Below, one piece after another: positions 1-64,000 of a stretch of DNA of 64,000 nt. The first letter of the stretch is position 1, and each line of letters opens with the position of its first letter. Origin of the DNA: Sphagnum compactum (taxonomy: Eukaryota); contig OZ234494.1 in NCBI GenBank assembly GCA_965153455.1, forward strand, positions 434,001-498,000, given 5' to 3'. The notes beneath the pieces were generated by a model. The model did no database searches. It saw only the letters and a list, made by a program, of their open reading frames with translations, and was not told the DNA's origin. The translations under genes were made by a program, and so were the position numbers.

Positions 1-3000
1 CCCTATGGGCAAATGCAAAAATACAACATGCTTTAATTGAACAATTGATCCATTCTTGAAAGTGAGTTTACAACTTTGGTTTCATATGAATATAAACAAA
101 TTAGATAGGAAACAAAAGATTGTCATTATAGATTTTGAACAAGTAGAAAACAAAAATCTATTCGAGCTTGCAATATTGTTCTACCTAGGATTCACCAAGT
201 TAGTTTTTTCCAACTCAAAATCACATCATCATATGGAAAACCAATTGAACTAATTTTTAAAAAAAAAACCATGTGAACACATAGATCTCCAAATGTGTCA
301 TTAAGCAATGCCATGACCTATTTTTCATGGACAACTTATTGAATGCTCTCTCATCTGCCATAGAACCAAGCACTTAAATCATAGCCATTTTAGCAAGCTT
401 GATGTACTTAACTTCCATAACAAGATGGGTGATAGCATTGTGACATCATTATTGGCTTAACAAATAAAGATGGGTGATACCATTGTATAGACTCACTTTA
501 CTACATTAAGATTTCTATGGAAAACTTGAGTGAAATAGTGTTAACATTTTGACTTGTCACAAACTTTTCATTAAAATTTTAAATACATTTTGGAAAAAAA
601 TTCAAAGATATATTCAATGAATGTGGATTGTGAAAAAATAACATGAACATGCAACCAACTATGCATACACTATAAAAATATTAGAATGAAAACTGCACAT
701 CAATCATGTCCATGGATAATTGCTCACTATTGAAAGATGGTAGTTGAAAAATAACTACTAGGTATGCCATAAAAATATTTTGCAAAATGTTACCCATTTT
801 CTATTCAAAAAACTTGGTGGGAAATATACACATCCAAAATGGATGACAACAACCATTAGTATCAACTATCAATATTCACTTTGGCATGACTAACAAGTCA
901 TGCTCAACAATATTTGAAATGAAATAATTGGATTTTTTGCAAATAGTATATTGTTAGTAATGTTTTATATTTTGCTCATTGAGACAAAAGGTATTTCATG
1001 TACAAAACAAGTCATCTAGATCTCCTCACATAATAAAATTAGCTAGGATAGGATGTTGGGGAAAAAGAGCATTTATGTAAACAAACACCCAAAACCCTAA
1101 ACCCTAAACCCAAATTGGGACACCTAGCAATAGAAAAAACACTCACAATTACATCATAACAAAAATCTACAAATTTTATACATAGGAATTAAAGACTCAT
1201 CAAATTAAAAGGAATTATTGGCTTACCCAAATAATGAGATCCTTGCTATATAACTCATATGAATTCCAAAGGTAGCCATTATTTGACATGACTAATATGT
1301 AGCAATGCACGTATGAAGTGTGTTGATGTGAACATTGTCATGCACATTCCAACCTAGGTTGAATATGGAGTGTAACACATGAGAGGCACGGAAAGTTAGG
1401 GAAAAATACTAGCTATGATTTGATAATGGTTCAATAGCAAAACATGTAGAGCTAAATTAAAATACAAGGTTAGGATGAATAGTCAATACATTATTGCTTT
1501 TAACCTTTTGGTTAATACTTGCCCAACATTTGAAATAACCATTATCAAATCTAAAATTTATTTCACCTTTCTTTGGGGTAAACATAAGCTTGTATTTAGC
1601 ACAACAAAATGTGGTTTTTACATTAAAATTGCTTATTGTTGATGGAATTTTAAAAAAAAGTTTGCCCTCCCTTTCAATTTTAAGGGTTTCATCATTTCAT
1701 CCTATTGTTTTAGGAGGCATAAGTGGCATGATGACATTACATCTTTCCCCTCATTATCTCGTTGAGATATGCATCCTTATGGGGGCATGTACATGGGGTT
1801 TCTTCATATGTATTCTCTTTGATATTCTTTGAAATTTGCATAATAATACCGTTTATTATGTATGGCTTGGAGGGTTTGTAAGATGCCACCTTCCAAAAAG
1901 TCATCTTCATCCACATAAGATACATACATTCACTTAAGGTCCCACTTGTATGTATGCAACTAAATTCTTTTAGCCAAGGGCTTTACATGTATGTGCGGGA
2001 GACATTTGGCTAAGGTACTTGGGCGAGCGAAGCCCTACACAAAAAGAAGATTAAAGAGGCTTAAGTTTGGTGCAATAGGGTCTTTTAAAAGCCTCAAATG
2101 TGAATGCCTCCCATATGTGTAAAAGACCCAAGAACCCATCACAGTTCAGATCTCTCTCAGATCAATGGCTGGTAATTGGCTACCAGTCATTGATCTGTAA
2201 GACCCTAAATAGAGGGGATCTTACAAGGAGCCCTTACAAGGGGCCTTACAAGGAGCCCTAAACCCCCTCCTATAAGTAGTCATGAAACTATCAAAAGAAA
2301 GAAAAATGCCAACCAAAAACCCAAAACCCACAGTTCCAAATATTTGAACCACAGTCAAAAACCAAACCTGAGATTATCTTACTCACATTGAAATTTAAAA
2401 TTAACAAAATCATAATTAAAATTAATTAATTAAAATATAATAATAATAATCTTTTTTTAAAAAAAAGCCCTAATAAACTGAAGCCAAAAGTCCTCTTCAA
2501 AAGCAAGAACCAGCTCAAACTAGTCCATTAACAACTACCTTACTATTAAAAAAAAAAAAAAAGGGGTGTAGAGAAAATAAATTTAGCCTATGTCTTTTTA
2601 TGTATTTCTATTTAGGAAAAACACTAGTGTAGTGTCATAAATGCTCAAACCCCATCAAAAGTAGCGGAAAATTGGAGTCAACTTACTTACTTACTTACTT
2701 TCTTACTTAGGGAAGACGGTAGTAGTAGAAATAGCCACCCACTAAATTTAGAGGGAACGTTGGTCTAAAGTAGCCGCCATCCACTAAATATCTGAACCTC
2801 TTAATGATTTACCTCTAAATTTGGAGGCATGACCAACTGTTACAAAGTCAATGCTATTTATCTGGGTAGGAATTTTTCCTAATTAAATAAATAAATAAAT
2901 ATTCCCTTCCCATCATTCCATCTAAACCATTTATAAAACTAATTAATTAATATTGAAAATGAACTCATATTATTATTCTCCATTTGATGATTGCAAGTTC

Positions 3001-4636
3001 AAGTTAAGAATCAAATTGACAATTTAACTCCCTAAAATTCAAAAAATCAAAATCAAATTATCTTTGAACTGAATATGAAATATGACAATGGAAAGACCTT
3101 TATTTAAAACTTTTCAATCAAAACTTGTAATGCTTGAGTTATAAACTTGTAAATTTGTAAGACTCGTAACTTGGATCCAAACTCTCGCTTGAGAATTCTA
3201 AAACTAACTATTTTAATGGTAACCCATATCATAAAAAATCATAAAATATATTATTTAGAATTAAAAATGATGCCTCTTTTTAAAGGGTTTAAATTGTTTG
3301 GGTCAAATGAATTTGCATTGTTTGTGACTAAATATTAACATCACTTGCTTTTCACTTTTATTAAATAACTTGATTTTTGATTTGTGTAGGTTACTTGTTC
3401 ATGGACGTGCACGGAGGACCTTGACAAGGCTGATGTTCTTGAACCAAACATTGGCTTCACTTTGAGCGCCGGTGAAAATGTCAAAAATATCTGTTGATAA
3501 CATTCTCTTCTACTCTTATCCTTGAATTCTCGCATTACTCCCTTTTAATTTTCAAGTGTGTGAAGTTAAAGAGTGCCCAAGGGGGAGGGAAATGAATGCA
3601 ATGGTGATGGCTGGGCTGTGACATTTTTCCTGGACAAATTTTGTGGTTTCTTGACCCAAAAAAAAAAAGGGAAAGTGTTGGATAAATGCTTTTTTTTTTT
3701 CTAGTGTAAATTCATTTAATTTTAATAATTGCCAGAAAATTTCCCCACATTCTCAGTATCCCAAAATTGGGGGAAAAAAAATTAAATAAATCCTCTGGCA
3801 ACTGCTGACCATTTAAAAAGTTGGCTAATGGCTAATAATAATAATCATGATAATAATAAAAGAGAAAAAGAAAAAGAAAAAGAAATCATAAAGCACTCCC
3901 CAAAAAAAAAAAACTGTAGTCCCAGTGTGATAAATGAGCTCAAAGTTCCGGGTTGAAAACATTTATGACAACCCGTAATGGTCTGCCCGGAGCGAAAAAA
4001 TCTCTCCCGCGCGCGTCGCGTCGCGGAGGACGCTGCACGACACGAAATCTGTCGCGTGTTGCGTTGCGTCGCGTCGTCCGCTTCCTTCCTCTTCTTCTTC
4101 CCTTGTGTTCCGCCGCCATCGCTCTTCCCTTGTGTTCCCCCGCGCGGCCTCCGCCCCCCAATCCCACGGTCTCGCGCTTTTGTTGCAGCGGCTGCCGTAA
4201 CTGCAGCACGTCCGCTGCTACATACTCGCAGCGCATAACGAGGGTTCGGTCCATGGATTCCATATCTCGCACTAATGAGCATTCACTCCTTGCTTCTTAT
4301 TATAGCACCAGAACTACCTACAACATCCACACAAACACATCACAGCTGCAGCAGCAACAGCGGGAGCAGCAACCTCACAACCAGCAAGTGCCAAAGCTGC
4401 AGGTCCGTGAGGCAGCAGCAGTAAGTGTCGTACTCAGTCCCAGTTGCTTGATTGAACTCACTCACGCGTTTGTAAGTCTTCTGTTGCTGAAGAATCTCGA
4501 ACTGCGCCCAGAGCTGCTGCAATTTCCGGAAGAAGAAGAAGAAGAAGAAGACGACGAAGATGATGATGATGTAACCGGTAGTTATCGAGGACGAGCTGCT
4601 GTAAAGGAGGAACTGTGGATCGATCGAGTTTGATCC

Positions 4637-7600
4637 ATGGAGTACCGCGAGATGAATGGCGGGAGATTCTATTACGACAATTCCGTGGCAATCCCAATGC
4701 CCGGGTTGTTATATCCCGGACAGCAGCAGCAGCCCTCTTTCCAGTTCAATCTCAAGAAGGAGACGGGGCGAGGAAACAACAAGCTGTATCTGGGACAGCA
4801 GCAACAGGAGCAGATGTTCCAGTTCCATGAAGCTGCTGGAGCGCCGGCTGCATCTGCAGGCGTCAGCGGGTTGATGGAGAAGAAGGAAAAGAAGAACAGC
4901 AGCAGCGCCTTCGCTACTAGAGGTTTCGACGCTGCTGCAGCAACAGCATTAGCAGCAGCTGGAGACGACAACAGCGCCTGCGCAAGACTCACGTGGTCAG
5001 ACTTGTGGGTGTCCGTCACCAATGCTAAGGGCGAGGATCAGACAGTGCTCCATGGATTGTCGGGATACGCAGAGCCTGGCGGCATGCTTGCGATCATGGG
5101 TCCTTCAGGCTCCGGCAAGTCAACTCTTCTCGACTCTCTCGCAGGTAAGAAGAAAGAAGAAGAAGAAGAAGAAGCAAGTCTTGCTGCTGAATGGTGTTGT
5201 TCATGAGGTGCCTGAGGCCGCGATCGAGCTGCAGAACCCAACAACACTTACAGTCTTGCAGGCAGTTTTGCATCACAAACTAAGACTTGCTTGTGGTGAT
5301 TGCAGGCAGATTGGCGAAGAATGCCACCCTCACAGGCGAGATTCTCGTGAATGGGAAGAAGAAAGGCCTCTCCTATGGTGCAGCTGTAAGAAGAACAAGA
5401 GTTCTCCATTTCCCGCATTGATCTTCTCTAGACTTGCTTGCAGCAGAATTGTGTGTGTGTGTGTGAGAGGTTCGTCGCTGTTGCTGTTGTTGCAGAGAGA
5501 TGATGATGATCCGCGATGGGATGTTTGCAGGCATACGTGACACAAGCGGATGACTTGATAGGAACTTTGACGGTGCGAGAGACGGTGTACTACTCTGCAA
5601 ATCTGCGGTTACCAGACGGAATGTCGCAGGCGGAGAGGAAGGCCATCGTCGACAGAACCATGAGCGACATGGGTCTCCAAGACTGTGCCGACACGCCCAT
5701 CGGCAACTGGCATCTGCGAGGTTTGAGTGGAGGCGAGAAGCGAAGAGTGAGCATTGCCCTTGAGATTCTCACTCGTCCTCGCATGCTTTTCTTGGACGAA
5801 CCCACCAGCGGCCTCGACAGGTACGAGAGCTTCGCTGAGGAGAAGAAGATCGAGAAAACAGTAGTAGTGTTCTGGAAGAAGGAAATCTGAAGAAGAGGAA
5901 GAAGAAGCTTGCAAGAGCTTTGCTCGTCTTTCTTGGGGTTGTTTGTTTGTTTGTTTATTTGCTCATGGGGGTTTAAGACATGGGGTTTGTGGGCTTGGTG
6001 GTGTAGTGCCTCGGCATTCTTTGTGATGACCACATTGAGGAACTTGTCCAGAGATGGTCGCACTGTGATTGCTTCCATTCATCAACCCAGCAGTGAAGTT
6101 TTTGAGCTTTTCGATAACCTCTTCTTGCTCTCTGGTGGTCACACCATCTTCTTCGGTGAAGCTGCTGTAGCTCATGAGGTAGGAGGGTGCACACATGCAC
6201 ATACACATCCCTAGCCTCTCTCTCTCTCTCTCTCTCTCTCTACCCATGTACCTCATGTTCCCCTTGCTGTAAGAGACACTTTCTTTGCAGCAGCAACAAG
6301 AGACGCTGTCTTTGCTTCAGCAAGAAGTTTCTGAGATTTCTTTTTAGCAACAAGAGAATTCTTTGCAGCAAGAAGAGGCATTCTTTGTTGCAGCTGCAAA
6401 AGAATTTGTTTGCAGCAGCAAGAGACGTTGTTTGCAGCAGCAAGAGACTTTGTTTACAGCAGCAAGAAATTTTGTTTGCAGCAACAAGAGAATTCTTTGC
6501 AGCAACAAGAAGAGACTTTCTTTGCAACAGCAAGAGATTTCTGAGATTTCTTTGCAGCAGCAAGAGACTTTGTTTGCAGCAGCAAGAGACTTTGTTTACA
6601 GCAGCAAGAAATTTTGTTTGCAGCAACAAGAGAATTCTTTGCAGCAACAAGAGACTTTCTTTGCAACAGCAAGAGATTTCTGGGATTTCTTTGCAGCAGC
6701 AAGAGACGTTCTTTGCAGCAGCAAGAGAACACTTTGCAGTAGCAAGAGACTTTCTGAGATTTCTGGGATTTTTTTTTTGCTTCGCAGTAGTAAGAGGATG
6801 ATTTTTCCCTTTCTTATGGTTTTCTTTTTATGATTTCTGTGTGTCTGTGTGTCTCCTTCTTTTGGTTGCAGCATTTTGCAGCTTCAGGCTTCCCGTGTCC
6901 AAAGCTAAGGAATCCTGCAGACCATTTTCTTCGAGCAGTGAACTCAGACTTCGATCGAGTCAAGATGGGTGTACAAGGGTCCTTCAAGATCAGAGTAAGA
7001 AGAAATGATTTTAAATTTCACGCCCGCATCATCGGAGCAGATTGTTTGAAGATTGTTTTCCTTCTTACTCCACCCACCTCTACTCCTTCTATGTTTTTTT
7101 TATAACACATTTTTTGGGATTCCAACAAAATTGCTGCAGGAAATTGAAGCACAGAGGGTTGATCCTCTAGAGAAGATGATGGCAAGCCAAGTGGTGAAAA
7201 TCTTGACTGATTCATACCTCAATTCACACTACTATCTCCTGGCGCTTTCCCGGATGCATGAAATCAATAAAATTGTAAGTGTTGAAATCTAAGAAATTTT
7301 CAATCTCTCTCTTTTTTTTTGGGGTCATACTCGTGATCATCTTCTTATCTAGGTGTTGGGGGTTTTGTTTAGAATTCTTTCTTTGGTAAAGACTCTAAAA
7401 CCCTAAACCCTAAACTTCCTTCTTTGTAAGGTTAAGAACCTTTTATATCTCAAAAAAATTTAAAAAAACTGGGTTTGTGGGCTTTTTTCTTTGGGTTCAG
7501 GAAGGTGCAATCTTGGAGTCTAGTGGTAGCCAAGCGAGCTTCATTCGCCAATGTTTCATCCTTACACGCAGATCATATGTGAATATGTCCCGAGATATTG

Positions 7601-9233
7601 GTTACTATTGGCTACGCCTTGTAATCTATATTATGCTGACCATTTGTATTGGCACAATTTACTTCAAAGTTGGTCATGAATTCTCAGCAATTGCAGTGGG
7701 TGTTTCTTCCTCACAACTATCTTTTACATAATCTTTTATATGCTACTTCATCAAGCTTTATATGCTAATTTGGTTGAGACCCTTGAAAATGAACCTCAAC
7801 TCTTATCCCTATTAAAACCCTAAATCTAACAATAATTTTATTTATTATTATTTTTGTGATTGAATGTAGCTGCTGAACTGTGAAGTGCTCACTCTCACAT
7901 GTTGAGACTTTCCTGTTAGAACATGGATTTTGTTGTAGCTCAGAATTTGCATTTCTTGGGTTTTTTGCAGGGACGAGCTGGGTGCATGTCTTATGTTGCA
8001 GGTTTTCTGACATTCATGTCAATTGGTGGTTTTCCATCTTTTGTTGAGGATATGAAGGTACATGGTTTCAGACCCATTTGCAAAAACTCCCAAAGATTAC
8101 ATTTTGTTTGGCTTACTTCCAAAACCCCACTCACACAAGATTTTAGCTGACAATAACAGGCGATGGTGGTTTTCAATTCTGCTTGTTTTGCAGGTATTTA
8201 GTCGGGAGAGGTTGAATGGGCACTACGGAGTGGCGGCGTTTGTCATTGGGAATTCTCTCTCATCCCTCCCGTTTTTGTTCCTGATATCCGTTGTATCAGG
8301 TTCAATTGTTTACTTCATGGTGCAATTGCATCCGGGTTGGGACCACTTTGTTTACTTTGTGCTCATGCTCTTTGCATGCGTCGCTTGTGTGGAGAGCCTT
8401 ATGATGGCAGTCGCCAGTGTTGTTCCTAACTTTCTCATGGGCATCATCACTGGCGCGGGTATTCAGGTATATAATTTGTTTTTTTGTATCAGTGTTGTTG
8501 GTATTAGTTCTCTGCAATAGAATATCAATCAAAGAGATGGTGATAGTGTGAGTATTTTGCCCAAGAAATTGGCAGTGAAATTGATAACACAAGCGATTAG
8601 CAGCGTCATGGATCAAATGCCAGTGAATTTGATTTTCCAAAGTGATGATTGAGGAGGGAGCTGCATCATCAAGTGGATGATCAATGAATGAAAATTATGC
8701 CTAACCCTAATTTGCTCTTTGCTTCTGTGGAGCAGGGCATTTTTTTACTGGTGGCTGGATTCTTCCGATTACCCAAAGATCTACCAAAGGCAGTTTGGCG
8801 CTACCCGATGTCTTACATAGGCTTCCATATGTATGCACTTCAGGGGATGTACCAGAATGATTTTCTGGGAGTGACATTCGACAACTTTGTCCTCAATGGC
8901 ATACCGACGGGGCCTCCCATCACGGGCGAATACGTAGTAAAACAGGTGTATGAAATCGATACGAGACGGAGCCGGTGGGAAGATTTAGCGGTCGTATTGG
9001 GTATGGTTATTGGCTATCGGCTCATCTTCTTCCTCACAATCAAGTTCAGCGAAGATGTCGGCCCCGTTCTTCGTGTTCTGCTCACCCGACTACTACGACT
9101 AATCACTTCACTGCTCGTCACACACAAGGCGGGGGTCGCACATAATACCATCACACCTGTTTCGCTCGAACCTTCACCAGTTCATGAAGCCGTCCCGCTC
9201 CGCTACTCAATGGGGAAAAACTTTGGCCACTAA
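4637..9233 (+). CDS. ABCG (WBC/White-type) half-size ABC transporter, ABCG11-like; 10 exons: 4637-5144, 5306-5385, 5531-5820, 6007-6178, 6872-6994, 7140-7274, 7501-7695, 7971-8057, 8194-8466, 8736-9233
   Basis: Walker [11 protein letters not shown]-loop AYVTQ, signature [11 protein letters not shown], Walker [13 protein letters not shown]-loop SIHQPS, NPADHFL, then an ABC2-type membrane domain ([25 protein letters not shown]). The NBD-TMD order is typical of ABCG. All introns are GT-AG with consistent phases. The ABCG11/cuticular-lipid subgroup is inferred from recalled similarity. Confidence 0.95.
6270..6770. repeat. Degenerate ~21-bp minisatellite (TTTGCAGCAGCAAGAGAC-like) in ABCG intron 4
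   Basis: Many tandem variants of tttgcagcagcaagagac/tttgcagcaacaagagaa between the intron donor at 6179 and the acceptor at 6871. Confidence 0.9.
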
Positions 9234-10677
9234 AGGGTGTTTTAATTTAATTTAATTCAATTTAATTTATTTTTAATTTATTTTTTTTTGTTTTATTTAT
9301 TTATTTTGTTTTTGTTTTGTTTTGTTTTATTTTTTTTGGTTTTTTTAACATACATGCCCTAATTTCCTTCCCAGGTTTTGTGATATTTTTTACAAAACCC
9401 TGGCCGGCCGGGCACAAAGCAAAACCCAATGATACCCACATTCCTTCCTTCCTTCCTCCCTTTGTTTTCTGTACAAAACAACCCCAAAAAAAAATTGGAA
9501 GCAAAAAAAATGTTCATTTGGGAACAACTTTTTTTTATTGTTATTAGGAACTTTGCATCACATCTATTAATTTAAAAATAATCTAAAATATTTATTGAGA
9601 ACAAATCATGTAAATTCTTTCTTTGACCAATTACAACTTTTTTGGGCCATAGGCTAACCAACTTTTGAATCCCCCTTTTAAAAAAATGTGTATTAAAAAA
9701 TGCGGAAAAGTTATGGAAGAAAATCCAACCAATCATGGCCTTTTTTTAAGGCCCCAGGGTCTAACAAACTTTGTGCTCACCTTCAAAGAAAATTATTAAT
9801 TCTTTGGAGGGAGAAAATCATGATAAAAAGTCTTTTGTAGACCAATTTGGGTTGGGATATGGTTGAACAAATGTTTAACTCACCTTTTCAAAAAATTTAT
9901 AAAAATAAAATAAATAAATCTGAGTTTAAATGGACCTTCAAAATTTATTTACCCAATAATGGTTGTTTTGACCTAATGGTCTAAAGGGCTTGGCAACAAG
10001 CCTTTAGGGGAGCCCCATATAGAATTGACCTTCAAAATCGTTTAATGCTAAAGAGTGAGAGAGCCGGCCAGGGCTCATTCCAGCTCCTTAGGCTTGCCTA
10101 ATGACTTGCTAGGAGCTGGAATGGCCCCTAGGTGGTCGACTTTCTAGTACATAAAGGCAGGATTAAAAGGCGTCCTTTTTGCTGTGGGCGGAATCTGCAG
10201 CACTGGCCGATTCTGCAGAAGTAATAGATCTTCGAAAAGCCCTAATCGACCTCACCTGACTTCAATGTGTAGAGAGAGGAACAAAAATGGGGTTTTCCAT
10301 TCGAGGGTTTTGGGGCATCACCTTCTTCACCATTCTTCTTCACCTTTCCCTTCTGGAATTAGGGTTCACTTAGGGTTTTGCTCTCTCTCTCTCTCTCTCT
10401 CTCTCGCGGCCCCTCTGTGTCTGGCTGTCGATCTGTGTGTGGTTTGTTTGGTGCTTATGCTTGTGCTTAGTGAGTTACCGCAGAACCCATCTCCGCTAGG
10501 CGAGGAAGGAGAATAAAGGCGTGTGTCGTCAGGTAGGAGCAACGGGGAGAGTGCAGTAATGTCGGGAACTTAGAGAGGAGAGGAGGGGCTTTATTCTCGT
10601 AGTAACAACAAGCACCCAAGCGCGCAACAGACAAAAGGGCTGACATTTTGTAGTGATAGAAGAAGAAGAAGGGGGTG

Positions 10678-12485
10678 ATGGCGGCCACTCTTACAACTAC
10701 TCCAGGAGCACCCTCAACATCTTTGCAACGACTACACCATGTCGAGAAGGTTGTCAGTCGTACCTCTCTGTCTATCTGTCTGTCTGTTTCTCTCTGGATG
10801 CTTGTTTTTCTGCCACTGCCAAAAGCTTTAGGTCAAAAGAAAGCTTACAAGCACGTTTCTCTTTGAGGACACTCCACTGTTGTGATACCTGAAAGAGGGG
10901 GAAAAAAAAACTTCTTTTTGAAGATCGCTCTTTTGGAGCAGACATGCTTTGAGAGATATGATCGTGTGATTTTATTCTTATTCTTATCAAAAATTGAAAA
11001 CAATTGTTGGGTCGTGCTTCTTTGGATCCAGAAGAATCATAGAGATCACAGAAGTACAATCTGTTGCCATGTTGGGATTTCACAGATTCTGGTGCCATGT
11101 TTTGGAGTTCACGAATTCTATTTTCAGTTACAAAAAGAAAGGGTAAGAATGTACCTGTCTAAAATCTGAGAGCTAGCCCAGTAGAATTAATTCTTTTTTG
11201 GGGAACAGAACAACTGAAATGGCATCCCTGTGAGAGACAGAGAATTGTGCACACAGTGGAGTTGGCAGGCGGGGTGATGGAAGAGCTGGCCAAAGCTGGA
11301 GGCCCTCGCAATGAGGTTGTTACAGTTCAATGTCAGGAATTCATGCAAGCTGTGAAAGTAATGCTGCTATCCTCCTTTTCTTCTTCTTCTTCTTCTTGAC
11401 TCTTGTTGATATGACTGACTGTCTCTTTCCACCCTGAAGCTCTATTCCTTACAACATCTCAGACCAGGAAAAAAAGTTGCAGACATTGGAGCACTCTTTT
11501 CCTGTTGTCTTGATCTGTCGTGCCACTGCTGCTCTATACTTCAGCACACATCATAGATGCATGTATTCAAAGTGGGATGCACAAGGAGGTATTCTTATGT
11601 ATGCTTTCTTTTAGCTTGATGGCGAGTGGCATTAATGCACGGTATTGAGGATATGCTTCTTGACTGCACACCAATCCAATTGTCATGACGAAGTAGTTAT
11701 TCCCATTGCCTCTGGAAATGTAGTTTTGATCACTAAGGGTTTTTAGCAGATTATTATAATCTTATATACACTCAACTGTCAGGAGCTGATGAACTCAATG
11801 GGCAATAAATGATAGCTAGTCATTGCCATTTCATGATGAAGGTGACTGGCACAACATGTTCTTTCTTGTTTTGTTTTTTGGTGTTGCTGGAACTGACACC
11901 AGTTCTGTTTTTTCAGTTACCTTACAATGTTTTTCTTGAGTTGTGTTTCTGCAATCATATTAAGTCCAAAATGAGTCCTTAAGAGATGCTTGTTGAATAT
12001 GGTACTTGGAAGGCACTGGTCCTCTAGAGGAATTTGAAGTTGAGAATGGTGAATTCAAGTTGACACAATCAAAATATGATGGAAGTTTAGACAGCTGTGT
12101 ACTGCCATGCAATCTGTTGTCCTCATCCAGTAAGAGCTTTTTTCCTACTTTCTTGCTTAAAAGTTTGTTCACAGATAGTGGAAAGAAGAACTGTCATCCT
12201 TCAAAGACTGGGTGTGTCAATCTTCTCACACTAAAATCAGTGGACTTGAATATAAGCATGATAGGGCTGTTCCATCAATTGTTTGTTTCATATGGTGTGA
12301 AACAGGAGATCCAGACAACATTGCGTGATGAGATCAAGAGCATGTGTGAATATCGGCCTTATGAGCATTGTGACTACCCTGCTCGAATGGCGGCTGAAAT
12401 CAGTGTTAAGAAGTTGGATTGTGTTCTTGGCCAGATAGCAACCATGCAAGGTACGGTGGCTCAGTACCAATCAGCAAATCCCTAG
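10678..12485 (+). CDS. MED11: Mediator of RNA polymerase II transcription subunit 11; exons 10678-10749, 11241-11357, 12306-12485 (122 aa)
   Basis: The spliced product ...TSLQRLHHVEK-RIVHTVELAGGVMEELAKAGGPRNEVVTVQCQEFMQAVK-EIQTTLRDEIKSMCEYRPYEHCDYPARMAAEISVKKLDCVL... matches plant MED11 as recalled (TSLQRLQNVE, ELAGGVMEEL, LREEIKSACEYRPFEKCDY). Both introns are phase-0 GT-AG. A probable 5'UTR intron lies at 10533-10653. Confidence 0.93.
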
Positions 12486-13896
12486 CATCCAATAGCCTTT
12501 CAACTTATGTAAAACAATCACATCCCCATTCTGCTTTACACATGCAGTAGAGTGTGATTGATCAAAATCTTCTTGTTTTTGATGTTTGCTTTTTCTAGGT
12601 TAGCAGTCAAATCAAGAGAAAAAATTTGGTTACAATTGTAGACTTGGGTTAAACTCTGCATGGTTCTTGCTTTGTGATTGCATCCCAAGTTAGGTGTCTG
12701 TTGTCTGAGACAATTCAAAAACGGGGTCAAAAGGTGTTCCTTTTGTGTAAGTCATGAACAACACCAAGGACAACATGGGATGTTATTGGTGATTATAAGT
12801 CTAGGGTAAAGCACCAGGGTGGGGGGTGTTCCGACATGGCTGAAAATGAATAATGTTAAATACACTTTTCATTAGAGGTTCAGGCCTAAGATTAAAAACA
12901 TGTGAACCAACGAAAAGATGAATTGCAATATACTACAATATACTACGCTGCTGAAAATAGATAATGTTTCATCCACTTTACAATAGGGGTGCAGGCAGAC
13001 CAAGGAAAATGTGAATGGATGAAAATTTGACAAGCAATACTATTTGGCTGAAAAATAGATAATGTTTCATTCATTTACATGGACTTCACACTTAGTCCAC
13101 CACTGCAAAGTCTATTAGACTATGAGCCCAAAAAGTTGTGAATGGTTGTGAACAGATTCTATGTAAAGTGCCACCATGAGCCACCAAGAAATGGGGGCTT
13201 GTCTTTAGTGTACAAGTTCGAGGAATTGTTCCATTGGAGAATACATGGTGCTATGCAACTCCTTACCACTCATGAACAATACCAATCACAAAGCCCTAAT
13301 TTTTTTAGAGTTTTACTACACTTGACATACACATACCTAGAAACACAAAAAAATTTCATACACAATATATGAATAGGACTCTCTCAAAAGAGGAAAGCTC
13401 TAGGTCTTGAACAAGTGCAACGTAGCATCAATGGTGGAGGCAACCATTAGACCAAACTATGTCCATATCTTTTTATAAAATGATATTGATTGATCTTGGT
13501 TCTATGTACTCAAGTGCATACTCAAACACATACCCACCAAAACCCTGTAAACCAAATTGATACTAGCCTAAATGTGCCCTTTGTTTGTAACAAAAAAAAG
13601 ACCTAACTATGATAACATCATTGTGCTCTTTTGAGCCCCTTTCTCACATTTATTTTTTGGGTATTGACTAAATTCAAGAACTTAAAATTGCAGGTTGAAC
13701 ACCCTCCTTATAGATGCACCTAACAGATTGTAAGTAAGAAAATTGATAAATCGAAATACAAAATCTATATTAATGAAAGTGGAAATGAATTTATGAAAAA
13801 ATTATATGATCATGGAATTTTATTTTGATATTATAAGATTCAAGAAGAAAATGAAAATATATTTAATATTTGAATCTAATGTCAATTCAATCGTAA

Positions 13897-14332
13897 CTAG
13901 TGTGGCCTGTGCCGTTGGCCCAAGTGTTACCACGTCCTCAACTGATTCTTTTCCTTCCAAAAACCTGGTTTTTGGGAATTTATATGAATTTTCAGTGGCA
14001 GAATTCACTTAAAAATCAATATCTCCCACATTCTGAATCCAAATCTTACCAAGTAAATTCCATCAAATCCTGCTCATCAAGATCTTTCCAACAACACCAA
14101 AGGCACATTCCAATTCCCCCGAGATTTTCAGATATGATTTAAAATAATTTTCAGTGAAGAAATCATTCAATATTCAAGAACTTTTGCACTGCAAGTCCAA
14201 ACGTCATGGAACCAAACCCATGCACCCCTTGTCGTCGAGAACTTTCCAAAGACACCAAGAACACGATCTGAAGCATACCAGTTCAGTGGATCTAGTAACT
14301 ACAAAACAAAACATACTACCTTCCTTCATAGA
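13897..14332 (-). mobile_element. Short (436 bp) non-autonomous Helitron-like element
   Basis: On the minus strand it starts A|TCTATGAAGG at 14332 and ends with an imperfect GC-rich hairpin (TGGGCCAACGGCACA) followed by CTAG|T at 13897. This gives 5'-TC, 3'-CTAG and an AT insertion site with no TSD. Confidence 0.65.
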
Positions 14333-15697
14333 TGCATGGTAGTGCAAAGCTCAAGCACATAAATAGTGTGTAGTTGGCCCAAGTGTAAACTCATTACCAA
14401 ACTCATTTCATTTTCTAAAAGCATTTTTTGTTTGGACCATAAGCACAATGAGGGGCATTGCGATTTGAGAGATTTCAAGATGACAAATAAACTATTTTCT
14501 TTTGGGGAGGGTGACAAAAGGATGGATATATATATATATATATATAGTTCCCAATGTGCTCCCACCAAGCTCCCTCAAGCTCTCACTGTGTTCCCAACAT
14601 TTTTTCCCAAAGTTCTCAAGAAATCTGATTTCAGAAAAGTAACCATTTTTTGCTGAAAAAACACACATATATCAAAGCGTGTCATCTGAATGAAATTTCA
14701 TTCTATAACCATTTTTTAGGTGGTGCATTTTGAAACTTTAACGATGTTGAATTAAGAATGATTTTCACAATTATTTTCATATTATGATAGCCCAAAACAT
14801 AAAGTCACTTGATGAAGATTACACCTTTTGATTTTATTGTACATGATGCTCCCCAACATTTCTTCAATAGCACCTCACTTTGTCCCATTTGTACTTTATA
14901 TACTTTATATGTTTTTTAAGGGGGTTCATTCCTTCTGCACAACTCTTATGTGAAAACTAAAATACAAAGAAATCTTGAGAATATATCATTTATTTAACAT
15001 CTGCTGAAGGGAATCAAAGGGTGATGTATAAGTAAATTTTGAGAATATCCTTTGAATGAAATTGCTAGCAGAGTGTTGCTAAAATAAGAGTTTTGTAACC
15101 ATAGCACAGGGGCAAAGCTTGCAACCTGTCTGTTGATTACTTAATTAACTTTGAAGATTTCATGTGCAAAATTAAAATATTCCTGAATATTCCAAAAGAG
15201 TATATCAACAGGAGTAGCAAACTAGCACAACATGTTGCATCAAACCTCAAAACATGTATCAGGTGCAGGAACTACGTACATACCTCTTCCTCGTCCCTTG
15301 GATATCAAACATTCTCCAGGATGCTTTGCATTTAAACCTGTTCAAACTCTGCAATCAAAGTAAAATTAACTTATGACTTTAAGTAAGACTCACTTCTCCT
15401 GCACAAGAAAATCCAGACCTATGTACATGGATCTATCTTACCTCACAGCAAGTCAGAATTATGAACCCGAAAACCACTTTCAACAATTTTGTTGTTTGGA
15501 AGAACAGTTACTGCTATGGAGCCTCTCAGGACATGAGTTTGTGAGTGTTTCAGGCAGCTGACATTGCCATAGTTACCACATCATGATACTGACTCCGGTG
15601 TACAAAGTGATGAAGATTTTGTGTCCATTGGTGGAAGCTTCCAAGTGCACCCATCAAGTTGACAACACTTTACAAAATTGCATATGGCAGGAACTTG

Positions 15698-18600
15698 TCA
15701 GAGGTGAATCCGGAGCATCTTAGTAACCCATGTTCCACAGTTGGGCTGGCCACAAATGTCGACTGACCTTGTATTCTTGCAATCCAAACATGGTCCCAGA
15801 TGCCCTGTATGCAATATTGTGCCAGTTCATATCTATGAGGTTTCAGAGAAAACTCCACATAACAGTTTGAAGACAACCTTTGTGTCAGTTCCAGCAATAG
15901 CACAATAGCACAACAAACACAGCAAGAATTCGTGCAGTCATAACCTTGTGGGCATCACAAAGTATCAGACAATAACCTTCATCATGAATGGAAGTGACAA
16001 GCTGTCATTCCTCCAGATGGGGATCATCAGTCTGCAATTTTGGGTGAATACAATTACATTGTAATCTGCTAAAATTTTGAAACTATACAAAAGTCTGCAT
16101 CATGAGTTTCTGTTGCATTTCCAGAAGCAATGGGAAACACATGATTATGGCTAGCACTTAATGTTGTGCCAGTTCAGAAGTTTAGCTACTTCCTTCATCA
16201 AAGATGGAAGAATTTTATGATTATATTACAAGGGCCAGGGCTGAGAAGGAGTGAACTACAAATAGATATTATGGTCTCATTCCAGCAATCCGGTAGGGAT
16301 AAGGCTTAGAGAAATCAACCATAAAACTGATGACACTAGCAAACAAAACAAGCTGACTTGCAAACACAAAGCTACTGACCTTACATGCAACAAGATAGAG
16401 ATGGTGAGACTTACGGCAATCAAGAATCAGATGATCTGGAGGCCTTGCATAGCAGTAGCAACACAAATGTGCATGTTTCTGGAGGTTTGGCTCTGTCTGC
16501 TTGATGGTGACACTGTCTGTGAGAATTGCACTAAAATGAACCTCAACCTTTGATGAAGCTGAGAAGGCAGATGAACTTGTAGCCAATTCCAATCCTGGAA
16601 CTGTCACATCAGAAATAGGTGTGGCAACCTGTGGAGAAAATGAGATGAACATGTCAATTGGGCAAGAAACTGGCAAATGCTGTGTAAAGGTTAGGCAGTA
16701 CTGGAAAATGTTAAGATATTTTCTTGAAAATCTATATCTTCGTAAGTACTGACAACCTCTTTCATATTTGCAATTTAAGTCAACATGAAGAGAATTGAGA
16801 GATGACTCAACAAATAGAAAAAAAAACCAAGGAGAGGTTTCAACAGTGACAGTCACCCACATATTCTACCTAACAGCCATTTATGGTCATGACCAGCTAC
16901 CGTATTATCCCCACTAACTTAATCAGCTCCTGGCAGTGGTTGGAGGTCAATGTCATACATGAACCAACATACTGAGTTTCAATATCAAGTATCAGTAACA
17001 GGAAGACACATCCATGATGCCAGTTAGCTCAATAGTATCTAAATAAGAAATAGAAACCAAAAAGAAAGAGGAACACAAAAAGAGAAAGGGGAAAAAACAT
17101 CAAAGAGTGAGGACTGAGAAACAGCATTTCAAGTGGGTGTCAAGTTGTATGTGATCTTCAAACATGCTGAAATGAAACTCATCAGCACCTATTTTCCAAG
17201 AGAAAACTTCCCAGAGGATTTAGAGAAGTCACATACCTCATAAAAAGATGGGAAGAGCAGAGATGCAGTTGGTACACCAGAGGTTGAGGAGACCTGCATT
17301 TCTATGGCTTCTTGAGTTCTAATCAAAGACTCAGCTGACCCTGTTGATAGTCCCAGAAAACACTCCTCGGAGATGGAGACTTCTCGAGATGCAAAACTTC
17401 GTTCCTTGTTGCTCATTTCAACCTCAAGCTGTTGCTTCTCTCGATCTTGCTCAAAAGCAAGAGGGTTGTATCCAAGCTTGGGGCGAGGTAGTAGAAATTG
17501 CGATACCGATTCAGTAACTGGAGTTGCATGCTGAAGAATAGTGTCCATCATCAAAGGGTTATACACAGATGAAGATTGGAATTGACGTTCTGATGGATTG
17601 GGTTGAACTGGCTCAAAGGACATATCATGTGCTTTCTCCTGCTGGTCTGCAACAATTGCCTGCGGTTTTCCCAACACAAAATTAAGATCTCTGAAACCCT
17701 TCAAGCAGGAAAATTCTCTTTTCAGACACTGCATGAGTGCATGAATGACCAATTCTCAGAGGCTAATGATGGCAATCACATGCAAGCACTCTACAACAGC
17801 AGTAACAAATTCCTACACATGTTTATGACAGCTTCACTGCTCCCATCTAGTCTAATTACTCCAAAATTGTGACCAAGTGGTATAATTCCATAATTTCTGG
17901 CTGAAAGAGGTCAGGTTCTTCATGCTCAGTACATACACAAAGCACCAGTTCAAATTGTTACGGCTGAAAAATACATTTACTTGTCCAGGCTTAAGTAGAA
18001 TAAAGATAATACATCAAAAGCATACCCCACATGTTCTCCCAAGCAATAAATTCCCCTTACCTTTGGAAACAAATGTGGAAACAGTTCCATAGGCGAAAGC
18101 TGTGGTGTTCCTTTGGCTGGTGGTGGTGCAGTGTCAAGAACTCTGCTGTCAGGCTCAAGTCCTAATTCTGATCCAACTGTGCTTGCTTTGGGTGAGCACA
18201 GCTCCTCTCCTTGAAATTTGCCAGCAAATGAGATACAGAGAGGGCTGGGGGGTGCTGCATTATCTAATGAACTTGTGGTTAAATTGAGACTAGCTGGAGG
18301 AGATACCCTACCCTCTGAGGTAAGATTCAGCAGTTCTGTTTCAGATATGTCAGGATATGGACCAGAATCAATGCTGCAAGTTTGGGCCATGTTTTTCAAC
18401 CTGAAAATTGACAAAACCTGTTTCATCTGCACAAAAAGTCTAAGAGTTATGACTAGGGTTGCATCCACAATTTCACCCTCCAGAATAGAGGGCACACAGA
18501 GCTATCTGTGTCCTTGCCTAAAAGGGGTAGTCCAGATCTCATCACAAATAAACCTGGTGGACATTCACCTTTGATACCAGTGGAATAATCTGAACTCATG

Positions 18601-21600
18601 CCAAGTTTCAGCACAGAAACTATCCAAGGCAAAAATCACAAACCAATGCACCTTGCAGTGGAGGATGAAAACAAGCATTAATTCAGGCCCCTCATGTTTG
18701 CAATCCTTGTTGGTGACTGCAACAAACTCTCTAGGAGTTGTTGGTCATAAAAATTGACCAATATCTCTGAGCTACAGTATATGCATTCAGCAGTGATGAA
18801 CCATTGAAAAACCCAAAGCCTAGGAACTCTGGGAACTCACTTTGTATACACCCTAGCCTCTATAATACAAAAATATCCCTTCAAAGGTTGCAAAGCAGAT
18901 GGGAATTTTGAAGCTAGAGAGTGAATTTCCTTTCAATCCAGAAAAAGAAATATACAGTAATCTAAAATTTATGTCCAAGCCTTCAGACCCTTTTGCTAGA
19001 TGATACGTAGGGAGGGTAGATGGTGCTACAAGACCACTGGAGAATATCAAGACTTACATACCTGTGAGAAAGAAAGGTACAGAGACCTGCCAGACATCTG
19101 AGTGGCACCAGGAAGCACAGACTCAAGCTCTGCACCTGTGATTGATACAGGATAATCATGCAAGGTGTCAAACCCAACCAAAGGAGCATAAACCACCATT
19201 GACTCCATCATGGGCCCCACCATCTGCATCATGGACCCTAGGTTGTCATGAACTTATCTGAATGGCTTCTCTTTCAACTTGCATAGCCTTGATTCAGTCA
19301 AGGAGAAGCTTGAGAGAAGCAAAACTAATGAGATCGGTTCACACTAATGATTCAGCACTGGTCAGTACCAGCCCTATGTTGGCTCAGCTTTCAACATAGC
19401 AATGAGGCAATGCCATCTCTCTGCTCTACAGATAGAACCACCAAGTGTCCATCCCTGTTGGATATAAACAAGGAATCCAGTTTCAGTGACACCAATAGTC
19501 TCCTGTAACAACACCCTAGAGGAATGAGAATAATGGAAGTTTCACATACCGGCTTCATACCATATGAAGAAGATTGGTAAACTCCGTATGTCTGTTGTGT
19601 CAAGACGTTGTAAAGAAAAAGAATGCATGTGCCAGGAGCTATATGAGGAACTGCCAACAGATGCTTTGTTGACACACAGAAACGGCTCATCTGCTTGTAC
19701 ATTGCTAGTGTCTCATCGTTGCAGCCTATCACCTGATTCCACACTCACAAACAGTATACATCCAAAATTAGAAGTGTGCACACTTTGCCAGTCCAGTCCG
19801 TGAGTTCTCTTCTATTCTTCCTCATCAAGACAACTTGCCTGTTTGCCACACCAATGGAAGAGACGCTGCTGAAAGGGCATTGAGAACTTACTTGGCCAAA
19901 AAAAGAACTTGGTGTCTCATTCTCTTGAACAGGGGAAACAGAACATGATAAGCTTGGTGTGCCATAATCAAGGGGAGGAAAAACAGAAGATGACAGGCTA
20001 GTTAGCCTGCATTCAATACTTGGGGGTCTCCAGTTGGGTTCACTCATACTGTTGCTGTAGTATGCATCAGGATTGTTGGTTTTGGGAAAAGATAACTGGT
20101 GAAAGTCAGGGGATATCAAATATTCATAGTCATGAACAGTGGGATACTGTGGTATTCTGTTCTCATCAGTCCCATCGGTAGCAAGGTTAAAACTTTTCAT
20201 ACCTACACGGGATGTTCCAGACTCATGAGAAGAGGTGAGGCTACTTGGGGCAATGGAGGAATTGTCAACACCTCTTGAGTCAATGAGAAGAGAGACAGGA
20301 GGTATTGCATCAGATGCTGCAGCTAAATCCATATCAGATAGCTCAGAAGACATTGACCCTACTACAAGGGTCTCTGAAGTAACAACAGATGACTCTTCTG
20401 AAGATCTGAGGCAATGTGCTGAGTATTCTCCAACCACAAATGGCCTTGCAGTAACACGCAATGGTGTCCCAGAACTGTGAATGAAAGTTGACTTTAAGAC
20501 CTCCACATTCTGTGTCAGCTGGGCACTAGATGAATCTGAACCATGTGGCATTGTCACAATGGGTGACATGGAGACAGGTTCAAGCATTGGGACTGGCTGA
20601 AAATTTGTACCATGTGATTCCAGTGAGATGTGATGTGGGAGAGTGGGAGCCAAAGCAGTTGACGTTGTCAATGAGTTAAATGTTGGAGTTGGATCAGCCA
20701 GTGCTCCTGATTCTCGTGATTCTGTTGGTGTGCATGTGAGTGTTGAAGCATGTTCCGTAGTTATGGCAGTTTCTACTGTTGGTGCAGGTAGTGAAGACCC
20801 AGGCTGCACACTTCCATGAGTATGAGCAGGTTCATCAGGTTGTAGCGTGCCCCCTGCCAAGGCAAAAGAGCAATTTACCCCAAGGTCATCTGCAATTAGC
20901 CATATGTGCAAGGAAATTCAAGTACATCTAAAAAATGTTCACTCTTATGCATAATACTGGTAACAGCAAACTGAGAATTTCTGGACTGGAAAAATGTCAC
21001 TAACAGAAATAACTAAAACTCGTCCATAAAATGCTGATAGAAAAGCACTGCATGACTCACCCTCAAGTTCATTGGCATGTAAGTATTCATCAGGCACATT
21101 CGAAAATAAATCCGGTTGAAGTCGCTGCACACATGCAAATATTCTCATCTAACCCTGAGAATTGAGGTTTGAGAGGCCCACTTGCCTCCTGAGAGATTGA
21201 ACAATTCTAAAGCAGTCCAGCAATGGATTGGAAAGAGTTTCAAGTCTTGTGGTCATAAAATCAAGTGCAAAAAGAAAATATTAGTGGAACTTTGAAGGAA
21301 GATAGTTACACTTGATGCCATCAAACTAGGAATTGATGTCTGATGTAGGCCATGAAGTCTTAGTTGCAAAAGCAATTGATATACATGGATTTCTTGCCTA
21401 CAAAAGCAGGATACTCATGGAGAAAAATACAGAACCTTGCAGAAAAGTTCACTAACCACCCACCTCCTTAAGAAAGTAAGTACACTTCAGCTTCATCCCC
21501 CGTACAGAAGTATCATTGTGAAGACCTCTTGCTGTCACAGCTTCTTCCCAAGATCTGCCACTTCCAAAGGTGAAACTCAGCTTACTGCATTTATTCATTT

Positions 21601-24600
21601 GGGCTCTCCTATGACAGCCCTCAAAATGACTTGAGGTTGGATACATTAGAGTACAAGTTACATGTGGCTTAAACCTGGCCCTTCAGTCACGACTCAAATC
21701 ATGATCAGTCGAATGAAAATACAATATGTAGCATACAGAATCTGCAACTCTCACTGTTTACATGTGATTGGTTTGGAAGAATCTGCAGCAGAAAGTCATT
21801 GCATTTGAAACAGAAGCCCATGAAAGCCATAAATCAAAATGGGCAAAAAGAAACTACCCCATGGAAACTGTAGCTATGTGGTAAAAAGGAAACATATCCA
21901 ACTGAACCATTGAGCCTCCTTGAGCAAAGAGGTCTCTCATTTCTGCATAGTCTGCTTCAGGATGCATGTTTTCAATGAGCAAGTGGGGTGATCTGACAAT
22001 TTCCTGCAGAATGTATCAAGGACATGAGTGTGCAAGAATAACACAAGCACTTATGGCACAACCCTAATAAACAACCACACAAGCTGCCAGATTCATAGTA
22101 CATAGCACAGTAGCAAACCCTTCTGCTATGTCCAGGGTAAAGGAGCAAATCAGCAAGTTTAACTATAACGTTAACTTGCAACCAAGAATTTATCCATGAT
22201 TCATACTTGTCCATTGTAGGGAGCACTTTCAATATTTTGATATACTAAAACACACTGTCTCCCATATACATACACAATACTGAAAGTGCCACCCAACTCT
22301 GGATGCCATACTGAAACTTCATCTTCACAACACTATAAGACTCTGAGACAACTCTGTTGAAAGTTTAAAAACATGAGCATCTATCACCACCCAAGAAGAG
22401 GTTTGCTGTTCAGGCATTTGGTTCAAATAGCATAACAAACTTCCTCTACTGAGCTCCATTGAATGTGAATGTACCTGGTGCTCTGGGTCCACTAGTAAAG
22501 ACTGTGCCTTCAACACAGCAAGTGGTGAAAATGCGCTTGATTTTGGGTTTGTCCTAACAGAGCTCTCACCCACGGAAAGAGGCTGGTCACAAACACAATG
22601 CAGTAAGTACCTAAGAACAGTGACACATCGAAAATAGGAAATATGCATGTTGTGGAGCTGATTGACTGGAGATTAAAGCATAGTAATAATGCTTATAAAG
22701 AAGCAAAGACAGGCAGAATGTAACTCACTGGAAATTGAATTGCTGATGGCTCAGAGATAAGTGGTGACAACACTTGATCACTCCAGTAATCATGTGTCAT
22801 CCCAAAGAAACCTGGGTCAGAGTCCTCCTCCTGTTCTTCAGCTGAAGGGAGAGTGAAACCATCCCGAAACAAATGAACCGTCTTCCCCTTTGACTTTGAT
22901 TTCTTCATCTGTGATAACATCATGCATGCAAATATGTCAACATGGCCACAACACTCCTTCTCATCCTACCAAAGAGAATTGTCTCCAAGTCCTAACCTAC
23001 AGACCTGTTTCAAGCCATTGCCCTACTGTGGACACTGGTGACTGGGCATTCTTTCGATGCAGAAACTTTGAATTAGCCTTTTGCTGCAACTTTACAAGTT
23101 CCATCTTCCAATTCCTCCTTTAACAAGTCTCTTGATGGTAGAATGTCAAGGATGACCTATTAACATGACCTTGCTCATGTTGACTCCATTCGTTCCAGCT
23201 TACAATCCTGTGCCCTACTTCTAGAATTATTTTGGCATCCCCTTAAATTCCACCTGCCTGTCCATTCCTTTTGTACTTCACCACTCTTCTATAACTCTTT
23301 CTCCTTTGATGACTCACCCCACTATAAAGGAAGCTGGGGTCACAAGATTTTGTTATCAACTTGAAGCTAAAAGCAACTCCCTCAAACAAGACAACATGAC
23401 CAAGCTATTGCATGAAGCACAGACCTTAAGTGTTTTTTTTGGCTGCTTTGACACTGCCATAACTTCATTCTTTTTCTTGTAGACCTGAAGGGGCCCTTCT
23501 GGTACAACTGCTAACATAGCAGATCCTTCCCCAGCTGCACTAGGCTCCTTGTCCTGTCAAACATATATCTCCAATAGTATAGATCTGGAGACTGGCTACA
23601 GGGAAGTTGCAGTTATACATCTGAACAACTGGTGCTAGTGCTGAGGACCCACTTGCTATTATGAGCCACTATGTTTTACAGCTGGCACTTTACAGCAAGC
23701 AGGACCCCACATGGCTGGTACTCATTGCTAATCATATGGTTCTGGGGTAGTCACCTCCTGAGAAGAGCATGGGCAAGAAGCAGAGAAATTCAATAGACAC
23801 ACACAGAGACATGATGAAATGAGGAAGTTGCATAAAGAAATTTGCACGCAGGGTACCTTTTCAAGGAAGATGTCACAAATAGGTGCTACATTGAAGGTGG
23901 ATGCATTTGAGAGTGTGGCAGACTCAATACACCCTACCCTTTCAAATGACTTGGATGATGAGGAATCCACTCTCAAGATCTTTGCTTGCTCAGCAATTTC
24001 AGCTGAGGTTGATGTAGGTAGGAGATCACAAATAGGTGCTACATTAGAGGTGGATGCATTTGACAGTGTTGCAGGCTCAATACCACCTCTCCTTTCAAAA
24101 GACTCAGATGATGAGGGATGCACTATCAAGATCTGGGATTGCTCAGCAATTTCAGCTGAGGTAGATCTAGCTTCTTTTGATTTGAGCTTTGCCCTTTTCA
24201 CCTGGATCACAGATTGAGGATTTCATGAGCAGATTGTAGACAACAGAGAGACACTGTAGGTTATTCAATGCACTACCAATGCATGCACAAGCACATGTTG
24301 AGTTAGAGGAGTCCTGAGATAAGACCTTCAAAACCTCCAATCATTACCCACATAATGTGCTTATGAACACTCCAGAATCAGCTGTTTTCAGTCACTAGCC
24401 CTGCACTTCATGCCAGCCTTGGCATACACTTCTCCTTGAAGCAGCCAGCTAGGAAACGTATCATTGTGAAAATATAGATGAGCACAAGCAGCAGAATGCT
24501 AGCATCTAATCAACCTTGAAACAAGGAGATTGCAGAAGACAGTGTAGGAGAGGAGGAACTGTGGGCACAGCATTTTGAAAGAACAGCTTATAGTCAGATG

Positions 24601-27379
24601 AGTAGAGAAAATACCAGTTTTTTGCTGTGTGAAGAAGGCAGATCTCTATGTATAGCAGGCTTTTTCTCCTTTTTCACCTCCTCTACAAGCTCATGTATAA
24701 CCTATCGTTTAAAACAACACATGTCATATAGACAACCATAAAACCAACTAACTTTTTTCTGAATAGGCAGACATGAAGCAAACCCAAAGTTTTGCACCTT
24801 TGGTAAAACATCACTGTGAGATACCTCTCCAATCAGCCTCTCCAATCAATCACTAAATTTCAGACAGATCAAATTCACCCCAGTTGAAGAGCCATGAGCC
24901 ATACCTGCTTGCTTTCTCGTGTTTGAACTTTGATAAGCTTGCCTGGGCAATCTACAACCACATAAACAGCCAAAGTTGTTTTAGTTCTCCACACAGAACT
25001 CCTACAAGACACAGAACAACTGCAGATATGAAGATGAACCACATACTATGCAGAACCTTGATTGCTGCCTTCTCCATGATGGCATACTCAAAGACAGTAG
25101 AGAGCTGGAATCTAAGGAAGCAGTCAAAACCAGCATTCCACCCAAGCATAGGCATGGGAAATGTGTGTTGTAAGCTTGTGAAACTCATATACAGAAAACT
25201 GCACCAATGACCATTCAGAAAAGTGCACAGTTCCAAAAATGCCCAAGTAACAAAAAAATCAGCTAACCTGGAGTCATGCATATGGCACCACGGACCATCT
25301 TCCAGTCAGTATTGTTATCCCGAAAGTTCTTCTCAAATTCCCGCCAGCATGCCTGAAAGTGAAATAACACACAGCAACCCTCTGAACAGCTCAACTCTAT
25401 CCGCCTGCTGGATTCTTTAATACTTCGTGATCCATTGGAGCAGCGATCAGCAGTTAAGCCTCTACATAACCCTATCTCTTCATCAAATTCTTCAAGTCCA
25501 GCTCCAGACCCATGCCTTGCAAGAGATCGCAACTCTGCTTCCCGCTCCACCCTCTTATTCTCAACAAGCTCCTGGGCAAGCTCTGGTCCAAGTTTTTCAA
25601 ATGTGCTTCCAGCATCCAAATTCCCTCTACCTTTCCTCGGTTTCTCTTGATCTTCCAGCTCTTCAGTTTTGAGCTTTACATCATTCTGCATCTTCTGCTC
25701 CTGCTTCCACCATACATTGCCTCGCCTCTGCAAAATGGCAATTAGTTCCACAATGACCATCTAAGCGATCCCAGACAGGTAAAACCTTTGAAAATGCCAG
25801 AATGCTCAATCTTATATTTTTCATTCATAAATTGATAGACGATAATGCAAATTGTACTTCAAAAGACTACTGTACCTGCTCGTCTACAGGTTTTGGAGCT
25901 TTATATATTATTCTGTAGAGCAGATGTCTTGCAGGTGAGCATTTGTACTTGGACCTGAATGATTCAAAAGCCTGTCTCCAAGCTTCACAATCTCCTCGAC
26001 CTTCTCCCACCTCAAGACTAACTGTTCTCTCACCTTTGGACATACCAACAATTTTCTGTTTCTCTAAAACACGGTCTTTGTCTGCAACCTCCCGCATGCA
26101 AGCAGAGGAACTGGTTGGAAATCCTTCAGCTCCAGAACCTGGAGGTTCTTTCTGTCTCCTGGTTGCAATAGCACTCCTATTGACAAGAGAAAATGAGACC
26201 TACAGGTTCCCCATGCAGCAACCATTGAAAATAGATTTTCCAATTGACACAATTTCAGAGTCTGCGAGCAAGCTCAGTTTGTTTGTTTGTTTATGTCAAG
26301 TACAGACAGATCAGCCAATTAAAGTTTTGGGAGTTCTTGCACATGAACATCAAGAATAGAGTACCCTTAAAGGACCAGGAAAAACCAGCTCAAGCCCATC
26401 AGAAATGCTGGAAAGTTTGTTGGAAGTTTGGAAAAAAGAGGAAGAGCAAGTGCAGAATTTTAAATCTGTTGTCCATAGTGCCTCAGCATCTCATGACAAG
26501 TGTGATGCTACCTGAGGATTTAGGGTTTAGGCAAGCAGCAGTGACAATACATGCTCAAGATCCCTTCTCCTATGTCCAAAGCTCTGAGAAGGTGAAAGGG
26601 GATTCGCACCAATCCAAAGCCTTCTTATTCAAAAGCCCCCTCTTCAACGCTGCACATACATTGTGGAACTCGGTTGCTGATTTGTACTTCCTGGAGCATT
26701 TGTGAGCCTCGGAACCATAAGAATCGGCAAACATGCGTTCCTTCTGGTACTCGCTCTCCAACTCCTCAAGCTCCGGATCGGATCCAGGACAATCGCTCCA
26801 ACCGGAGGAGCCAGACTCCACACTGCTCCTCTCAAAGCCGTCGGACAAATCATGATCACGTTCCTTCTGAACGACGCACGATTCAGCAGTCTCAGCTTTA
26901 GACGACGACAGAATTTTCGCCAATTTGGAACTCTCCAAACGATTGACTGCAACCCTAGGAGTTGTACCGGCAGTAATACTCCGAGACCAATTCTTCGCAG
27001 CCTTAGATCGATTGGCAGATTCAGCAACAACAACATCATCATCCTCATCGTAATCACTGTCTCCGCTATCCGACGACTCCACCTCATGCTCCCGCCACAG
27101 CGAGGAGCAGTCCCGTGACTTGAAGTGCGACAAGAAACTGGATCTTATGGATTCACGACTAGTACTACTAGTACCGGGAGACGAAGACATGACAATGAGC
27201 TCTCCGCCCGACGGATTCCCGGGCCGCGTCCATCGACTGATAGCCGTAGTGCGCGACGATCCGTCTTCCTGCGGTATCCTGATGACGGCGTGCACCACGC
27301 GCGGCATGTCGGCTTCCCGCTGCCTCTCTCCTCTTCTTCTGTCTGAACCACCATCAGCCTGGTGAAGAATGTCGTCCAT
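15698..27379 (-). CDS. ~1750-aa multidomain putative RNA-binding RING E3 ligase (TTC3/DZIP3-like Cys/His domain + RRM + DCD + C3HC4 RING); 19 exons: 27379-26610, 26176-25876, 25727-25268, 24951-24905, 24701-24615, 24201-23857, 23553-23425, 22908-22729, 22582-22475, 22003-21858, 21554-21464, 21124-21061, 20853-19784, 19732-19550, 19223-19062, 18426-18061, 17659-17237, 16628-16415, 15804-15698
   Basis: The hand-built model joins 19 exons by GT-AG introns into one stop-free 5253-nt frame. Motifs are completed across junctions: CMTP|DCPG; RRM LLIENM..DLFAQGG..ATVSMG|SWEEAVTARGLHN..VRGMKLKCTYF; DCD GK|VIGCNDET..IAPGTCILFLYNVLTQQTYGVYQSSSYG; RING CCYC..LILDC|RHLGPCLDC..CGQPNC. Exon boundaries in the low-complexity parts are less certain. 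Confidence 0.82.
23870..24165 (-). repeat. Two-copy 153-bp (51-aa) in-frame tandem duplication within exon 6 of the RING/DCD gene
   Basis: TSAEIAEQ...SFER..IE.ATLSNAST.NVAPICD occurs twice; tcacaaataggtgctaca is found at 23873 and 24026. Confidence 0.9.
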
Positions 27380-27407
27380 GTGGATATCGCCGATTGTTGT
27401 CGCCAGC

Positions 27408-27530
27408 GCTGCTAGTTCCTATTCTCCGCCTGCTGATGATACCGTAGCTGCTAGTTCCTATTCTCCGCCTGCTGATGATACCGTAGCTGCTAGTTCTCTC
27501 TCACATGCTGCCGCTAGTTCCTATTCTCCA
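27408..27530. repeat. 39-bp tandem repeat (~3 copies) just upstream of the RING/DCD start codon
   Basis: gctgctagttcctattctccgcctgctgatgataccgta is repeated twice, followed by partial copies. Confidence 0.85.
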
Positions 27531-27727
27531 CTCTGCTGCCGATCATGCCGCCGCGTTTGCGACGAGACCTGGCGAAGCTCGCATTCATGAAAACGACAGC
27601 GAGCAATTGGAGAAGCGAGCGAAGTACGTCCGCCACGGAGCTTTGCCTTTCTCTCTCGCCCTCTCTCTCGCTCTCGTGGCTCTGCCCGTTTTCTTTGGTC
27701 TGCCCGAAGGGAAGAGACCGAAGTGGC

Positions 27728-28100
27728 GATCATCCATAGGAAGATTTAGCCGAATTTGGCGATCATCCATTTTGTGATGTACCCAAAGTGGGGATCATCC
27801 ATAGGAAGATTTAGCCGAATTTGGCGATCATCCATTTTGTGATGTACCCAAAGTGGGGATCATCCATAGGAAGATTTAGCCGAATTTGGCGATCATCCAT
27901 TTTGTGCTGTTCCCAAGGGGGGGATCATCCATAGGAAGATTTAGCTGAATTTGGTGATCATCCATGTTGTGTTGTACCCAAAGGGGCATGGTCATCCGTA
28001 GGAAGATTTAGCTGAATTTGGGGATCATCCATTTTTTGAGATGTAGCCAAATTGGCAATCATCCTAGGAAGATTTAGCCAAATTTGGCTACAAGCTGAAT
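27728..28100. repeat. 65-bp tandem array (~5.5 copies) at the end of a dispersed repeat; a related copy lies at about 59117-59230
   Basis: gatcatccataggaagatttagccgaatttggcgatcatccattttgtgatgtacccaaagtggg starts at 27728, 27793, 27858 and 27923, then decays. The adjacent atgtagcc...ggcaatcatcct...gccaaat.tggcta..aatatgaaa motif recurs near 59117. Confidence 0.9.
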
Positions 28101-30684
28101 ATGAAAGTAAACTTTTAAAAAAACATCTTCCTATATTTTGGCTACCTACTTGAACCATGTATAGAAATATTGGAATTTTTTTCTTACATTTTGGTCAAAT
28201 TTCTGGCCATTGAAGATCTGAAAAAAAACACTTGATTTGATCACTTTTAATTTTTAATTTATATTTTTGGCTGCATTTTGCCTTTTTTTTGTTTTGATAT
28301 ATATAGGTATTTCCTATTATGTTCACACCAATTTTTTTCTTTTATGGAAAACCATAGGCTTGATTTTTTTTAAAATAAAGACCGACTTCTCATGATGTTG
28401 CATGGGATGCATTTGTATTTATCTTAAAAGATGCAGGATTTCATTTTACATGAATAAAACCCTAATGATGTGGTATTGTCCATGTAGGCATTATCATTCA
28501 AAGTTATGCCCATGTAATTAAATTTGCATGTGGTAAAATCTTTCAAATATGAAGATTCCTATATCAACCATCGCACATGTGTTATTAATCCAAATATAAT
28601 AATTACCATTTTTTCATAGACACATTTCTATCGCTCTTTACTTGGGAATCAATTGAACTAATTACAACTAGTGGGTACCTGTGACCTTTGGACACTATGA
28701 AGTCCTCCGGTTTCTTTAAACCAAGAGAGACACACACAAAGGCGCAAAGCAGCTATTCTTTATTTTATTTTATTTATTTTTTGTGACGAAAATTCGTTGA
28801 AAAGTCCCCCATGAAAACATAGATGGTGAAGCGAGCATTTTGGAAAATTTTCAAAAAAAAAAAAAAATCGTCACATTTTGAAGAGGGGAAAAAAAAGAGT
28901 TTCCTGCATGATCACTTTATCTAAAATCCATTACATGTTCCAGCGCCAAGTGCGGCTCATTTCGGGACCTCATTTCTGTCATCTGAGGGGTTGCAGAATC
29001 GACCTCGCAAAGACTGTTAACAGGTCGAAATGGACAGGTTCAGACAGACACACTGACAAACCAAGTGAATTAATATATAGGATTTAGAATTGTCCAAAGA
29101 ACGACTTATGAAACCTAAAGTTGTTCTATCTAACCCTAATCCAAAATGAATCATTATTAGTAAGTATAGAGTGAAATTTTTTTTGTTGTCTTGAACAATT
29201 TTTGTGTTTTGATTTTTTCTTAAATCCACTTCTAATACATTCACTTTCATCAATTTCACTATGTTTGACTCCCATATGCACACAACCCATGAGTAAAAAA
29301 TAAACTCTCACGATAAAATCTTTTGAAAACCATTGCAAACCTTCCAACACAACACCCACAAATTATTGCACTTGACACAAAAAAAATAAAAAATGAATGT
29401 ACAAAACCTTATTGTTTTTGTAGCAAGCATATATTTTCACTATATTTCTTTTTTTTTTGTTATTACACACAAATGTTATGAGAGCGCACAACAAGAACAC
29501 AAACCCTAAAACCATAAAAAAAAGATCAACATGTTTTCCTTCTCTCACATGAAACTACAAACACAAAAAATGTCAAGCTCTATGTCTCTCTTTCTCTTTC
29601 CAACAACATAAAAAGTTCCAAACATACTATACCTACTCTCACATAAAGAGCTTAAGCACTAAACATAGGAAGAATCAAACCTTGCGAAAACTTCATTCTA
29701 ATGCAATTAGTCCATTGAACGATTTTCCTTGATGTTCTATGGCTATGGTCTTAAAAGTTTGGATCTTTGTTTGTGTGATCTTTGTGTTTGTATTCACATT
29801 ATATCTACCCTTTCCCTTCACTTTGTTGCTTGAAAATCATCACCTCTCAATATTCTTCGACTTTGCAGCTTGATTTTTTCTTTTGTTGCATTCACAACCA
29901 CCTCATTTTCAACACTTGATTTAGACCTATTATTATGGGACCTTGGTTGACATCTCAAAAAAGGAATACTGTGATTAATTATGGATACATGAAATTTTGT
30001 TTGCTTTCATAAGTTGCCTCCACAACGAAATACCCAACAATTATTTTTATTGTTTGGTTCATTGGTTGGTGAACTTGGGAAAACAATAGTGATGATTCCA
30101 AAAAAATGGTTTTTGAATCATGCATTAGAGTCATTGAATTTTTGAATAGAATTGGATGACTACTGTAAGAACAATGTGTTCATTGCAAACAATGGCTTCT
30201 TATAAATGTTTTGTCACAAACTTGAAATTCTTTCTTACAAATCTTTTATGATGAAAAATTTGGTAATCTTACACACTGGCATCCAATGCTTTTTCATTTG
30301 AGGGGCTGGAGTGAACCAGCAGCCACCAATGGACCAGTTGAGGATGAGCCCGTTGAAGCCATTTTGCGGATGACCAAAAATCCCATCCTCCCTTCCCGCA
30401 TGTTTTTTTTTTTCCACCTCTTCTCTACCCCAAAATTTTCCCCCCTCCTACCTACCACCTTCCTCCCCCTTCCTACCTACCACCTACCACCCCCTCCCCC
30501 CCTCACTCCATCGCCAGAACTCTAGAGCCGTCAAGCGAGAGTGAGCTTGGAGCTGGAGCTGGAGCTATTGGAGCCGGGGAGTTGTGGCTGGAGCTGGAGC
30601 GAAACCCACGCGGGACCTAGGTAAGCATCTTTTCTTTTTTCTTGTTTGTTTGTTTTGTTTGTTTTTCTTTGCGTTGTAAGGAAA

Positions 30685-31480
30685 AACAAGAAGAAGAAGG
30701 CGACGGCAGCTTTGCTGCCGTCGCCTCGTTCTTTCTCTTGTGGAGCTGCACTACACCAGCTCAACGTAGCGAAAAAGGCGACCCCTGCTTCTTCCTCTTC
30801 TGGAGCTATGCTCCAACGCAGCATAGCGAAGAAGGCGACGACAGCGTTGCTACCATCGCCTTCTTCTTCTTTTTGCAGCGCAAGAAGGCGCAAAGACGAA
30901 GGTGACGACAGCGCTGCCGTCGCCTTCTTCTTCCTCTTGTGAAGCTGCGCTGCAACGCAGCGCAACGAAGAAGGCGATGGCAACCACGTCGTTGCCTTCT
31001 TCTTCTTCTTTTGCTGTGCTGCAGCGCAGTGCAGCAAAGAAGGCGACGACAACAACGATGCCGTCGCCTTTTTCTTCTTCTTTTTTTGCTCCGTTGTAGT
31101 GCAGCACAACGTTGCCGTCGCCTTTTTCTTCTTGTTTTGTTGCGCTGCATTGCAACGCAGCCAAGAAAGCGACGGCAGCAATGCTATCGCCTTCTTCCTT
31201 TTTTTTTTTTGCTGCACAAGAAGGCGCAAAGAAGAAGGCGACGACAACAATTGCTCAGCAAAGCTGCATCTAATGCGTAAAGCTGCTCTCGTCTTCCTCT
31301 TCTTTTTTTTCCGTATAGCATAACAAAGAAGACAGCAACTTTGTATTGAAGAAAAAGAAGACGACAGCTGCCGCCACCTTCTTCGATGGCTTTGCTGCAA
31401 GGAAATGGCGACCTCCGCCTTTCTTTTGTGGTTTTGTTGTGAAGAAGGTGACGGTAGCAATGTCGTCACCTTCCTCTATG
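30685..31480. repeat. Array of ~9-10 palindromic units (GAAGAAGGCGACGGCAGC-loop-GCTGCCGTCGCCTTCTTC) inside the MULE
   Basis: Self-complementary units at about 30690, 30830, 30898, 30968, 31037, 31165, 31355 and 31441, plus partial ones, separated by TGCAGCGCA-rich spacers. Confidence 0.85.
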
Positions 31481-31568
31481 GTGGCGGTTTTTTTTTTTTT
31501 TTTGTTGGTGCTTATGGTTTAGTTCATTAGAATTAACATTTAATAGTAAATGGTGGTTTTTTGTTTAG

Positions 31569-33010
31569 GGTTGGAGGTTGTAATGGTTAGGGGAAGAAGA
31601 CTGAAGAAAAGCGGTGGTGGTGAGTTGGAAGTCAATAAGCAAAATGTTGCTCGTCAGATGAGGCAATTGTTGTGCCAAATGTTGCTGCAGGAGATGAGGC
31701 AGTTGTTGAGCCACATGTTGTTGCATTAGATGCGACAATTGTTGAGAAAAATATTGTTGCATCAGATGCAGCAATTGCTCAGCAAAATGTTGCTGCATCA
31801 AATGAAACAATTGGTGACCTAAGTGTTGTTGCATCAGATCAGCCAATTGGTGAGCAAAATGGTGCTCTATCATAATCGAAACACAAGGATGACAATTTGG
31901 TATAGATTATTTTAGAATTTATGGACATTAGATTAAATACATATTAAAAAAATTGTACAAGTGTCTTGAAGTTTAATTATATCCGCACCATCATTTGTTG
32001 GAAGGTGTAGGATTTTTTTTGTCAAAATTTTTCTATTGCAATACCTGAAAACAATTCATGTTTATAGGAGTAGTATGTGATTATGTGATTTTATGTTTTA
32101 TAATACCTGCATTTTATTTTTTGAACTCTCATTTTTTGGTTTAGGTCAAAACTTGAATCTGACCAGGCTCCTTAGCCACTTGCACTTCTTTTGTCCACCT
32201 AATTTGGCTCGGAAAGACAAAGAATGGACGAAGGTTGGGTCGCTATGGAAATGCAAAGTTGGCACTTGCACTGTCGCATATTGTGCCAAATGGTTGTTGA
32301 CCAAGCATTTGAAGGAGGTGCATGGCTTGGTGGCAGAAAAGGCCAAACTTGGGAGGCCTTAAACTTTTGCAGGAGGTCCTCAACATTAAGACCATGCCAA
32401 AATGAATGCTTGCATCTTAGGAAATGCAATGGCTGTGCAAAGGCGGAATGATCAAAAGGTTGCTAGTCGCGCTCGTGCCAAAGCACAGCGCAAATGGAAT
32501 CACCTGGTAGCTGTTGCAAAACAGTGTCCACCATTCCCAAAACCAGCTTTGGTCAAATTAACTTCAAAGCAATTGTCAAAGGTGTTGGGCCTCAATGCCT
32601 GGGGCGTGGGCAATGTGCTTTGAGATGCAACATCACGGATGGAGAAGGATGAAGATTTATAAGGGATGATTCGATCTACCCATTGTGTATATGCACGACA
32701 ATTGAAGACGGCATGGGATGTCAAAAATTGGATCGAGAATCCAGTAAAACAAGTCGGACAAAACAGTTGGCAGATGTTTTAGATTTTCATGAATCTAGAT
32801 TGATTCATGGAAGGTAAGAAACAATAATAAGCAATGTTTATTGTTTTTTTATTGCATTTCATCCAAGGTGTGTTAGGGTTTAATTTGGTGGTTTTTGGGT
32901 GTTTATAAGGTTCAGGATCAAACACAGGAAGAGTTTGTTGCAAATGCAGTTTAGGTTGAGATGTAACGCCGCCATTTTTACACTGATCGTCATGCAGCAA
33001 AGGCTGCAAA
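31569..33010 (+). pseudogene. Decayed spliced gene inside the MULE encoding a 12-aa repeat region and a C2H2-type zinc finger
   Basis: Apparent exons 31569-31899, 32145-32813 and 32916 onward with AG/GT borders, plus an upstream donor at 30621. WKCKVGTCTVAYCAKWLLTKHLKEVHG fits C-x4-C-x12-H-x4-H. The same frame continues through in-frame stops (e.g. TAA at 32360, TGA at 32621). A 36-bp repeat lies at 31640-31870. Confidence 0.7.
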
Positions 33011-33479
33011 TGCAGCAGTTGCATACCGAGCTAAACATGGGATTGTAGATACTGATATGGGTTAGGGTTTCACTCTATATAGTTAGTTAGGTTTTGTAGC
33101 CCTTTTATTTTTTGGACTACCCAATTTTGAATTTCGCTCCTTTGATATGTTATAGAGAACCAACGCTTTTTTTTCATTGGGTTCTTTAATATTTTTCATG
33201 CACCCATTTTTGTACATCTTTTATCAATTTCAGAGTATCTTCTACTCACACTTGTTTTATGGGTATATGGTTAATCATATATGTCTTCTTTGTCATAATT
33301 TTCTTAGTACTTGAGATGTAAGAATCAAACCAAAGATTAAAATGAACATTGTGCAATACTTTACATCTAATATAAGGACTCACATCACCTAAAGACTTTT
33401 AATACAATACACACATTTAAAACATATAATACCTACATCATTTTCTATTATAAATTCCATAAGGAGATTTTCAAATATG

Positions 33480-33742
33480 CAATACCTGCATATAAGTCCT
33501 AAAATAGTTGTAGGCATTTTGCATTCATTGCAATACCCGCATATAAGTCCCATAATAGCCGCTGGTATTTTGCATTCATTGTAATACCCTCATATAAGTC
33601 CCACAATAGCCGCTGGCATTTTGCATTCCTTGCAATACCCGCATATAGTTTCCATAATAACCGTTGGTTTTTTTTTACATCTTTTGCAATACCCCGCATA
33701 TAGGTCCCATAATAGTTGCTGGGTTTTTACATTCATTGCAAA
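33480..33742. repeat. 51-bp minisatellite (~5 copies) inside the MULE
   Basis: caatacccgcatataagtcccataatagccgctggcattttgcattcattg variants at 33480, 33531, 33582, 33633 and 33687. Confidence 0.88.
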
Positions 33743-36282
33743 ACTTACATTTTGTCATAAAATTGATTCATATATAATAATTAATTTAGGTATATAAAAA
33801 GACATATTTTGGGTACCCAGAGCACTTATTAGTTATTTTGAAATGACGTTACATGTGGGTATTGCATTTAAGGTTTAGGGTCTTCACATAAGGTTAGCCT
33901 TAATCACCTATGGATTATTTCAGTATGAACTTGCATGTAGGTATTGCATCTAGGCCTTGGTCTTCATTCAAAGGCACACTCAAACTACATATTGGGTATT
34001 TCAAAGCAACCTTACATGTGGGTATTACATTTAAGGTTACCTTTTCGTTGTAGGTTTTACCTTATCCACCTATGGGTTATTTTGAAATGAACTTGAATAT
34101 GGCTATTGCATTTAGGGTTAAGGTTTTGTATAATTTTGCAATATCCACACACGTACTTACTTTCACCATTTACAAATTTAGCCTTAATGTTTTTAATAAT
34201 TAAATAAGATTTGTAACAAAACACAAAATAAGGTATGTCTCTTACCATTTGTTAATCTCCAAGCTGATCTCTTTCAATTTCTTTAAAATTATGTATTGCA
34301 TTGTTTTACATATAAAATTCCCCCTATAATGCACCGTAGACTTATTTTATTTACTATGAACTTGTAAAAAAAATGTCAATTAATTTAGGGTTTCCCAAAC
34401 TTTAAATTTGATTCATATTCCAATAGTATATACTTATAACAATTATATGGAAAAATAAGCTTTCTTTTTAATAAATGTTTTTAGTTCAAATTTAGAATGT
34501 TATAATACAATAAGGATTAGACATTAAACTGTCATAAATGCTTACTAGGCTTACGTGGCCTAGGCTAGTATATACATATATAACTAGTATGTTAACTTAA
34601 TAAACTCAACCACCTTCAATACCTACATAGACCATCTAAGATATTAACCTAGAAAGCCTACATTAATGAATAAACTACATAATAGGCCTATATTACCTAG
34701 GTAGCATATTAGGTAATTAATTAGGTTACTTAACAAATAGCTTATTAACCTATTACTCATGATTAGGCTAGGTTGTTTAGTTTGGTCAATGTCGACACTT
34801 TAGTCAATCTAACAACCTTAGGTTTGAACTTTTGTTGAAGCTAATAATTTGTCAAGCCTATAGATTCTTACTTGTTTTTTTATGAACACTATTGTGTTTT
34901 TTGATAGTCAAGTCATGTTTCAACTTTTGAAGGTGTCGAAAACATTACATAAAAATTTGGCCCTCACAAAGCTTTTAAAATCCACACAAACTCTAGTATG
35001 ATGTCTAAGAGCTTATGAACATTTTCATACCTAGCTATTAATCTTTTGGAATTTTTAAATTCACATTAAAAACGAAGTTCATTAGAAATAATTGCAATAT
35101 ACGCAACCAAATATATCAATTTTTATTTTATTATAAATGAATGTGAAAATATTATAAGTATTGAAATGGATCAATAGTATAATTCCATAATATCATTATT
35201 TATATATTAGGTGTTATAAATAACAATATATTTGGACCAATATTTAAACCAATATTATACATCATAGAAAATAAAGTTTACATAAGGACTTGTGTTGTAT
35301 ATCTATAAAATATAAAATATTTTTGACCCACTATATGATTATTTTAACTAAAAAATTATTTACTATATATAAAAAAATATAAAATAAAATTTCAATTAAA
35401 CATAAGATTAATATATGGGAGAGATCATTTTTATTATTATGTGAAATAGAAAAAAAAAAGTAGAAAATTATGTGCTTTGATTTTTTTAAAAACATAATTT
35501 AAAATCTTATTAAATTAAAGACTTTATATTTATGTTTTTAGTATGCGTATACAACTTTGAAAGGGAAAAAAAAACATGAACATCTTTGAAAAGCATTTAA
35601 GCTTGAACTTTTTATTTTTTGATCTTGACAAACTTTGTATTGCATTTAGGGTTGGGTTTTCACATAAAATTTACTTCTTACCTTTGTGTGATAACTCCAA
35701 CCTAATTTTCCCAATCTCTTTGAAGAAAATATAGAATGAAATTATATTGTTTCACATATGTCTAAACCCTAAAAATTTCCCCCCAATTTAATATAAAATA
35801 TATATGATAACTAATGAATTATCAACAAAATTTGTCATATAATTAAATAATTAATAGACCATTATTTCAGATAATTTAGATGATTAATTATCAAGAATTT
35901 AATAATCATTTATTTATTTAAAATAATTAACTAATCATTTGGCTTAAGTTTATTTACTTGAAAAAAAGTTGGATCTAATCATATTAATTAATTTGATATT
36001 TGATTGATTAACTTTAGTATATTTTGTTTTAATAAGTTATTGAAATCACTATTTAAGATAGTTATTCCATGTTATAGATTGCAAGTTCAACTTTTTCACG
36101 AAAAATTCTTACACCAAGATAAGCTCGATCAGAATTTTCATTGTACTATTTATTCTACAAACAATACAACGTTTTTTCAAATTCATGAAAAAAAGTAAAA
36201 ATCATGGAATTTCTAATCAACAACCTCAACCTCTATACACACATTTGTTAGCATATGATTTTGAAATTAACTAATTATTTTA

Positions 36283-36712
36283 GAGTGACCCCAAATGCAG
36301 GTATTGCATTTAGGGTAGGATTTTCATATAAAACCTTAAACCCCACATGCGTACTTTCGGAGTGACCCAAAATGCAGGTATTGCATTTGAGGTAGGATCT
36401 TCATATAAAGAAAGCTTAAACCCCACATGCGTACTTTCGGAGTGACCCAAAATGCAGGTATTGCATTTAGGGTAGGATCTTCATATAAAGCCTTAAACCC
36501 CACATGAGTACTTTCGGAGTGACCCACAATGCAGGTATTACATTTAGGGTAGGATCTTCATATAAAAAAAACTTAAACCCCACATGCGTACTTTCGGAGT
36601 GACCCAAAATGCAGATATTGCATTTAGGGTAAAATCTTCATATAAAGAAAGCTTAAACACTACATGCGTCCTTTCGGAGTGACCTAAAGTGCAGGTATTG
36701 CATTTAGGGTTG
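36283..36712. repeat. 77/80-bp tandem repeat (~5.5 copies) inside the MULE
   Basis: gagtgacc unit starts at 36283, 36360, 36440, 36517, 36597 and 36677; the core is aatgcaggtattgcatttagggtaggatcttcatata. Confidence 0.92.
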
Positions 36713-39700
36713 GGTTATTTCAAAGTGACTTTGCATATGCATATTGTGTTTAGGGCTAGGTCTTCACTTAAGGGTATCCAAACCATTTAGATGGGTTTTT
36801 TTGAAACGTGGGTATTGCACTTAGGCTTGTTTTTTCATTCAACTTGAAATACCCAGACTTATACCTACCTTTACCAACTAGAATTTTGGGGTTTCGTTGC
36901 AATACCTACACCCATACTTACCTTTACCAACTAGAATTTTGGGGCATAATTGCAATACTTGCACTTGTACTTACTATTACCAACTGGGATTTTGGGGCCT
37001 AGTTACAATACTTACATTTAACACTAATATTATCATAATCTTGTGTTTTTGCATTTCACACTTTTTCTGTTTATTACTTGAAAACAATAATAACCTTTGT
37101 GCCATATTAGACTTCAGGTGTGTGTTGAATACATGATGTTCAAAGAATTTGGGCTATGGTTCCCTCCATACAAAATTGATTCTAAAACAAAAATTCTTAG
37201 TGCCAATGGCAACAATTTTGATTAAAAATTGAGACATTTATTAAGGTAAAATATTAGTTCTGAAATATATGAACCAAATTCCTATACACTAAATCATAAA
37301 GCATAACCCTACAAATCCAAATGATATTTTGCCATAAGCCTTATTACAACCCTAACTATACAAACCCTAACAAAAAAAAGTCTTAGTGATATATGCCCTA
37401 AACCCAAAAAACTATACAAGCTATACAAATCATATAATGCAAAATAAACAAATTTAAAATAACATAGGAAAAAATTTAGAAACCAAAATTCAAAGGTTTT
37501 AAATTATAAATATTTATTAACTGAAAGAAAATATGTTAATCTTTAAAAATAATCAAATAAATTTCATACAAAACCAAAAGAGAAGATATGTCTTTTACCC
37601 TTGTGTGATCTTTCCAACCTAATTTTTCCACTCTTTTTTAAGAAGATATAAAATGCAATTGCATTACTTCACATATGTGTAAACCCTAAAATTTCCCCCC
37701 CAAATTTAGCCTACTTTAGATCAATTACTATACATTTGTGAAAAATTTATTAATGAATTTATGTGTCTCAACCCTAAACCTAATGGTTAAGTTAATAGAT
37801 TATGTAATTAATAGAGTAGCTAGGTTAGTAGGGTAGGTGGTTAGTACTGTAGCTAGGTCAGTAGGATAACTAGTTATTAGGGTAGTTGTGTCAGTAGGGG
37901 ATAGTAAATAAGGTACCAAGGTTGGTGCAATATTTATGAGGGTAGGAAAGTGAGCAAGGTAGCTATGTGTGAGGTCAGGTCCAAGAAAAACGACCAAGAA
38001 CACCAAAAAAAAAAAAAAAAAAAAAAAAACAGTGGTGAGCAGCAAAAAGAAATGGACTATGATGAACCCCATCCGGCGCCGAATGAAAAAACGCAACCCA
38101 TCCATTGGACAGAACAACCAACAGGTGCATTGGTGGCTGCTGGTTCAATCTGGCCCATTTGAGGCACATGAGCAAGTGCATTGCCCTAAGCATGAAGTTG
38201 GTGTTCTTGAATGTTATTTTATTTTTGTATGTTTTTCACTCGTGTGGGAATTTACCAATTGTGAACATTTGGATGTTGAATTACAATTTGTTGTGCAACT
38301 TGATGTTTACAATTTGACTTTTAAAAAATATGTAAAAAAAACGTATGAAGAGAACATTGACTATTAAAAAGACTCAAATGAAGGCTAATGGATAAGAACA
38401 ATTGAAAGGGACTAAATGCAAATGTATATGCTTTCAACCTAAATGTTGTTGCATGAAGCTTTGGATTATAAAAAGGACCCCCCACATGAAAATTAAATAA
38501 AATAAGATCATTAATTGCAACACTTTAAAAACAATTGCCCAAACATTGGATGTCAATGCATTTTAATATGACAAAGGCAACAAAGCTTTCAATTTGAGTG
38601 CATTCTTCAATTCTTGAGTCACACTAATAAGAGTCACAACAAATGTAACCAACATTTTAAAAGCATTGTACAAGGACTGTTATTTTTTGGGAAATTATTT
38701 AAACTTATATTTACATAATAGTTTAATGCAACATATATTAAAATCATAATTCTAAAATACTTTTTAACTTAAAAAATTAAAGATATTTGTAAAAATGTTT
38801 TAGAATAACCATTCATTAACATGGAAGGGTTGATTCTAATAATGTGGATGAACCCAAACTTAGACAATGGAAAAAAATTCATAACTTTGTTTAGAACACT
38901 ACACATGATCAACATCGAAACATTTGAAATGGAATTGAATATCAAAACAACTCCAAGCCTAACTATTATTGTACATAAGCAATTGCTGCATAAATTAAAT
39001 ATTTTTTATTTTGTCAAAATATTTGGAAAAAAAATCTTATTATTGAAATTTTCAAAAATTTAAATTGCAAGAATCTGGAATCAAACCCTAGACTAGTATA
39101 AATAAACACATTAGGTGTGAACAAACTGACCGCAAGGACAATAAAAAAACCTCTAAAATTAAATTAAAATTTCATATGTAAATTCAATTATATGTTGAAA
39201 ACTCCAAAATTAAAATTTTACATGATGAATCTTAAATTTTAAAATAAACAAATTATTTGACACTTGTGTGCCAAACCTACCCAAGTATTAATATTGAATA
39301 TAAATTACAAACTAATTTGTTCCTTTTCATGGCCATTTGAAATTAATATAATAACCAAAATATTTCCTTTTGAGCAAGGGCATTACACTCCTAATAATAA
39401 TAATACATAATAATAATAATAACCACAATGCCTTCTTTCATCAGCTGCTACACACTTGTGGGTGGATGTTGTTGACAAATTGGATGAATTCAAGCACCTA
39501 TGTGCTATAGTCCTTGAACCCTTTCCATTAATTACCAGCAAGCAAGCCAACAGATTGGATGAACCATGTGATTTGGATGAACTAAACGTCGTTCTCAATT
39601 ACCATAATTCATCACCCCAACCAGCTAGTCAGCCAGGCCAGCCAGCTGGATGGATGACCTAAGCGTTTCGTTGTTGTTCACATTCATCCTCCTCTTCGTC

Positions 39701-39972
39701 GTCCAGTGCACGTTGTTTTCTGGCCACCCGCGGGCGTCACAGGCACGCTTACGCACAGGCGCCGTGGTTACTGCGGATGTGAAGAAACCCTACCCTTCGT
39801 CTTCTTCTGCTTCTTCTTCTGCGTTCCCGTCCGTCCATTCGCAGTTGCAGGCGGAGTGGTGAAGAGGAGGAGGAGGAGGAAGAAGAAGAGGATCTGGTGT
39901 TTTTATTGTCTTTTTTGCTTCTTCTTTTTGTTGAGGATTGAGATATTTGATAAAGAATATCCGAAAATAAAA

Positions 39973-42900
39973 ATGGAGGGAGATAGAGCTTTTATGTCCC
40001 GGAAGCATTTGCGCTCATACCGGCGGCGTTCTCCCTCAACGTCTCCCTCCACTGGTAAGAAACAACGCCCTGTACTCTTTTCTTTGTTCGCGACTGTGAC
40101 TTTTTTTTCCCCTTCTTCTTCTTCTTCTTCTTCTTCTTCTTGGAGGTTTGTTCTTTTTTTCCTTATTTTCCCTCCCATTTTTTTTCCTTTTTTTGTCTGC
40201 ACCCTCTTCCCTCAATAGGTAGAGAAGAGAGAAGAATCAAGCAGTTTATGTGTGGGCGATTTTTCCAAATTTTTTTGAGACTTGTCCTAAATTTTGCCAT
40301 GGTTGCCTCAGGGTCTTAGAATGAGGTGCAAATCATGTGGTTTTTGGAACTTGAGTTTGGTTTTTTTTCTTCATTTTTGGTTTGTCACTGGGTTTTTTTT
40401 TTTTTTTTTTTTTTGGTTTGGGAATGATGAGCGTGAGCTACAAGGATTTGTATCTTCTGGTTTGTTTGACATTGATGTCCAGGATGGTGTGCTCCTGCCT
40501 TGTTACCAGCTGCCATATTCAGTGGTGTTAGGTCTTTGGTCCCAGTCTCTGCAAGATTGTTTGTTGGAAGGAGTGACTTTTTGAGTGTCAGGTTGGGGGT
40601 TTATATCTTTCCAATTGCACCAAGCAGTAGGGTTTTAGGGTAAGGAGAGGGATATGTGTTTGTTTACTGGGGTTATCACCAGCCAATAGAGATTTCTTGC
40701 TTCTTTTGAGAGATATTTGTTGTTGCAAAGTTGTGGCTTTGTTGCTGAAGCATGTACTGCATCCAGGACATATTTTCCACACCAGCAGCTGGAAGAAAAA
40801 TCTGCTACAAGTATGTGGGATGATGTTAAGCTGTGGGTGATGGGAACTTGAGGTTTGCATTAGAGGTAGTTCTAGGCAAGCATTACAGTGTCTGGTGTCT
40901 GATGCTATTTTTGCTCCAGTGTTTGTGGTGGCAGTTATTAGGTTATCCATTAGGAAGAGGAGCTACTTCCAAAGTCCGAAATTCAACAGCGCTCCAAGGA
41001 TGTTGCCAATCTCCTCACGTATTCTTGATTGTGCACTTAATTGTTCTGCCTGTTGCAGGTGGTGGGAATCGCCATCGAAGCCATTCGCCCTCACCAGTTC
41101 CCAGAGAGGTGACCTCAAAGGGCTTAGACCAAGTGAAGAAGGGCAGGAACATGGATTCTGAAAGAATGGGTCATCGAGAAGGAGATTATCAAAGAAGGAG
41201 AGTTGAAGATGGGGCAGTGGAAAGACCAACTGCATCACACTCCCGGTCGCTCCACTCTGATCATGATCAAAGCCGGAGACCATTGGCTGGAACAAGTGAT
41301 TACTGTGAGCAGGGCCAGCCCAATCGAGACACCCATCCTCATTCACATCACGAGCACTTAAGGTCAGATTCTGATCGATTGGGTCGTTATGATCGACCTG
41401 AGCAATATGGTGGTGGATATAGAGAAAAGGATGTTAACAGAGGTGTTCAAATGTTGAAGGTGAAGGAAAGGGACACAGAGAGGGAGAAAGGCAGGGACAG
41501 AGACAGAGTGAGGGGTAGTGATGATGATTATCTGAGGAGTAAAGATCAGGAGAGAGAGCCGAAACGAAGCAGGGAAAGTGATGATCGTAAGCGAGTTGAT
41601 TGTTCCAGAGATGCAGGGGAATGGATAGATGCAGACAGGCCAAGAGAATGGCAAGAGATACGAAGACGAGACCTGCATAGAGAGAGAGACATGGTCAAGG
41701 ATCAAAGTCGAGAAAGAATTGTGGACAGAGACCGTGCATGGCCTCGGATTAGGAGGGATGAGGAACCCACAGTCAAAGATCAGAGCCGTCACAGAAATTT
41801 GGACAAAGAGCATTCTTGGTCAAGGGACAACAGAGACGAGGAGGGTGCTGAGCTAAGAAAGCGGAACTGCCGTGACATTGGAGGAGAAGGTACTGCTGCC
41901 AGTGCAGGTACATCTGTTTTGCATCGTGATACAAATGGAGGGAAAGGTGAGAGAGTTGAGTGGGATGGAGGTGAGAATGATAGTAGAAGGGACACAAGTG
42001 AGATACATAAAGTTGTGAGGGGGAAAGGGGAGAGGGACAGAAGAGAAAGGGAGAAAGGAGTAACTGGATGGGACCAGATACTGATGCAGGACACCACCGG
42101 CACAGATGAAGGGGCTACAAGGTGTTCAATTGACAAAACTGTCCAACATGAGGTTGCCACACCTATTGACTCATCTGTTGATCCAAAGCCAGAGTTGAAG
42201 GACAAGGCAGAGGAGACTGATGGTAGCAAAGGAGCTCGTCATAGTATCGGTGCCTTTCAGCCAACTGTACCAGATTCAGGCCAAGGACAAGAAAAGCAAG
42301 TGCCATCTTCTTCTGTTGTGAAGCCTGTGAAGATTTCAAAGTGGGGCCCTCCACCTTCTTCAGAAGATGCCATGACTGCAGAACTTGCAAATGATCTTAA
42401 TGCTGCAAAAGTTGCAGCTTTGAGAGCAGCAGAGCTAGGTGAGTACTCTGGATTCTGAAACATTGAGTAATATAGATAACTTGTTCATCAGCCAGTTCTG
42501 CACCTCCTGAATGTATATCTTGCTAATGTTTGTGATTTGGCTAGGGATTGTACATCGTCTTGCATTTGGTGAGTCTTTTGACCATAGAGACAGCTTGGGA
42601 GGCTGTTTCTTTTTTCCATGAACTGTTTGTTTTATGACTAATGATTTTGCCTTAGCATCAATGTGTCTTCACTGTAATGATGGACCTCATGATGGCATTC
42701 ATGAATTCATCATATGGCAAACATGCAGTTGTGGTTTTGAAGTGTTTTCATGCATTCTGACTGACCTCAGGCAGTTGTATTTTGCAGTTAACAAGAATAT
42801 GGGAATAGCTGGATTCTTCTCCTCAGAATATAAGAAGAAGCTTCTGTGGGGTAGCAAGAAAGCAGCAGTGGAGCAGGTAGACCTACTAGTTTTGAGTTCA

Positions 42901-43925
42901 TGCATAGAGATTTCCCCAATTCTTTGTTATAGCACAGAATATGGGTAATTGGCAGATTGATTTTGGTGGGCTCAAAGGACATTGGTACTGTGTTTACTGG
43001 TGTCTTTTATGTTTATATGATGGTTTGCCTAGAATATTGGGTAGTTATCATATATTACCTAAAACCACCATTTGGAGCTGATGAAGTCAGTGGGGAATCA
43101 TGGTGGCTTGTCACTGATATTCATGATGAAGGTAATGGTCAGATGCTTTGTGAGTGACCGCTCATAAGTTATGACCCTGCGCATGCTTGTGTTACCTTCA
43201 AAGTACTGTTGTGGGATTTCCTCTGCATTCTCATAGATTTGGTTCACTGGTGTGTCACACTGAGCTGCAGGAACCAGTTGTGGCAGCAGCTGGAACAAAT
43301 CGATGGGACACAGTGCATTTCTCAGACCCTGAGCGGCAAGACAAATTTCAAAAGCTCATGGTACTCCCTTGACACTCCCTCAGTCCACCTTTTCTCCATA
43401 ACGGGGACCCTCTTAAGCAGAGTAGATGACTGTCATTGATCCCTCTGTTACAATGTATGTTCCAATCTCACCTTCGATTATGAGTCTGGAGATTTCTTTA
43501 TACTATGAGGGTTATTGCTGTTACCTCTTAATGTTCCAAGTGTGTTATACAGGTTATAGTATATTAATCTGTTAAGAGAGGAGATTTTTTTGGTTTGAGA
43601 AACTGTAATGGTAGAATTAACCATCCCTGGTATGAAGAACAATGCACTTGAACAGGCAGAGAGGGTTACTGCAGGGCAGTGGAATGAATGTAGCTGACTT
43701 TACTGCCATCATTTGAGTGCTGACATGTCCTCAGAGTCTGAGTGTCCTATCTGCCCCTTGCAGGGTGTAAAGGGTGACATCAAAGATGCTGAAGTTCCAC
43801 CACCACCTGTGGGAGCAGCTGTATTCACTGAAGAGAAACAGAGAGAGCTTCAAGAAGACTTGGAAAGGCAGTTCACTCAGGGGCTGCGAAGGCGAGATGG
43901 TCGCACAGTTGGCTTAGGCTTGTAG
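39973..43925 (+). CDS. Arginine/serine-rich coiled-coil protein 2-like (RSRC2-like), C-terminal SMAP domain; exons 39973-40054, 41059-42438, 42788-42876, 43271-43360, 43764-43925 (600 aa)
   Basis: RS/RD/RE-rich N-terminal and middle region, then DLNAAKVAALRAAELVNKN, KKKLLWGSKK, NRWDTVHFSDPERQDKFQKLMGVKG and LQEDLERQFTQGLRRRDGRTVGLGL, which are hallmark motifs of plant RSRC2/SMAP proteins. GT-AG phases are consistent. Confidence 0.9.
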
Positions 43926-46280
43926 TGAGAGGCACAAAGTACTTTCAATTTGGAATTGCAGCTCAAGCCTTGAAGAGCTGCTCTTATATTGTGGCATCTG
44001 TCTTCTCTGCGCATGCAGCTTCTAGAACTCATTTTTACAATGCTAGGGAAAACTGGAGGACTTTGGAAGTGAAGTTTTTATCAGGTGGCATGATGTAGGG
44101 AAGGCCATATGGTTGGACTGGACTGTAAGATGCTCAAACACAGAAGCTGTGGTGAACTCTTTGTTTGTGTTTGTTTTTGTTTGTGTGCTTGTGACAGGTC
44201 CACCTTAAGACCAATATGATCCTGACTGTGGAGGCACCAGTGTAATAGGATATACAAGGTTTGGGTAGCTTGGGCTGTGTAAGCCCATACATTAGGATGA
44301 GTGAAGAGTTGGTGTCTGAATGTCCATATTTGTCCCATAATGAAAGTGCTTAGATAAGTGAGGTTCTGTCACCAGGACGTTGGTCTACACCTGAGCATCA
44401 AAATTCACACTTTCTACTCAGTTTTGGAAAGTTTGATTACTTGTTGAGCTTTGGTTATTTCTGTTCCGTGTCTAGTTCATCATGGTTGTTCCTCTGTGTA
44501 TGGTAGGTTGTTATGGTATTCGGACACACCCTTCTGAATGTTTTGTACCCTTAACATTTTTTGGGAGCTATATGATCTGCAGTATATAAGAAGTGCATTG
44601 ACCTCATGGCCTTTGCCTACTGAGACTTACCCTATGTTCCAAACAGAGGGTACCTGATTGACATGGCAGAAGGGTAATATTCTTCTTCTGTTCATACTGC
44701 TACATCTTCCAGCAATTTCACCCTTTCTGTTTTCAATTTTACCAATGTTTTGAAAGAGTTATGTTGTGGGATCTGTGTGTAAAGATTCATCTTTGTCTAA
44801 GAGTATTTTCTCTTGCATATATCACTTCTCTTTTGCTGAAGTACAATTACATATGTTTTGAGATTTTGTTGCAAGGCATTGACTCCTGTTTGCTTTTCTG
44901 GGGAGTTTTCCATGACTTGATCATGTTGTGTGTTGTGTGTGTTATGTCTGCGATATAGCATGGATAATCATATCATGCAGTGATTAGGTGTGGGCATGTA
45001 GGTCCTATGTTCATGTAGAAGACTACGTGGGGACTGGCTGAGTTGGGTTGGAGGAATAATAGACTAATATGCTAGAGGTGGTGTCATAGTAGACAATTTT
45101 CCCCGAATCCATGAGGTTTCATGTATAACTTTGTAAATTCAAAAAAGTTATTTACAATTTCTAGTAATTAAACTTCATTTTCGTTTGTACTTGAGAAAGA
45201 AGGAAAAATATATTTTGTTGATTTATAAATCCCAATCTCATTTGAAGTTTCCTCCTTGGTTTGTAGACCTAATTGAATAACAAATCAATGTAGAAAGACA
45301 AATGTTTTAATTTGTGGTTTTCCCTGTGTTTCTTTGTCTGTCATATAGACAGTGTTTATGTAACATTGTAGACTTCATGTAGAAGAAACACATCAATGTC
45401 TAGACGTGCCTACTTGTGATCAATAGGGAATCCCTAATCCTGCAGCATCCTAGCCATGATGATTTTATGTTATTTAGTTATATGAAGTCATATTTATCCA
45501 AGAGCTACCCGGGCAGAGGAATACATCTTATTCAATTAGCAATTGACCATATATATATATTACAAGTTGGCATACTAAAATCTTGATGCTAGCTGAAGTT
45601 GCTAGCATGATGGAGAGCCCTGACCTTATGCTCCAGGTAGCACCTATCCTTTAGTAGCTATGTCTAGGATCGTAGGCTGTAGAAGTTAGGGCCTTTGGTA
45701 GGCATCAAGAGGTTATTCTTCCCAACTTAAGACCTGTGCTTAATTTCAGAACTCTGCCATACTTTACTTAATAAACTCCACTTGAACATTGAATCTTTGC
45801 ATAATTATAGAATTAGTAATTGTCCTTTTACCAAGGCTCCGGATTAAGTTGCCAATCCAAGACTTGGGATGAAGAACTGCTAATTGTGAATATATTGGAC
45901 ATTTACCTCATCAAAATTATTGATTTGCCTCATTGAATGCTCAAAGATCAACAATGAAGCTGAGCTATTCCCAAATCTATATTGCACATGTACTTGATTT
46001 GATGATCTAGCTCTGTCCTTCAAGCCCTGGATCCCATCTTTTGGGTCACACATGGTGCATGTTAAGTTCATAAATTGCATTTCCAACAATACACTCTTCA
46101 TGTAATATGACTTGCTTACTTACGTGGAAAATTCAAACCAACAACAGATTGAAATAGGACATTATGTACTATGAAATGGTGTCCAGAATTACTTACAGTC
46201 ATTGCAGACCTAACTTGGTGGAATTACTTACACATTGCAGAGGGTCCTATCCTTGCTTCATCACTCCAGCATCTTGGTTG

Positions 46281-47572
46281 TCAAGAGAGTGGTGCCCTTT
46301 GTGGTGCCAGTATGGTCCTCCTGTTCAAGCCGCGTTGTAGTCTCCTCTTGCTTGATCTTCCAGTTGATCTGTAGGCATTTAGATCCTGGCCATGAAGACA
46401 AACTTCCTCTGTGGGTCCTACAGCATTAGATCTAGCACCATCACTAGTAGTATGATTAGGGTCAGCTAAAGCTTCTTGTGACTGCTTGGTTGAGTGCTGC
46501 ACTGTGTTAACGTTGGCCCCAGTAACTGCAGCCAGAGGTACTGCATTGATTCGATCTGCCTGCATGTTGAATAGCTGTTCTGCGAATTTGCAGCCTAGAG
46601 AACAGAAGATGCTGCTGCTGCTGCTGGAGAAGCCGCCACTAGTAGCTTCTTTCAAGAGTTTGGTGCATTTTGCGCAGCTAGGAGTCGCATGAGCTGAGAC
46701 AGGTAGTTGTAAGCTGCTGCTGGTGCAGGAGGCGTTGCGGATCATATTCGACTTGGGGTTGGGACAATTGATTTTAGAATTTGGACCGGTAATGAATACC
46801 ACGGTCTTTTGGTTGATGGAATATCTCTGGATGCTTTGCAGATCCACTAGTAAATTTCCGATCTCTTCTTCCAGGACACTAGGTCGGTTTGAAGTTCGAT
46901 ACACTTGCAGCTTGTTGTGCCCGTGATGTTGTTTGCCCTCTTCCACGAACAGGTTCAGCGGATGCGGTCCGGTGTTGCATGACGTGTAGAAGAATGTCTT
47001 ATGTCCACGCGCCGAAGACGCTGGATTTGCAATACATATACTTAGAAATAGATCAATGACCTTGAAACTCATGCATGCAGCTGACAATTCATGTGATGTG
47101 GAGACCTTGTAACCTAGTGCTAAATTGCTTGCTAGTTCCAGAGTATATTACGTTGAACAATGATCCAAATTAGATAAATACTGCATCTGTGAAGTTCTCA
47201 ACATGACTAAAGCTAGTAGCTTCAGCACTTGCCGCAAATTATGACTCAATTGTCTACAGAAGCAGATTAGACCAAGAACTGCATGTTTGTGAAAGATTAG
47301 TCATGACCTGAGAGTCCAGTGGAGAAGCTGTTGTGGACAAACGAATGTAATGAAGAACATGGAATTACTAAAGACATCAGGAGATTCCAAGAATACAATG
47401 ATAAAGTTAGTAACAAGTTCTGTGGCGCCGGTAGAAAACCTCAGAAAAGTATCTTGCACGTCCTAGAGTCCCAAGAGCTGTAACTAGCTAGAGATGGTGC
47501 CCAATTACCTGGGAAGTTCGTAGTGATGAGCGCTAACAGCATATCGGCCTGGGCGTGAGAGCTCATTGCCAT
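46281..47572 (-). CDS. Divergent PLATZ zinc-dependent DNA-binding protein; exons 47572-47509 and 47080-46281 (~287 aa)
   Basis: HHGHNKLQVYRTS..EIGNLLVDLQSIQRYSINQKTVVFI..CAKCTKLL..FCSLGCK and a C-terminal RR..APQRAP match the PLATZ consensus (HxxHxxIQIRRSS, QTYIINSARVVFL, CxxC, FCSLGCK, RRKGIPHRAP). The phase-1 intron is consistent. The first exon is less certain. Confidence 0.8.
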
Positions 47573-47786
47573 CGCTGTTGCAAAGGTCGACTCAACGCGA
47601 AACCCCGTAAATTAGGAACGCGGAATACAAGCTTTCTGAATGGCTGAAATTCGCAAGAACAATCCAACAAGCTATTAAACGGATTTATCAGTGCACACAA
47701 ATCGAATGAGGAGCAGAAGAAATTCCTGAACACGAAGGGAAGTATGGCATTTCTGTATGAATTGCATACAATGACTATATGATGGG

Positions 47787-47794
47787 TTTATATA
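47787..47794 (-). promoter_or_regulatory. Candidate TATA box of the PLATZ gene
   Basis: CTCTATATAAACC on the minus strand, ~215 bp upstream of the proposed ATG. Confidence 0.55.
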
Positions 47795-48417
47795 GAGCTG
47801 CCAGCACACAGATTGTATTCGGAGCTTGTAAGTAGTTGCCCGCAGCCGCCAACGTCATCAATTCGATCCTCCCGTCTCGTGTACATCGACTACTACTCGA
47901 GCGAGTGAGTTCCCCATGCTGGCCTCAGATGCTGGCCACACAAGGATGTCCATTGACGTGCGTGGTTGGCTCTCGCTAGTTGGACTCCGGATCCTTGAAA
48001 CATGATCCTGTTTAGCAAGTACTGGTGATTGTATGCCCGGGTAATTCGAGCAGGTTCAGAAATATGAGGAGATGATTGGTAAGTATGGATTTCTCCTAAT
48101 TAGAATCTTAAAATTGCAAAGCTCTTGAAGACAGACGGCGGAATTATCGAAAGAGTCGCAACAAGTTGCAGTCCTGGATCAGCACTGATCTTGAGTCGAC
48201 TTTGCCGGAATTAGAACTAGGGCTTAGTACACGCGGATCGTATAGCTTCGAGTGTCCCTTGGTTGACATTCATGTTCAGAGTTGATATGTTCAGGAAGGT
48301 GCACTAAGATAGGCAAGAGAAATTCGCCAGCTTGCAGGTTTGTCGAGAGCTACTGGACATGCGTCATGACGTCGAAGCTCTGCCGAAGCTCTTCTGCACT
48401 ACGCCAGGCATGAGCAG

Positions 48418-48438
48418 AAGGGTTTAGGGTTTAGGGTT
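48418..48438 (+). repeat. Short interstitial plant telomere repeat (TTTAGGG); similar short runs at ~1092-1111 and ~7398-7414 in the opposite orientation
   Basis: agggtttagggtttagggtt at the boundary between a GC-richer and an AT-rich segment. Confidence 0.7.
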
Positions 48439-49899
48439 GAACCCTTTACTCTTAACAATTGGTAGAATACAAAACCCATCACAAAATTGTTATATATTCA
48501 AATTTTTTAATTGAATGATAGATAACAAGGTACTTCTTCATTTTGATGTATTAATTTTTTAATTTTGCATTATAAAAAAGTAGGTTTCAAGTAGATTTTT
48601 TCTAAATGCAAGTAGCTTTTAAAACTTATTTTTTACAATGTAATTACATTTGATTCAAATATGTGTCAAGTATATTCTACCAAAGAAAAAATAGATTTGT
48701 TTTTTGGTGAGGCCTTTCAATATACAATGATCTTTATGCTATAATCTCATAAATGTATATCTCATCAAAAATTTTAATGAAAAACTAGGTTTGAACACTA
48801 TATTGACTAGTCAATTTCAAACCTCCTTATTCCTTATTTTTCTTATTCTAAAGTTTTGAAATTTTGTAGTTGATTTACAATAAACCCAATTGAGGGTTCA
48901 ATAGTTTCAAAATGAAATTTTAAGTAAAATTTGAATCTATTTTCTTGTGTTTTCATGAAAAGTTATCTCTTTTTAACTTGATATTATTTTGACAACTTTT
49001 TTCATATACTTTACCATGCTTTCACTTAATGGCACAATTTGTTTTTCTATTGCAAATTTTTTAAATATTCAAAAATGATTTAAAAAATTATAATAATTTA
49101 TTTTTCTTAAACAAAGGTCTATGTCCAAAGGGCTTAGTGTCTTTTTTGAATTCTTAGAACTTATTATATATAGAAATTTTAATAATAAATATTTAATAAT
49201 AAAGATTATAAAATGTTTTATAATTCAATAAAGGTTAGGGTTTACATGGAAATTAAGATTTGGAGAGGTTAGGGTTTGGGTGCCTTGTTATCAAGTCAAT
49301 GATTCAAGTTCTTCCTCTTTTTCCACGATTTATTCATGAATAAATGAATGTCCACTTATTAATCAATAAGAACACTAGAATGTTGTTTTTGGTGGCACTA
49401 TGTAATTAGTCAACTTTGATGACATTGCTGAGGTTTCGAGCATATCCCAAGTGGGGGACCATTTTAAAAAGTTGCTACTTATCTTATAGGGGCTATTTTA
49501 GTGAGTTGTTTAAAGAACCCTAGTGCATTTCGACCTAATAGGCCACTACCCTAATAGGAGCCCGCTAGTCATTATCCCAATGATGAAGGACCTCTATAAG
49601 AAGGGGAACTTAAAAGGGTGGCAGTAGATGTGACCTATTGCAATACCTAGGGGCCTAGCCCATAAGCTACCTCCCATTTCCCCAACCTTGACCAAGAGGA
49701 ATCCTTTTTAGGGTCACATGGGGTAAAAATGTTAAACTACTAGTTATACTCACTTACCTCCCCTTTTACCCCCTAGGTTTTACCAAGCACACTTCCAAGA
49801 AAGACGACCCCTCTCGGGAACATCACACGAACCCCACCCCCCATTGTTGTGAGCTTGTTGCATACCCACATGAAAGGGAATAGGAGTTGATTTAGGAAA

Positions 49900-52800
49900 G
49901 AGGGGGGGGTTTTAGGGTTTGGAACAACTTGTTGGGGGGAGTGTTGGAGCTAGGTGTAAACACGAAAGGGTTTTCTTTTTGTTGTTGTTCAAGTTAGTGC
50001 AAGGAGGAGCTCTGGGAGCAAGCAAGCTTGCCCTAACTTGGGAGTTTTGTGCCAAGAAGGAGGATGGGGAGGGAATCTTGCTTCAACTTAAGGGAGGTGG
50101 GTGTAGCACTTGAGCTCAATGCCATGCCTTGTAGGTTCTGCCCCCCTTAAAGATCCCAACAACCCTTTTAGGGCTTCCACCATTGCCGAGAGGCTTGGAA
50201 CTTTGTAATTCCCTTGGAGGCATGACCTCCAAGGGAAGTTGTGAACTTGCTGCACCCCCCGATGACATTGTTAGAGGTGTTCGTGACGACCAAGGTTCTC
50301 ACAACCCTAGCAACATTGCCGGGGTCTTTGCCCTTGGCATTACACATGGAGTTCAACAACTTTGGGCAAAGTAGGCACAAGGGGGGGGTGTAGGATTGCC
50401 ACAACTTTTGGTGACAGCACCAAAGGCATCAATATTAAACAGAGACCTGAAGTTGTAAAGCTCTGGGTGTGTGTGTGAGCTTGACACAAGCTAAGGGGCA
50501 ACGAATACTTAATAGGGTGCGTTGTCTCACCCAACCTTCGTCTTGAGGTGTTGGATGAACCTTCGTGCTTTGAACATCTGCGTGAACCACCGCACTTTAA
50601 TTGCGTGCAAATAGGAACGAGTGATGCGAAGTTCACGTTCAAGACTTGACTAAGGAGTTTGTGGGGTGGAAACAAAGACGTGCGGGGGTTGGTAGCAAAG
50701 GGGGGGGGGTTTGGAAGCTTTGGTCCCCTAGTATTGTGAAGAAGGGCGAAGGTCAAAAGTTGCAAGGCTCGATGCTACCACTAAGTTCAATGTTGGCACC
50801 AAGTTCAGTGGTGGTTCTCAACAACCAATCGCCCTTAGCACCAAGAGCGTTTGACTTGGCTTATGAGGTCATGGCCATCAAGGGAGTGGGCTTGGAATCC
50901 ATTGCATTTCCACAAGTGATCATAGGAGACCCTGCCATTGCAAAGCTCCAGATCAACAAGGAGGAAGCCTGAGGGGGCGTCATGAGATTCTAGGCAGGTG
51001 ACAGTGAGTTGGGCAGCAGGAGGTAATGAAGAAAACTCAATAGGAGGATGAGGTAATCATTGACTCAACCCACCCCTTGGATATTGTGATTCACCGGGGT
51101 TGTTTATCTTCCTAACCTCTGCCATGAAGACCAAAGGTAAGGGCAACAAGCCCCACAAGAAGGCTTGAAGACCTTCCTCGGATTCTCAACCCCTTCATCC
51201 TAAAAAACCTTGCCTTATATCCCTGAAGGGGGTTTTCACTATTGACTAAGTTAAGGGGCATTTCTTATTTTTCAAAATGGTCCATATGGAGGAGTGGAAA
51301 ATAGCCAAGGACATCTCCTAGGTCATGTAGGTACGGTTATCATCCTTCTACAAATGGGATTAGGATGTCTATCATGAGGGGATTGCTAAAGAGTTTGTTT
51401 GCAATTGGGATGAGGAAACATCTAGTTCCAAGGTGCGGGGCCGGAGTTCACCTTGTCTTAGGAAACTTTACTATGAGTTTTTCGATTCAAGGATGGGACA
51501 TCCATAGCCTCTTGAAAAACCAACGGTATGAAGGACCTCTGTTCTCCTTCGATTACTACTCTTCCAAATCTGAATGGCTGGTCAATGAGGCTACTCTTCC
51601 TTATTAGTTACATTTCAAGGGGTTGTTTGAGGCCCTATGACTCCGGAAGACCCTCAGCCATGTGGGTACATGCAATCTAAAGTGGCCCACTTTTATGTCA
51701 TAAGTTTAAATTCTGCAAGGTGTTGTGATTGGAAGCTTCATAACTATGCACATATATACTAATTTCATCTTAGGGAATTGGATTTAAATTTTCAACTTAA
51801 TTATGTAAATGATTATGCAAATTATTTTGAATAACTCATTAAGGTAAAATTGTTATGGACTTTGTAACTTGAACTTGTGGACTTGCCAATTGGCAAATTA
51901 TTTGATATATGGACTTTGAAATGACCTAATTATTCTTAATATTTTCTATAAAGACTTAGAATATAATGAATTTTTCTTTAATGAACACAATGTTGAACAA
52001 GTTAACATCAAATTATTTGGAAAATATTAGTTATGGACTTTTAATCAACGTGAAAATGCTTGAAATTTGTAAAGTCCATATCTAACTCAACTTAAATTTT
52101 CTTAGGCTGATTTTTTTGGAGAAGCATAGAACAAGGACCTTTAGAAAGGATTTTATTTTAAAAATAAATAACATCAAAATAATATTAAGTTTGGCCATCA
52201 ATCATTGGAATTTAAAAAAAAGGTCAAAATATGAACTTTTTGGATGTTTTCTATGAGTCCATAGTGGGCCATTTTAATTTGCATCTACCAATGTTGCTTG
52301 TTATGTATTTACAAACATATTATAGGCTGAGGAAGGGGTGGATGTAGATTGGGCAAAACTTTTCAAACAACAAATGTGCTATGAGGTAACCCAATTCTAG
52401 AAGGGGTTCCGAGAGAGATTGATAACCACCTATGTTGGCCCAACTTTCACCGCCATTCGCTACAAGAGCTCATTTTGATTCCCAGGGATAAGGTGGAGAT
52501 GGGGTTAACCGAGGAACCCTCAAAACTTCCTTTTAGTGAAGATGATAGCTTACCAATGGCGGAGGAACCAGAGGAGGAAATAGGTAGCCCTAAATCGAAC
52601 AAATTGCTTATTGGAAGAACCCTGGTTCAGAAGGCCTTGGTCAGGATAGTTAAGAGGTATGTCCCGCAAGTAACTTTTTTGGATGATTTAAAACGGGGAT
52701 CCAAAGTAGCAAGGCAACTCCTTTTCTAAATAGGGGTGGCCATGGAGGTCAATACGCTATCAATAATCCCTCCTGAAGTTATAAAATTGGACCATGCAAT

Positions 52801-53350
52801 AGGAGAGGTTTGTCCTTTCAAGGATGTGAGGATAGTTTGAAAAGGGGGTGGTGTTGGGCCAAAGTTAGTTTAACCCAATTTTGATTAAGAAATTGAGGAT
52901 AACTAAGGAAGTTTTGGGGTTAACCAAAAGGTCTAAAGGGTTAGGTTAGTGCCTATGACCTTATCCTTGTAAGACTAGATGGGTGGATGGCTTAATTAGG
53001 TTAATGGAAGGAGTAGGTTAGTTGGATTAGGATAAGGTTGAATGCTTTATCCTTGTCTAGTTAGGCCAAACTTGTTAGATAAAAAGGTCCAAATGTGGGG
53101 GTGAGCTTCCTAAAAGCTTCTAGCAATTAGGGGTCTTTTTGACGAAACGTGGGAAGAGGGTTTTCCACGAAACCCTCTTGGACTTGTCAAGAAAGTGTTG
53201 GAAACTTGGGGATGCCTAACTTAGCTTGAAGCAAGGACCAGCCGCAAAAGTCGGCAAGTGATGGCCAAGGATCCAAAAGAAAGCAATTGCAAATGTTGAA
53301 AGAAATTCTAAGTGTCAATGAGGACATTGACCTTTTCTTCTAGTGGGGGA
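49900..53350 (+). mobile_element. Heavily decayed transposon/retroelement-derived coding remnant
   Basis: GC-richer tract with frames broken by stops. Fragments such as W..DVYHEGIAKEFVCNWDEETSSSKVRG and AEEGVDVDWAKLF resemble plant-transposon accessory ORFs. It ends in a purine tract AGTGGGGGAGAG. No RT, integrase or transposase motif was recognised. Confidence 0.4.
51664..52290. mobile_element. MITE-like AT-rich element (~625 bp) inserted in the decayed remnant
   Basis: Imperfect ~27-bp TIRs: GGTACATGCAATCTAAAGTGGCCCACT versus the reverse complement of the right end GGTAGATGCAAATTAAAATGGCCCACT. ATGT flanks both sides as a possible TSD. Confidence 0.7.
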
Positions 53351-53353
53351 GAG

Positions 53354-54174
53354 TGTTGCAACCCTACTTTGAAGGAGTGTGAGGATGACACTCACACTCC
53401 CGAAATGGGGACTTGAGAGTCCTCCGAGACTCCCGAAAACTCAGAGTTCGATTGCAAGGGTCAAAACACCTTGCTTTGAGGTGTTCTTAATACCGTTGGA
53501 AAGTTCTTGAAGTGTAAATGTCGAAAATGGCCTCGCATGAGCCATTCAGACATCTGCAGCACAAGTTATGGACGAAAGAAAGGCCAGGCGTCAAACTGGC
53601 AGTTTGATTCCCGACCACTAAAAGTCGAGAATCGACCCAACCCCGGTGTGTGTAGGTGGAGTGCAACACATCGTTGGAAAGCTCTTGAGAAGAGCTATAA
53701 GTTTGCTTCAGACCTCCTCTCAATCAAAGGTCTGAGCAAGGAATTATGAACTCCCAAAGTCTTGGGAGTCCAAACCGGGACAATTTCGGGACTCCTCTTC
53801 GGGAGTCCCGGGAAAAAGAGCCATTTGGATGTAGGTGCAGTGGAGTAATGCAGAGAATACTATATGGAGGAAGGTGGTGGCTTCCCCCGAGTTTGGGCCG
53901 TGGTAAGTCATGTGAGTCCAGGGTCGCCCGTGGCTTGTCCCAGCACTGAAAGTGGTTCCGAATGTGAACTAACCAACTTGTTCGTTGGTTTGATGTAGGT
54001 TCGAGTAACTAAGTAAAGCTTGTCCCTCGCCCTAGTCTAATCCTGGAGCTTCAGCACGCCCCTCTACCCCTTTTAGTGCTGGAAGCTAGGAATGTGCACC
54101 AAGTTCCAAACGATTCTGCTGTTTGACTTCTTTGGACCCAACTTGGGTCTAACAAGGAACTTGGGAGCGCGTCA
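53354..54174. mobile_element. LTR-like repeat (TG...CA), ~820 bp
   Basis: Begins TGTTGCAACCCTACTTTG and ends GGGAGCGCGTCA. It is GC-richer than its flanks, has internal GGGAGTCC/GGACTCC motifs, and is directly preceded by a polypurine tract. No clear TSD and no second copy in the window. Confidence 0.55.
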
Positions 54175-57100
54175 TGGTTGGTGTAGGAACAAGGAGATAG
54201 GGGCTGCCTTCTTAAAAAAGGGGGAAAACTCATAAACTAAGGGGGGCTGTCCCATGTGAGGAATGAGAGAGTGTGTGTCTGAAAAGATTGTTTTTTGTGT
54301 AAGGTAGAAACTTTTGGAGGTGTTGTAGAGCTGTGTGGCAATGGGGGACTATAAGGACACTAATATTAGGAGATAGTTAGGAGCAAGCTTTGGGAGTATT
54401 TGAACTTTAGGCAATAGATTATACCTTTTTCTTAAAGGTGTGAGGAATGTGTGTGCAAAAACTTGGTGGATTGTATGAGAATTGATGTTGAGGGTGGAAG
54501 GGGTATGACTAGATTAGGGTTGCAGTTGGTTAAATGAGTTAAGAAAAGGAGCGAATAGAAAAAGAAAGGTCCGCTCTCCAAAATAGCCAGGAAAAGGAAA
54601 ATTATAATCAAGAAACCTAAAGAAAAGGAGTTGTTAGAAGAAGAAGTGGGGTTGTTGTGTGCAACAAACAAGAAAAGGAACTATAACTAAAAGATGAGGA
54701 AAATAGTTCTTGGGAGAAGGGGGGTTGCTTTGGAATTAGTTGGAACTTATTAAGGTAGAACAAAGGAGTAAAGGGAATAGAAGTTGAGTGATAAAGTGTT
54801 ACTCCTCCCTTTGACAACATCTAAGGTGGTAAGGGGGGAGGACCCAGGTTAAAGTGTTAATGACATGCTAACTTTTGCATTTAACATGGCTAACCTTAGC
54901 CCACTTGTCAAGTTGGCCTAGGCCACTTATCTAGGCCATCTAAGGCTAAGGTAGCATAGGTAGCCAAGGTTGCAAGCATGAGGACTTGAATTCTTCACCT
55001 CCATTTTGCAAAATCAAAACTTTACCATTGTACCACCACTTCAAAAGATGAAACTTTTTGTCATCATATTGTAATGAACTTGATTGATTTCTTTTTGTTT
55101 TGATGTATATATTGTAATATTAATCAATGAACTTTAATTTTGTTACATTACTTATGTAGGTAGGAGGTTATGCCATGTACTTATGTACCTATTATTAAGT
55201 ACTATGTATTCAGGTATATTTTACATGTACCTAATATGTGCCTAGGTAGCAAGTAGATACCTAGGCCTAGTAGGTTTACCTACATGTTATTAGTTTATTT
55301 TAAAATAATTAACAATGTTAATTATCTATTATCAATTAATTGAATGATTAACTAGTTATTGGCTATTAATTAGCATTTGATTAATGACTAATTAAATTAT
55401 TAATAACTATATATATTAAGTATAAATATTCACTATTAAAATTTTAAATATTAGTTATCAGTTATTAATTGAATAGTTAGTTAAAATGACAATCCAATAC
55501 TTAATTAAAATATTAAAAGTAAATTATTGAATATTAATCATTAATTATTAAATATCAACTAGTTAATGTAATAAGCCTTAGGTACCTACATGTGCTTCAA
55601 GGTAGCATGTATGTAACCTTTTAGGCTTTACAAATACCTATTAGGTTTAATATGCCTATGCATAGCTAAACTTAGTTATAATAAACTTAGGTATTCTACT
55701 ACGTACATAATCTAGGCCTAAACTAACATATTAGCTATGAATTTAAGTTAAATGGGTATCCTAGACCTAACAAACCTATAAATTAAGTAGCCAAAGTAAC
55801 ATGGCTGATTTGACGAAATGTCAAATTAGAATGACCAATTTGATCAAATGGCAAATCACAATGGTCAATTTGATTAAGTCCCCACTATTGAGTTTGGTTG
55901 ATATGATTAGACCTTGGTCATCTTGAAGGACCTTTGTCCCTTTTGATTACATGTTTGGTTTGTCACATAATCATAAAATATCACTTTAATCAAATGTCTT
56001 AATCAAAAGTAATTCGTGTCTTTCATGCTCTAGGCTTTTAATCAAAATGGTCATCCTGCTGGTCAATGTGGACATTTTAATCAAGTTAGACCAAATTTTA
56101 TGCATTTATTAAAATCAAATCATTAATCCCAAAATTGTGAAGGGAGACCTTATTAGACAATTTTAAAAAATGCCATTTGATGATTTCATGTGATTTGTAT
56201 TACAAAATATTGAATGAAAAAGAAGCTTTGCTTATTTGATGAACAACAAGGTCAAATCAACCAAAAGAAGAAGAAGCAAAAAAAAGTAAAAAAGTTAAAA
56301 AAATATACAAAAAAACAAAAGGAGGAGGATGAGGATTTAAGGATGACCTAGGGAGGTTTGGATGTGATGGTGTCAATGGATTATAGTTTTCATAAGCACA
56401 CATTCTTCCTTGTTTCCAATGTCAGTATATGATCCTTACAAGTTCAATCCTAAAAAACAATTTGAAAATGGAGCATCAAGGATAGTAGCCTAACTCTGCT
56501 CAAATTAAGAGTATAACCTCCAAAAATCGAACCTCTAACCTCTATAGGCCTTAGAATACATTAAACCTAATTGAAATAACAAGCCATATGTAGCATGCCA
56601 TGACCAATTCTGACATACCTTTGAGAATCTCTACATTTAATTGTGAGCAACTAGTTATGTGCTTTGGATGTACCTATAACTCATGAAGCTTAAACTACTT
56701 TGTAAGTTTCTACTAAAGATGCAAAGAAATGAAGAATGCACACAAAATCAAAATGTGAACAAACTTAATTCTTACAACAAACTCCTTAACATTAAATAGT
56801 TAGAATCAGATGGCATTTTATGTCACTAGAGGAAGATCAAACACCTTCGCTAATATTTAAAGAAATCTACCAATAAATTTGTAAATCCTCCCATATCTAT
56901 AGGGTTGGAACTTAAAGCTTTGTTGCTCCTTCCACAATTGAAAACAAGTTATCAATGTAAGTGTGACAACTCTTGCTAAATGAAGGCAGAACCTTTGCAA
57001 TAAACCCTATTGTTAAATCGAATCCCTTGCAATTCAGAAAACTTGTGAGAAGGAAGCAGGTTGTGAGAAAAAATGAAAACATAACGAGAACCTGTAAATC

Positions 57101-57853
57101 CTAATTAGTATGAAGGTATGACTCCAACAATATGGTAATGATGAACAAGATTTGGATGTTCCTATGTAAATCTCCCCATTGTAGGAGGTGGCAATGAACC
57201 ATTATTACTTGATGCAAATGTGGTAATTTGGAAATCAAATTTCTACTTTTTTTGGCAAAAATTTCAAAACATTTATTTATTTTCCTTTACATGAGAAATG
57301 GGGGCGCATTGGATTTCACATTTGAGTGACATTTAACACAAAACAATAGAGATTGGCAACAACAAGTTTTCCAAGTTTTCTCCAATTATTTTCCAGAAAA
57401 ATAGTGAAAAATTTGTCACAGAAAAAAACCAGCACCTATTGTGCACTAAGTTGGCCATCACACTCTTAATACATTGTGAATTTCCTTAGACGTAATTAGA
57501 AAATTGTTTGATTTTGTGTATTTACTAGATGGGGCCTTTGTTCAACAACAAAACCAACACATCCAGAAGAAAGACCATTATGGTGAATGACCAGTCGGAA
57601 TTGTCACTCAACAAAGATTCTGCATTCCACCAATAACACAACTGGCACATAGAAAACACTATGAAGTGTGTAGCAAATAGTTTACAAAGATCCTAATGAT
57701 GTGAAAAATTTATTATATATATTAAAGGACGCCAGAAGCTTCCCGTCATCCAATCAAACGAACATTTCATCCATCCTGTCATCCGTCTATTTAAGCCGAA
57801 CTGACATTTCATGCATCCCGTCATCCTTCTATTTAAAAATAGAAGCATGCCAA

Positions 57854-58235
57854 CTAGTGTAAACCCGGTGCATAATGCACCCATCGAGCTACCCCCCGCC
57901 CGGTCCTTCCCATTGCCCACTCCGATTCTTTAGCTCGTCGACCCCCCCGTCCTTCGCATTTTTCACTCCGATTCTTTAACCCGTTGATTCCCCCTCCCCC
58001 CCCGGTTCCATAATTATATATATATAATTATATATAATTAACTTCCCGCCCCGTGCTGCCCCCCCCGTGTTGGCACCCCCTCCGCCCCGTTACTAAGCCC
58101 TGTCATAAAAAATGCATTGCCCGGTTCTGCCATAGAAAATGTAGAGGCCGGTTCTATCATAGAATTGCAGCAGAATTGTCGTGTCAGACAGATGCATAGA
58201 CAGACTTACTAAATTAATATATAATATATAATAGA
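57854..58235 (-). mobile_element. Small nested Helitron-like element in the opposite orientation
   Basis: On the minus strand it starts TCTATTATATATTATATATT (58235) and ends with hairpin GGTGCA-TTA-TGCACC then GGGTTTACACTAG|T (57854). Confidence 0.65.
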
Positions 58236-58577
58236 AGCATGCCAATTAGGGTCTCTCTGCATCCACACGGAGACATGGGGGAGAGCCCCACCATCCGCTC
58301 TATCTTCTTGCCTCAGCTTTTCCACCTCCTCAAAAAGCTGTTGCCAATCCGTGTCCGTGTTCATTTCCACTACTTCCTGCCCTTCTCGAGGCGTATGGCT
58401 GTTGTTGGCTAATTTGCTTTGCACTAGCAGCTTCACCTCTCTGGGCGTACTCTTCCCCGTCCTCACTCTCAAAGACGCATACTTCATCAACTTCTGCTCC
58501 ACCTTCACTACTCTCGCCATCTGCTCCTTCTTCTTCTGCTGATCATCCCCCGCCTGCTGCTTCTGATCATCATCCAT
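58209..58577 (-). pseudogene. Unidentified gene-like ORF fragment (122 aa) inside the first Helitron
   Basis: MDDDQKQQAGDDQQKKKEQMARVVKVEQKLMKYASLRVRTGKSTPRE... has protein-like composition. Its last codons (IIYYILI*) are read from the nested Helitron 5' end, which suggests truncation. Confidence 0.45.
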
Positions 58578-59625
58578 GTCTCTCACCTGCAGCTGTGATC
58601 CCGCAATTCTCACAGCTTAGATTAAATCTTGAAGAATTTCTCAAACTCTCCAATTGGTTTCTCCAAATTATATATATATATATATACCCCCCACAGTCGA
58701 TCGATCACATATCACTACCACAAATTAAATACTTCCAAAACCTCTGAGTTTGGCACTAGAATCAATCAAGTGCATCGAGATGATGATCTCTGCTGCTGCT
58801 GCTGAGGTATATATCTACTGCTGGAGATCTACAAAAGAAAGTAACTAGACAGAGATGGATCGATCTTGCAATCTGCTGATGTGCTTGAATGTGCGTGATC
58901 AGATCAAAGCTTGAGCAGTTGAAGAGGAAGTGAGCTCTTGTGCAACAACGCCGGGGGAGGGGCTGGCTGGATGGATCGATGATGACGACGACGACGACGA
59001 CGACGGAGGTGCAGTAGCACGCGTAAACAAAATGTGCACGTTAATACAAAACTTAGAGCTGCCGCATTCTGACTCCCGAGGCAGTGTTTTTTTCTTTTTT
59101 TTAAAATGATTTTTTAATGTAGCCTAAATGGCGATCAGCCAATAGGACCATATAAGAAAAATTGGCAATCATCCTCATGAATATTCAGCAGCCAAATCTG
59201 GCTATAAACCAAATATGAAATACTAATTTTTGAATCAACCTTCTAGGCTATATTTATGTCTACACCACTGAAAACCGGATTCTATTGGAATCTGGCAATT
59301 TGGACAAAAGAAAAATTTCTCACTTCTGGTGATGAAAACCCTCCAAAATAACTGTATTTTCTAATTTTTGAAAATATTATTTCTTTTTTTGGCTTCATTT
59401 CGCCAGTAAAAATTCATCCGTGATCATCAAACTGTATGTATGTTGCTATTTCACGGGTCACAAGAAGTGCAAACATCAAGATTTTTCAACGGCCAGGGTC
59501 CAGATGGATACATGCGGAATGTCGTATATAAAGAGGTGTTGAAAATGTAGTTTGTAATTGTAATTTTGTAATATGTACTATCAAATGCACACACACCTGT
59601 GCATTAGGCACGGGGTTCAGACTAG

Positions 59626-61866
59626 TATATATTAAAGGATGTCAGAAGCTTCCCCTTAATCCGTCCCGTCATCCGTCTCATCATCCAACCGGACAGACAT
59701 TTCATTCATCTCGTCATCCGTCTATTTAAGCCGGACGAACATTTCATGCATCCCGTCATCCATCTATTACCGAACGGACATTTCATCCATCCCATCATCT
59801 GTCTAAAGCCATCATCCACTGCAAATATGGAGGCGAAAGCTTCTATGGCCATGAGCAGAATGTCTACAAACGTTAGCTTCGAGTCGCCTGAACAGGATGA
59901 TGTTCCAAGTGGCAGAGGGGGGTTCACTTCTGAAGATGGTATTCTGGGTCGCCTTCAGCCCTCTTCGAAAGATATAGAATCTAAGGGTATGGTTCCTGAG
60001 GAGCCAAGGGTTTCTAGCAGAAAGATCAAAGTAGCACAGGCCAAGGCAATTGCTTTGTCAGATGGAAAGCTTGCCAAACAAAGTGTTCTCAAGCTATCAT
60101 CCACTGCAAATATGGAGGCAAAAGCTTCTATGGCCATGAGCAGAATGTCTACAGACGTTAGCTTCGAGTCGCCTGAACAGGATGATGTTCCAAGTGGCAG
60201 AGGAGGGAAATTAAAAACTAGCGAAGAACTGCTTGACACCAAGACCATTAGAACAACATCACCTGAAGACACAAGTCTGCAGCCAGCTGGTCATAAGAGT
60301 CGCAAATTCCCTGCAGTTCGCATGGTTCGAACTCGCATTTATGATTCTGAGAACGGGCAAACATTTCCTTCTGCACCAGGTGACATTTCCTTCAAGCACC
60401 AGGTGACATTTCCTTCTGCCGTAATGAACCAGGAAATTGGTACCTTGGGAAGAGACTTGGTCATGGTGCTTGGCAGTTGACATAGTGACGCGGAGTTTCT
60501 TCTGCTGGATTGAACTCAGAATATATCTGTTCATTTATGCAAGCTAGAGTTGCTTGATATGTATCTCATTGAAGACCACGCTTTCTAACAGATTGAGACA
60601 TAGAAAACATATTGATTCAATGAGAACTGGTGGCAGTGCCGGCAGAAAACGCTGGAGTTCATGGCAGTTTGCAGGAGCAAAAATTGCACGCAAAAGTTTT
60701 GTCCCAAGTGCCTGTTCAACAGGTCTGTTTATTTCTTCTTCTGGGCTTCTATTGTTGGCTGAGTCAGTGGTCCTGTCCAGCAACCCTAAATGTTGGAAAA
60801 CTTCTAGAGCATTAATGCAAGGATTGTGTTAAACAGTTTGGATTCTTCTAATGTCTTAGATATTACTCATCTCAACATTCTGACGCTGGACTCTGCCACT
60901 GTGGACAAATTAGCAGATACAAAGACCTAATGAGTGCTTCATTTTGAATGTGAAGGTATGGTGAAATGGTGGGAGATTCTGCTTCCAATGAGTCTTGGTG
61001 CTGCCCCCGCTGTAGAGGAAACTGCAATTGCAGTATATGCATGTGAGTATGTTGGGTTTTGACATATGATGGTATATGCTAGCTGTTGGATTTGAGGTCG
61101 CTTACAATATGTACCAGCATTGGATTGTTTGGACTTGAGCAACAACGAGCTGAGCATGCAGGGGGGCCATTAGACCCGCGCCCCATTTCTGCTCTTCTCT
61201 ACTGTCTCCCAAACTTGACACTGACACCAAGATTCTTCTTCTTCTTTGTTTCTTTGTTTCTTTTTTCTTCTTCTTTTTCGCATTAACTACCCTGAAACCA
61301 AACCCTGAACCTGCCCAAACCCTGAACCGACCAAAACAAAGGCGCAAGCCGAGGTGCAAGAACGTAACAGTGGACACAGCACACTCTTTGGCAGCCAAGC
61401 ACACGAAACAACGGAACAGGATACGACGATAACGACCTATTGGGTTCTTACAAAAGATGAAGGAGAAGCAACGAGGAGGAGGTGTAGACCAAAGGATGCC
61501 ATCGCCATCGCTGCCGCTGCAAGCAAAGCTTCCAGGAGGCAGGAGGGGTGGAAGCGCGCACTGACGTAGGCGACAAGGCAGCCAAAACGGTGCGATGCAT
61601 GGGAGGGAATAGAATCGACCGGGCTGGAACCGGGCGAACAGGCGGCCCTTGAGAGCGACTGTTTTGTTTGGCTATGTGAAACCGTGCGAACGCCGTTATT
61701 TTGGAAATGTAGTTTGTAGTAATATGTACCGTCAAATACACACACACCTGTGCATTAGGCATGGGGTTCACCATGGAATTGTGCCTGTTCTACCCCCAAG
61801 AAACATCAGTTTATTTAATGTTGATTTATTTACACACCTGTGCATTAGGCACGGGGTTCAAACTAG
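59626..61866 (+). mobile_element. Non-autonomous Helitron (second unit) carrying a captured gene fragment
   Basis: Begins TATATATTAAAGGATGTCAGAAGCTTCCC directly after the first unit's CTAG. Ends ACACACCTGTGCATTAGGCACGGGGTTCAAACTAG|T at 61866. A further hairpin copy lacking CTAG lies at 61742-61770. Confidence 0.8.
59827..61042 (+). pseudogene. Helitron-captured CDCA7-family fragment (zf-4CXXC_R1 domain); exons to 60402, 60637-60722, 60956-61042
   Basis: Spliced translation KFPAVRMVRTRIYDSENGQT-[FPSAPGDISFK]-HQ|CRQKTLEFMAVCRSKNCTQKFCPKCLFNR|YGEMVGDSASNESWCCPRCRGNCNCSIC matches the RIYD.xxGxTCHQCRQKT...FCxxCLxNRYGE...WxCPxCRGxCNCSxC signature. Downstream exons are absent. Confidence 0.85.
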
Positions 61867-61934
61867 TCTCTCCCAAATGCCAATTATGTAAGATAATGGC
61901 CATTTGTCAGGTGCCAATTATGTCATCCAAAGTT

Positions 61935-63012
61935 AATATCATTCATATGAATGTTGCATGCAAAAGTATCATCCATATCATTGGTGCTCAAAATTATCAT
62001 CCAAAGTAATCATTCATATCAATGGTGCTCAAAATTATCATCCAAAGTAATCTTTCATATATCAATGGTGCTCAAAATTATCATCCAAAGTAATCATTCA
62101 TATCAATGGTGCTCAAAATTCTCATCCAAAGTAATCATTCATATCAATGGTGCTCAACATTATCATCCAAAGTTATCACTCATATCAACAGTGCTTGAAA
62201 ATGATCATCCAAAGTTATCATTCATAACAACGGTGCTTGAAAATGATCATCCAAAGTTATCATTCATAACAACGGTGCTTGAAAATGATCATCCAAAGAT
62301 ATCATTCATATCAACAGTGCTTGAAAATGATCATCCAAAGTTATCATTCATATCAACGGTGCTTGAAAATGATCATCCAAAGATATCATTCATATCAACA
62401 GTGCATCGAAAATGATCATCCAAAGTTATCATTCATATCAACGGTGCTTGAAAGTGATCACCAAAGATATCATTCATATCAACAGTGCATTGAAAATGAT
62501 CATCCAAAGTTAGCATTCATATCAACGGTGCTCGAAAATGATCATCCAAAGTTATCATTCATATCAATGGGGCTAAAACTTTATCATCCAAAGTAATCAT
62601 TCCTATCAATCATGCTAAAAGTTTATCATCCATATCAATGGCGCTCGAAAATTATCATCCAAAGTTACCATTCATATCAACAACACTAAAAAATGATCAT
62701 CCAAAGTTATCATTCATATCAATGGTGCTTGAAAATGATCATCCAAAATGATCATTCACATCAACAGCGCTTGGAAACTCTCATCCAAAGTTATCATTCA
62801 TATCAATAGTGCTAAAAATTTATCATCCAAAGTTATCATTCATATCCATGGTGCTGGAAGATTATCATCTATAGCCATGGTGGTCAAAATCATCATCCAC
62901 ATCAAATGGTGCTCAGAAATTTATCATCTTCATCAATAAATTTATCATCCACATCAATGGTGCACAGAAAAGTGTATCATCCAAATTTATCATCCACAGC
63001 AATGGTGCTCAA
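61935..63012. repeat. ~41-42-bp minisatellite, about 25 copies
   Basis: Tandem variants of atcattcatatcaatggtgctcaaaattatcatccaaagta and atcattcatatcaacggtgcttgaaaatgatcatccaaagtt, homogeneous in the centre and degenerate at both ends. Confidence 0.95.
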
Positions 63013-63179
63013 GCTGCGTATCAAGAGAGCTCTCTCTGCTGCGTAGAGCCCTGGAGCTTAAGCTCGCAAGAGAAGAGTCCGGCTGACGCTTCTTCCCTTG
63101 TGATGATTCTCTGAGTGCCTGAGCATCGGATTCCTTTCCTTCCTTCCGTCGCCTCCGCCGGACGGTCCGAGTGTGAAAA

Positions 63180-63343
63180 ATGAGGATTCCTGAGGAGGAG
63201 AACTCCAAGGAGTACGGGGAGGAAGGCGATCTCATGATCATGGGCGTGCAGAAGCCGGACGTTTTCACCAAAGTGGACAATATGTCGGTTGTGGGCTTGG
63301 TGGAGACGACGAACCCGCCGCCTCGGAAATGGGTCAAGCATTG
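63180..63343 (+). CDS. Probable first coding exon of an unidentified gene continuing beyond the window
   Basis: A CT-rich leader is followed by AAAAATGA and a GC3-rich frame MRIPEEENSKEYGEEGDLMIMGVQKPDVFTKVDNMSVVGLVETTNPPPRKWVKH, then a TG|GTAAAA donor and T-rich intron-like sequence. Confidence 0.45.
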
Positions 63344-64000
63344 GTAAAATCTGTTGCTGTTGGTCTTCTTCTTCTCCTCCTTTTCTTTTCGCAGACGAAT
63401 TTTGTGGTCGCTGGAAGACAGGGTTCTTGGTTGAGAAGATGTTTGTGGGTAGAGCAGAAAACACAGATTTTGTGAATAACATTAGTAGTGAAGAAAGAAA
63501 TGTGGGATGAAAGATGTAGCTTTGATGGAGCATGATGGATCTCGAGAATTGAAATCAAAGAAGTACATGGGAAAAGATGCATTTAACTGCTGGCTCATCG
63601 GAACTAATTGCTTGATTTTTCTTGCGATTTTTTTCTGGGCTGTGGAGGAGCAACCCCATTAAGACTCTTCTTACAACACTGTCACCACATGCAATCCTTC
63701 TGTGAAGATGATGAAAGATTATCACTTTCGGTAGATTGATAATCAGCTTGAGAAATGTGTTTTTGGGTAGCTTGGTCCAGGTTCTCAAGAACTGAGGCGC
63801 TGGTTCCATCACATGGCAACTTTAGGGTTTCTGGAAGTGTGAGTTTAGGTATCTCAGGCATAGTGAAAATCGAAAACTTTTGCTCCTGAACCCTTGATTG
63901 GCTGTAGTTTTTTCTTTTGTAAGGGTGTAAACGGTTTTTGGTCCTCAAGCAACTATGAAGCTTGGCCAACAGTGTTGCTCCTCATCTTATAGAATCCCCT

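Follow-up and report, generated by a model that had tools for sequence, protein, structure and literature searches.

RNA-binding ubiquitin ligases are an established class and, in the literature found, an animal- and yeast-centred one (available part of PMC5707401). Animal DZIP3 (hRUL138) is described as an RNA-binding RING E3 in the accessible text of PMC13717357, which cites Kreft & Nassal 2003. Plant DCD proteins were divided into the subgroups NRP/B2, central-DCD, ParB-DCD and DCD-Kelch (Tenhaken 2005, PMC1182354); in the available part of that paper, 0/4 subgroups have a RING, an RRM or a TTC3/DZIP3 domain and the term 'RING' does not occur. Bell et al. (PMC7641849, available part) argued that the DCD is a PUA-like modified-base reader acting on RNA in eukaryotes; reading of DNA was inferred for the prokaryotic DCD and RNA was argued for eukaryotic DCD fusions. 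The SRA is called PUA-like in the same source.

The gene analysed here lies in a window of 64,000 nucleotides (the whole stretch of DNA that was analysed) from the peat moss Sphagnum compactum. Its protein carries, from N- to C-terminus, a Cys7His zinc module, an RRM-like domain, a DCD and a RING-HC. As in animal DZIP3 and TTC3, the protein is long and has a TTC3/DZIP3 Pfam match above cut-off at a great distance upstream of its C-terminal RING; RRM and DCD are, to our knowledge, not part of the DZIP3/TTC3 architecture. CNOT4 (RING and RRM), MEX3 (KH and RING), MKRN and Roquin likewise combine a RING with a fold of RNA-binding type in a single chain, whereas the candidate readers of the moss protein are a DCD and a non-canonical RRM and it has no KH, CCCH or ROQ domain. 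MEX3 has a C-terminal RING-HC, as does the moss protein; in CNOT4, unlike the moss protein, the RING is N-terminal. UHRF1 and plant VIM/ORTHRUS (SRA and RING), whose SRA reads 5mC in DNA, would be analogous in fusing a PUA-like modified-base reader to a RING E3. Unlike these, the moss protein is without PHD, Tudor and UBL, and its barrel is of a different family.

Gene model and protein

The gene runs on the minus strand from 27379 to 15698, exactly the coordinates given in a preliminary description of this DNA. The rebuilt spliced model (Table 1) recovered the 19 GT-AG-joined exons in one open frame claimed there, with GT..AG at 18/18 introns and a CDS of 5037 nt encoding 1678 aa; the claimed length of ~1750 aa was about 4% too long. 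The ATG at 27379-27377 is the first in-frame ATG past a stop at 27419-27421 and agrees with the start of the orthologues P0002/P0003. The protein is 92-96% identical to annotated Sphagnum genes. All four modules are split by introns (zinc module, exons 3/4; RRM, exons 10/11; DCD, exons 13-16; RING, exons 18/19) and are thus completed only across junctions, as had been stated. When 25 unspliced minus-strand ORFs were scanned with Pfam, a partial TTC3_DZIP3 (20.9 bits), RRM_1 (13.6 bits) and DCD (30.5 bits) were obtained and no RING match was found. The modules amount to 409/1678 residues, about a quarter of the protein, and composition analysis assigned the remaining ~76% to Ser/Pro/Thr/Glu-rich linker. 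The protein is large and mostly disordered, its folded part being the four modules.

Table 1. Features of the gene (positions in the window).
Feature	Position	Strand	Support or remark
Coding span, 19 exons, 5037-nt CDS, 1678 aa	15698..27379	-	stranded polyA RNA
5' UTR, end approximate	27380..27550	-	X23 depth drop
Exon 1, aa 1-257, Ser/acidic-rich N-terminus	26610..27379	-	intron 1 (26177-26609) joint in X2 and 6 X23 reads
Exon 2, aa 257-357	25876..26176	-	intron 2 joint in X1/X2; crossed by fragments P0071, P0083
Exon 3, aa 358-502	25268..25700	-	intron 3 (24952-25267) joint in X1, X2 and 10 X23 reads
Bulk of Cys7His zinc module in exon 3, aa 436-502	25268-25466	-	ligand pattern; raw ORF TTC3_DZIP3 20.9 bits
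Exon 4, aa 502-517, last zinc-module Cys (TP/DC across the junction), end of Pfam TTC3_DZIP3 match	24905..24951	-	only one GT donor and one AG acceptor within search ranges; P0071, P0073, P0084 cross junctions 3 and 4 gaplessly
Exon 5, aa 518-546, Lys/Glu-rich	24615..24701	-	P0071, P0073 cross junction 5
Exon 6, aa 547-634, ~1.5 copies of ~50-aa repeat	23938..24201	-	X1 loose end 24202
Exon 7, aa 635-677	23425..23553	-	acceptor by homology only; paralogue fragments P0062/P0069 cross junction 7
Exon 8, aa 678-737, Lys-rich stretch	22729..22908	-	intron 8 (22583-22728) joint in X1, X2 and 7 X23 reads
Exon 9, aa 738-773	22475..22582	-	loose end 22474 in X1/X2
Exon 10, aa 774-822, RRM-like first half	21858..22003	-	raw ORF RRM_1 13.6 bits; paralogue fragments cross junctions 9, 10
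Exon 11, aa 822-852, RRM-like second half	21464..21554	-	intron 11 (21125-21463) joint in X1, X2 and 21 X23 reads
Exon 12, aa 853-874	21061..21124	-	intron 12 (20854-21060) joint in X1, X2 and 14 X23 reads
Exon 13, aa 874-1194, Ser/Pro/Thr-rich linker; DCD starts in last 4 codons	19892..20853	-	intron 13 (19733-19891) joint in X1, X2 and 6 X23 reads
Exon 14, aa 1195-1255, DCD N-terminal half (LFLYN motif)	19550..19732	-	intron 14 (19224-19549) joint in X1 and 8 X23 reads
Exon 15, aa 1256-1309, DCD C-terminal half	19062..19223	-	intron 15 (18427-19061) joint in X1, X2 and 22 X23 reads
Exon 16, aa 1310-1431, DCD end (18391-18426), then linker with ELFPHLFPK	18061..18426	-	loose end 18060; P0099, P0102, P0074 cross junction 16
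Exon 17, aa 1432-1572, linker with conserved YNPLAF	17237..17659	-	loose end 17661; intron 17 (16629-17236) joint in X1, X2 and 22 X23 reads
Exon 18, aa 1573-1644; RING first half C-x2-C-x11-C (then R) at 16415-16463	16415..16628	-	intron 18 (15805-16414) joint in X1, X2 and 24 X23 reads
Exon 19, RING second half H-x3-C-x2-C-x8-C-x4-C, 12-aa tail, stop (15700-15698)	15698..15804	-	
3' UTR to AATAAA at 14994	14994..15697	-	X23 depth drop

Transcript support

Stranded polyA RNA covers the whole gene span, and 749/905 polyA reads show at least 99% identity. The depth of the stranded reads (X23) falls from 17-18x in bins 15034-16067 to 0.35 in bin 14517-15033 at the 3' end and from 18.3 (bin 26925-27441) to 2.1 (bin 27442-27958) at the 5' end. 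Fifteen of 59 RNA joints were listed, and the intron counts rest on those listed: at least 11/18 introns were seen as CT..AC joints (GT..AG on the minus strand) in the RNA contigs X1/X2. Ten of these 11 were also found in X23 reads (5-24 reads each); intron 2 (25701-25875; joint 25699->25875) was found in the X1/X2 contigs only, with 0 X23 reads. The introns absent among the joints listed (4, 5, 6, 7, 9, 10 and 16) are supported by loose ends, spliced fragments and orthologues. Introns 4 and 5 are crossed by orthologue-cluster fragments and introns 7, 9 and 10 by paralogue-cluster fragments, introns 5 and 9 having a loose end in addition; for intron 16, loose ends were seen on both sides (Table 1) and environmental protein fragments read gaplessly over the junction, and annotated orthologues are the sole support for intron 6.

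The donor of exon 6 was picked by best fit to the orthologues. An alternative in-frame donor (GT) at 23857 would add 27 aa, and the same additional 27 aa are carried by the S. magellanicum isoforms P0081/P0072. The 5' UTR contains a perfect 39-bp tandem duplication at 27408-27485, where the X1/X2 contigs skip 47 nt.

A model joined by chance GT-AG pairs from at least two adjacent genes, or from a decaying pseudogene, would be consistent with the 7/18 introns absent among the joints listed, with the lack of any single RNA contig spanning the whole gene and with Chara, where the counterparts are split between two annotated proteins (CBR_g2731 and CBR_g2729). Such an artefact is scarcely credible and is largely refuted: every bin from 15034 to 27958 has RNA depth, without interruption and on a single strand, exons 1-4, 8-9 and 11-16 are linked by joints and exons 16-19 by joints plus loose ends, and spliced environmental protein fragments span 15/18 junctions without gaps. 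Furthermore, the same full-length protein recurs in annotations made independently for six Sphagnum species, a single gene model in Mesotaenium contains the zinc module, the RRM and the DCD, and the CDS has no in-frame stop. The check by RNA data proposed in the preliminary description upheld at least 11/18 junctions directly, and separate genes, named there as a refuting outcome, are opposed by the stranded depth and the six annotations. The locus is a single expressed nuclear peat-moss gene with one transcript unit, and spliced model and RNA bear out one gene with the four modules in the order first described.

Zinc module

TTC3_DZIP3 scored 27.2-36.6 bits (cut-off 26.9) in 12/12 relatives holding the region, so that the proposed TTC3/DZIP3-like domain stands above cut-off on spliced orthologues, whereas the match is confined to the C-terminal half of the model (positions 54-113 of 116); the comparison with DZIP3/TTC3 was made via this Pfam model. 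The ligand pattern C-x7-C-x17-C-x3-C-x4-H-x2-3-C-x18-24-C-x4-C occurs in 10/10 sequences tested, and the ligand positions are invariant in alignment A4, Mesotaenium included. The Cys7His module probably binds two zinc ions. No reliable structure was obtained for it by prediction (pLDDT 41.9), and no sequence match of the module to solved structures was found. Pfam scans of the moss protein found no TPR. The moss RING is a RING-HC (C3HC4), whereas DZIP3 has a RING-H2 according to the title of Kreft & Nassal 2003. Orthology to DZIP3/TTC3 was rejected because of the half-model match and the RING-HC in place of a RING-H2.

RRM-like domain

The RRM proposed earlier fails the Pfam cut-off everywhere (RRM_1 13.6-15.0 bits against 20.7 where listed; not listed in the scans of 9 full-length relatives), but a four-sequence family profile gave 73 matches in the PDB at E ≤ 1, reaching E 1e-9 with solved RRMs (13 at E ≤ 1e-3: cS22, PTB1/2, RBM14, PABP, RBM30, GW182, Y14/RBM8A). 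The exon 10 half holds RNP2-like LLIENM and RNP1-like IATVSM. The profile matches suggest a non-canonical RRM fold. In the alignment to solved RRMs the three canonical RNA-stacking aromatic positions are Leu, Ile and Thr; missing aromatics are typical of RRMs that bind proteins, or RNA atypically. Since the three stacking aromatics are lost, RNA binding through the RRM is regarded as putative.

DCD domain

Profile support for the DCD was obtained as anticipated: the Dev_Cell_Death cut-off of 27.8 bits was reached in 10/15 scans, among them the window exon-14 ORF alone (30.5 bits) and the paralogue (37.3 bits, model positions 2-124 of 126). As in plant DCD proteins, the LFL motif is kept; unlike in these, the other three of the four signature motifs of Tenhaken 2005 (FGLP, PAQV, PLxE) are degenerate and RING, RRM and TTC3/DZIP3 are added. 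A phmmer search with the moss protein found no canonical DCD proteins at E ≤ 1e-3.

An AF2 model of the relative P0102, which is identical to the window at 138/140 positions in the DCD, has a pLDDT of about 70-80 over residues 30-167. Foldseek with this DCD model gave 50 PDB matches at E ≤ 1e-3, the top ones being the YTH domains of Mmi1 and YTHDF2 and the EVE protein PH1033, and VIA-align gave 15 chains at Z ≥ 8 (EVE 2ar1 11.0, YTHDC2 10.8, Mmi1 10.7, THYN1 9.1). The predicted fold therefore resembles YTH/EVE readers (Mmi1, YTHDF/DC, CPSF30-YTH, THYN1; Z 8-11, TM 0.5-0.66, ~120-135 residues), whereas sequence identity to them is 8-15% and no YTH or EVE Pfam match was found in the moss protein. 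According to the model, the DCD would be a divergent, YTH/EVE-like PUA barrel.

Because PUA-like readers also bind modified DNA, with THYN1 and McrB-N among the fold matches, the nucleic acid could be DNA. In a chromatin-directed ligase, the barrel would read a modified DNA base (e.g. 5mC) and the RING would ubiquitinate chromatin proteins, by analogy to UHRF1/VIM, to DZIP3 as an H2A ligase and to base reading by EVE/THYN1 and SRA domains. THYN1 bound to 5mC DNA, McrB N-domains on m5C DNA (Z 7.0) and a modification-dependent endonuclease (Z 8.6) among the VIA-align matches fit this, as do the DNA reading inferred by Bell et al. for prokaryotic DCD, Lys-rich stretches in exons 5-8 that could be nuclear-localisation signals and the description of DZIP3 as an H2A ubiquitin ligase (available part of PMC4645096). 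We consider it quite unlikely, as an RRM fold is present in the same chain, the best Foldseek matches are RNA-binding YTH domains, Bell et al. argued for RNA in eukaryotic fusions, and no PHD, Tudor, AT-hook or other histone- or DNA-binding domain was found in any Pfam scan.

RING finger

Profile support for the RING, like that for the RRM, was divided. It stays below the Pfam cut-off in 13/13 proteins (13.6-23.6 bits against 27), but all 11 matches of the family profile to solved structures at E ≤ 1 are RING E3s, with XIAP best (E 3e-4), followed by MGRN1, cIAP1/2 and BRE1A. IAP/MGRN1-type RINGs (zf-C3HC4_3) are the best and only RING sequence relatives among solved structures; as in XIAP/cIAP, the RING is at the extreme C-terminus with a short tail, and unlike in this type the last ligand pair is C-x4-C instead of the usual C-x2-C. 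Across 22 sequences, which represent five distinct variants and include Chara, all eight zinc ligands and the 12-aa tail keep the same spacing. The AF2 model is poor over the RING (pLDDT 40-53). The domain appears to be a RING-HC like those of IAP and MGRN1, placed at the C-terminus and followed by a tail fixed at 12 residues.

The Pfam scores and the atypical last pair would also be expected if the finger were structural or protein-binding and the protein a non-catalytic, disordered RNA/protein adaptor (granules, stress, cell death). The S. magellanicum annotated isoforms P0080 and P0082, which lack or break the RING, the extent of the Ser/Pro/Thr-rich linkers and the association of plant DCD proteins (NRP etc.) with stress and cell death without known enzymatic activity (available parts of PMC1182354 and PMC10388829) point the same way. 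Such a scaffold is nevertheless rather unlikely: RING and tail form the most conserved module (53/63 between paralogues, 24/63 against Chara), the eight ligands are invariant, and sequence comparison with solved structures finds active E3 RINGs only.

Family and distribution

Relatives are few, with 37 matches among 1.84 billion representatives; those named come from six Sphagnum species, Chara braunii and Mesotaenium endlicherianum and include a paralogue in Sphagnum that has an additional SH3-like exon. Identity between window and paralogue is 79/71/79/84% for the modules in order and 54-71% for the linkers, the modules being conservation islands amid linkers. Within the linker of exon 16, ELFPHLFPK is conserved and common to Chara P0034. 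By sequence comparison, this is a small family of streptophyte algae (Chara, Mesotaenium) and Sphagnum, and the two algae share the module combination. The suggestion of a lineage-specific protein holds in that the family is restricted, but not as moss-specific. The Sphagnum orthologues are already annotated as 'hypothetical' or 'DCD domain-containing' proteins, so the sequence is not new to databases; the combination of zinc module, RRM, DCD and RING was found in no described protein in the literature search, in agreement with the earlier claim, and no published study of it was found.

Proposed function

Taken as a whole, the data are explained best, and with moderate probability, by one moss gene for a four-module protein acting as an RNA-binding ubiquitin ligase. 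We infer that it most likely functions as a ubiquitin ligase of the RING type that is targeted by modules reading nucleic acid. Docking on nucleic acid, probably RNA or an RNP and possibly one bearing a modified base, would be through the DCD barrel, to which the RRM and the zinc module may contribute. The RING would recruit E2~ubiquitin and mark proteins bound at the target, or the ligase itself, and the RING-less isoforms annotated in S. magellanicum could be non-catalytic competitors.

Gene structure and transcript evidence

The window contains an expressed minus-strand gene that encodes four conserved modules in the order zinc module (TTC3/DZIP3-like), RRM, DCD (Dev_Cell_Death) and RING. 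The spliced model runs from the ATG at 27379, which is the first in-frame ATG past a stop codon at 27419-27421, to the stop codon at 15698-15700 and has 19 exons, with GT..AG ends at all 18 introns. Both ends and exon number agree with the preliminary description, but its estimate of ~1750 aa was slightly too high, as the spliced frame of 5037 nt encodes 1678 aa. It had also claimed that the motifs are completed only by splicing, and this was borne out. The modules cross exon junctions (zinc module, exons 3/4; RRM, exons 10/11; DCD, exons 13-16; RING, exons 18/19), and Pfam scans of the 25 raw minus-strand ORFs gave fragments only: 20.9 bits for TTC3_DZIP3 in the exon-3 ORF without exon 4, 13.6 bits for RRM_1 in the exon-10 ORF and 30.5 bits for Dev_Cell_Death in the exon-14 ORF. 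No RING was found in these ORFs.

Public runs matching the stretch comprised moss and plant metatranscriptomes and one polyA RNA-seq run, and four were aligned to positions 14000-29500. For the stranded polyA reads (X23), 749 of 905 aligned reads were at least 99% identical to the window. Their depth was single-stranded in each bin from 15034 to 27958 and dropped outside those bins, and the strand was that expected of minus-strand RNA under the usual library types. Among the 15 joints listed out of 59, 11 were CT..AC introns of the gene (introns 1, 2, 3, 8, 11, 12, 13, 14, 15, 17 and 18); ten of these were seen in X23 reads (5-24 reads each) and intron 2 in contigs only. The remaining four listed joints comprised a 31-nt indel in intron 9, found in the DNA-like run X18 as well, and three events upstream of the gene that are associated with repeats.

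Support for the other seven introns is indirect and comes from contig loose ends, protein fragments and orthologues. Loose ends at 17661/18060, 22474 and 24202 touch introns not among the listed joints. Environmental protein fragments were gapless over junctions 1-5 and 12-18 in the orthologue cluster and over junctions 4, 5, 7, 9, 10, 11, 12 and 13 in the paralogue cluster; for intron 6, annotated orthologues are the sole support. A mis-joined gene model was considered, and no single contig in the RNA runs examined covers the entire gene. The RNA evidence, the full-length Sphagnum annotations and the junction-crossing fragments all stand against a mis-joined model, which is largely refuted and highly improbable.

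Features of the window by position (X1 and X2, RNA contig sets; X18, DNA-like run; X23, stranded polyA reads)
Feature	Position	Strand	Observation
ABC-transporter exons	4634-8520	+	ORFs with ABC_tran (34.5 bits) and ABC2_membrane (60.2 bits)
Segment adjoining the gene 3' end	14000-14516		X18 word depth about 62,000 vs about 30 over the gene; X23 reads on both strands
Four-module gene	15698-27379	-	19 exons
Segment in intron 18	16095-16136		~40 nt matched by many X23 reads, whose flanks on both sides differ from the window (12-46 reads per loose end)
Site of SH3-like segment	intron 17, 16629-17236	-	Segment in paralogue and Chara CBR_g2729; SH3_3 14.7-17.8 bits, below cut-off
Missing stretch in intron 9	22229-22259		31 nt missing in X1, X2 and X18 contigs; ends TC..TC
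Alternative donor of exon 6	23857-23937		In-frame GT donor at 23857; exon 6 extended by 27 aa, completing the second copy of a ~50-aa repeat
5' UTR duplication	27408-27485		Perfect 39-bp tandem duplication
Upstream tandem repeat	27730-28105		~65 bp, 6 copies, 60-100% identity, directly upstream of the gene 5' end; very high X18 depth, numerous loose ends
PLATZ transcription-factor ORF	46281-47147	-	PLATZ 27.2 bits

Transcript variants, repeats and neighbouring sequences

The choice of donor at exon 6 also separates annotated S. magellanicum isoforms, and X1/X2 contigs were unspliced across 23425-24202 and 23425-24642. A loose end of X23 reads at 23466 was considered as an alternative acceptor and rejected, being a variant of the window sequence with 3 mismatches. 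The 31-nt stretch in intron 9 is an indel polymorphism and no splice event. In the 5' UTR, X1/X2 contigs omit 47 nt (27446->27494, with 9 other letters in X2); the 39-bp duplication is therefore probably a copy-number variant between strains.

The high X18 depth and the loose ends mark the repeat upstream of the gene as a member of a dispersed family. The short segment in intron 18 is a sequence common to other, more highly expressed transcripts, and the segment adjoining the gene 3' end represents either a repeat of high copy number or organelle-like or rDNA-like DNA. Rfam gave no match for either of these two segments and none across the whole window. The plus-strand ABC ORFs suggest an ABCG-type transporter. 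Both neighbouring genes, the ABC transporter and PLATZ, are unrelated to the four-module gene.

Zinc module

The Pfam model TTC3_DZIP3_dom (PF19179, gathering cut-off 26.9 bits) was matched at 27.2-36.6 bits by all 12 spliced relatives that have the region, Mesotaenium included. All matches cover model positions 54-113 of 116, i.e., the C-terminal half of the model and not the whole. At junctions 3 and 4, the environmental fragment P0071 is identical to the window model at 12 of 12 positions. All 10 sequences tested had the Cys7His spacing C-x7-C-x17-C-x3-C-x4-H-x2-3-C-x18-24-C-x4-C. The seven Cys and one His are invariant in the family alignment and would form two zinc sites. The TTC3/DZIP3 zinc module is thereby seen outside animals.

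No solved structure resembling the module was found when the full family profile was searched against PDB sequences. An AF2 model of the region (P0084, 215 aa, 9-row alignment) had a mean pLDDT of 41.9 and was unusable. Pfam at E<=10 gave a weak, non-significant match of the zinc-module region of P0084/P0071 to zf_PCFS4 (E 0.03-0.06), which is a lead only, and nothing further. A second non-significant lead came from the ESM Atlas, where Headcase N-terminal clusters reached 0.85 and 0.78, below the 0.9 level.

RRM

The RRM named in the preliminary description misses the Pfam cut-off for RRM_1 (PF00076, 20.7 bits) and holds by profile comparison with solved structures. RRM_1 scores ranged from 13.6 to 15.0 bits, with 14.9 for P0004, 13.9 for Chara and 15.0 for P0066 besides the window ORF, and Pfam did not list RRM_1 for nine other full-length relatives. 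A profile (A2) of two Sphagnum paralogues, Mesotaenium and Chara, spanning the whole domain of ~75 residues, matched 73 PDB sequences at E<=1 and 13 at E<=1e-3. Since the latter are solved RRMs (cS22, PTB1/2, RBM14, PABP, RBM30, GW182 and Y14; best E-values 1.4e-9 for cS22, 6e-8 for PTB and 1e-7 for RBM14), the fold assignment is sound. No aromatic residue stands at position 2 of RNP2 or at positions 3 and 5 of RNP1: Y/F/F of cS22 align to L/I/T (LLIEN.., ..IATVSM), and the three positions are non-aromatic in Mesotaenium and Chara too. RRMs of the PTB type bind RNA despite lacking these aromatics, and those of the GW182 and Y14 types have other uses.

DCD

For the DCD, which the preliminary description had proposed, Pfam support lies above the cut-off. 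Dev_Cell_Death (PF10539, cut-off 27.8 bits) was reached in 10 of 15 scans, including the exon-14 ORF of the window; the paralogue scored 37.3 bits (model positions 2-124 of 126) and the five scans under the cut-off 13.2-27.5 bits. Of the four signature motifs FGLP, LFL, PAQV and PLxE, as given in the accessible part of Tenhaken 2005 (PMC1182354), only LFL is intact (LFLYN). The others are degenerate: FGLP is replaced by RFCVS (FSLP in Chara, FCLP in Mesotaenium), PAQV by APLVGF and PLxE by GAELE.

The structure was modelled with AF2 on fragment P0102, which is identical to an S. magellanicum isoform and matches the window at 138 of 140 DCD positions; pLDDT was about 70-80 across the DCD. Foldseek returned 50 PDB matches at E<=1e-3 for the DCD model, with YTH domains and EVE proteins of archaea at the top. 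A fold search independent of Foldseek found 15 chains at Z>=8 (EVE 2ar1, 11.0; YTHDC2, 10.8; Mmi1, 10.7; THYN1, 9.1). With matches to YTH, EVE and ASCH at Z 8-11, the model points to a PUA-like beta-barrel. The predicted fold is in accord with Bell, Wolf and Koonin 2020 (PMC7641849), who class DCD as PUA-like.

RING

The RING, likewise proposed from the sequence beforehand, is backed by its zinc ligands and by profile matches, and fails the Pfam threshold. zf-C3HC4_3 (PF13920, cut-off 27 bits) scored 13.6-23.6 bits and thus below its cut-off in 13 of 13 relatives scanned. The ligand pattern C-x2-C-x11-C-x-H-x3-C-x2-C-x8-C-x4-C was found in the window model and 21 relatives (five distinct variants, Chara included), with exactly 12 residues between the last ligand and the C-terminus throughout. 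Ligand order (C-C-C-H-C-C-C-C) and spacing are those of a cross-brace; the last pair, C-x4-C instead of C-x2-C, is an unusual signature of the family. All 11 matches of a three-sequence RING profile to solved structures at E<=1 were RING E3s, XIAP being the best (E 3e-4).

Structure prediction was poor for the RING part of P0102 (pLDDT 40-53), and a predicted complex of two RING+tail copies with 4 Zn gave a score of 0.18 (mark 0.32), which bears on dimerisation in neither direction. Three fragments (P0029, P0030 and P0042) run through the intron at the site of window intron 18. Of the S. magellanicum isoforms, P0080 is without the RING exons and P0082 keeps intron 18, which breaks the RING. 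A non-catalytic scaffold, with a RING-like finger of structural function, is set against these RING E3 matches and the ligand pattern and is considered unlikely.

Relatives, protein layout and taxonomic range

The window protein shares 95.5% identity with S. magellanicum CY35_02G016300 and 92% with proteins of S. jensenii. Six Sphagnum species (S. magellanicum, S. fallax, S. jensenii, S. troendelagicum, S. tenellum and S. balticum) have annotated orthologues, which are 1671-1714 aa long and carry the names 'hypothetical', 'unnamed' or 'DCD domain-containing' protein. A paralogue (S. fallax BDL97_08G110600 and others, 1745-1747 aa) is ~61% identical to the window protein and carries an extra exon encoding an SH3-like segment (weak match to SH3_3 at 17 bits, under the cut-off) at the exact place of window intron 17. 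The SH3-like segment is missing from the window gene and its orthologues, and tblastn at E<=10 found no remnant of it in window intron 17.

The four modules account for 409 of the 1678 residues, the remainder being Ser/Pro/Thr/Glu-rich. Identity to the paralogue is 79, 71, 79 and 84% in the modules and 54-71% in the linkers; the modules stand out as islands of conservation. Chara shares two short motifs of the linkers, ELFPHLFPK and YNPLAF, with the window protein.

For the taxonomic range, residues 480-1679 of the Sphagnum orthologue P0003 were compared with 1.84 billion representatives in an exhaustive phmmer search, which gave only 37 proteins at E<=1e-3. The records of nineteen were inspected, and each of the other 18 had at least 76% identity to the Sphagnum sequence used as query. 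The only named matches outside Sphagnum were ME000058S08624 of Mesotaenium endlicherianum (1318 aa; zinc module, RRM and DCD, the model stopping without a RING) and two proteins of Chara braunii, namely CBR_g2731 (RRM and DCD) and CBR_g2729 (SH3-like domain and RING). The locus tags of the latter are two apart on the same scaffold, and they may be one gene divided by annotation. No canonical plant DCD protein was found at E<=1e-3 in this search; hence the DCD of the family is strongly divergent and the search is limited as to absence from other lineages. On this one search, the family appears to be absent from other land plants. Word-indexed homologue searches returned Sphagnum proteins only, an alignment-based search scored three Sphagnum proteins among the 8000 candidates listed, and the ESM Atlas gave no usable match for the whole protein.

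Comparison with known systems and proposed function

The window protein is not a DZIP3/TTC3 orthologue, because it matches only half of the TTC3/DZIP3 domain, lacks TPR and has a RING-HC (fifth ligand Cys, C-x-H-x3-C), whereas DZIP3 has a RING-H2 (fifth ligand His) according to the title of Kreft & Nassal 2003, cited in PMC13717357. Among plant DCD proteins, it fits none of the four architectures described in the accessible part of Tenhaken 2005 (PMC1182354). A literature search found no paper on the architecture, on DZIP3/TTC3 in streptophytes or on the locus tags, in line with the preliminary description, which knew of no described protein with these four modules; supplementary files, e.g., of the Sphagnum, Chara or Mesotaenium genome papers, might list the genes.

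The data establish the gene, its expression, and the order and conservation of its modules, and its function is a prediction. The likeliest reading, which we hold with guarded confidence, is a nucleic-acid-guided RING ubiquitin ligase. Its domains would place the protein among the RNA-binding ubiquitin ligases, which the available text of PMC5707401 treats as a known class, and would add a plant-lineage architecture to it. The DCD barrel, perhaps together with the RRM and zinc module, would attach the protein to RNA or RNP, possibly where a base is modified, and the predicted RING would then recruit E2~ubiquitin to nearby proteins. UHRF1/VIM proteins combine a reader with a RING, and by analogy the window protein may follow a similar logic. 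A DNA- or chromatin-directed, SRA-RING-like reader-ligase would share this logic and seems improbable, somewhat more so than the scaffold.

DCD domains have been associated with development, stress and cell death in plants. We know of no biochemical activity of a DCD domain. In its accessible part, PMC7641849 predicts DCDs to be modified-base readers and notes recurrent ties to ubiquitin-related zinc fingers. The covalent joining of a DCD barrel to a RING and an RRM fold, from streptophyte algae to peat moss, makes the prediction for DCD directly testable. As a speculative extension of the nucleic-acid-guided ligase, with a low probability like that of the scaffold, the protein could be an ancestral streptophyte 'epitranscriptome-to-ubiquitin' coupler. 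The DCD would read an RNA base of the m5C/m6A class, aided by the PTB-like RRM and the zinc module, and the RING would ubiquitinate RNA-bound proteins; the gene would have originated before land plants (Chara, Mesotaenium), been retained and duplicated in Sphagnum and, in most other land plants, been lost or become too divergent to be recognised. If true, a DCD protein would for the first time have a defined biochemical output, and the plant lineage would have a counterpart of the SRA-RING logic that acts on RNA. Sphagnum is a genus of ecological weight in peatlands, and the gene is a candidate marker of gene retention in it.

Follow-up and report, generated by a model that had tools for sequence, protein, structure and literature searches.

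A TTC3/DZIP3-type zinc-binding domain in an expressed, intact gene of the peat moss Sphagnum compactum

The window, a 64,000-nt stretch of Sphagnum compactum DNA, carries on its minus strand a multi-exon gene with an uninterrupted reading frame (Table 1). Fifteen of its exon joints were taken from RNA contigs or reads and refined to CT..AC ends; joints 1/2, 4/5 and 16/17, absent from the listed RNA matches, were deduced from GT-AG ends, the open frame and homology, and joint 16/17 also agreed with loose ends at 17661 and 18060. Contigs from three runs of RNA or labelled as RNA (X1, X2 and X5) contain the exon 3/4 join (24951 to 25268), as do 10 raw reads of the polyA RNA-seq run X22 that begin at 9 different positions; the exon 2/3 join (25699 to 25875) was present in X1, X2 and X5 contigs, with no X22 reads among the matches listed. 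In all, 833 X22 reads were placed, 701 of them at ≥99% identity, with stranded coverage; as nearly all first mates lay on the plus strand, the RNA comes from the minus strand. The gene model was 90% identical to the S. jensenii proteins P0002 and P0003 (residues 1-1705) and 93.6% identical to the S. magellanicum protein P0001. The first-pass annotation had spoken of a plant gene; these nearest proteins, all from Sphagnum and 90-94% identical over the whole length, identify the gene as one of a moss, not of an angiosperm. At Rfam gathering scores, no match was found within the whole window.

Table 1. Window coordinates of the gene and of the features it encodes.
Feature	Position	Strand	Description
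Whole coding region	15698..27379	-	19 coding exons; 18/18 introns GT-AG; intact 1705-aa frame
Start codon ATG	27379	-	
Stop codon	15700..15698	-	
Exons 1-7	27379-26610, 26176-25876, 25700-25268, 24951-24905, 24701-24615, 24201-23857, 23553-23425	-	
Exons 8-13	22908-22729, 22582-22475, 22003-21858, 21554-21464, 21124-21061, 20853-19892	-	
Exons 14-19	19732-19550, 19223-19062, 18426-18061, 17659-17237, 16628-16415, 15804-15698	-	
Exon 3	25268..25700	-	aa 358-501 and first base of codon 502; charged, probably helical lead-in; seven of the eight zinc ligands (C436, C444, C462, C466, H471, C475, C498), then T500-P501
Intron 3	24952..25267	-	316 nt, GT-AG; divides codon Asp502 (G/AT) within the TPDC motif
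Exon 4	24905..24951	-	47 nt; completes D502, codes the eighth ligand C503, then PGKLIKVQTRESKQ
TTC3/DZIP3-type zinc-binding core, C436..C503	24947..25466, intron 3 included	-	C4HC3 with TPDC
Tandem duplication	23873..24170	-	exon 6
RRM-like block	21107..21991	-	~aa 805-885, exons 10-12; assignment inferred
DCD (development and cell death) block	18379..19909	-	~aa 1216-1352, exons 13-16
C-terminal RING-HC-like finger	15734..16463	-	aa 1655-1694, exons 18-19

A motif recalling the zinc-binding segment of animal TTC3 and DZIP3 had been noticed in the bare sequence and placed across exons 3 and 4, and the RNA-guided gene model confirmed that these are coding exons 3 and 4, with the codon of Cys436, the first residue of CRGLTADRC, starting at window base 25466 and exon 4 ending at 24905. 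The motif, encoded on the minus strand by the two exons together, reads CRGLTADRC…CSEGCCVLFHFQACW…ICMTP/DCPGKLIKV, the slash marking the exon junction, and its ligands follow the pattern C-x7-C-x17-C-x3-C-x4-H-x3-C-x22-C-x4-C. The corresponding Pfam match continues to about residue 519, in exon 5 (24696).

The 120-residue domain stretch of P0001, in which comparison by eye shows one residue, located before the matched part, to differ from the window product (R for Q), matched PF19179 (TTC3_DZIP3_dom) at 38.7 bits (E 9.6e-10) against a gathering cut-off of 26.9 bits, a match well outside what chance would give. The three full-length Sphagnum proteins scored 33.2-33.5 bits, also above the cut-off, and window exon 3 alone, ended by intron 3, scored 20.9 bits (E 3e-4), which is below it. 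The proposed likeness to the TTC3/DZIP3 domain is upheld by this profile match above the gathering cut-off and by the ligands and TPDC held in common. In Sphagnum the alignment covers only profile positions 54-113 of 116, leaving the first half of the model unmatched; the first Cys pair is present in the moss domain, but its spacing differs and the animal 'DPDFKGF' segment is missing. PF19179 was matched by every one of 17 moss, algal, unnamed and animal stretches aligned as A2, 8 of which came from TTC3-type profile matches (3 of these unnamed). Columns C28, C54, C58, H63, C67, C90, T92, P93, D94 and C95 were invariant in this alignment and C36 was kept in 16 of the 17, the eight ligands (C4HC3) and TPDC being retained across moss, algae and animals, and a CW pair also being common to moss and animal TTC3. 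The motif forms the zinc-binding core of a true TTC3/DZIP3-type domain within an expressed, intact moss gene of 19 exons.

An AlphaFold2 model of the zinc domain reached a mean pLDDT of 83.4, with blocks of 88-95 over most of the core. The eight ligands would bind two zinc ions, and the ligand order together with the predicted hairpin-helix layout points to a likely cross-brace in which pairs 1+3 and 2+4 hold one zinc each; the TTC3/DZIP3 domain was found in no solved structure. A Headcase N-terminal (HECA_N) identity, carried by ESM Atlas clusters at 0.85 and 0.76, under the 0.9 lead level, was rejected, and none of the 17 A2 members matched HECA_N.

Scanning 1.84 billion proteins with the moss domain stretch by single-sequence HMMER (phmmer) recovered two unnamed fragments, P0015 and P0017, that are strong members of PF19179 (75.6 and 64.2 bits). 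When 21 proteins were scanned (20 phmmer matches and the cluster member P0024), 15 matched PF19179 at E ≤ 0.01, with 8 of the 21 above the cut-off. P0020 and P0021 aligned to the moss stretch, yet had no PF19179 match at E ≤ 0.01, and the phmmer match of P0013 lay in the tail after the domain only. Three matches were set aside as spurious: a pea DUF4371 repeat protein (P0005), which has no PF19179 match and whose repeat units lack the Cys/His ligand pattern, and a phytoplasma protein (P0007) and P0023, both with short query ranges in phmmer and no PF19179 match. A profile search with alignment A1 retrieved named animal TTC3 (best E 4.7e-13, a Limulus TTC3-like protein), and its listed matches comprised at least 101 proteins: 3 came from Sphagnum, 2 were unnamed members of the alignment, and the remaining 96 were, with few exceptions, animal proteins, named or TTC3-like; this reach to TTC3 is partly circular, because A1 contained the strong fragments P0015 and P0017. 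When exon 3 and the domain region were used as queries in word-indexed protein searches, only the three Sphagnum proteins were returned, a result that is uninformative on distribution.

Downstream of the zinc domain, the putative RRM-like block is collinear with proteins of the streptophyte algae Klebsormidium and Mesotaenium (BLASTP E 6e-9 and 1e-6). The Klebsormidium orthologue, named 'RRM domain-containing protein' at its source, matched RRM_1 (PF00076) at 18.3 bits, below the cut-off of 20.7, the Sphagnum proteins gave no RRM profile match at E ≤ 0.01, and the sole PDB sequence match to the block was a weak one to the RRM of RBM30 (E 0.5). The DCD block is kept over about 135 residues with the algal orthologues (E 2e-12 and 9e-12), and the S. 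jensenii orthologues carry the UniRef name 'DCD domain-containing protein'; PF10539 (DCD) scored 27.0 bits in P0001, 29.4 in P0002 and 28.1 in P0003 against a cut-off of 27.8, P0001 falling just under it, with the match covering only profile positions 2-63 of 126. The C-terminal finger, C-x2-C-x11-C-x-H-x3-C-x2-C-x8-C-x4-C, has a full C3HC4 ligand set whose last pair is C-x4-C, and matched zf-C3HC4_3 (PF13920) at 16.9-17.2 bits (E 0.004-0.005), below the cut-off of 27. Its weak PDB sequence matches (E 0.14-0.74) were C-terminal E3 RINGs in all nine cases (MGRN1, XIAP, cIAP2 and MEX3C), and a single-sequence fold of the region was unusable (pLDDT 43). A RING is a plausible assignment for this finger.

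Taking these blocks together, we infer that the protein may be an RNA-associated RING-type E3 ubiquitin ligase, in which the RRM-like block and the DCD domain would bring the protein to RNA, the C-terminal RING would recruit the E2, and the TTC3/DZIP3 domain would offer a rigid, zinc-stabilised docking surface for a substrate, a partner or a nucleic acid. As a whole, the reading that a genuine TTC3/DZIP3 domain sits in an old streptophyte gene for an RNA-associated RING E3 ligase is the best explanation of the locus, and we hold it with fairly good confidence. It is possible, if on balance doubtful, that the protein is no ubiquitin ligase, its C-terminal Cys/His cluster being degenerate or of a non-E3 kind and its zinc domain a nucleic-acid-binding module of an RNA-binding or RNA-processing protein. 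The RING match lies far under its cut-off, but the cluster retains the complete C3HC4 ligand set and each of the nine weak PDB matches is a genuine E3 RING. Although the zinc domain, the RRM-like block and the DCD domain make up the set shared by every streptophyte member, and a Pfam scan detected no RING in the Klebsormidium and Mesotaenium gene models, which are possibly incomplete, the zinc domain is found together with clear RINGs in animal TTC3 as well as the unnamed proteins P0014, P0020, P0028 and P0032, the RING being C-terminal in P0014 (RING-H2, 32.4 bits) and P0020 (zf-C3HC4_3, 28.5 bits). Also on the side of a non-ligase function, the moss domain has just one other weak Pfam match, to the zinc finger of PCFS4 (E 0.014), an RNA 3'-end factor.

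The age of the gene is indicated by three collinear blocks, the zinc domain, the RRM-like block and the DCD domain, that Sphagnum has in common with a 1700-aa protein of Klebsormidium nitens (GAQ89571.1) and one of 1318 aa from Mesotaenium endlicherianum. The two algal proteins score 21.5 and 27.2 bits, respectively, against PF19179 and have low overall identity to the Sphagnum protein outside these blocks; the shared layout shows that the gene is old in streptophytes and stems neither from contamination nor from recent import. In a domain tree of 100 columns, unrooted, with many long branches and SH-aLRT support only, six streptophyte rows lay on one side of a branch (SH-aLRT 95) and 21 rows labelled animal (the label of P0117 being putative) on another side of a branch (SH-aLRT 81), the streptophyte domains not being nested among the animal ones. 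This separation of the streptophyte rows from those of animal TTC3 points to old vertical descent more than to recent transfer. The first-pass annotation had offered two origins, an ancient eukaryotic domain retained in this lineage or a separate acquisition, and the former is favoured by the orthologues in two streptophyte algae and by the position of their rows outside the animal rows. As far as sequence comparison goes, the data favour inheritance of the domain from algal ancestors, and the TTC3/DZIP3 domain is probably ancient in eukaryotes and patchily retained.

An ancient horizontal transfer into streptophytes, with a giant virus or a different eukaryote as a conceivable donor, instead of descent from LECA, with later fusion to the RRM and DCD blocks, appears improbable. 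The spread of the domain looks patchy, the plant-lineage names among the matches listed being Sphagnum, Mesotaenium and Klebsormidium only, but this may reflect the modest sensitivity of the searches, one being a single-sequence scan and the other word-limited and capped at 8000 candidates. Also on the side of transfer, two giant-virus-sized contigs (1.84 and 1.91 Mb) code for the domain; their putative giant-virus (pandoravirus-sized) proteins share the PF19179-type domain with the moss protein (28.2 and 20.4 bits), whereas they end in a ...LWPxFF tail, lack RRM, DCD and RING, and form a separate long tree branch. Against transfer stand the grouping of the streptophyte rows on their own, apart from viral as well as animal rows, the intron-rich gene with an intron inside the domain, and the same architecture in three streptophyte lineages.

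Far less probable still is an ordinary PHD or RING-variant finger, or a chance Cys-rich stretch, that happens to resemble the TTC3/DZIP3 pattern. The C4HC3 ligand order is that of a PHD finger, and weak Pfam matches occur among the A2 members to zf-RING-like (5 of 17, best E 0.13), zf-HC5HC2H (3 of 17, best E 0.014) and PHD (1 of 17, E 0.43), but PF19179 outscores all other models by many orders of magnitude in every member, is the sole significant match for the moss stretch, and is joined by the TPDC and CW common to moss and animal TTC3. A better match to a PHD/RING family was sought and not seen, the best values (E 0.014-0.43) involving at most 5 of the 17 members, and PHD/RING models gave no match to the 120-residue moss stretch at E ≤ 10 in a Pfam scan. 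That the locus is a pseudogene, an assembly error or DNA from a contaminating animal is hardly credible: no evidence for any of these was found, and against them stand the intact 1705-aa frame, the stranded, spliced coverage in polyA RNA-seq and moss metatranscriptomes, and the full-length identity of 90-94% to annotated Sphagnum proteins.

Compared with known systems, the moss protein shares with animal TTC3 (PF19179, TPR and a C-terminal RING-H2) the same zinc domain, with eight ligands, CW and TPDC, and its position far upstream of a C-terminal RING-type finger, putative in the moss. By contrast, the Sphagnum proteins lack TPR and the TTC3-specific PF24812, PF24905, PF24525 and PF25575 (E ≤ 0.01), all of which TTC3 has; the putative moss RING is C3HC4_3-like and that of TTC3 is a RING-H2, and the RRM-like and DCD blocks are absent from TTC3. 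The moss protein is not a TTC3 orthologue. DZIP3 (hRUL138), an animal RING-H2 E3 ligase, shares the domain family by Pfam definition, a link that goes back to the Pfam family name, as no DZIP3-named protein occurred among the matches listed. DZIP3 is RNA-binding, and like the proposal for the moss protein it conceptually joins RNA binding with a C-terminal RING, although the RNA-binding parts are unrelated, those of the moss protein being RRM-like and DCD. With plant DCD-domain proteins the moss protein has in common a DCD that scores at or near the Pfam cut-off. Tenhaken et al. 2005 (PMC1182354) divide these proteins into four subgroups; the main text of that paper describes none of them with a zinc domain, an RRM or a RING and nowhere uses the words 'zinc', 'RING' or 'RRM'. 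In Bell et al. 2020 (PMC7641849), DCD is treated as a PUA/EVE-like module and a predicted reader of modified bases, with no occurrence of TTC3, DZIP3 or RRM.

The gene is a new member of a known domain family, PF19179. A literature search found no paper naming the TTC3/DZIP3 domain (by domain name, PF19179 or IPR043866), nothing relevant on TTC3/DZIP3 in plants, no paper with the Sphagnum-type architecture of zinc domain, RRM-like block, DCD and RING, and none for the orthologue accessions or locus identifiers. Papers mentioning TTC3 together with DZIP3 were, to judge from their listings, gene lists or expression studies only, and the main text of a RING repertoire paper (PMC6118397) has no occurrence of DCD, TTC3 or DZIP3. 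Public pipelines had already tagged the Sphagnum orthologues with PF19179, and their precomputed domain lists hold PF19179 and PF10539 only.

The name of the domain suggests an animal speciality, and here it appears as a vertically inherited part of an expressed plant-lineage gene, which pushes its origin back well before animals. The moss gene offers a second, independent context for the domain, and the pairing with RRM-like, DCD and putative RING modules suggests a place for the domain in RNA-linked ubiquitination. The architecture is also one that the described plant subgroups of DCD proteins do not include; the practical weight is modest, the function being predicted from sequence. More speculatively, and with the odds against it, RNA-guided ubiquitin ligases of an undescribed family might be common to streptophytes (Klebsormidium, Mesotaenium and Sphagnum). 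In these ligases an RRM and a modified-base reader of DCD/PUA type would target the RING, the zinc domain would form a conserved core for docking substrate or RNA, and the family would have been lost in most land plants and kept in peat moss. If this is true, an ancestral eukaryotic module of RNA-linked ubiquitination would lie behind the repeated occurrence of the zinc domain beside RNA-binding modules and RINGs, in animals (DZIP3) as in plants and protists. Elsewhere in the frame, exon 6 contains an in-frame tandem duplication, recognisable as a repeated peptide in the translated open reading frame, with a unit of 153 nt (51 aa), present in 1.9 copies that are 86% alike.

The first-pass annotation had placed a zinc-binding motif of the TTC3/DZIP3 type across exons 3 and 4 at 24905..25466, and these coordinates proved exact: the codon of Cys436 (CRGL...) begins at base 25466, and base 24905 closes exon 4. 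In translations of the window, the minus-strand stop-to-stop frame 25760..25263 gives ...GLCRGLTADRCSNGSRSIKESSRRIELSCSEGCCVLFHFQACWREFEKNFRDNNTDWKMVRGAICMTPG and the minus-strand frame 25045..24875 includes DCPGKLIKVQTRESKQ. Intron 3 is bordered by GT after ...ATGACTCCAG and AG before ATTGCCCAGGC, so that the codon of Asp502 is divided into G and AT. The corresponding joint, 24951<->25268, was present in contigs of the sequencing runs X1 and X2 (moss metatranscriptomes) and X5 (probable RNA), as well as in 10 reads with 9 distinct starts from X22 (raw polyA RNA-seq reads).

Mapping of these four runs to positions 15500-27600 yielded at least 15 splice joints among those listed, whose plus-strand CT..AC ends correspond to minus-strand GT..AG. 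X22 contributed 833 placed reads, 701 of them with an identity of at least 99%, and its first mates lay on the plus strand nearly throughout, indicating minus-strand RNA for the usual stranded library. The intron 2 joint, 25699<->25875, was found in contigs of X1, X2 and X5, with 0 X22 reads listed for it. The gene model combines 15 RNA joints refined to canonical ends with 3 joints outside the RNA listing, set by GT-AG ends, open frame and homology; each of its 18 introns has GT-AG ends, and the ATG is preceded by an in-frame stop. Across residues 1-1705 the product shares 90% identity with two proteins from Sphagnum jensenii, and it shares 93.6% with the S. magellanicum model, which is N-terminally shorter. 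These identities mark the source as a Sphagnum-like moss rather than an angiosperm.

Coding region, profile scores of the zinc domain and viral proteins carrying it
Feature	Position	Strand	PF19179 score (cut-off 26.9 bits)	Remark
Coding region	27379 to 15698	minus		19 coding exons, intact 1705-aa frame
Window exon 3 alone			20.9 bits, E 3e-4	cut by intron
Three full-length Sphagnum proteins			33.2-33.5 bits, E about 4e-8	
120-aa domain stretch of P0001 (S. magellanicum protein)			38.7 bits, E 9.6e-10	
Protein of viral contig L001	313-2445	plus	28.2 bits	710 aa; 1.84 Mb contig
Protein of viral contig L002	301-2283	plus	20.4 bits	660 aa; 1.91 Mb contig

Several local features accompany the gene. 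The intron 1 acceptor (26173/26176) offers two in-frame AGs 3 nt apart, of the NAGNAG type, either of which leaves the frame open (1704 or 1705 aa), and this joint is absent among the RNA joints listed. Exon 6 contains an in-frame 153-nt (51-aa) tandem duplication (23873-24170, minus strand; 1.9 copies, 86% alike) in the interval that separates the zinc domain from the RRM-like block. A perfect 39-nt repeat (27408-27496, 2.3 copies) lies just upstream of the start codon at 27379, and a 65-nt array (27721-28088, 5.6 copies, 88% matches) lies farther upstream. At 16094-16136, within intron 18, the alignments of many X22 reads and of several contigs break off in loose ends that continue in different ways, a pattern suggestive of a repeat element or a separate transcript located there.

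The Pfam family TTC3_DZIP3_dom (PF19179) scored above its cut-off in the domain stretch of P0001, which by eye differs from the window product at a single residue, upstream of the matched part; the alignment covered profile positions 54-113 of 116 only, and the sole other Pfam match at E<=10 was zf_PCFS4 (E 0.014). A 17-sequence domain alignment, A2, comprised moss, two algae, six sequences without organism name and eight TTC3-type stretches from a profile search (three of these nameless). PF19179 matched all 17 members (best E 8.8e-44), followed by zf-RING-like in five (best E 0.13), zf-HC5HC2H in three (0.014), PHD_NSD and IBR in two each, and PHD in one (0.43). No PHD or RING family, named beforehand as grounds against the TTC3/DZIP3 reading, matched better, PF19179 being the top family in every member. 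Taken together, the observation is confirmed and its TTC3/DZIP3 interpretation is supported.

Columns C28, C54, C58, H63, C67, C90, T92, P93, D94 and C95 are invariant in A2, and column C36 is Cys in 16/17; the window protein carries their equivalents at C436, C444, C462, C466, H471, C475, C498, TPD500-502 and C503. The conserved columns thus provide eight ligands, arranged as C4HC3, a number sufficient to coordinate two zinc ions. AlphaFold2 on A2 gave a mean pLDDT of 83.4 and a pTM of 0.69, with blocks of 88-95 over most of the core. In A2 numbering, the predicted layout opens with a short strand ahead of C28; C54..C58 and H63 sit on a hairpin, a helix starts at residue 66, and a last hairpin follows C95. 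From the ligand order and this predicted secondary structure we infer a probable cross-brace zinc fold. Foldseek of the domain model against PDB gave no match at E<=0.001 (about 15 of 50 rows RING, PHD, ZZ or U-box by entry title, all below the tool's noise level), and the A2 profile matched no PDB chain at E<=1.

BLASTP among the Sphagnum, Klebsormidium and Mesotaenium proteins delineated three collinear conserved blocks, namely the zinc domain, an RRM-like region (RRM_1 at 18.3 bits in Klebsormidium, under the cut-off of 20.7) and a DCD domain (PF10539), which scored 27.0-29.4 bits in the Sphagnum proteins against a cut-off of 27.8 over positions 2-63 of 126. At the extreme C-terminus of the Sphagnum proteins, zf-C3HC4_3 matched weakly (about 17 bits, E 0.004-0.005); the Cys/His cluster there has a complete C3HC4 set, its nine weak PDB sequence matches (E 0.14-0.74) were all E3 RINGs (MGRN1, XIAP, cIAP2, MEX3C), and the single-sequence fold of the region had a pLDDT of 43. 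The zinc domain is paired with a clear RING in the protein matches P0014 and P0020 and in animal TTC3, and a Pfam scan found no RING in the Klebsormidium and Mesotaenium models; as these RING-less algal models and the viral proteins demonstrate, the domain does not always come with a RING. Within the gene, tblastn placed the RRM-like region of the Sphagnum proteins on two neighbouring places at 21464-22006 (minus strand; 67% and 50% identity), where the exons defined by RNA joints are smaller than the tblastn pieces and a stop lies inside one tblastn range; a local duplication that has diverged, or the retention of intron sequence, may be the cause.

In PMC7641849, DCD is argued to be a PUA/EVE-like module that reads modified bases, possibly those of RNA. 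The simplest reading of a protein that joins DCD to an RRM-like region and to a RING at the C-terminus would be an RNA-associated RING E3 ligase, and we infer that the TTC3/DZIP3 domain may act as a two-zinc docking module within this predicted ligase. Public pipelines have already tagged the Sphagnum orthologues with PF19179 and PF10539, and a literature search found no published paper in which the domain or any of these genes is named. None of the four DCD subgroups described for plants in the main text of PMC1182354, where the words zinc, RING and RRM have 0 occurrences, has a zinc, RRM or RING architecture. The domain family is known; the architecture was found in no paper.

A phmmer search of the 120-aa stretch against 1.84 billion representatives returned 20 proteins at E<=1e-3, including a named Mesotaenium endlicherianum protein (1318 aa), whose cluster added the 1700-aa Klebsormidium nitens protein GAQ89571.1; the other true matches came from metagenomes or transcriptomes and were eukaryote-like. 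Three proteins without a PF19179 match (a repeat protein of pea, one from a phytoplasma, and P0023) were rejected as spurious. Among these 20 proteins plus the cluster member P0024, PF19179 matched 15/21 at E<=0.01 and exceeded its cut-off in 8/21, including fragments at 75.6 and 64.2 bits. A profile built from 11 stretches, with up to 8000 word-sharing candidates examined, reached 101 longer proteins (3 Sphagnum, 2 alignment members and 96 others), the 96 being nearly all named animal TTC3 or bearing TTC3-like Pfam sets (best Limulus, E 4.7e-13), a reach that is partly circular because the profile included the 75.6- and 64.2-bit fragments. The search missed the algal proteins of its own query alignment, so with this candidate scope its silence on other plants means little. 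The P0004 cluster contains 35 exon-3-like metagenome ORFs of ~165 aa on many contigs; the P0004 ORF, 72% identical to the P0001 query segment (nearly identical to the window), probably represents a paralogue or else an orthologue from a more distant moss.

The first-pass annotation had left the origin between ancient retention and separate acquisition. In an unrooted IQ-TREE tree of 49 domain rows and 100 columns (SH-aLRT only, many long branches), a branch with SH-aLRT 95 sets six named streptophyte rows, along with four rows without organism name, apart from the rest; a second branch (81) does so for 21 rows labelled animal, among them P0117, a row lacking an organism name, and a third (94) for two viral rows. 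This grouping, together with the intron within the domain, favours old vertical inheritance in streptophytes, and thereby ancient retention, over the less probable alternative that an ancient transfer was the source of the streptophyte domain. We suggest that the distribution of the domain in eukaryotes is wide and possibly ancestral. The two viral proteins, from IMG/VR contigs of giant-virus size, both carry a C-terminal tail ...D(D)xLWPxFF.
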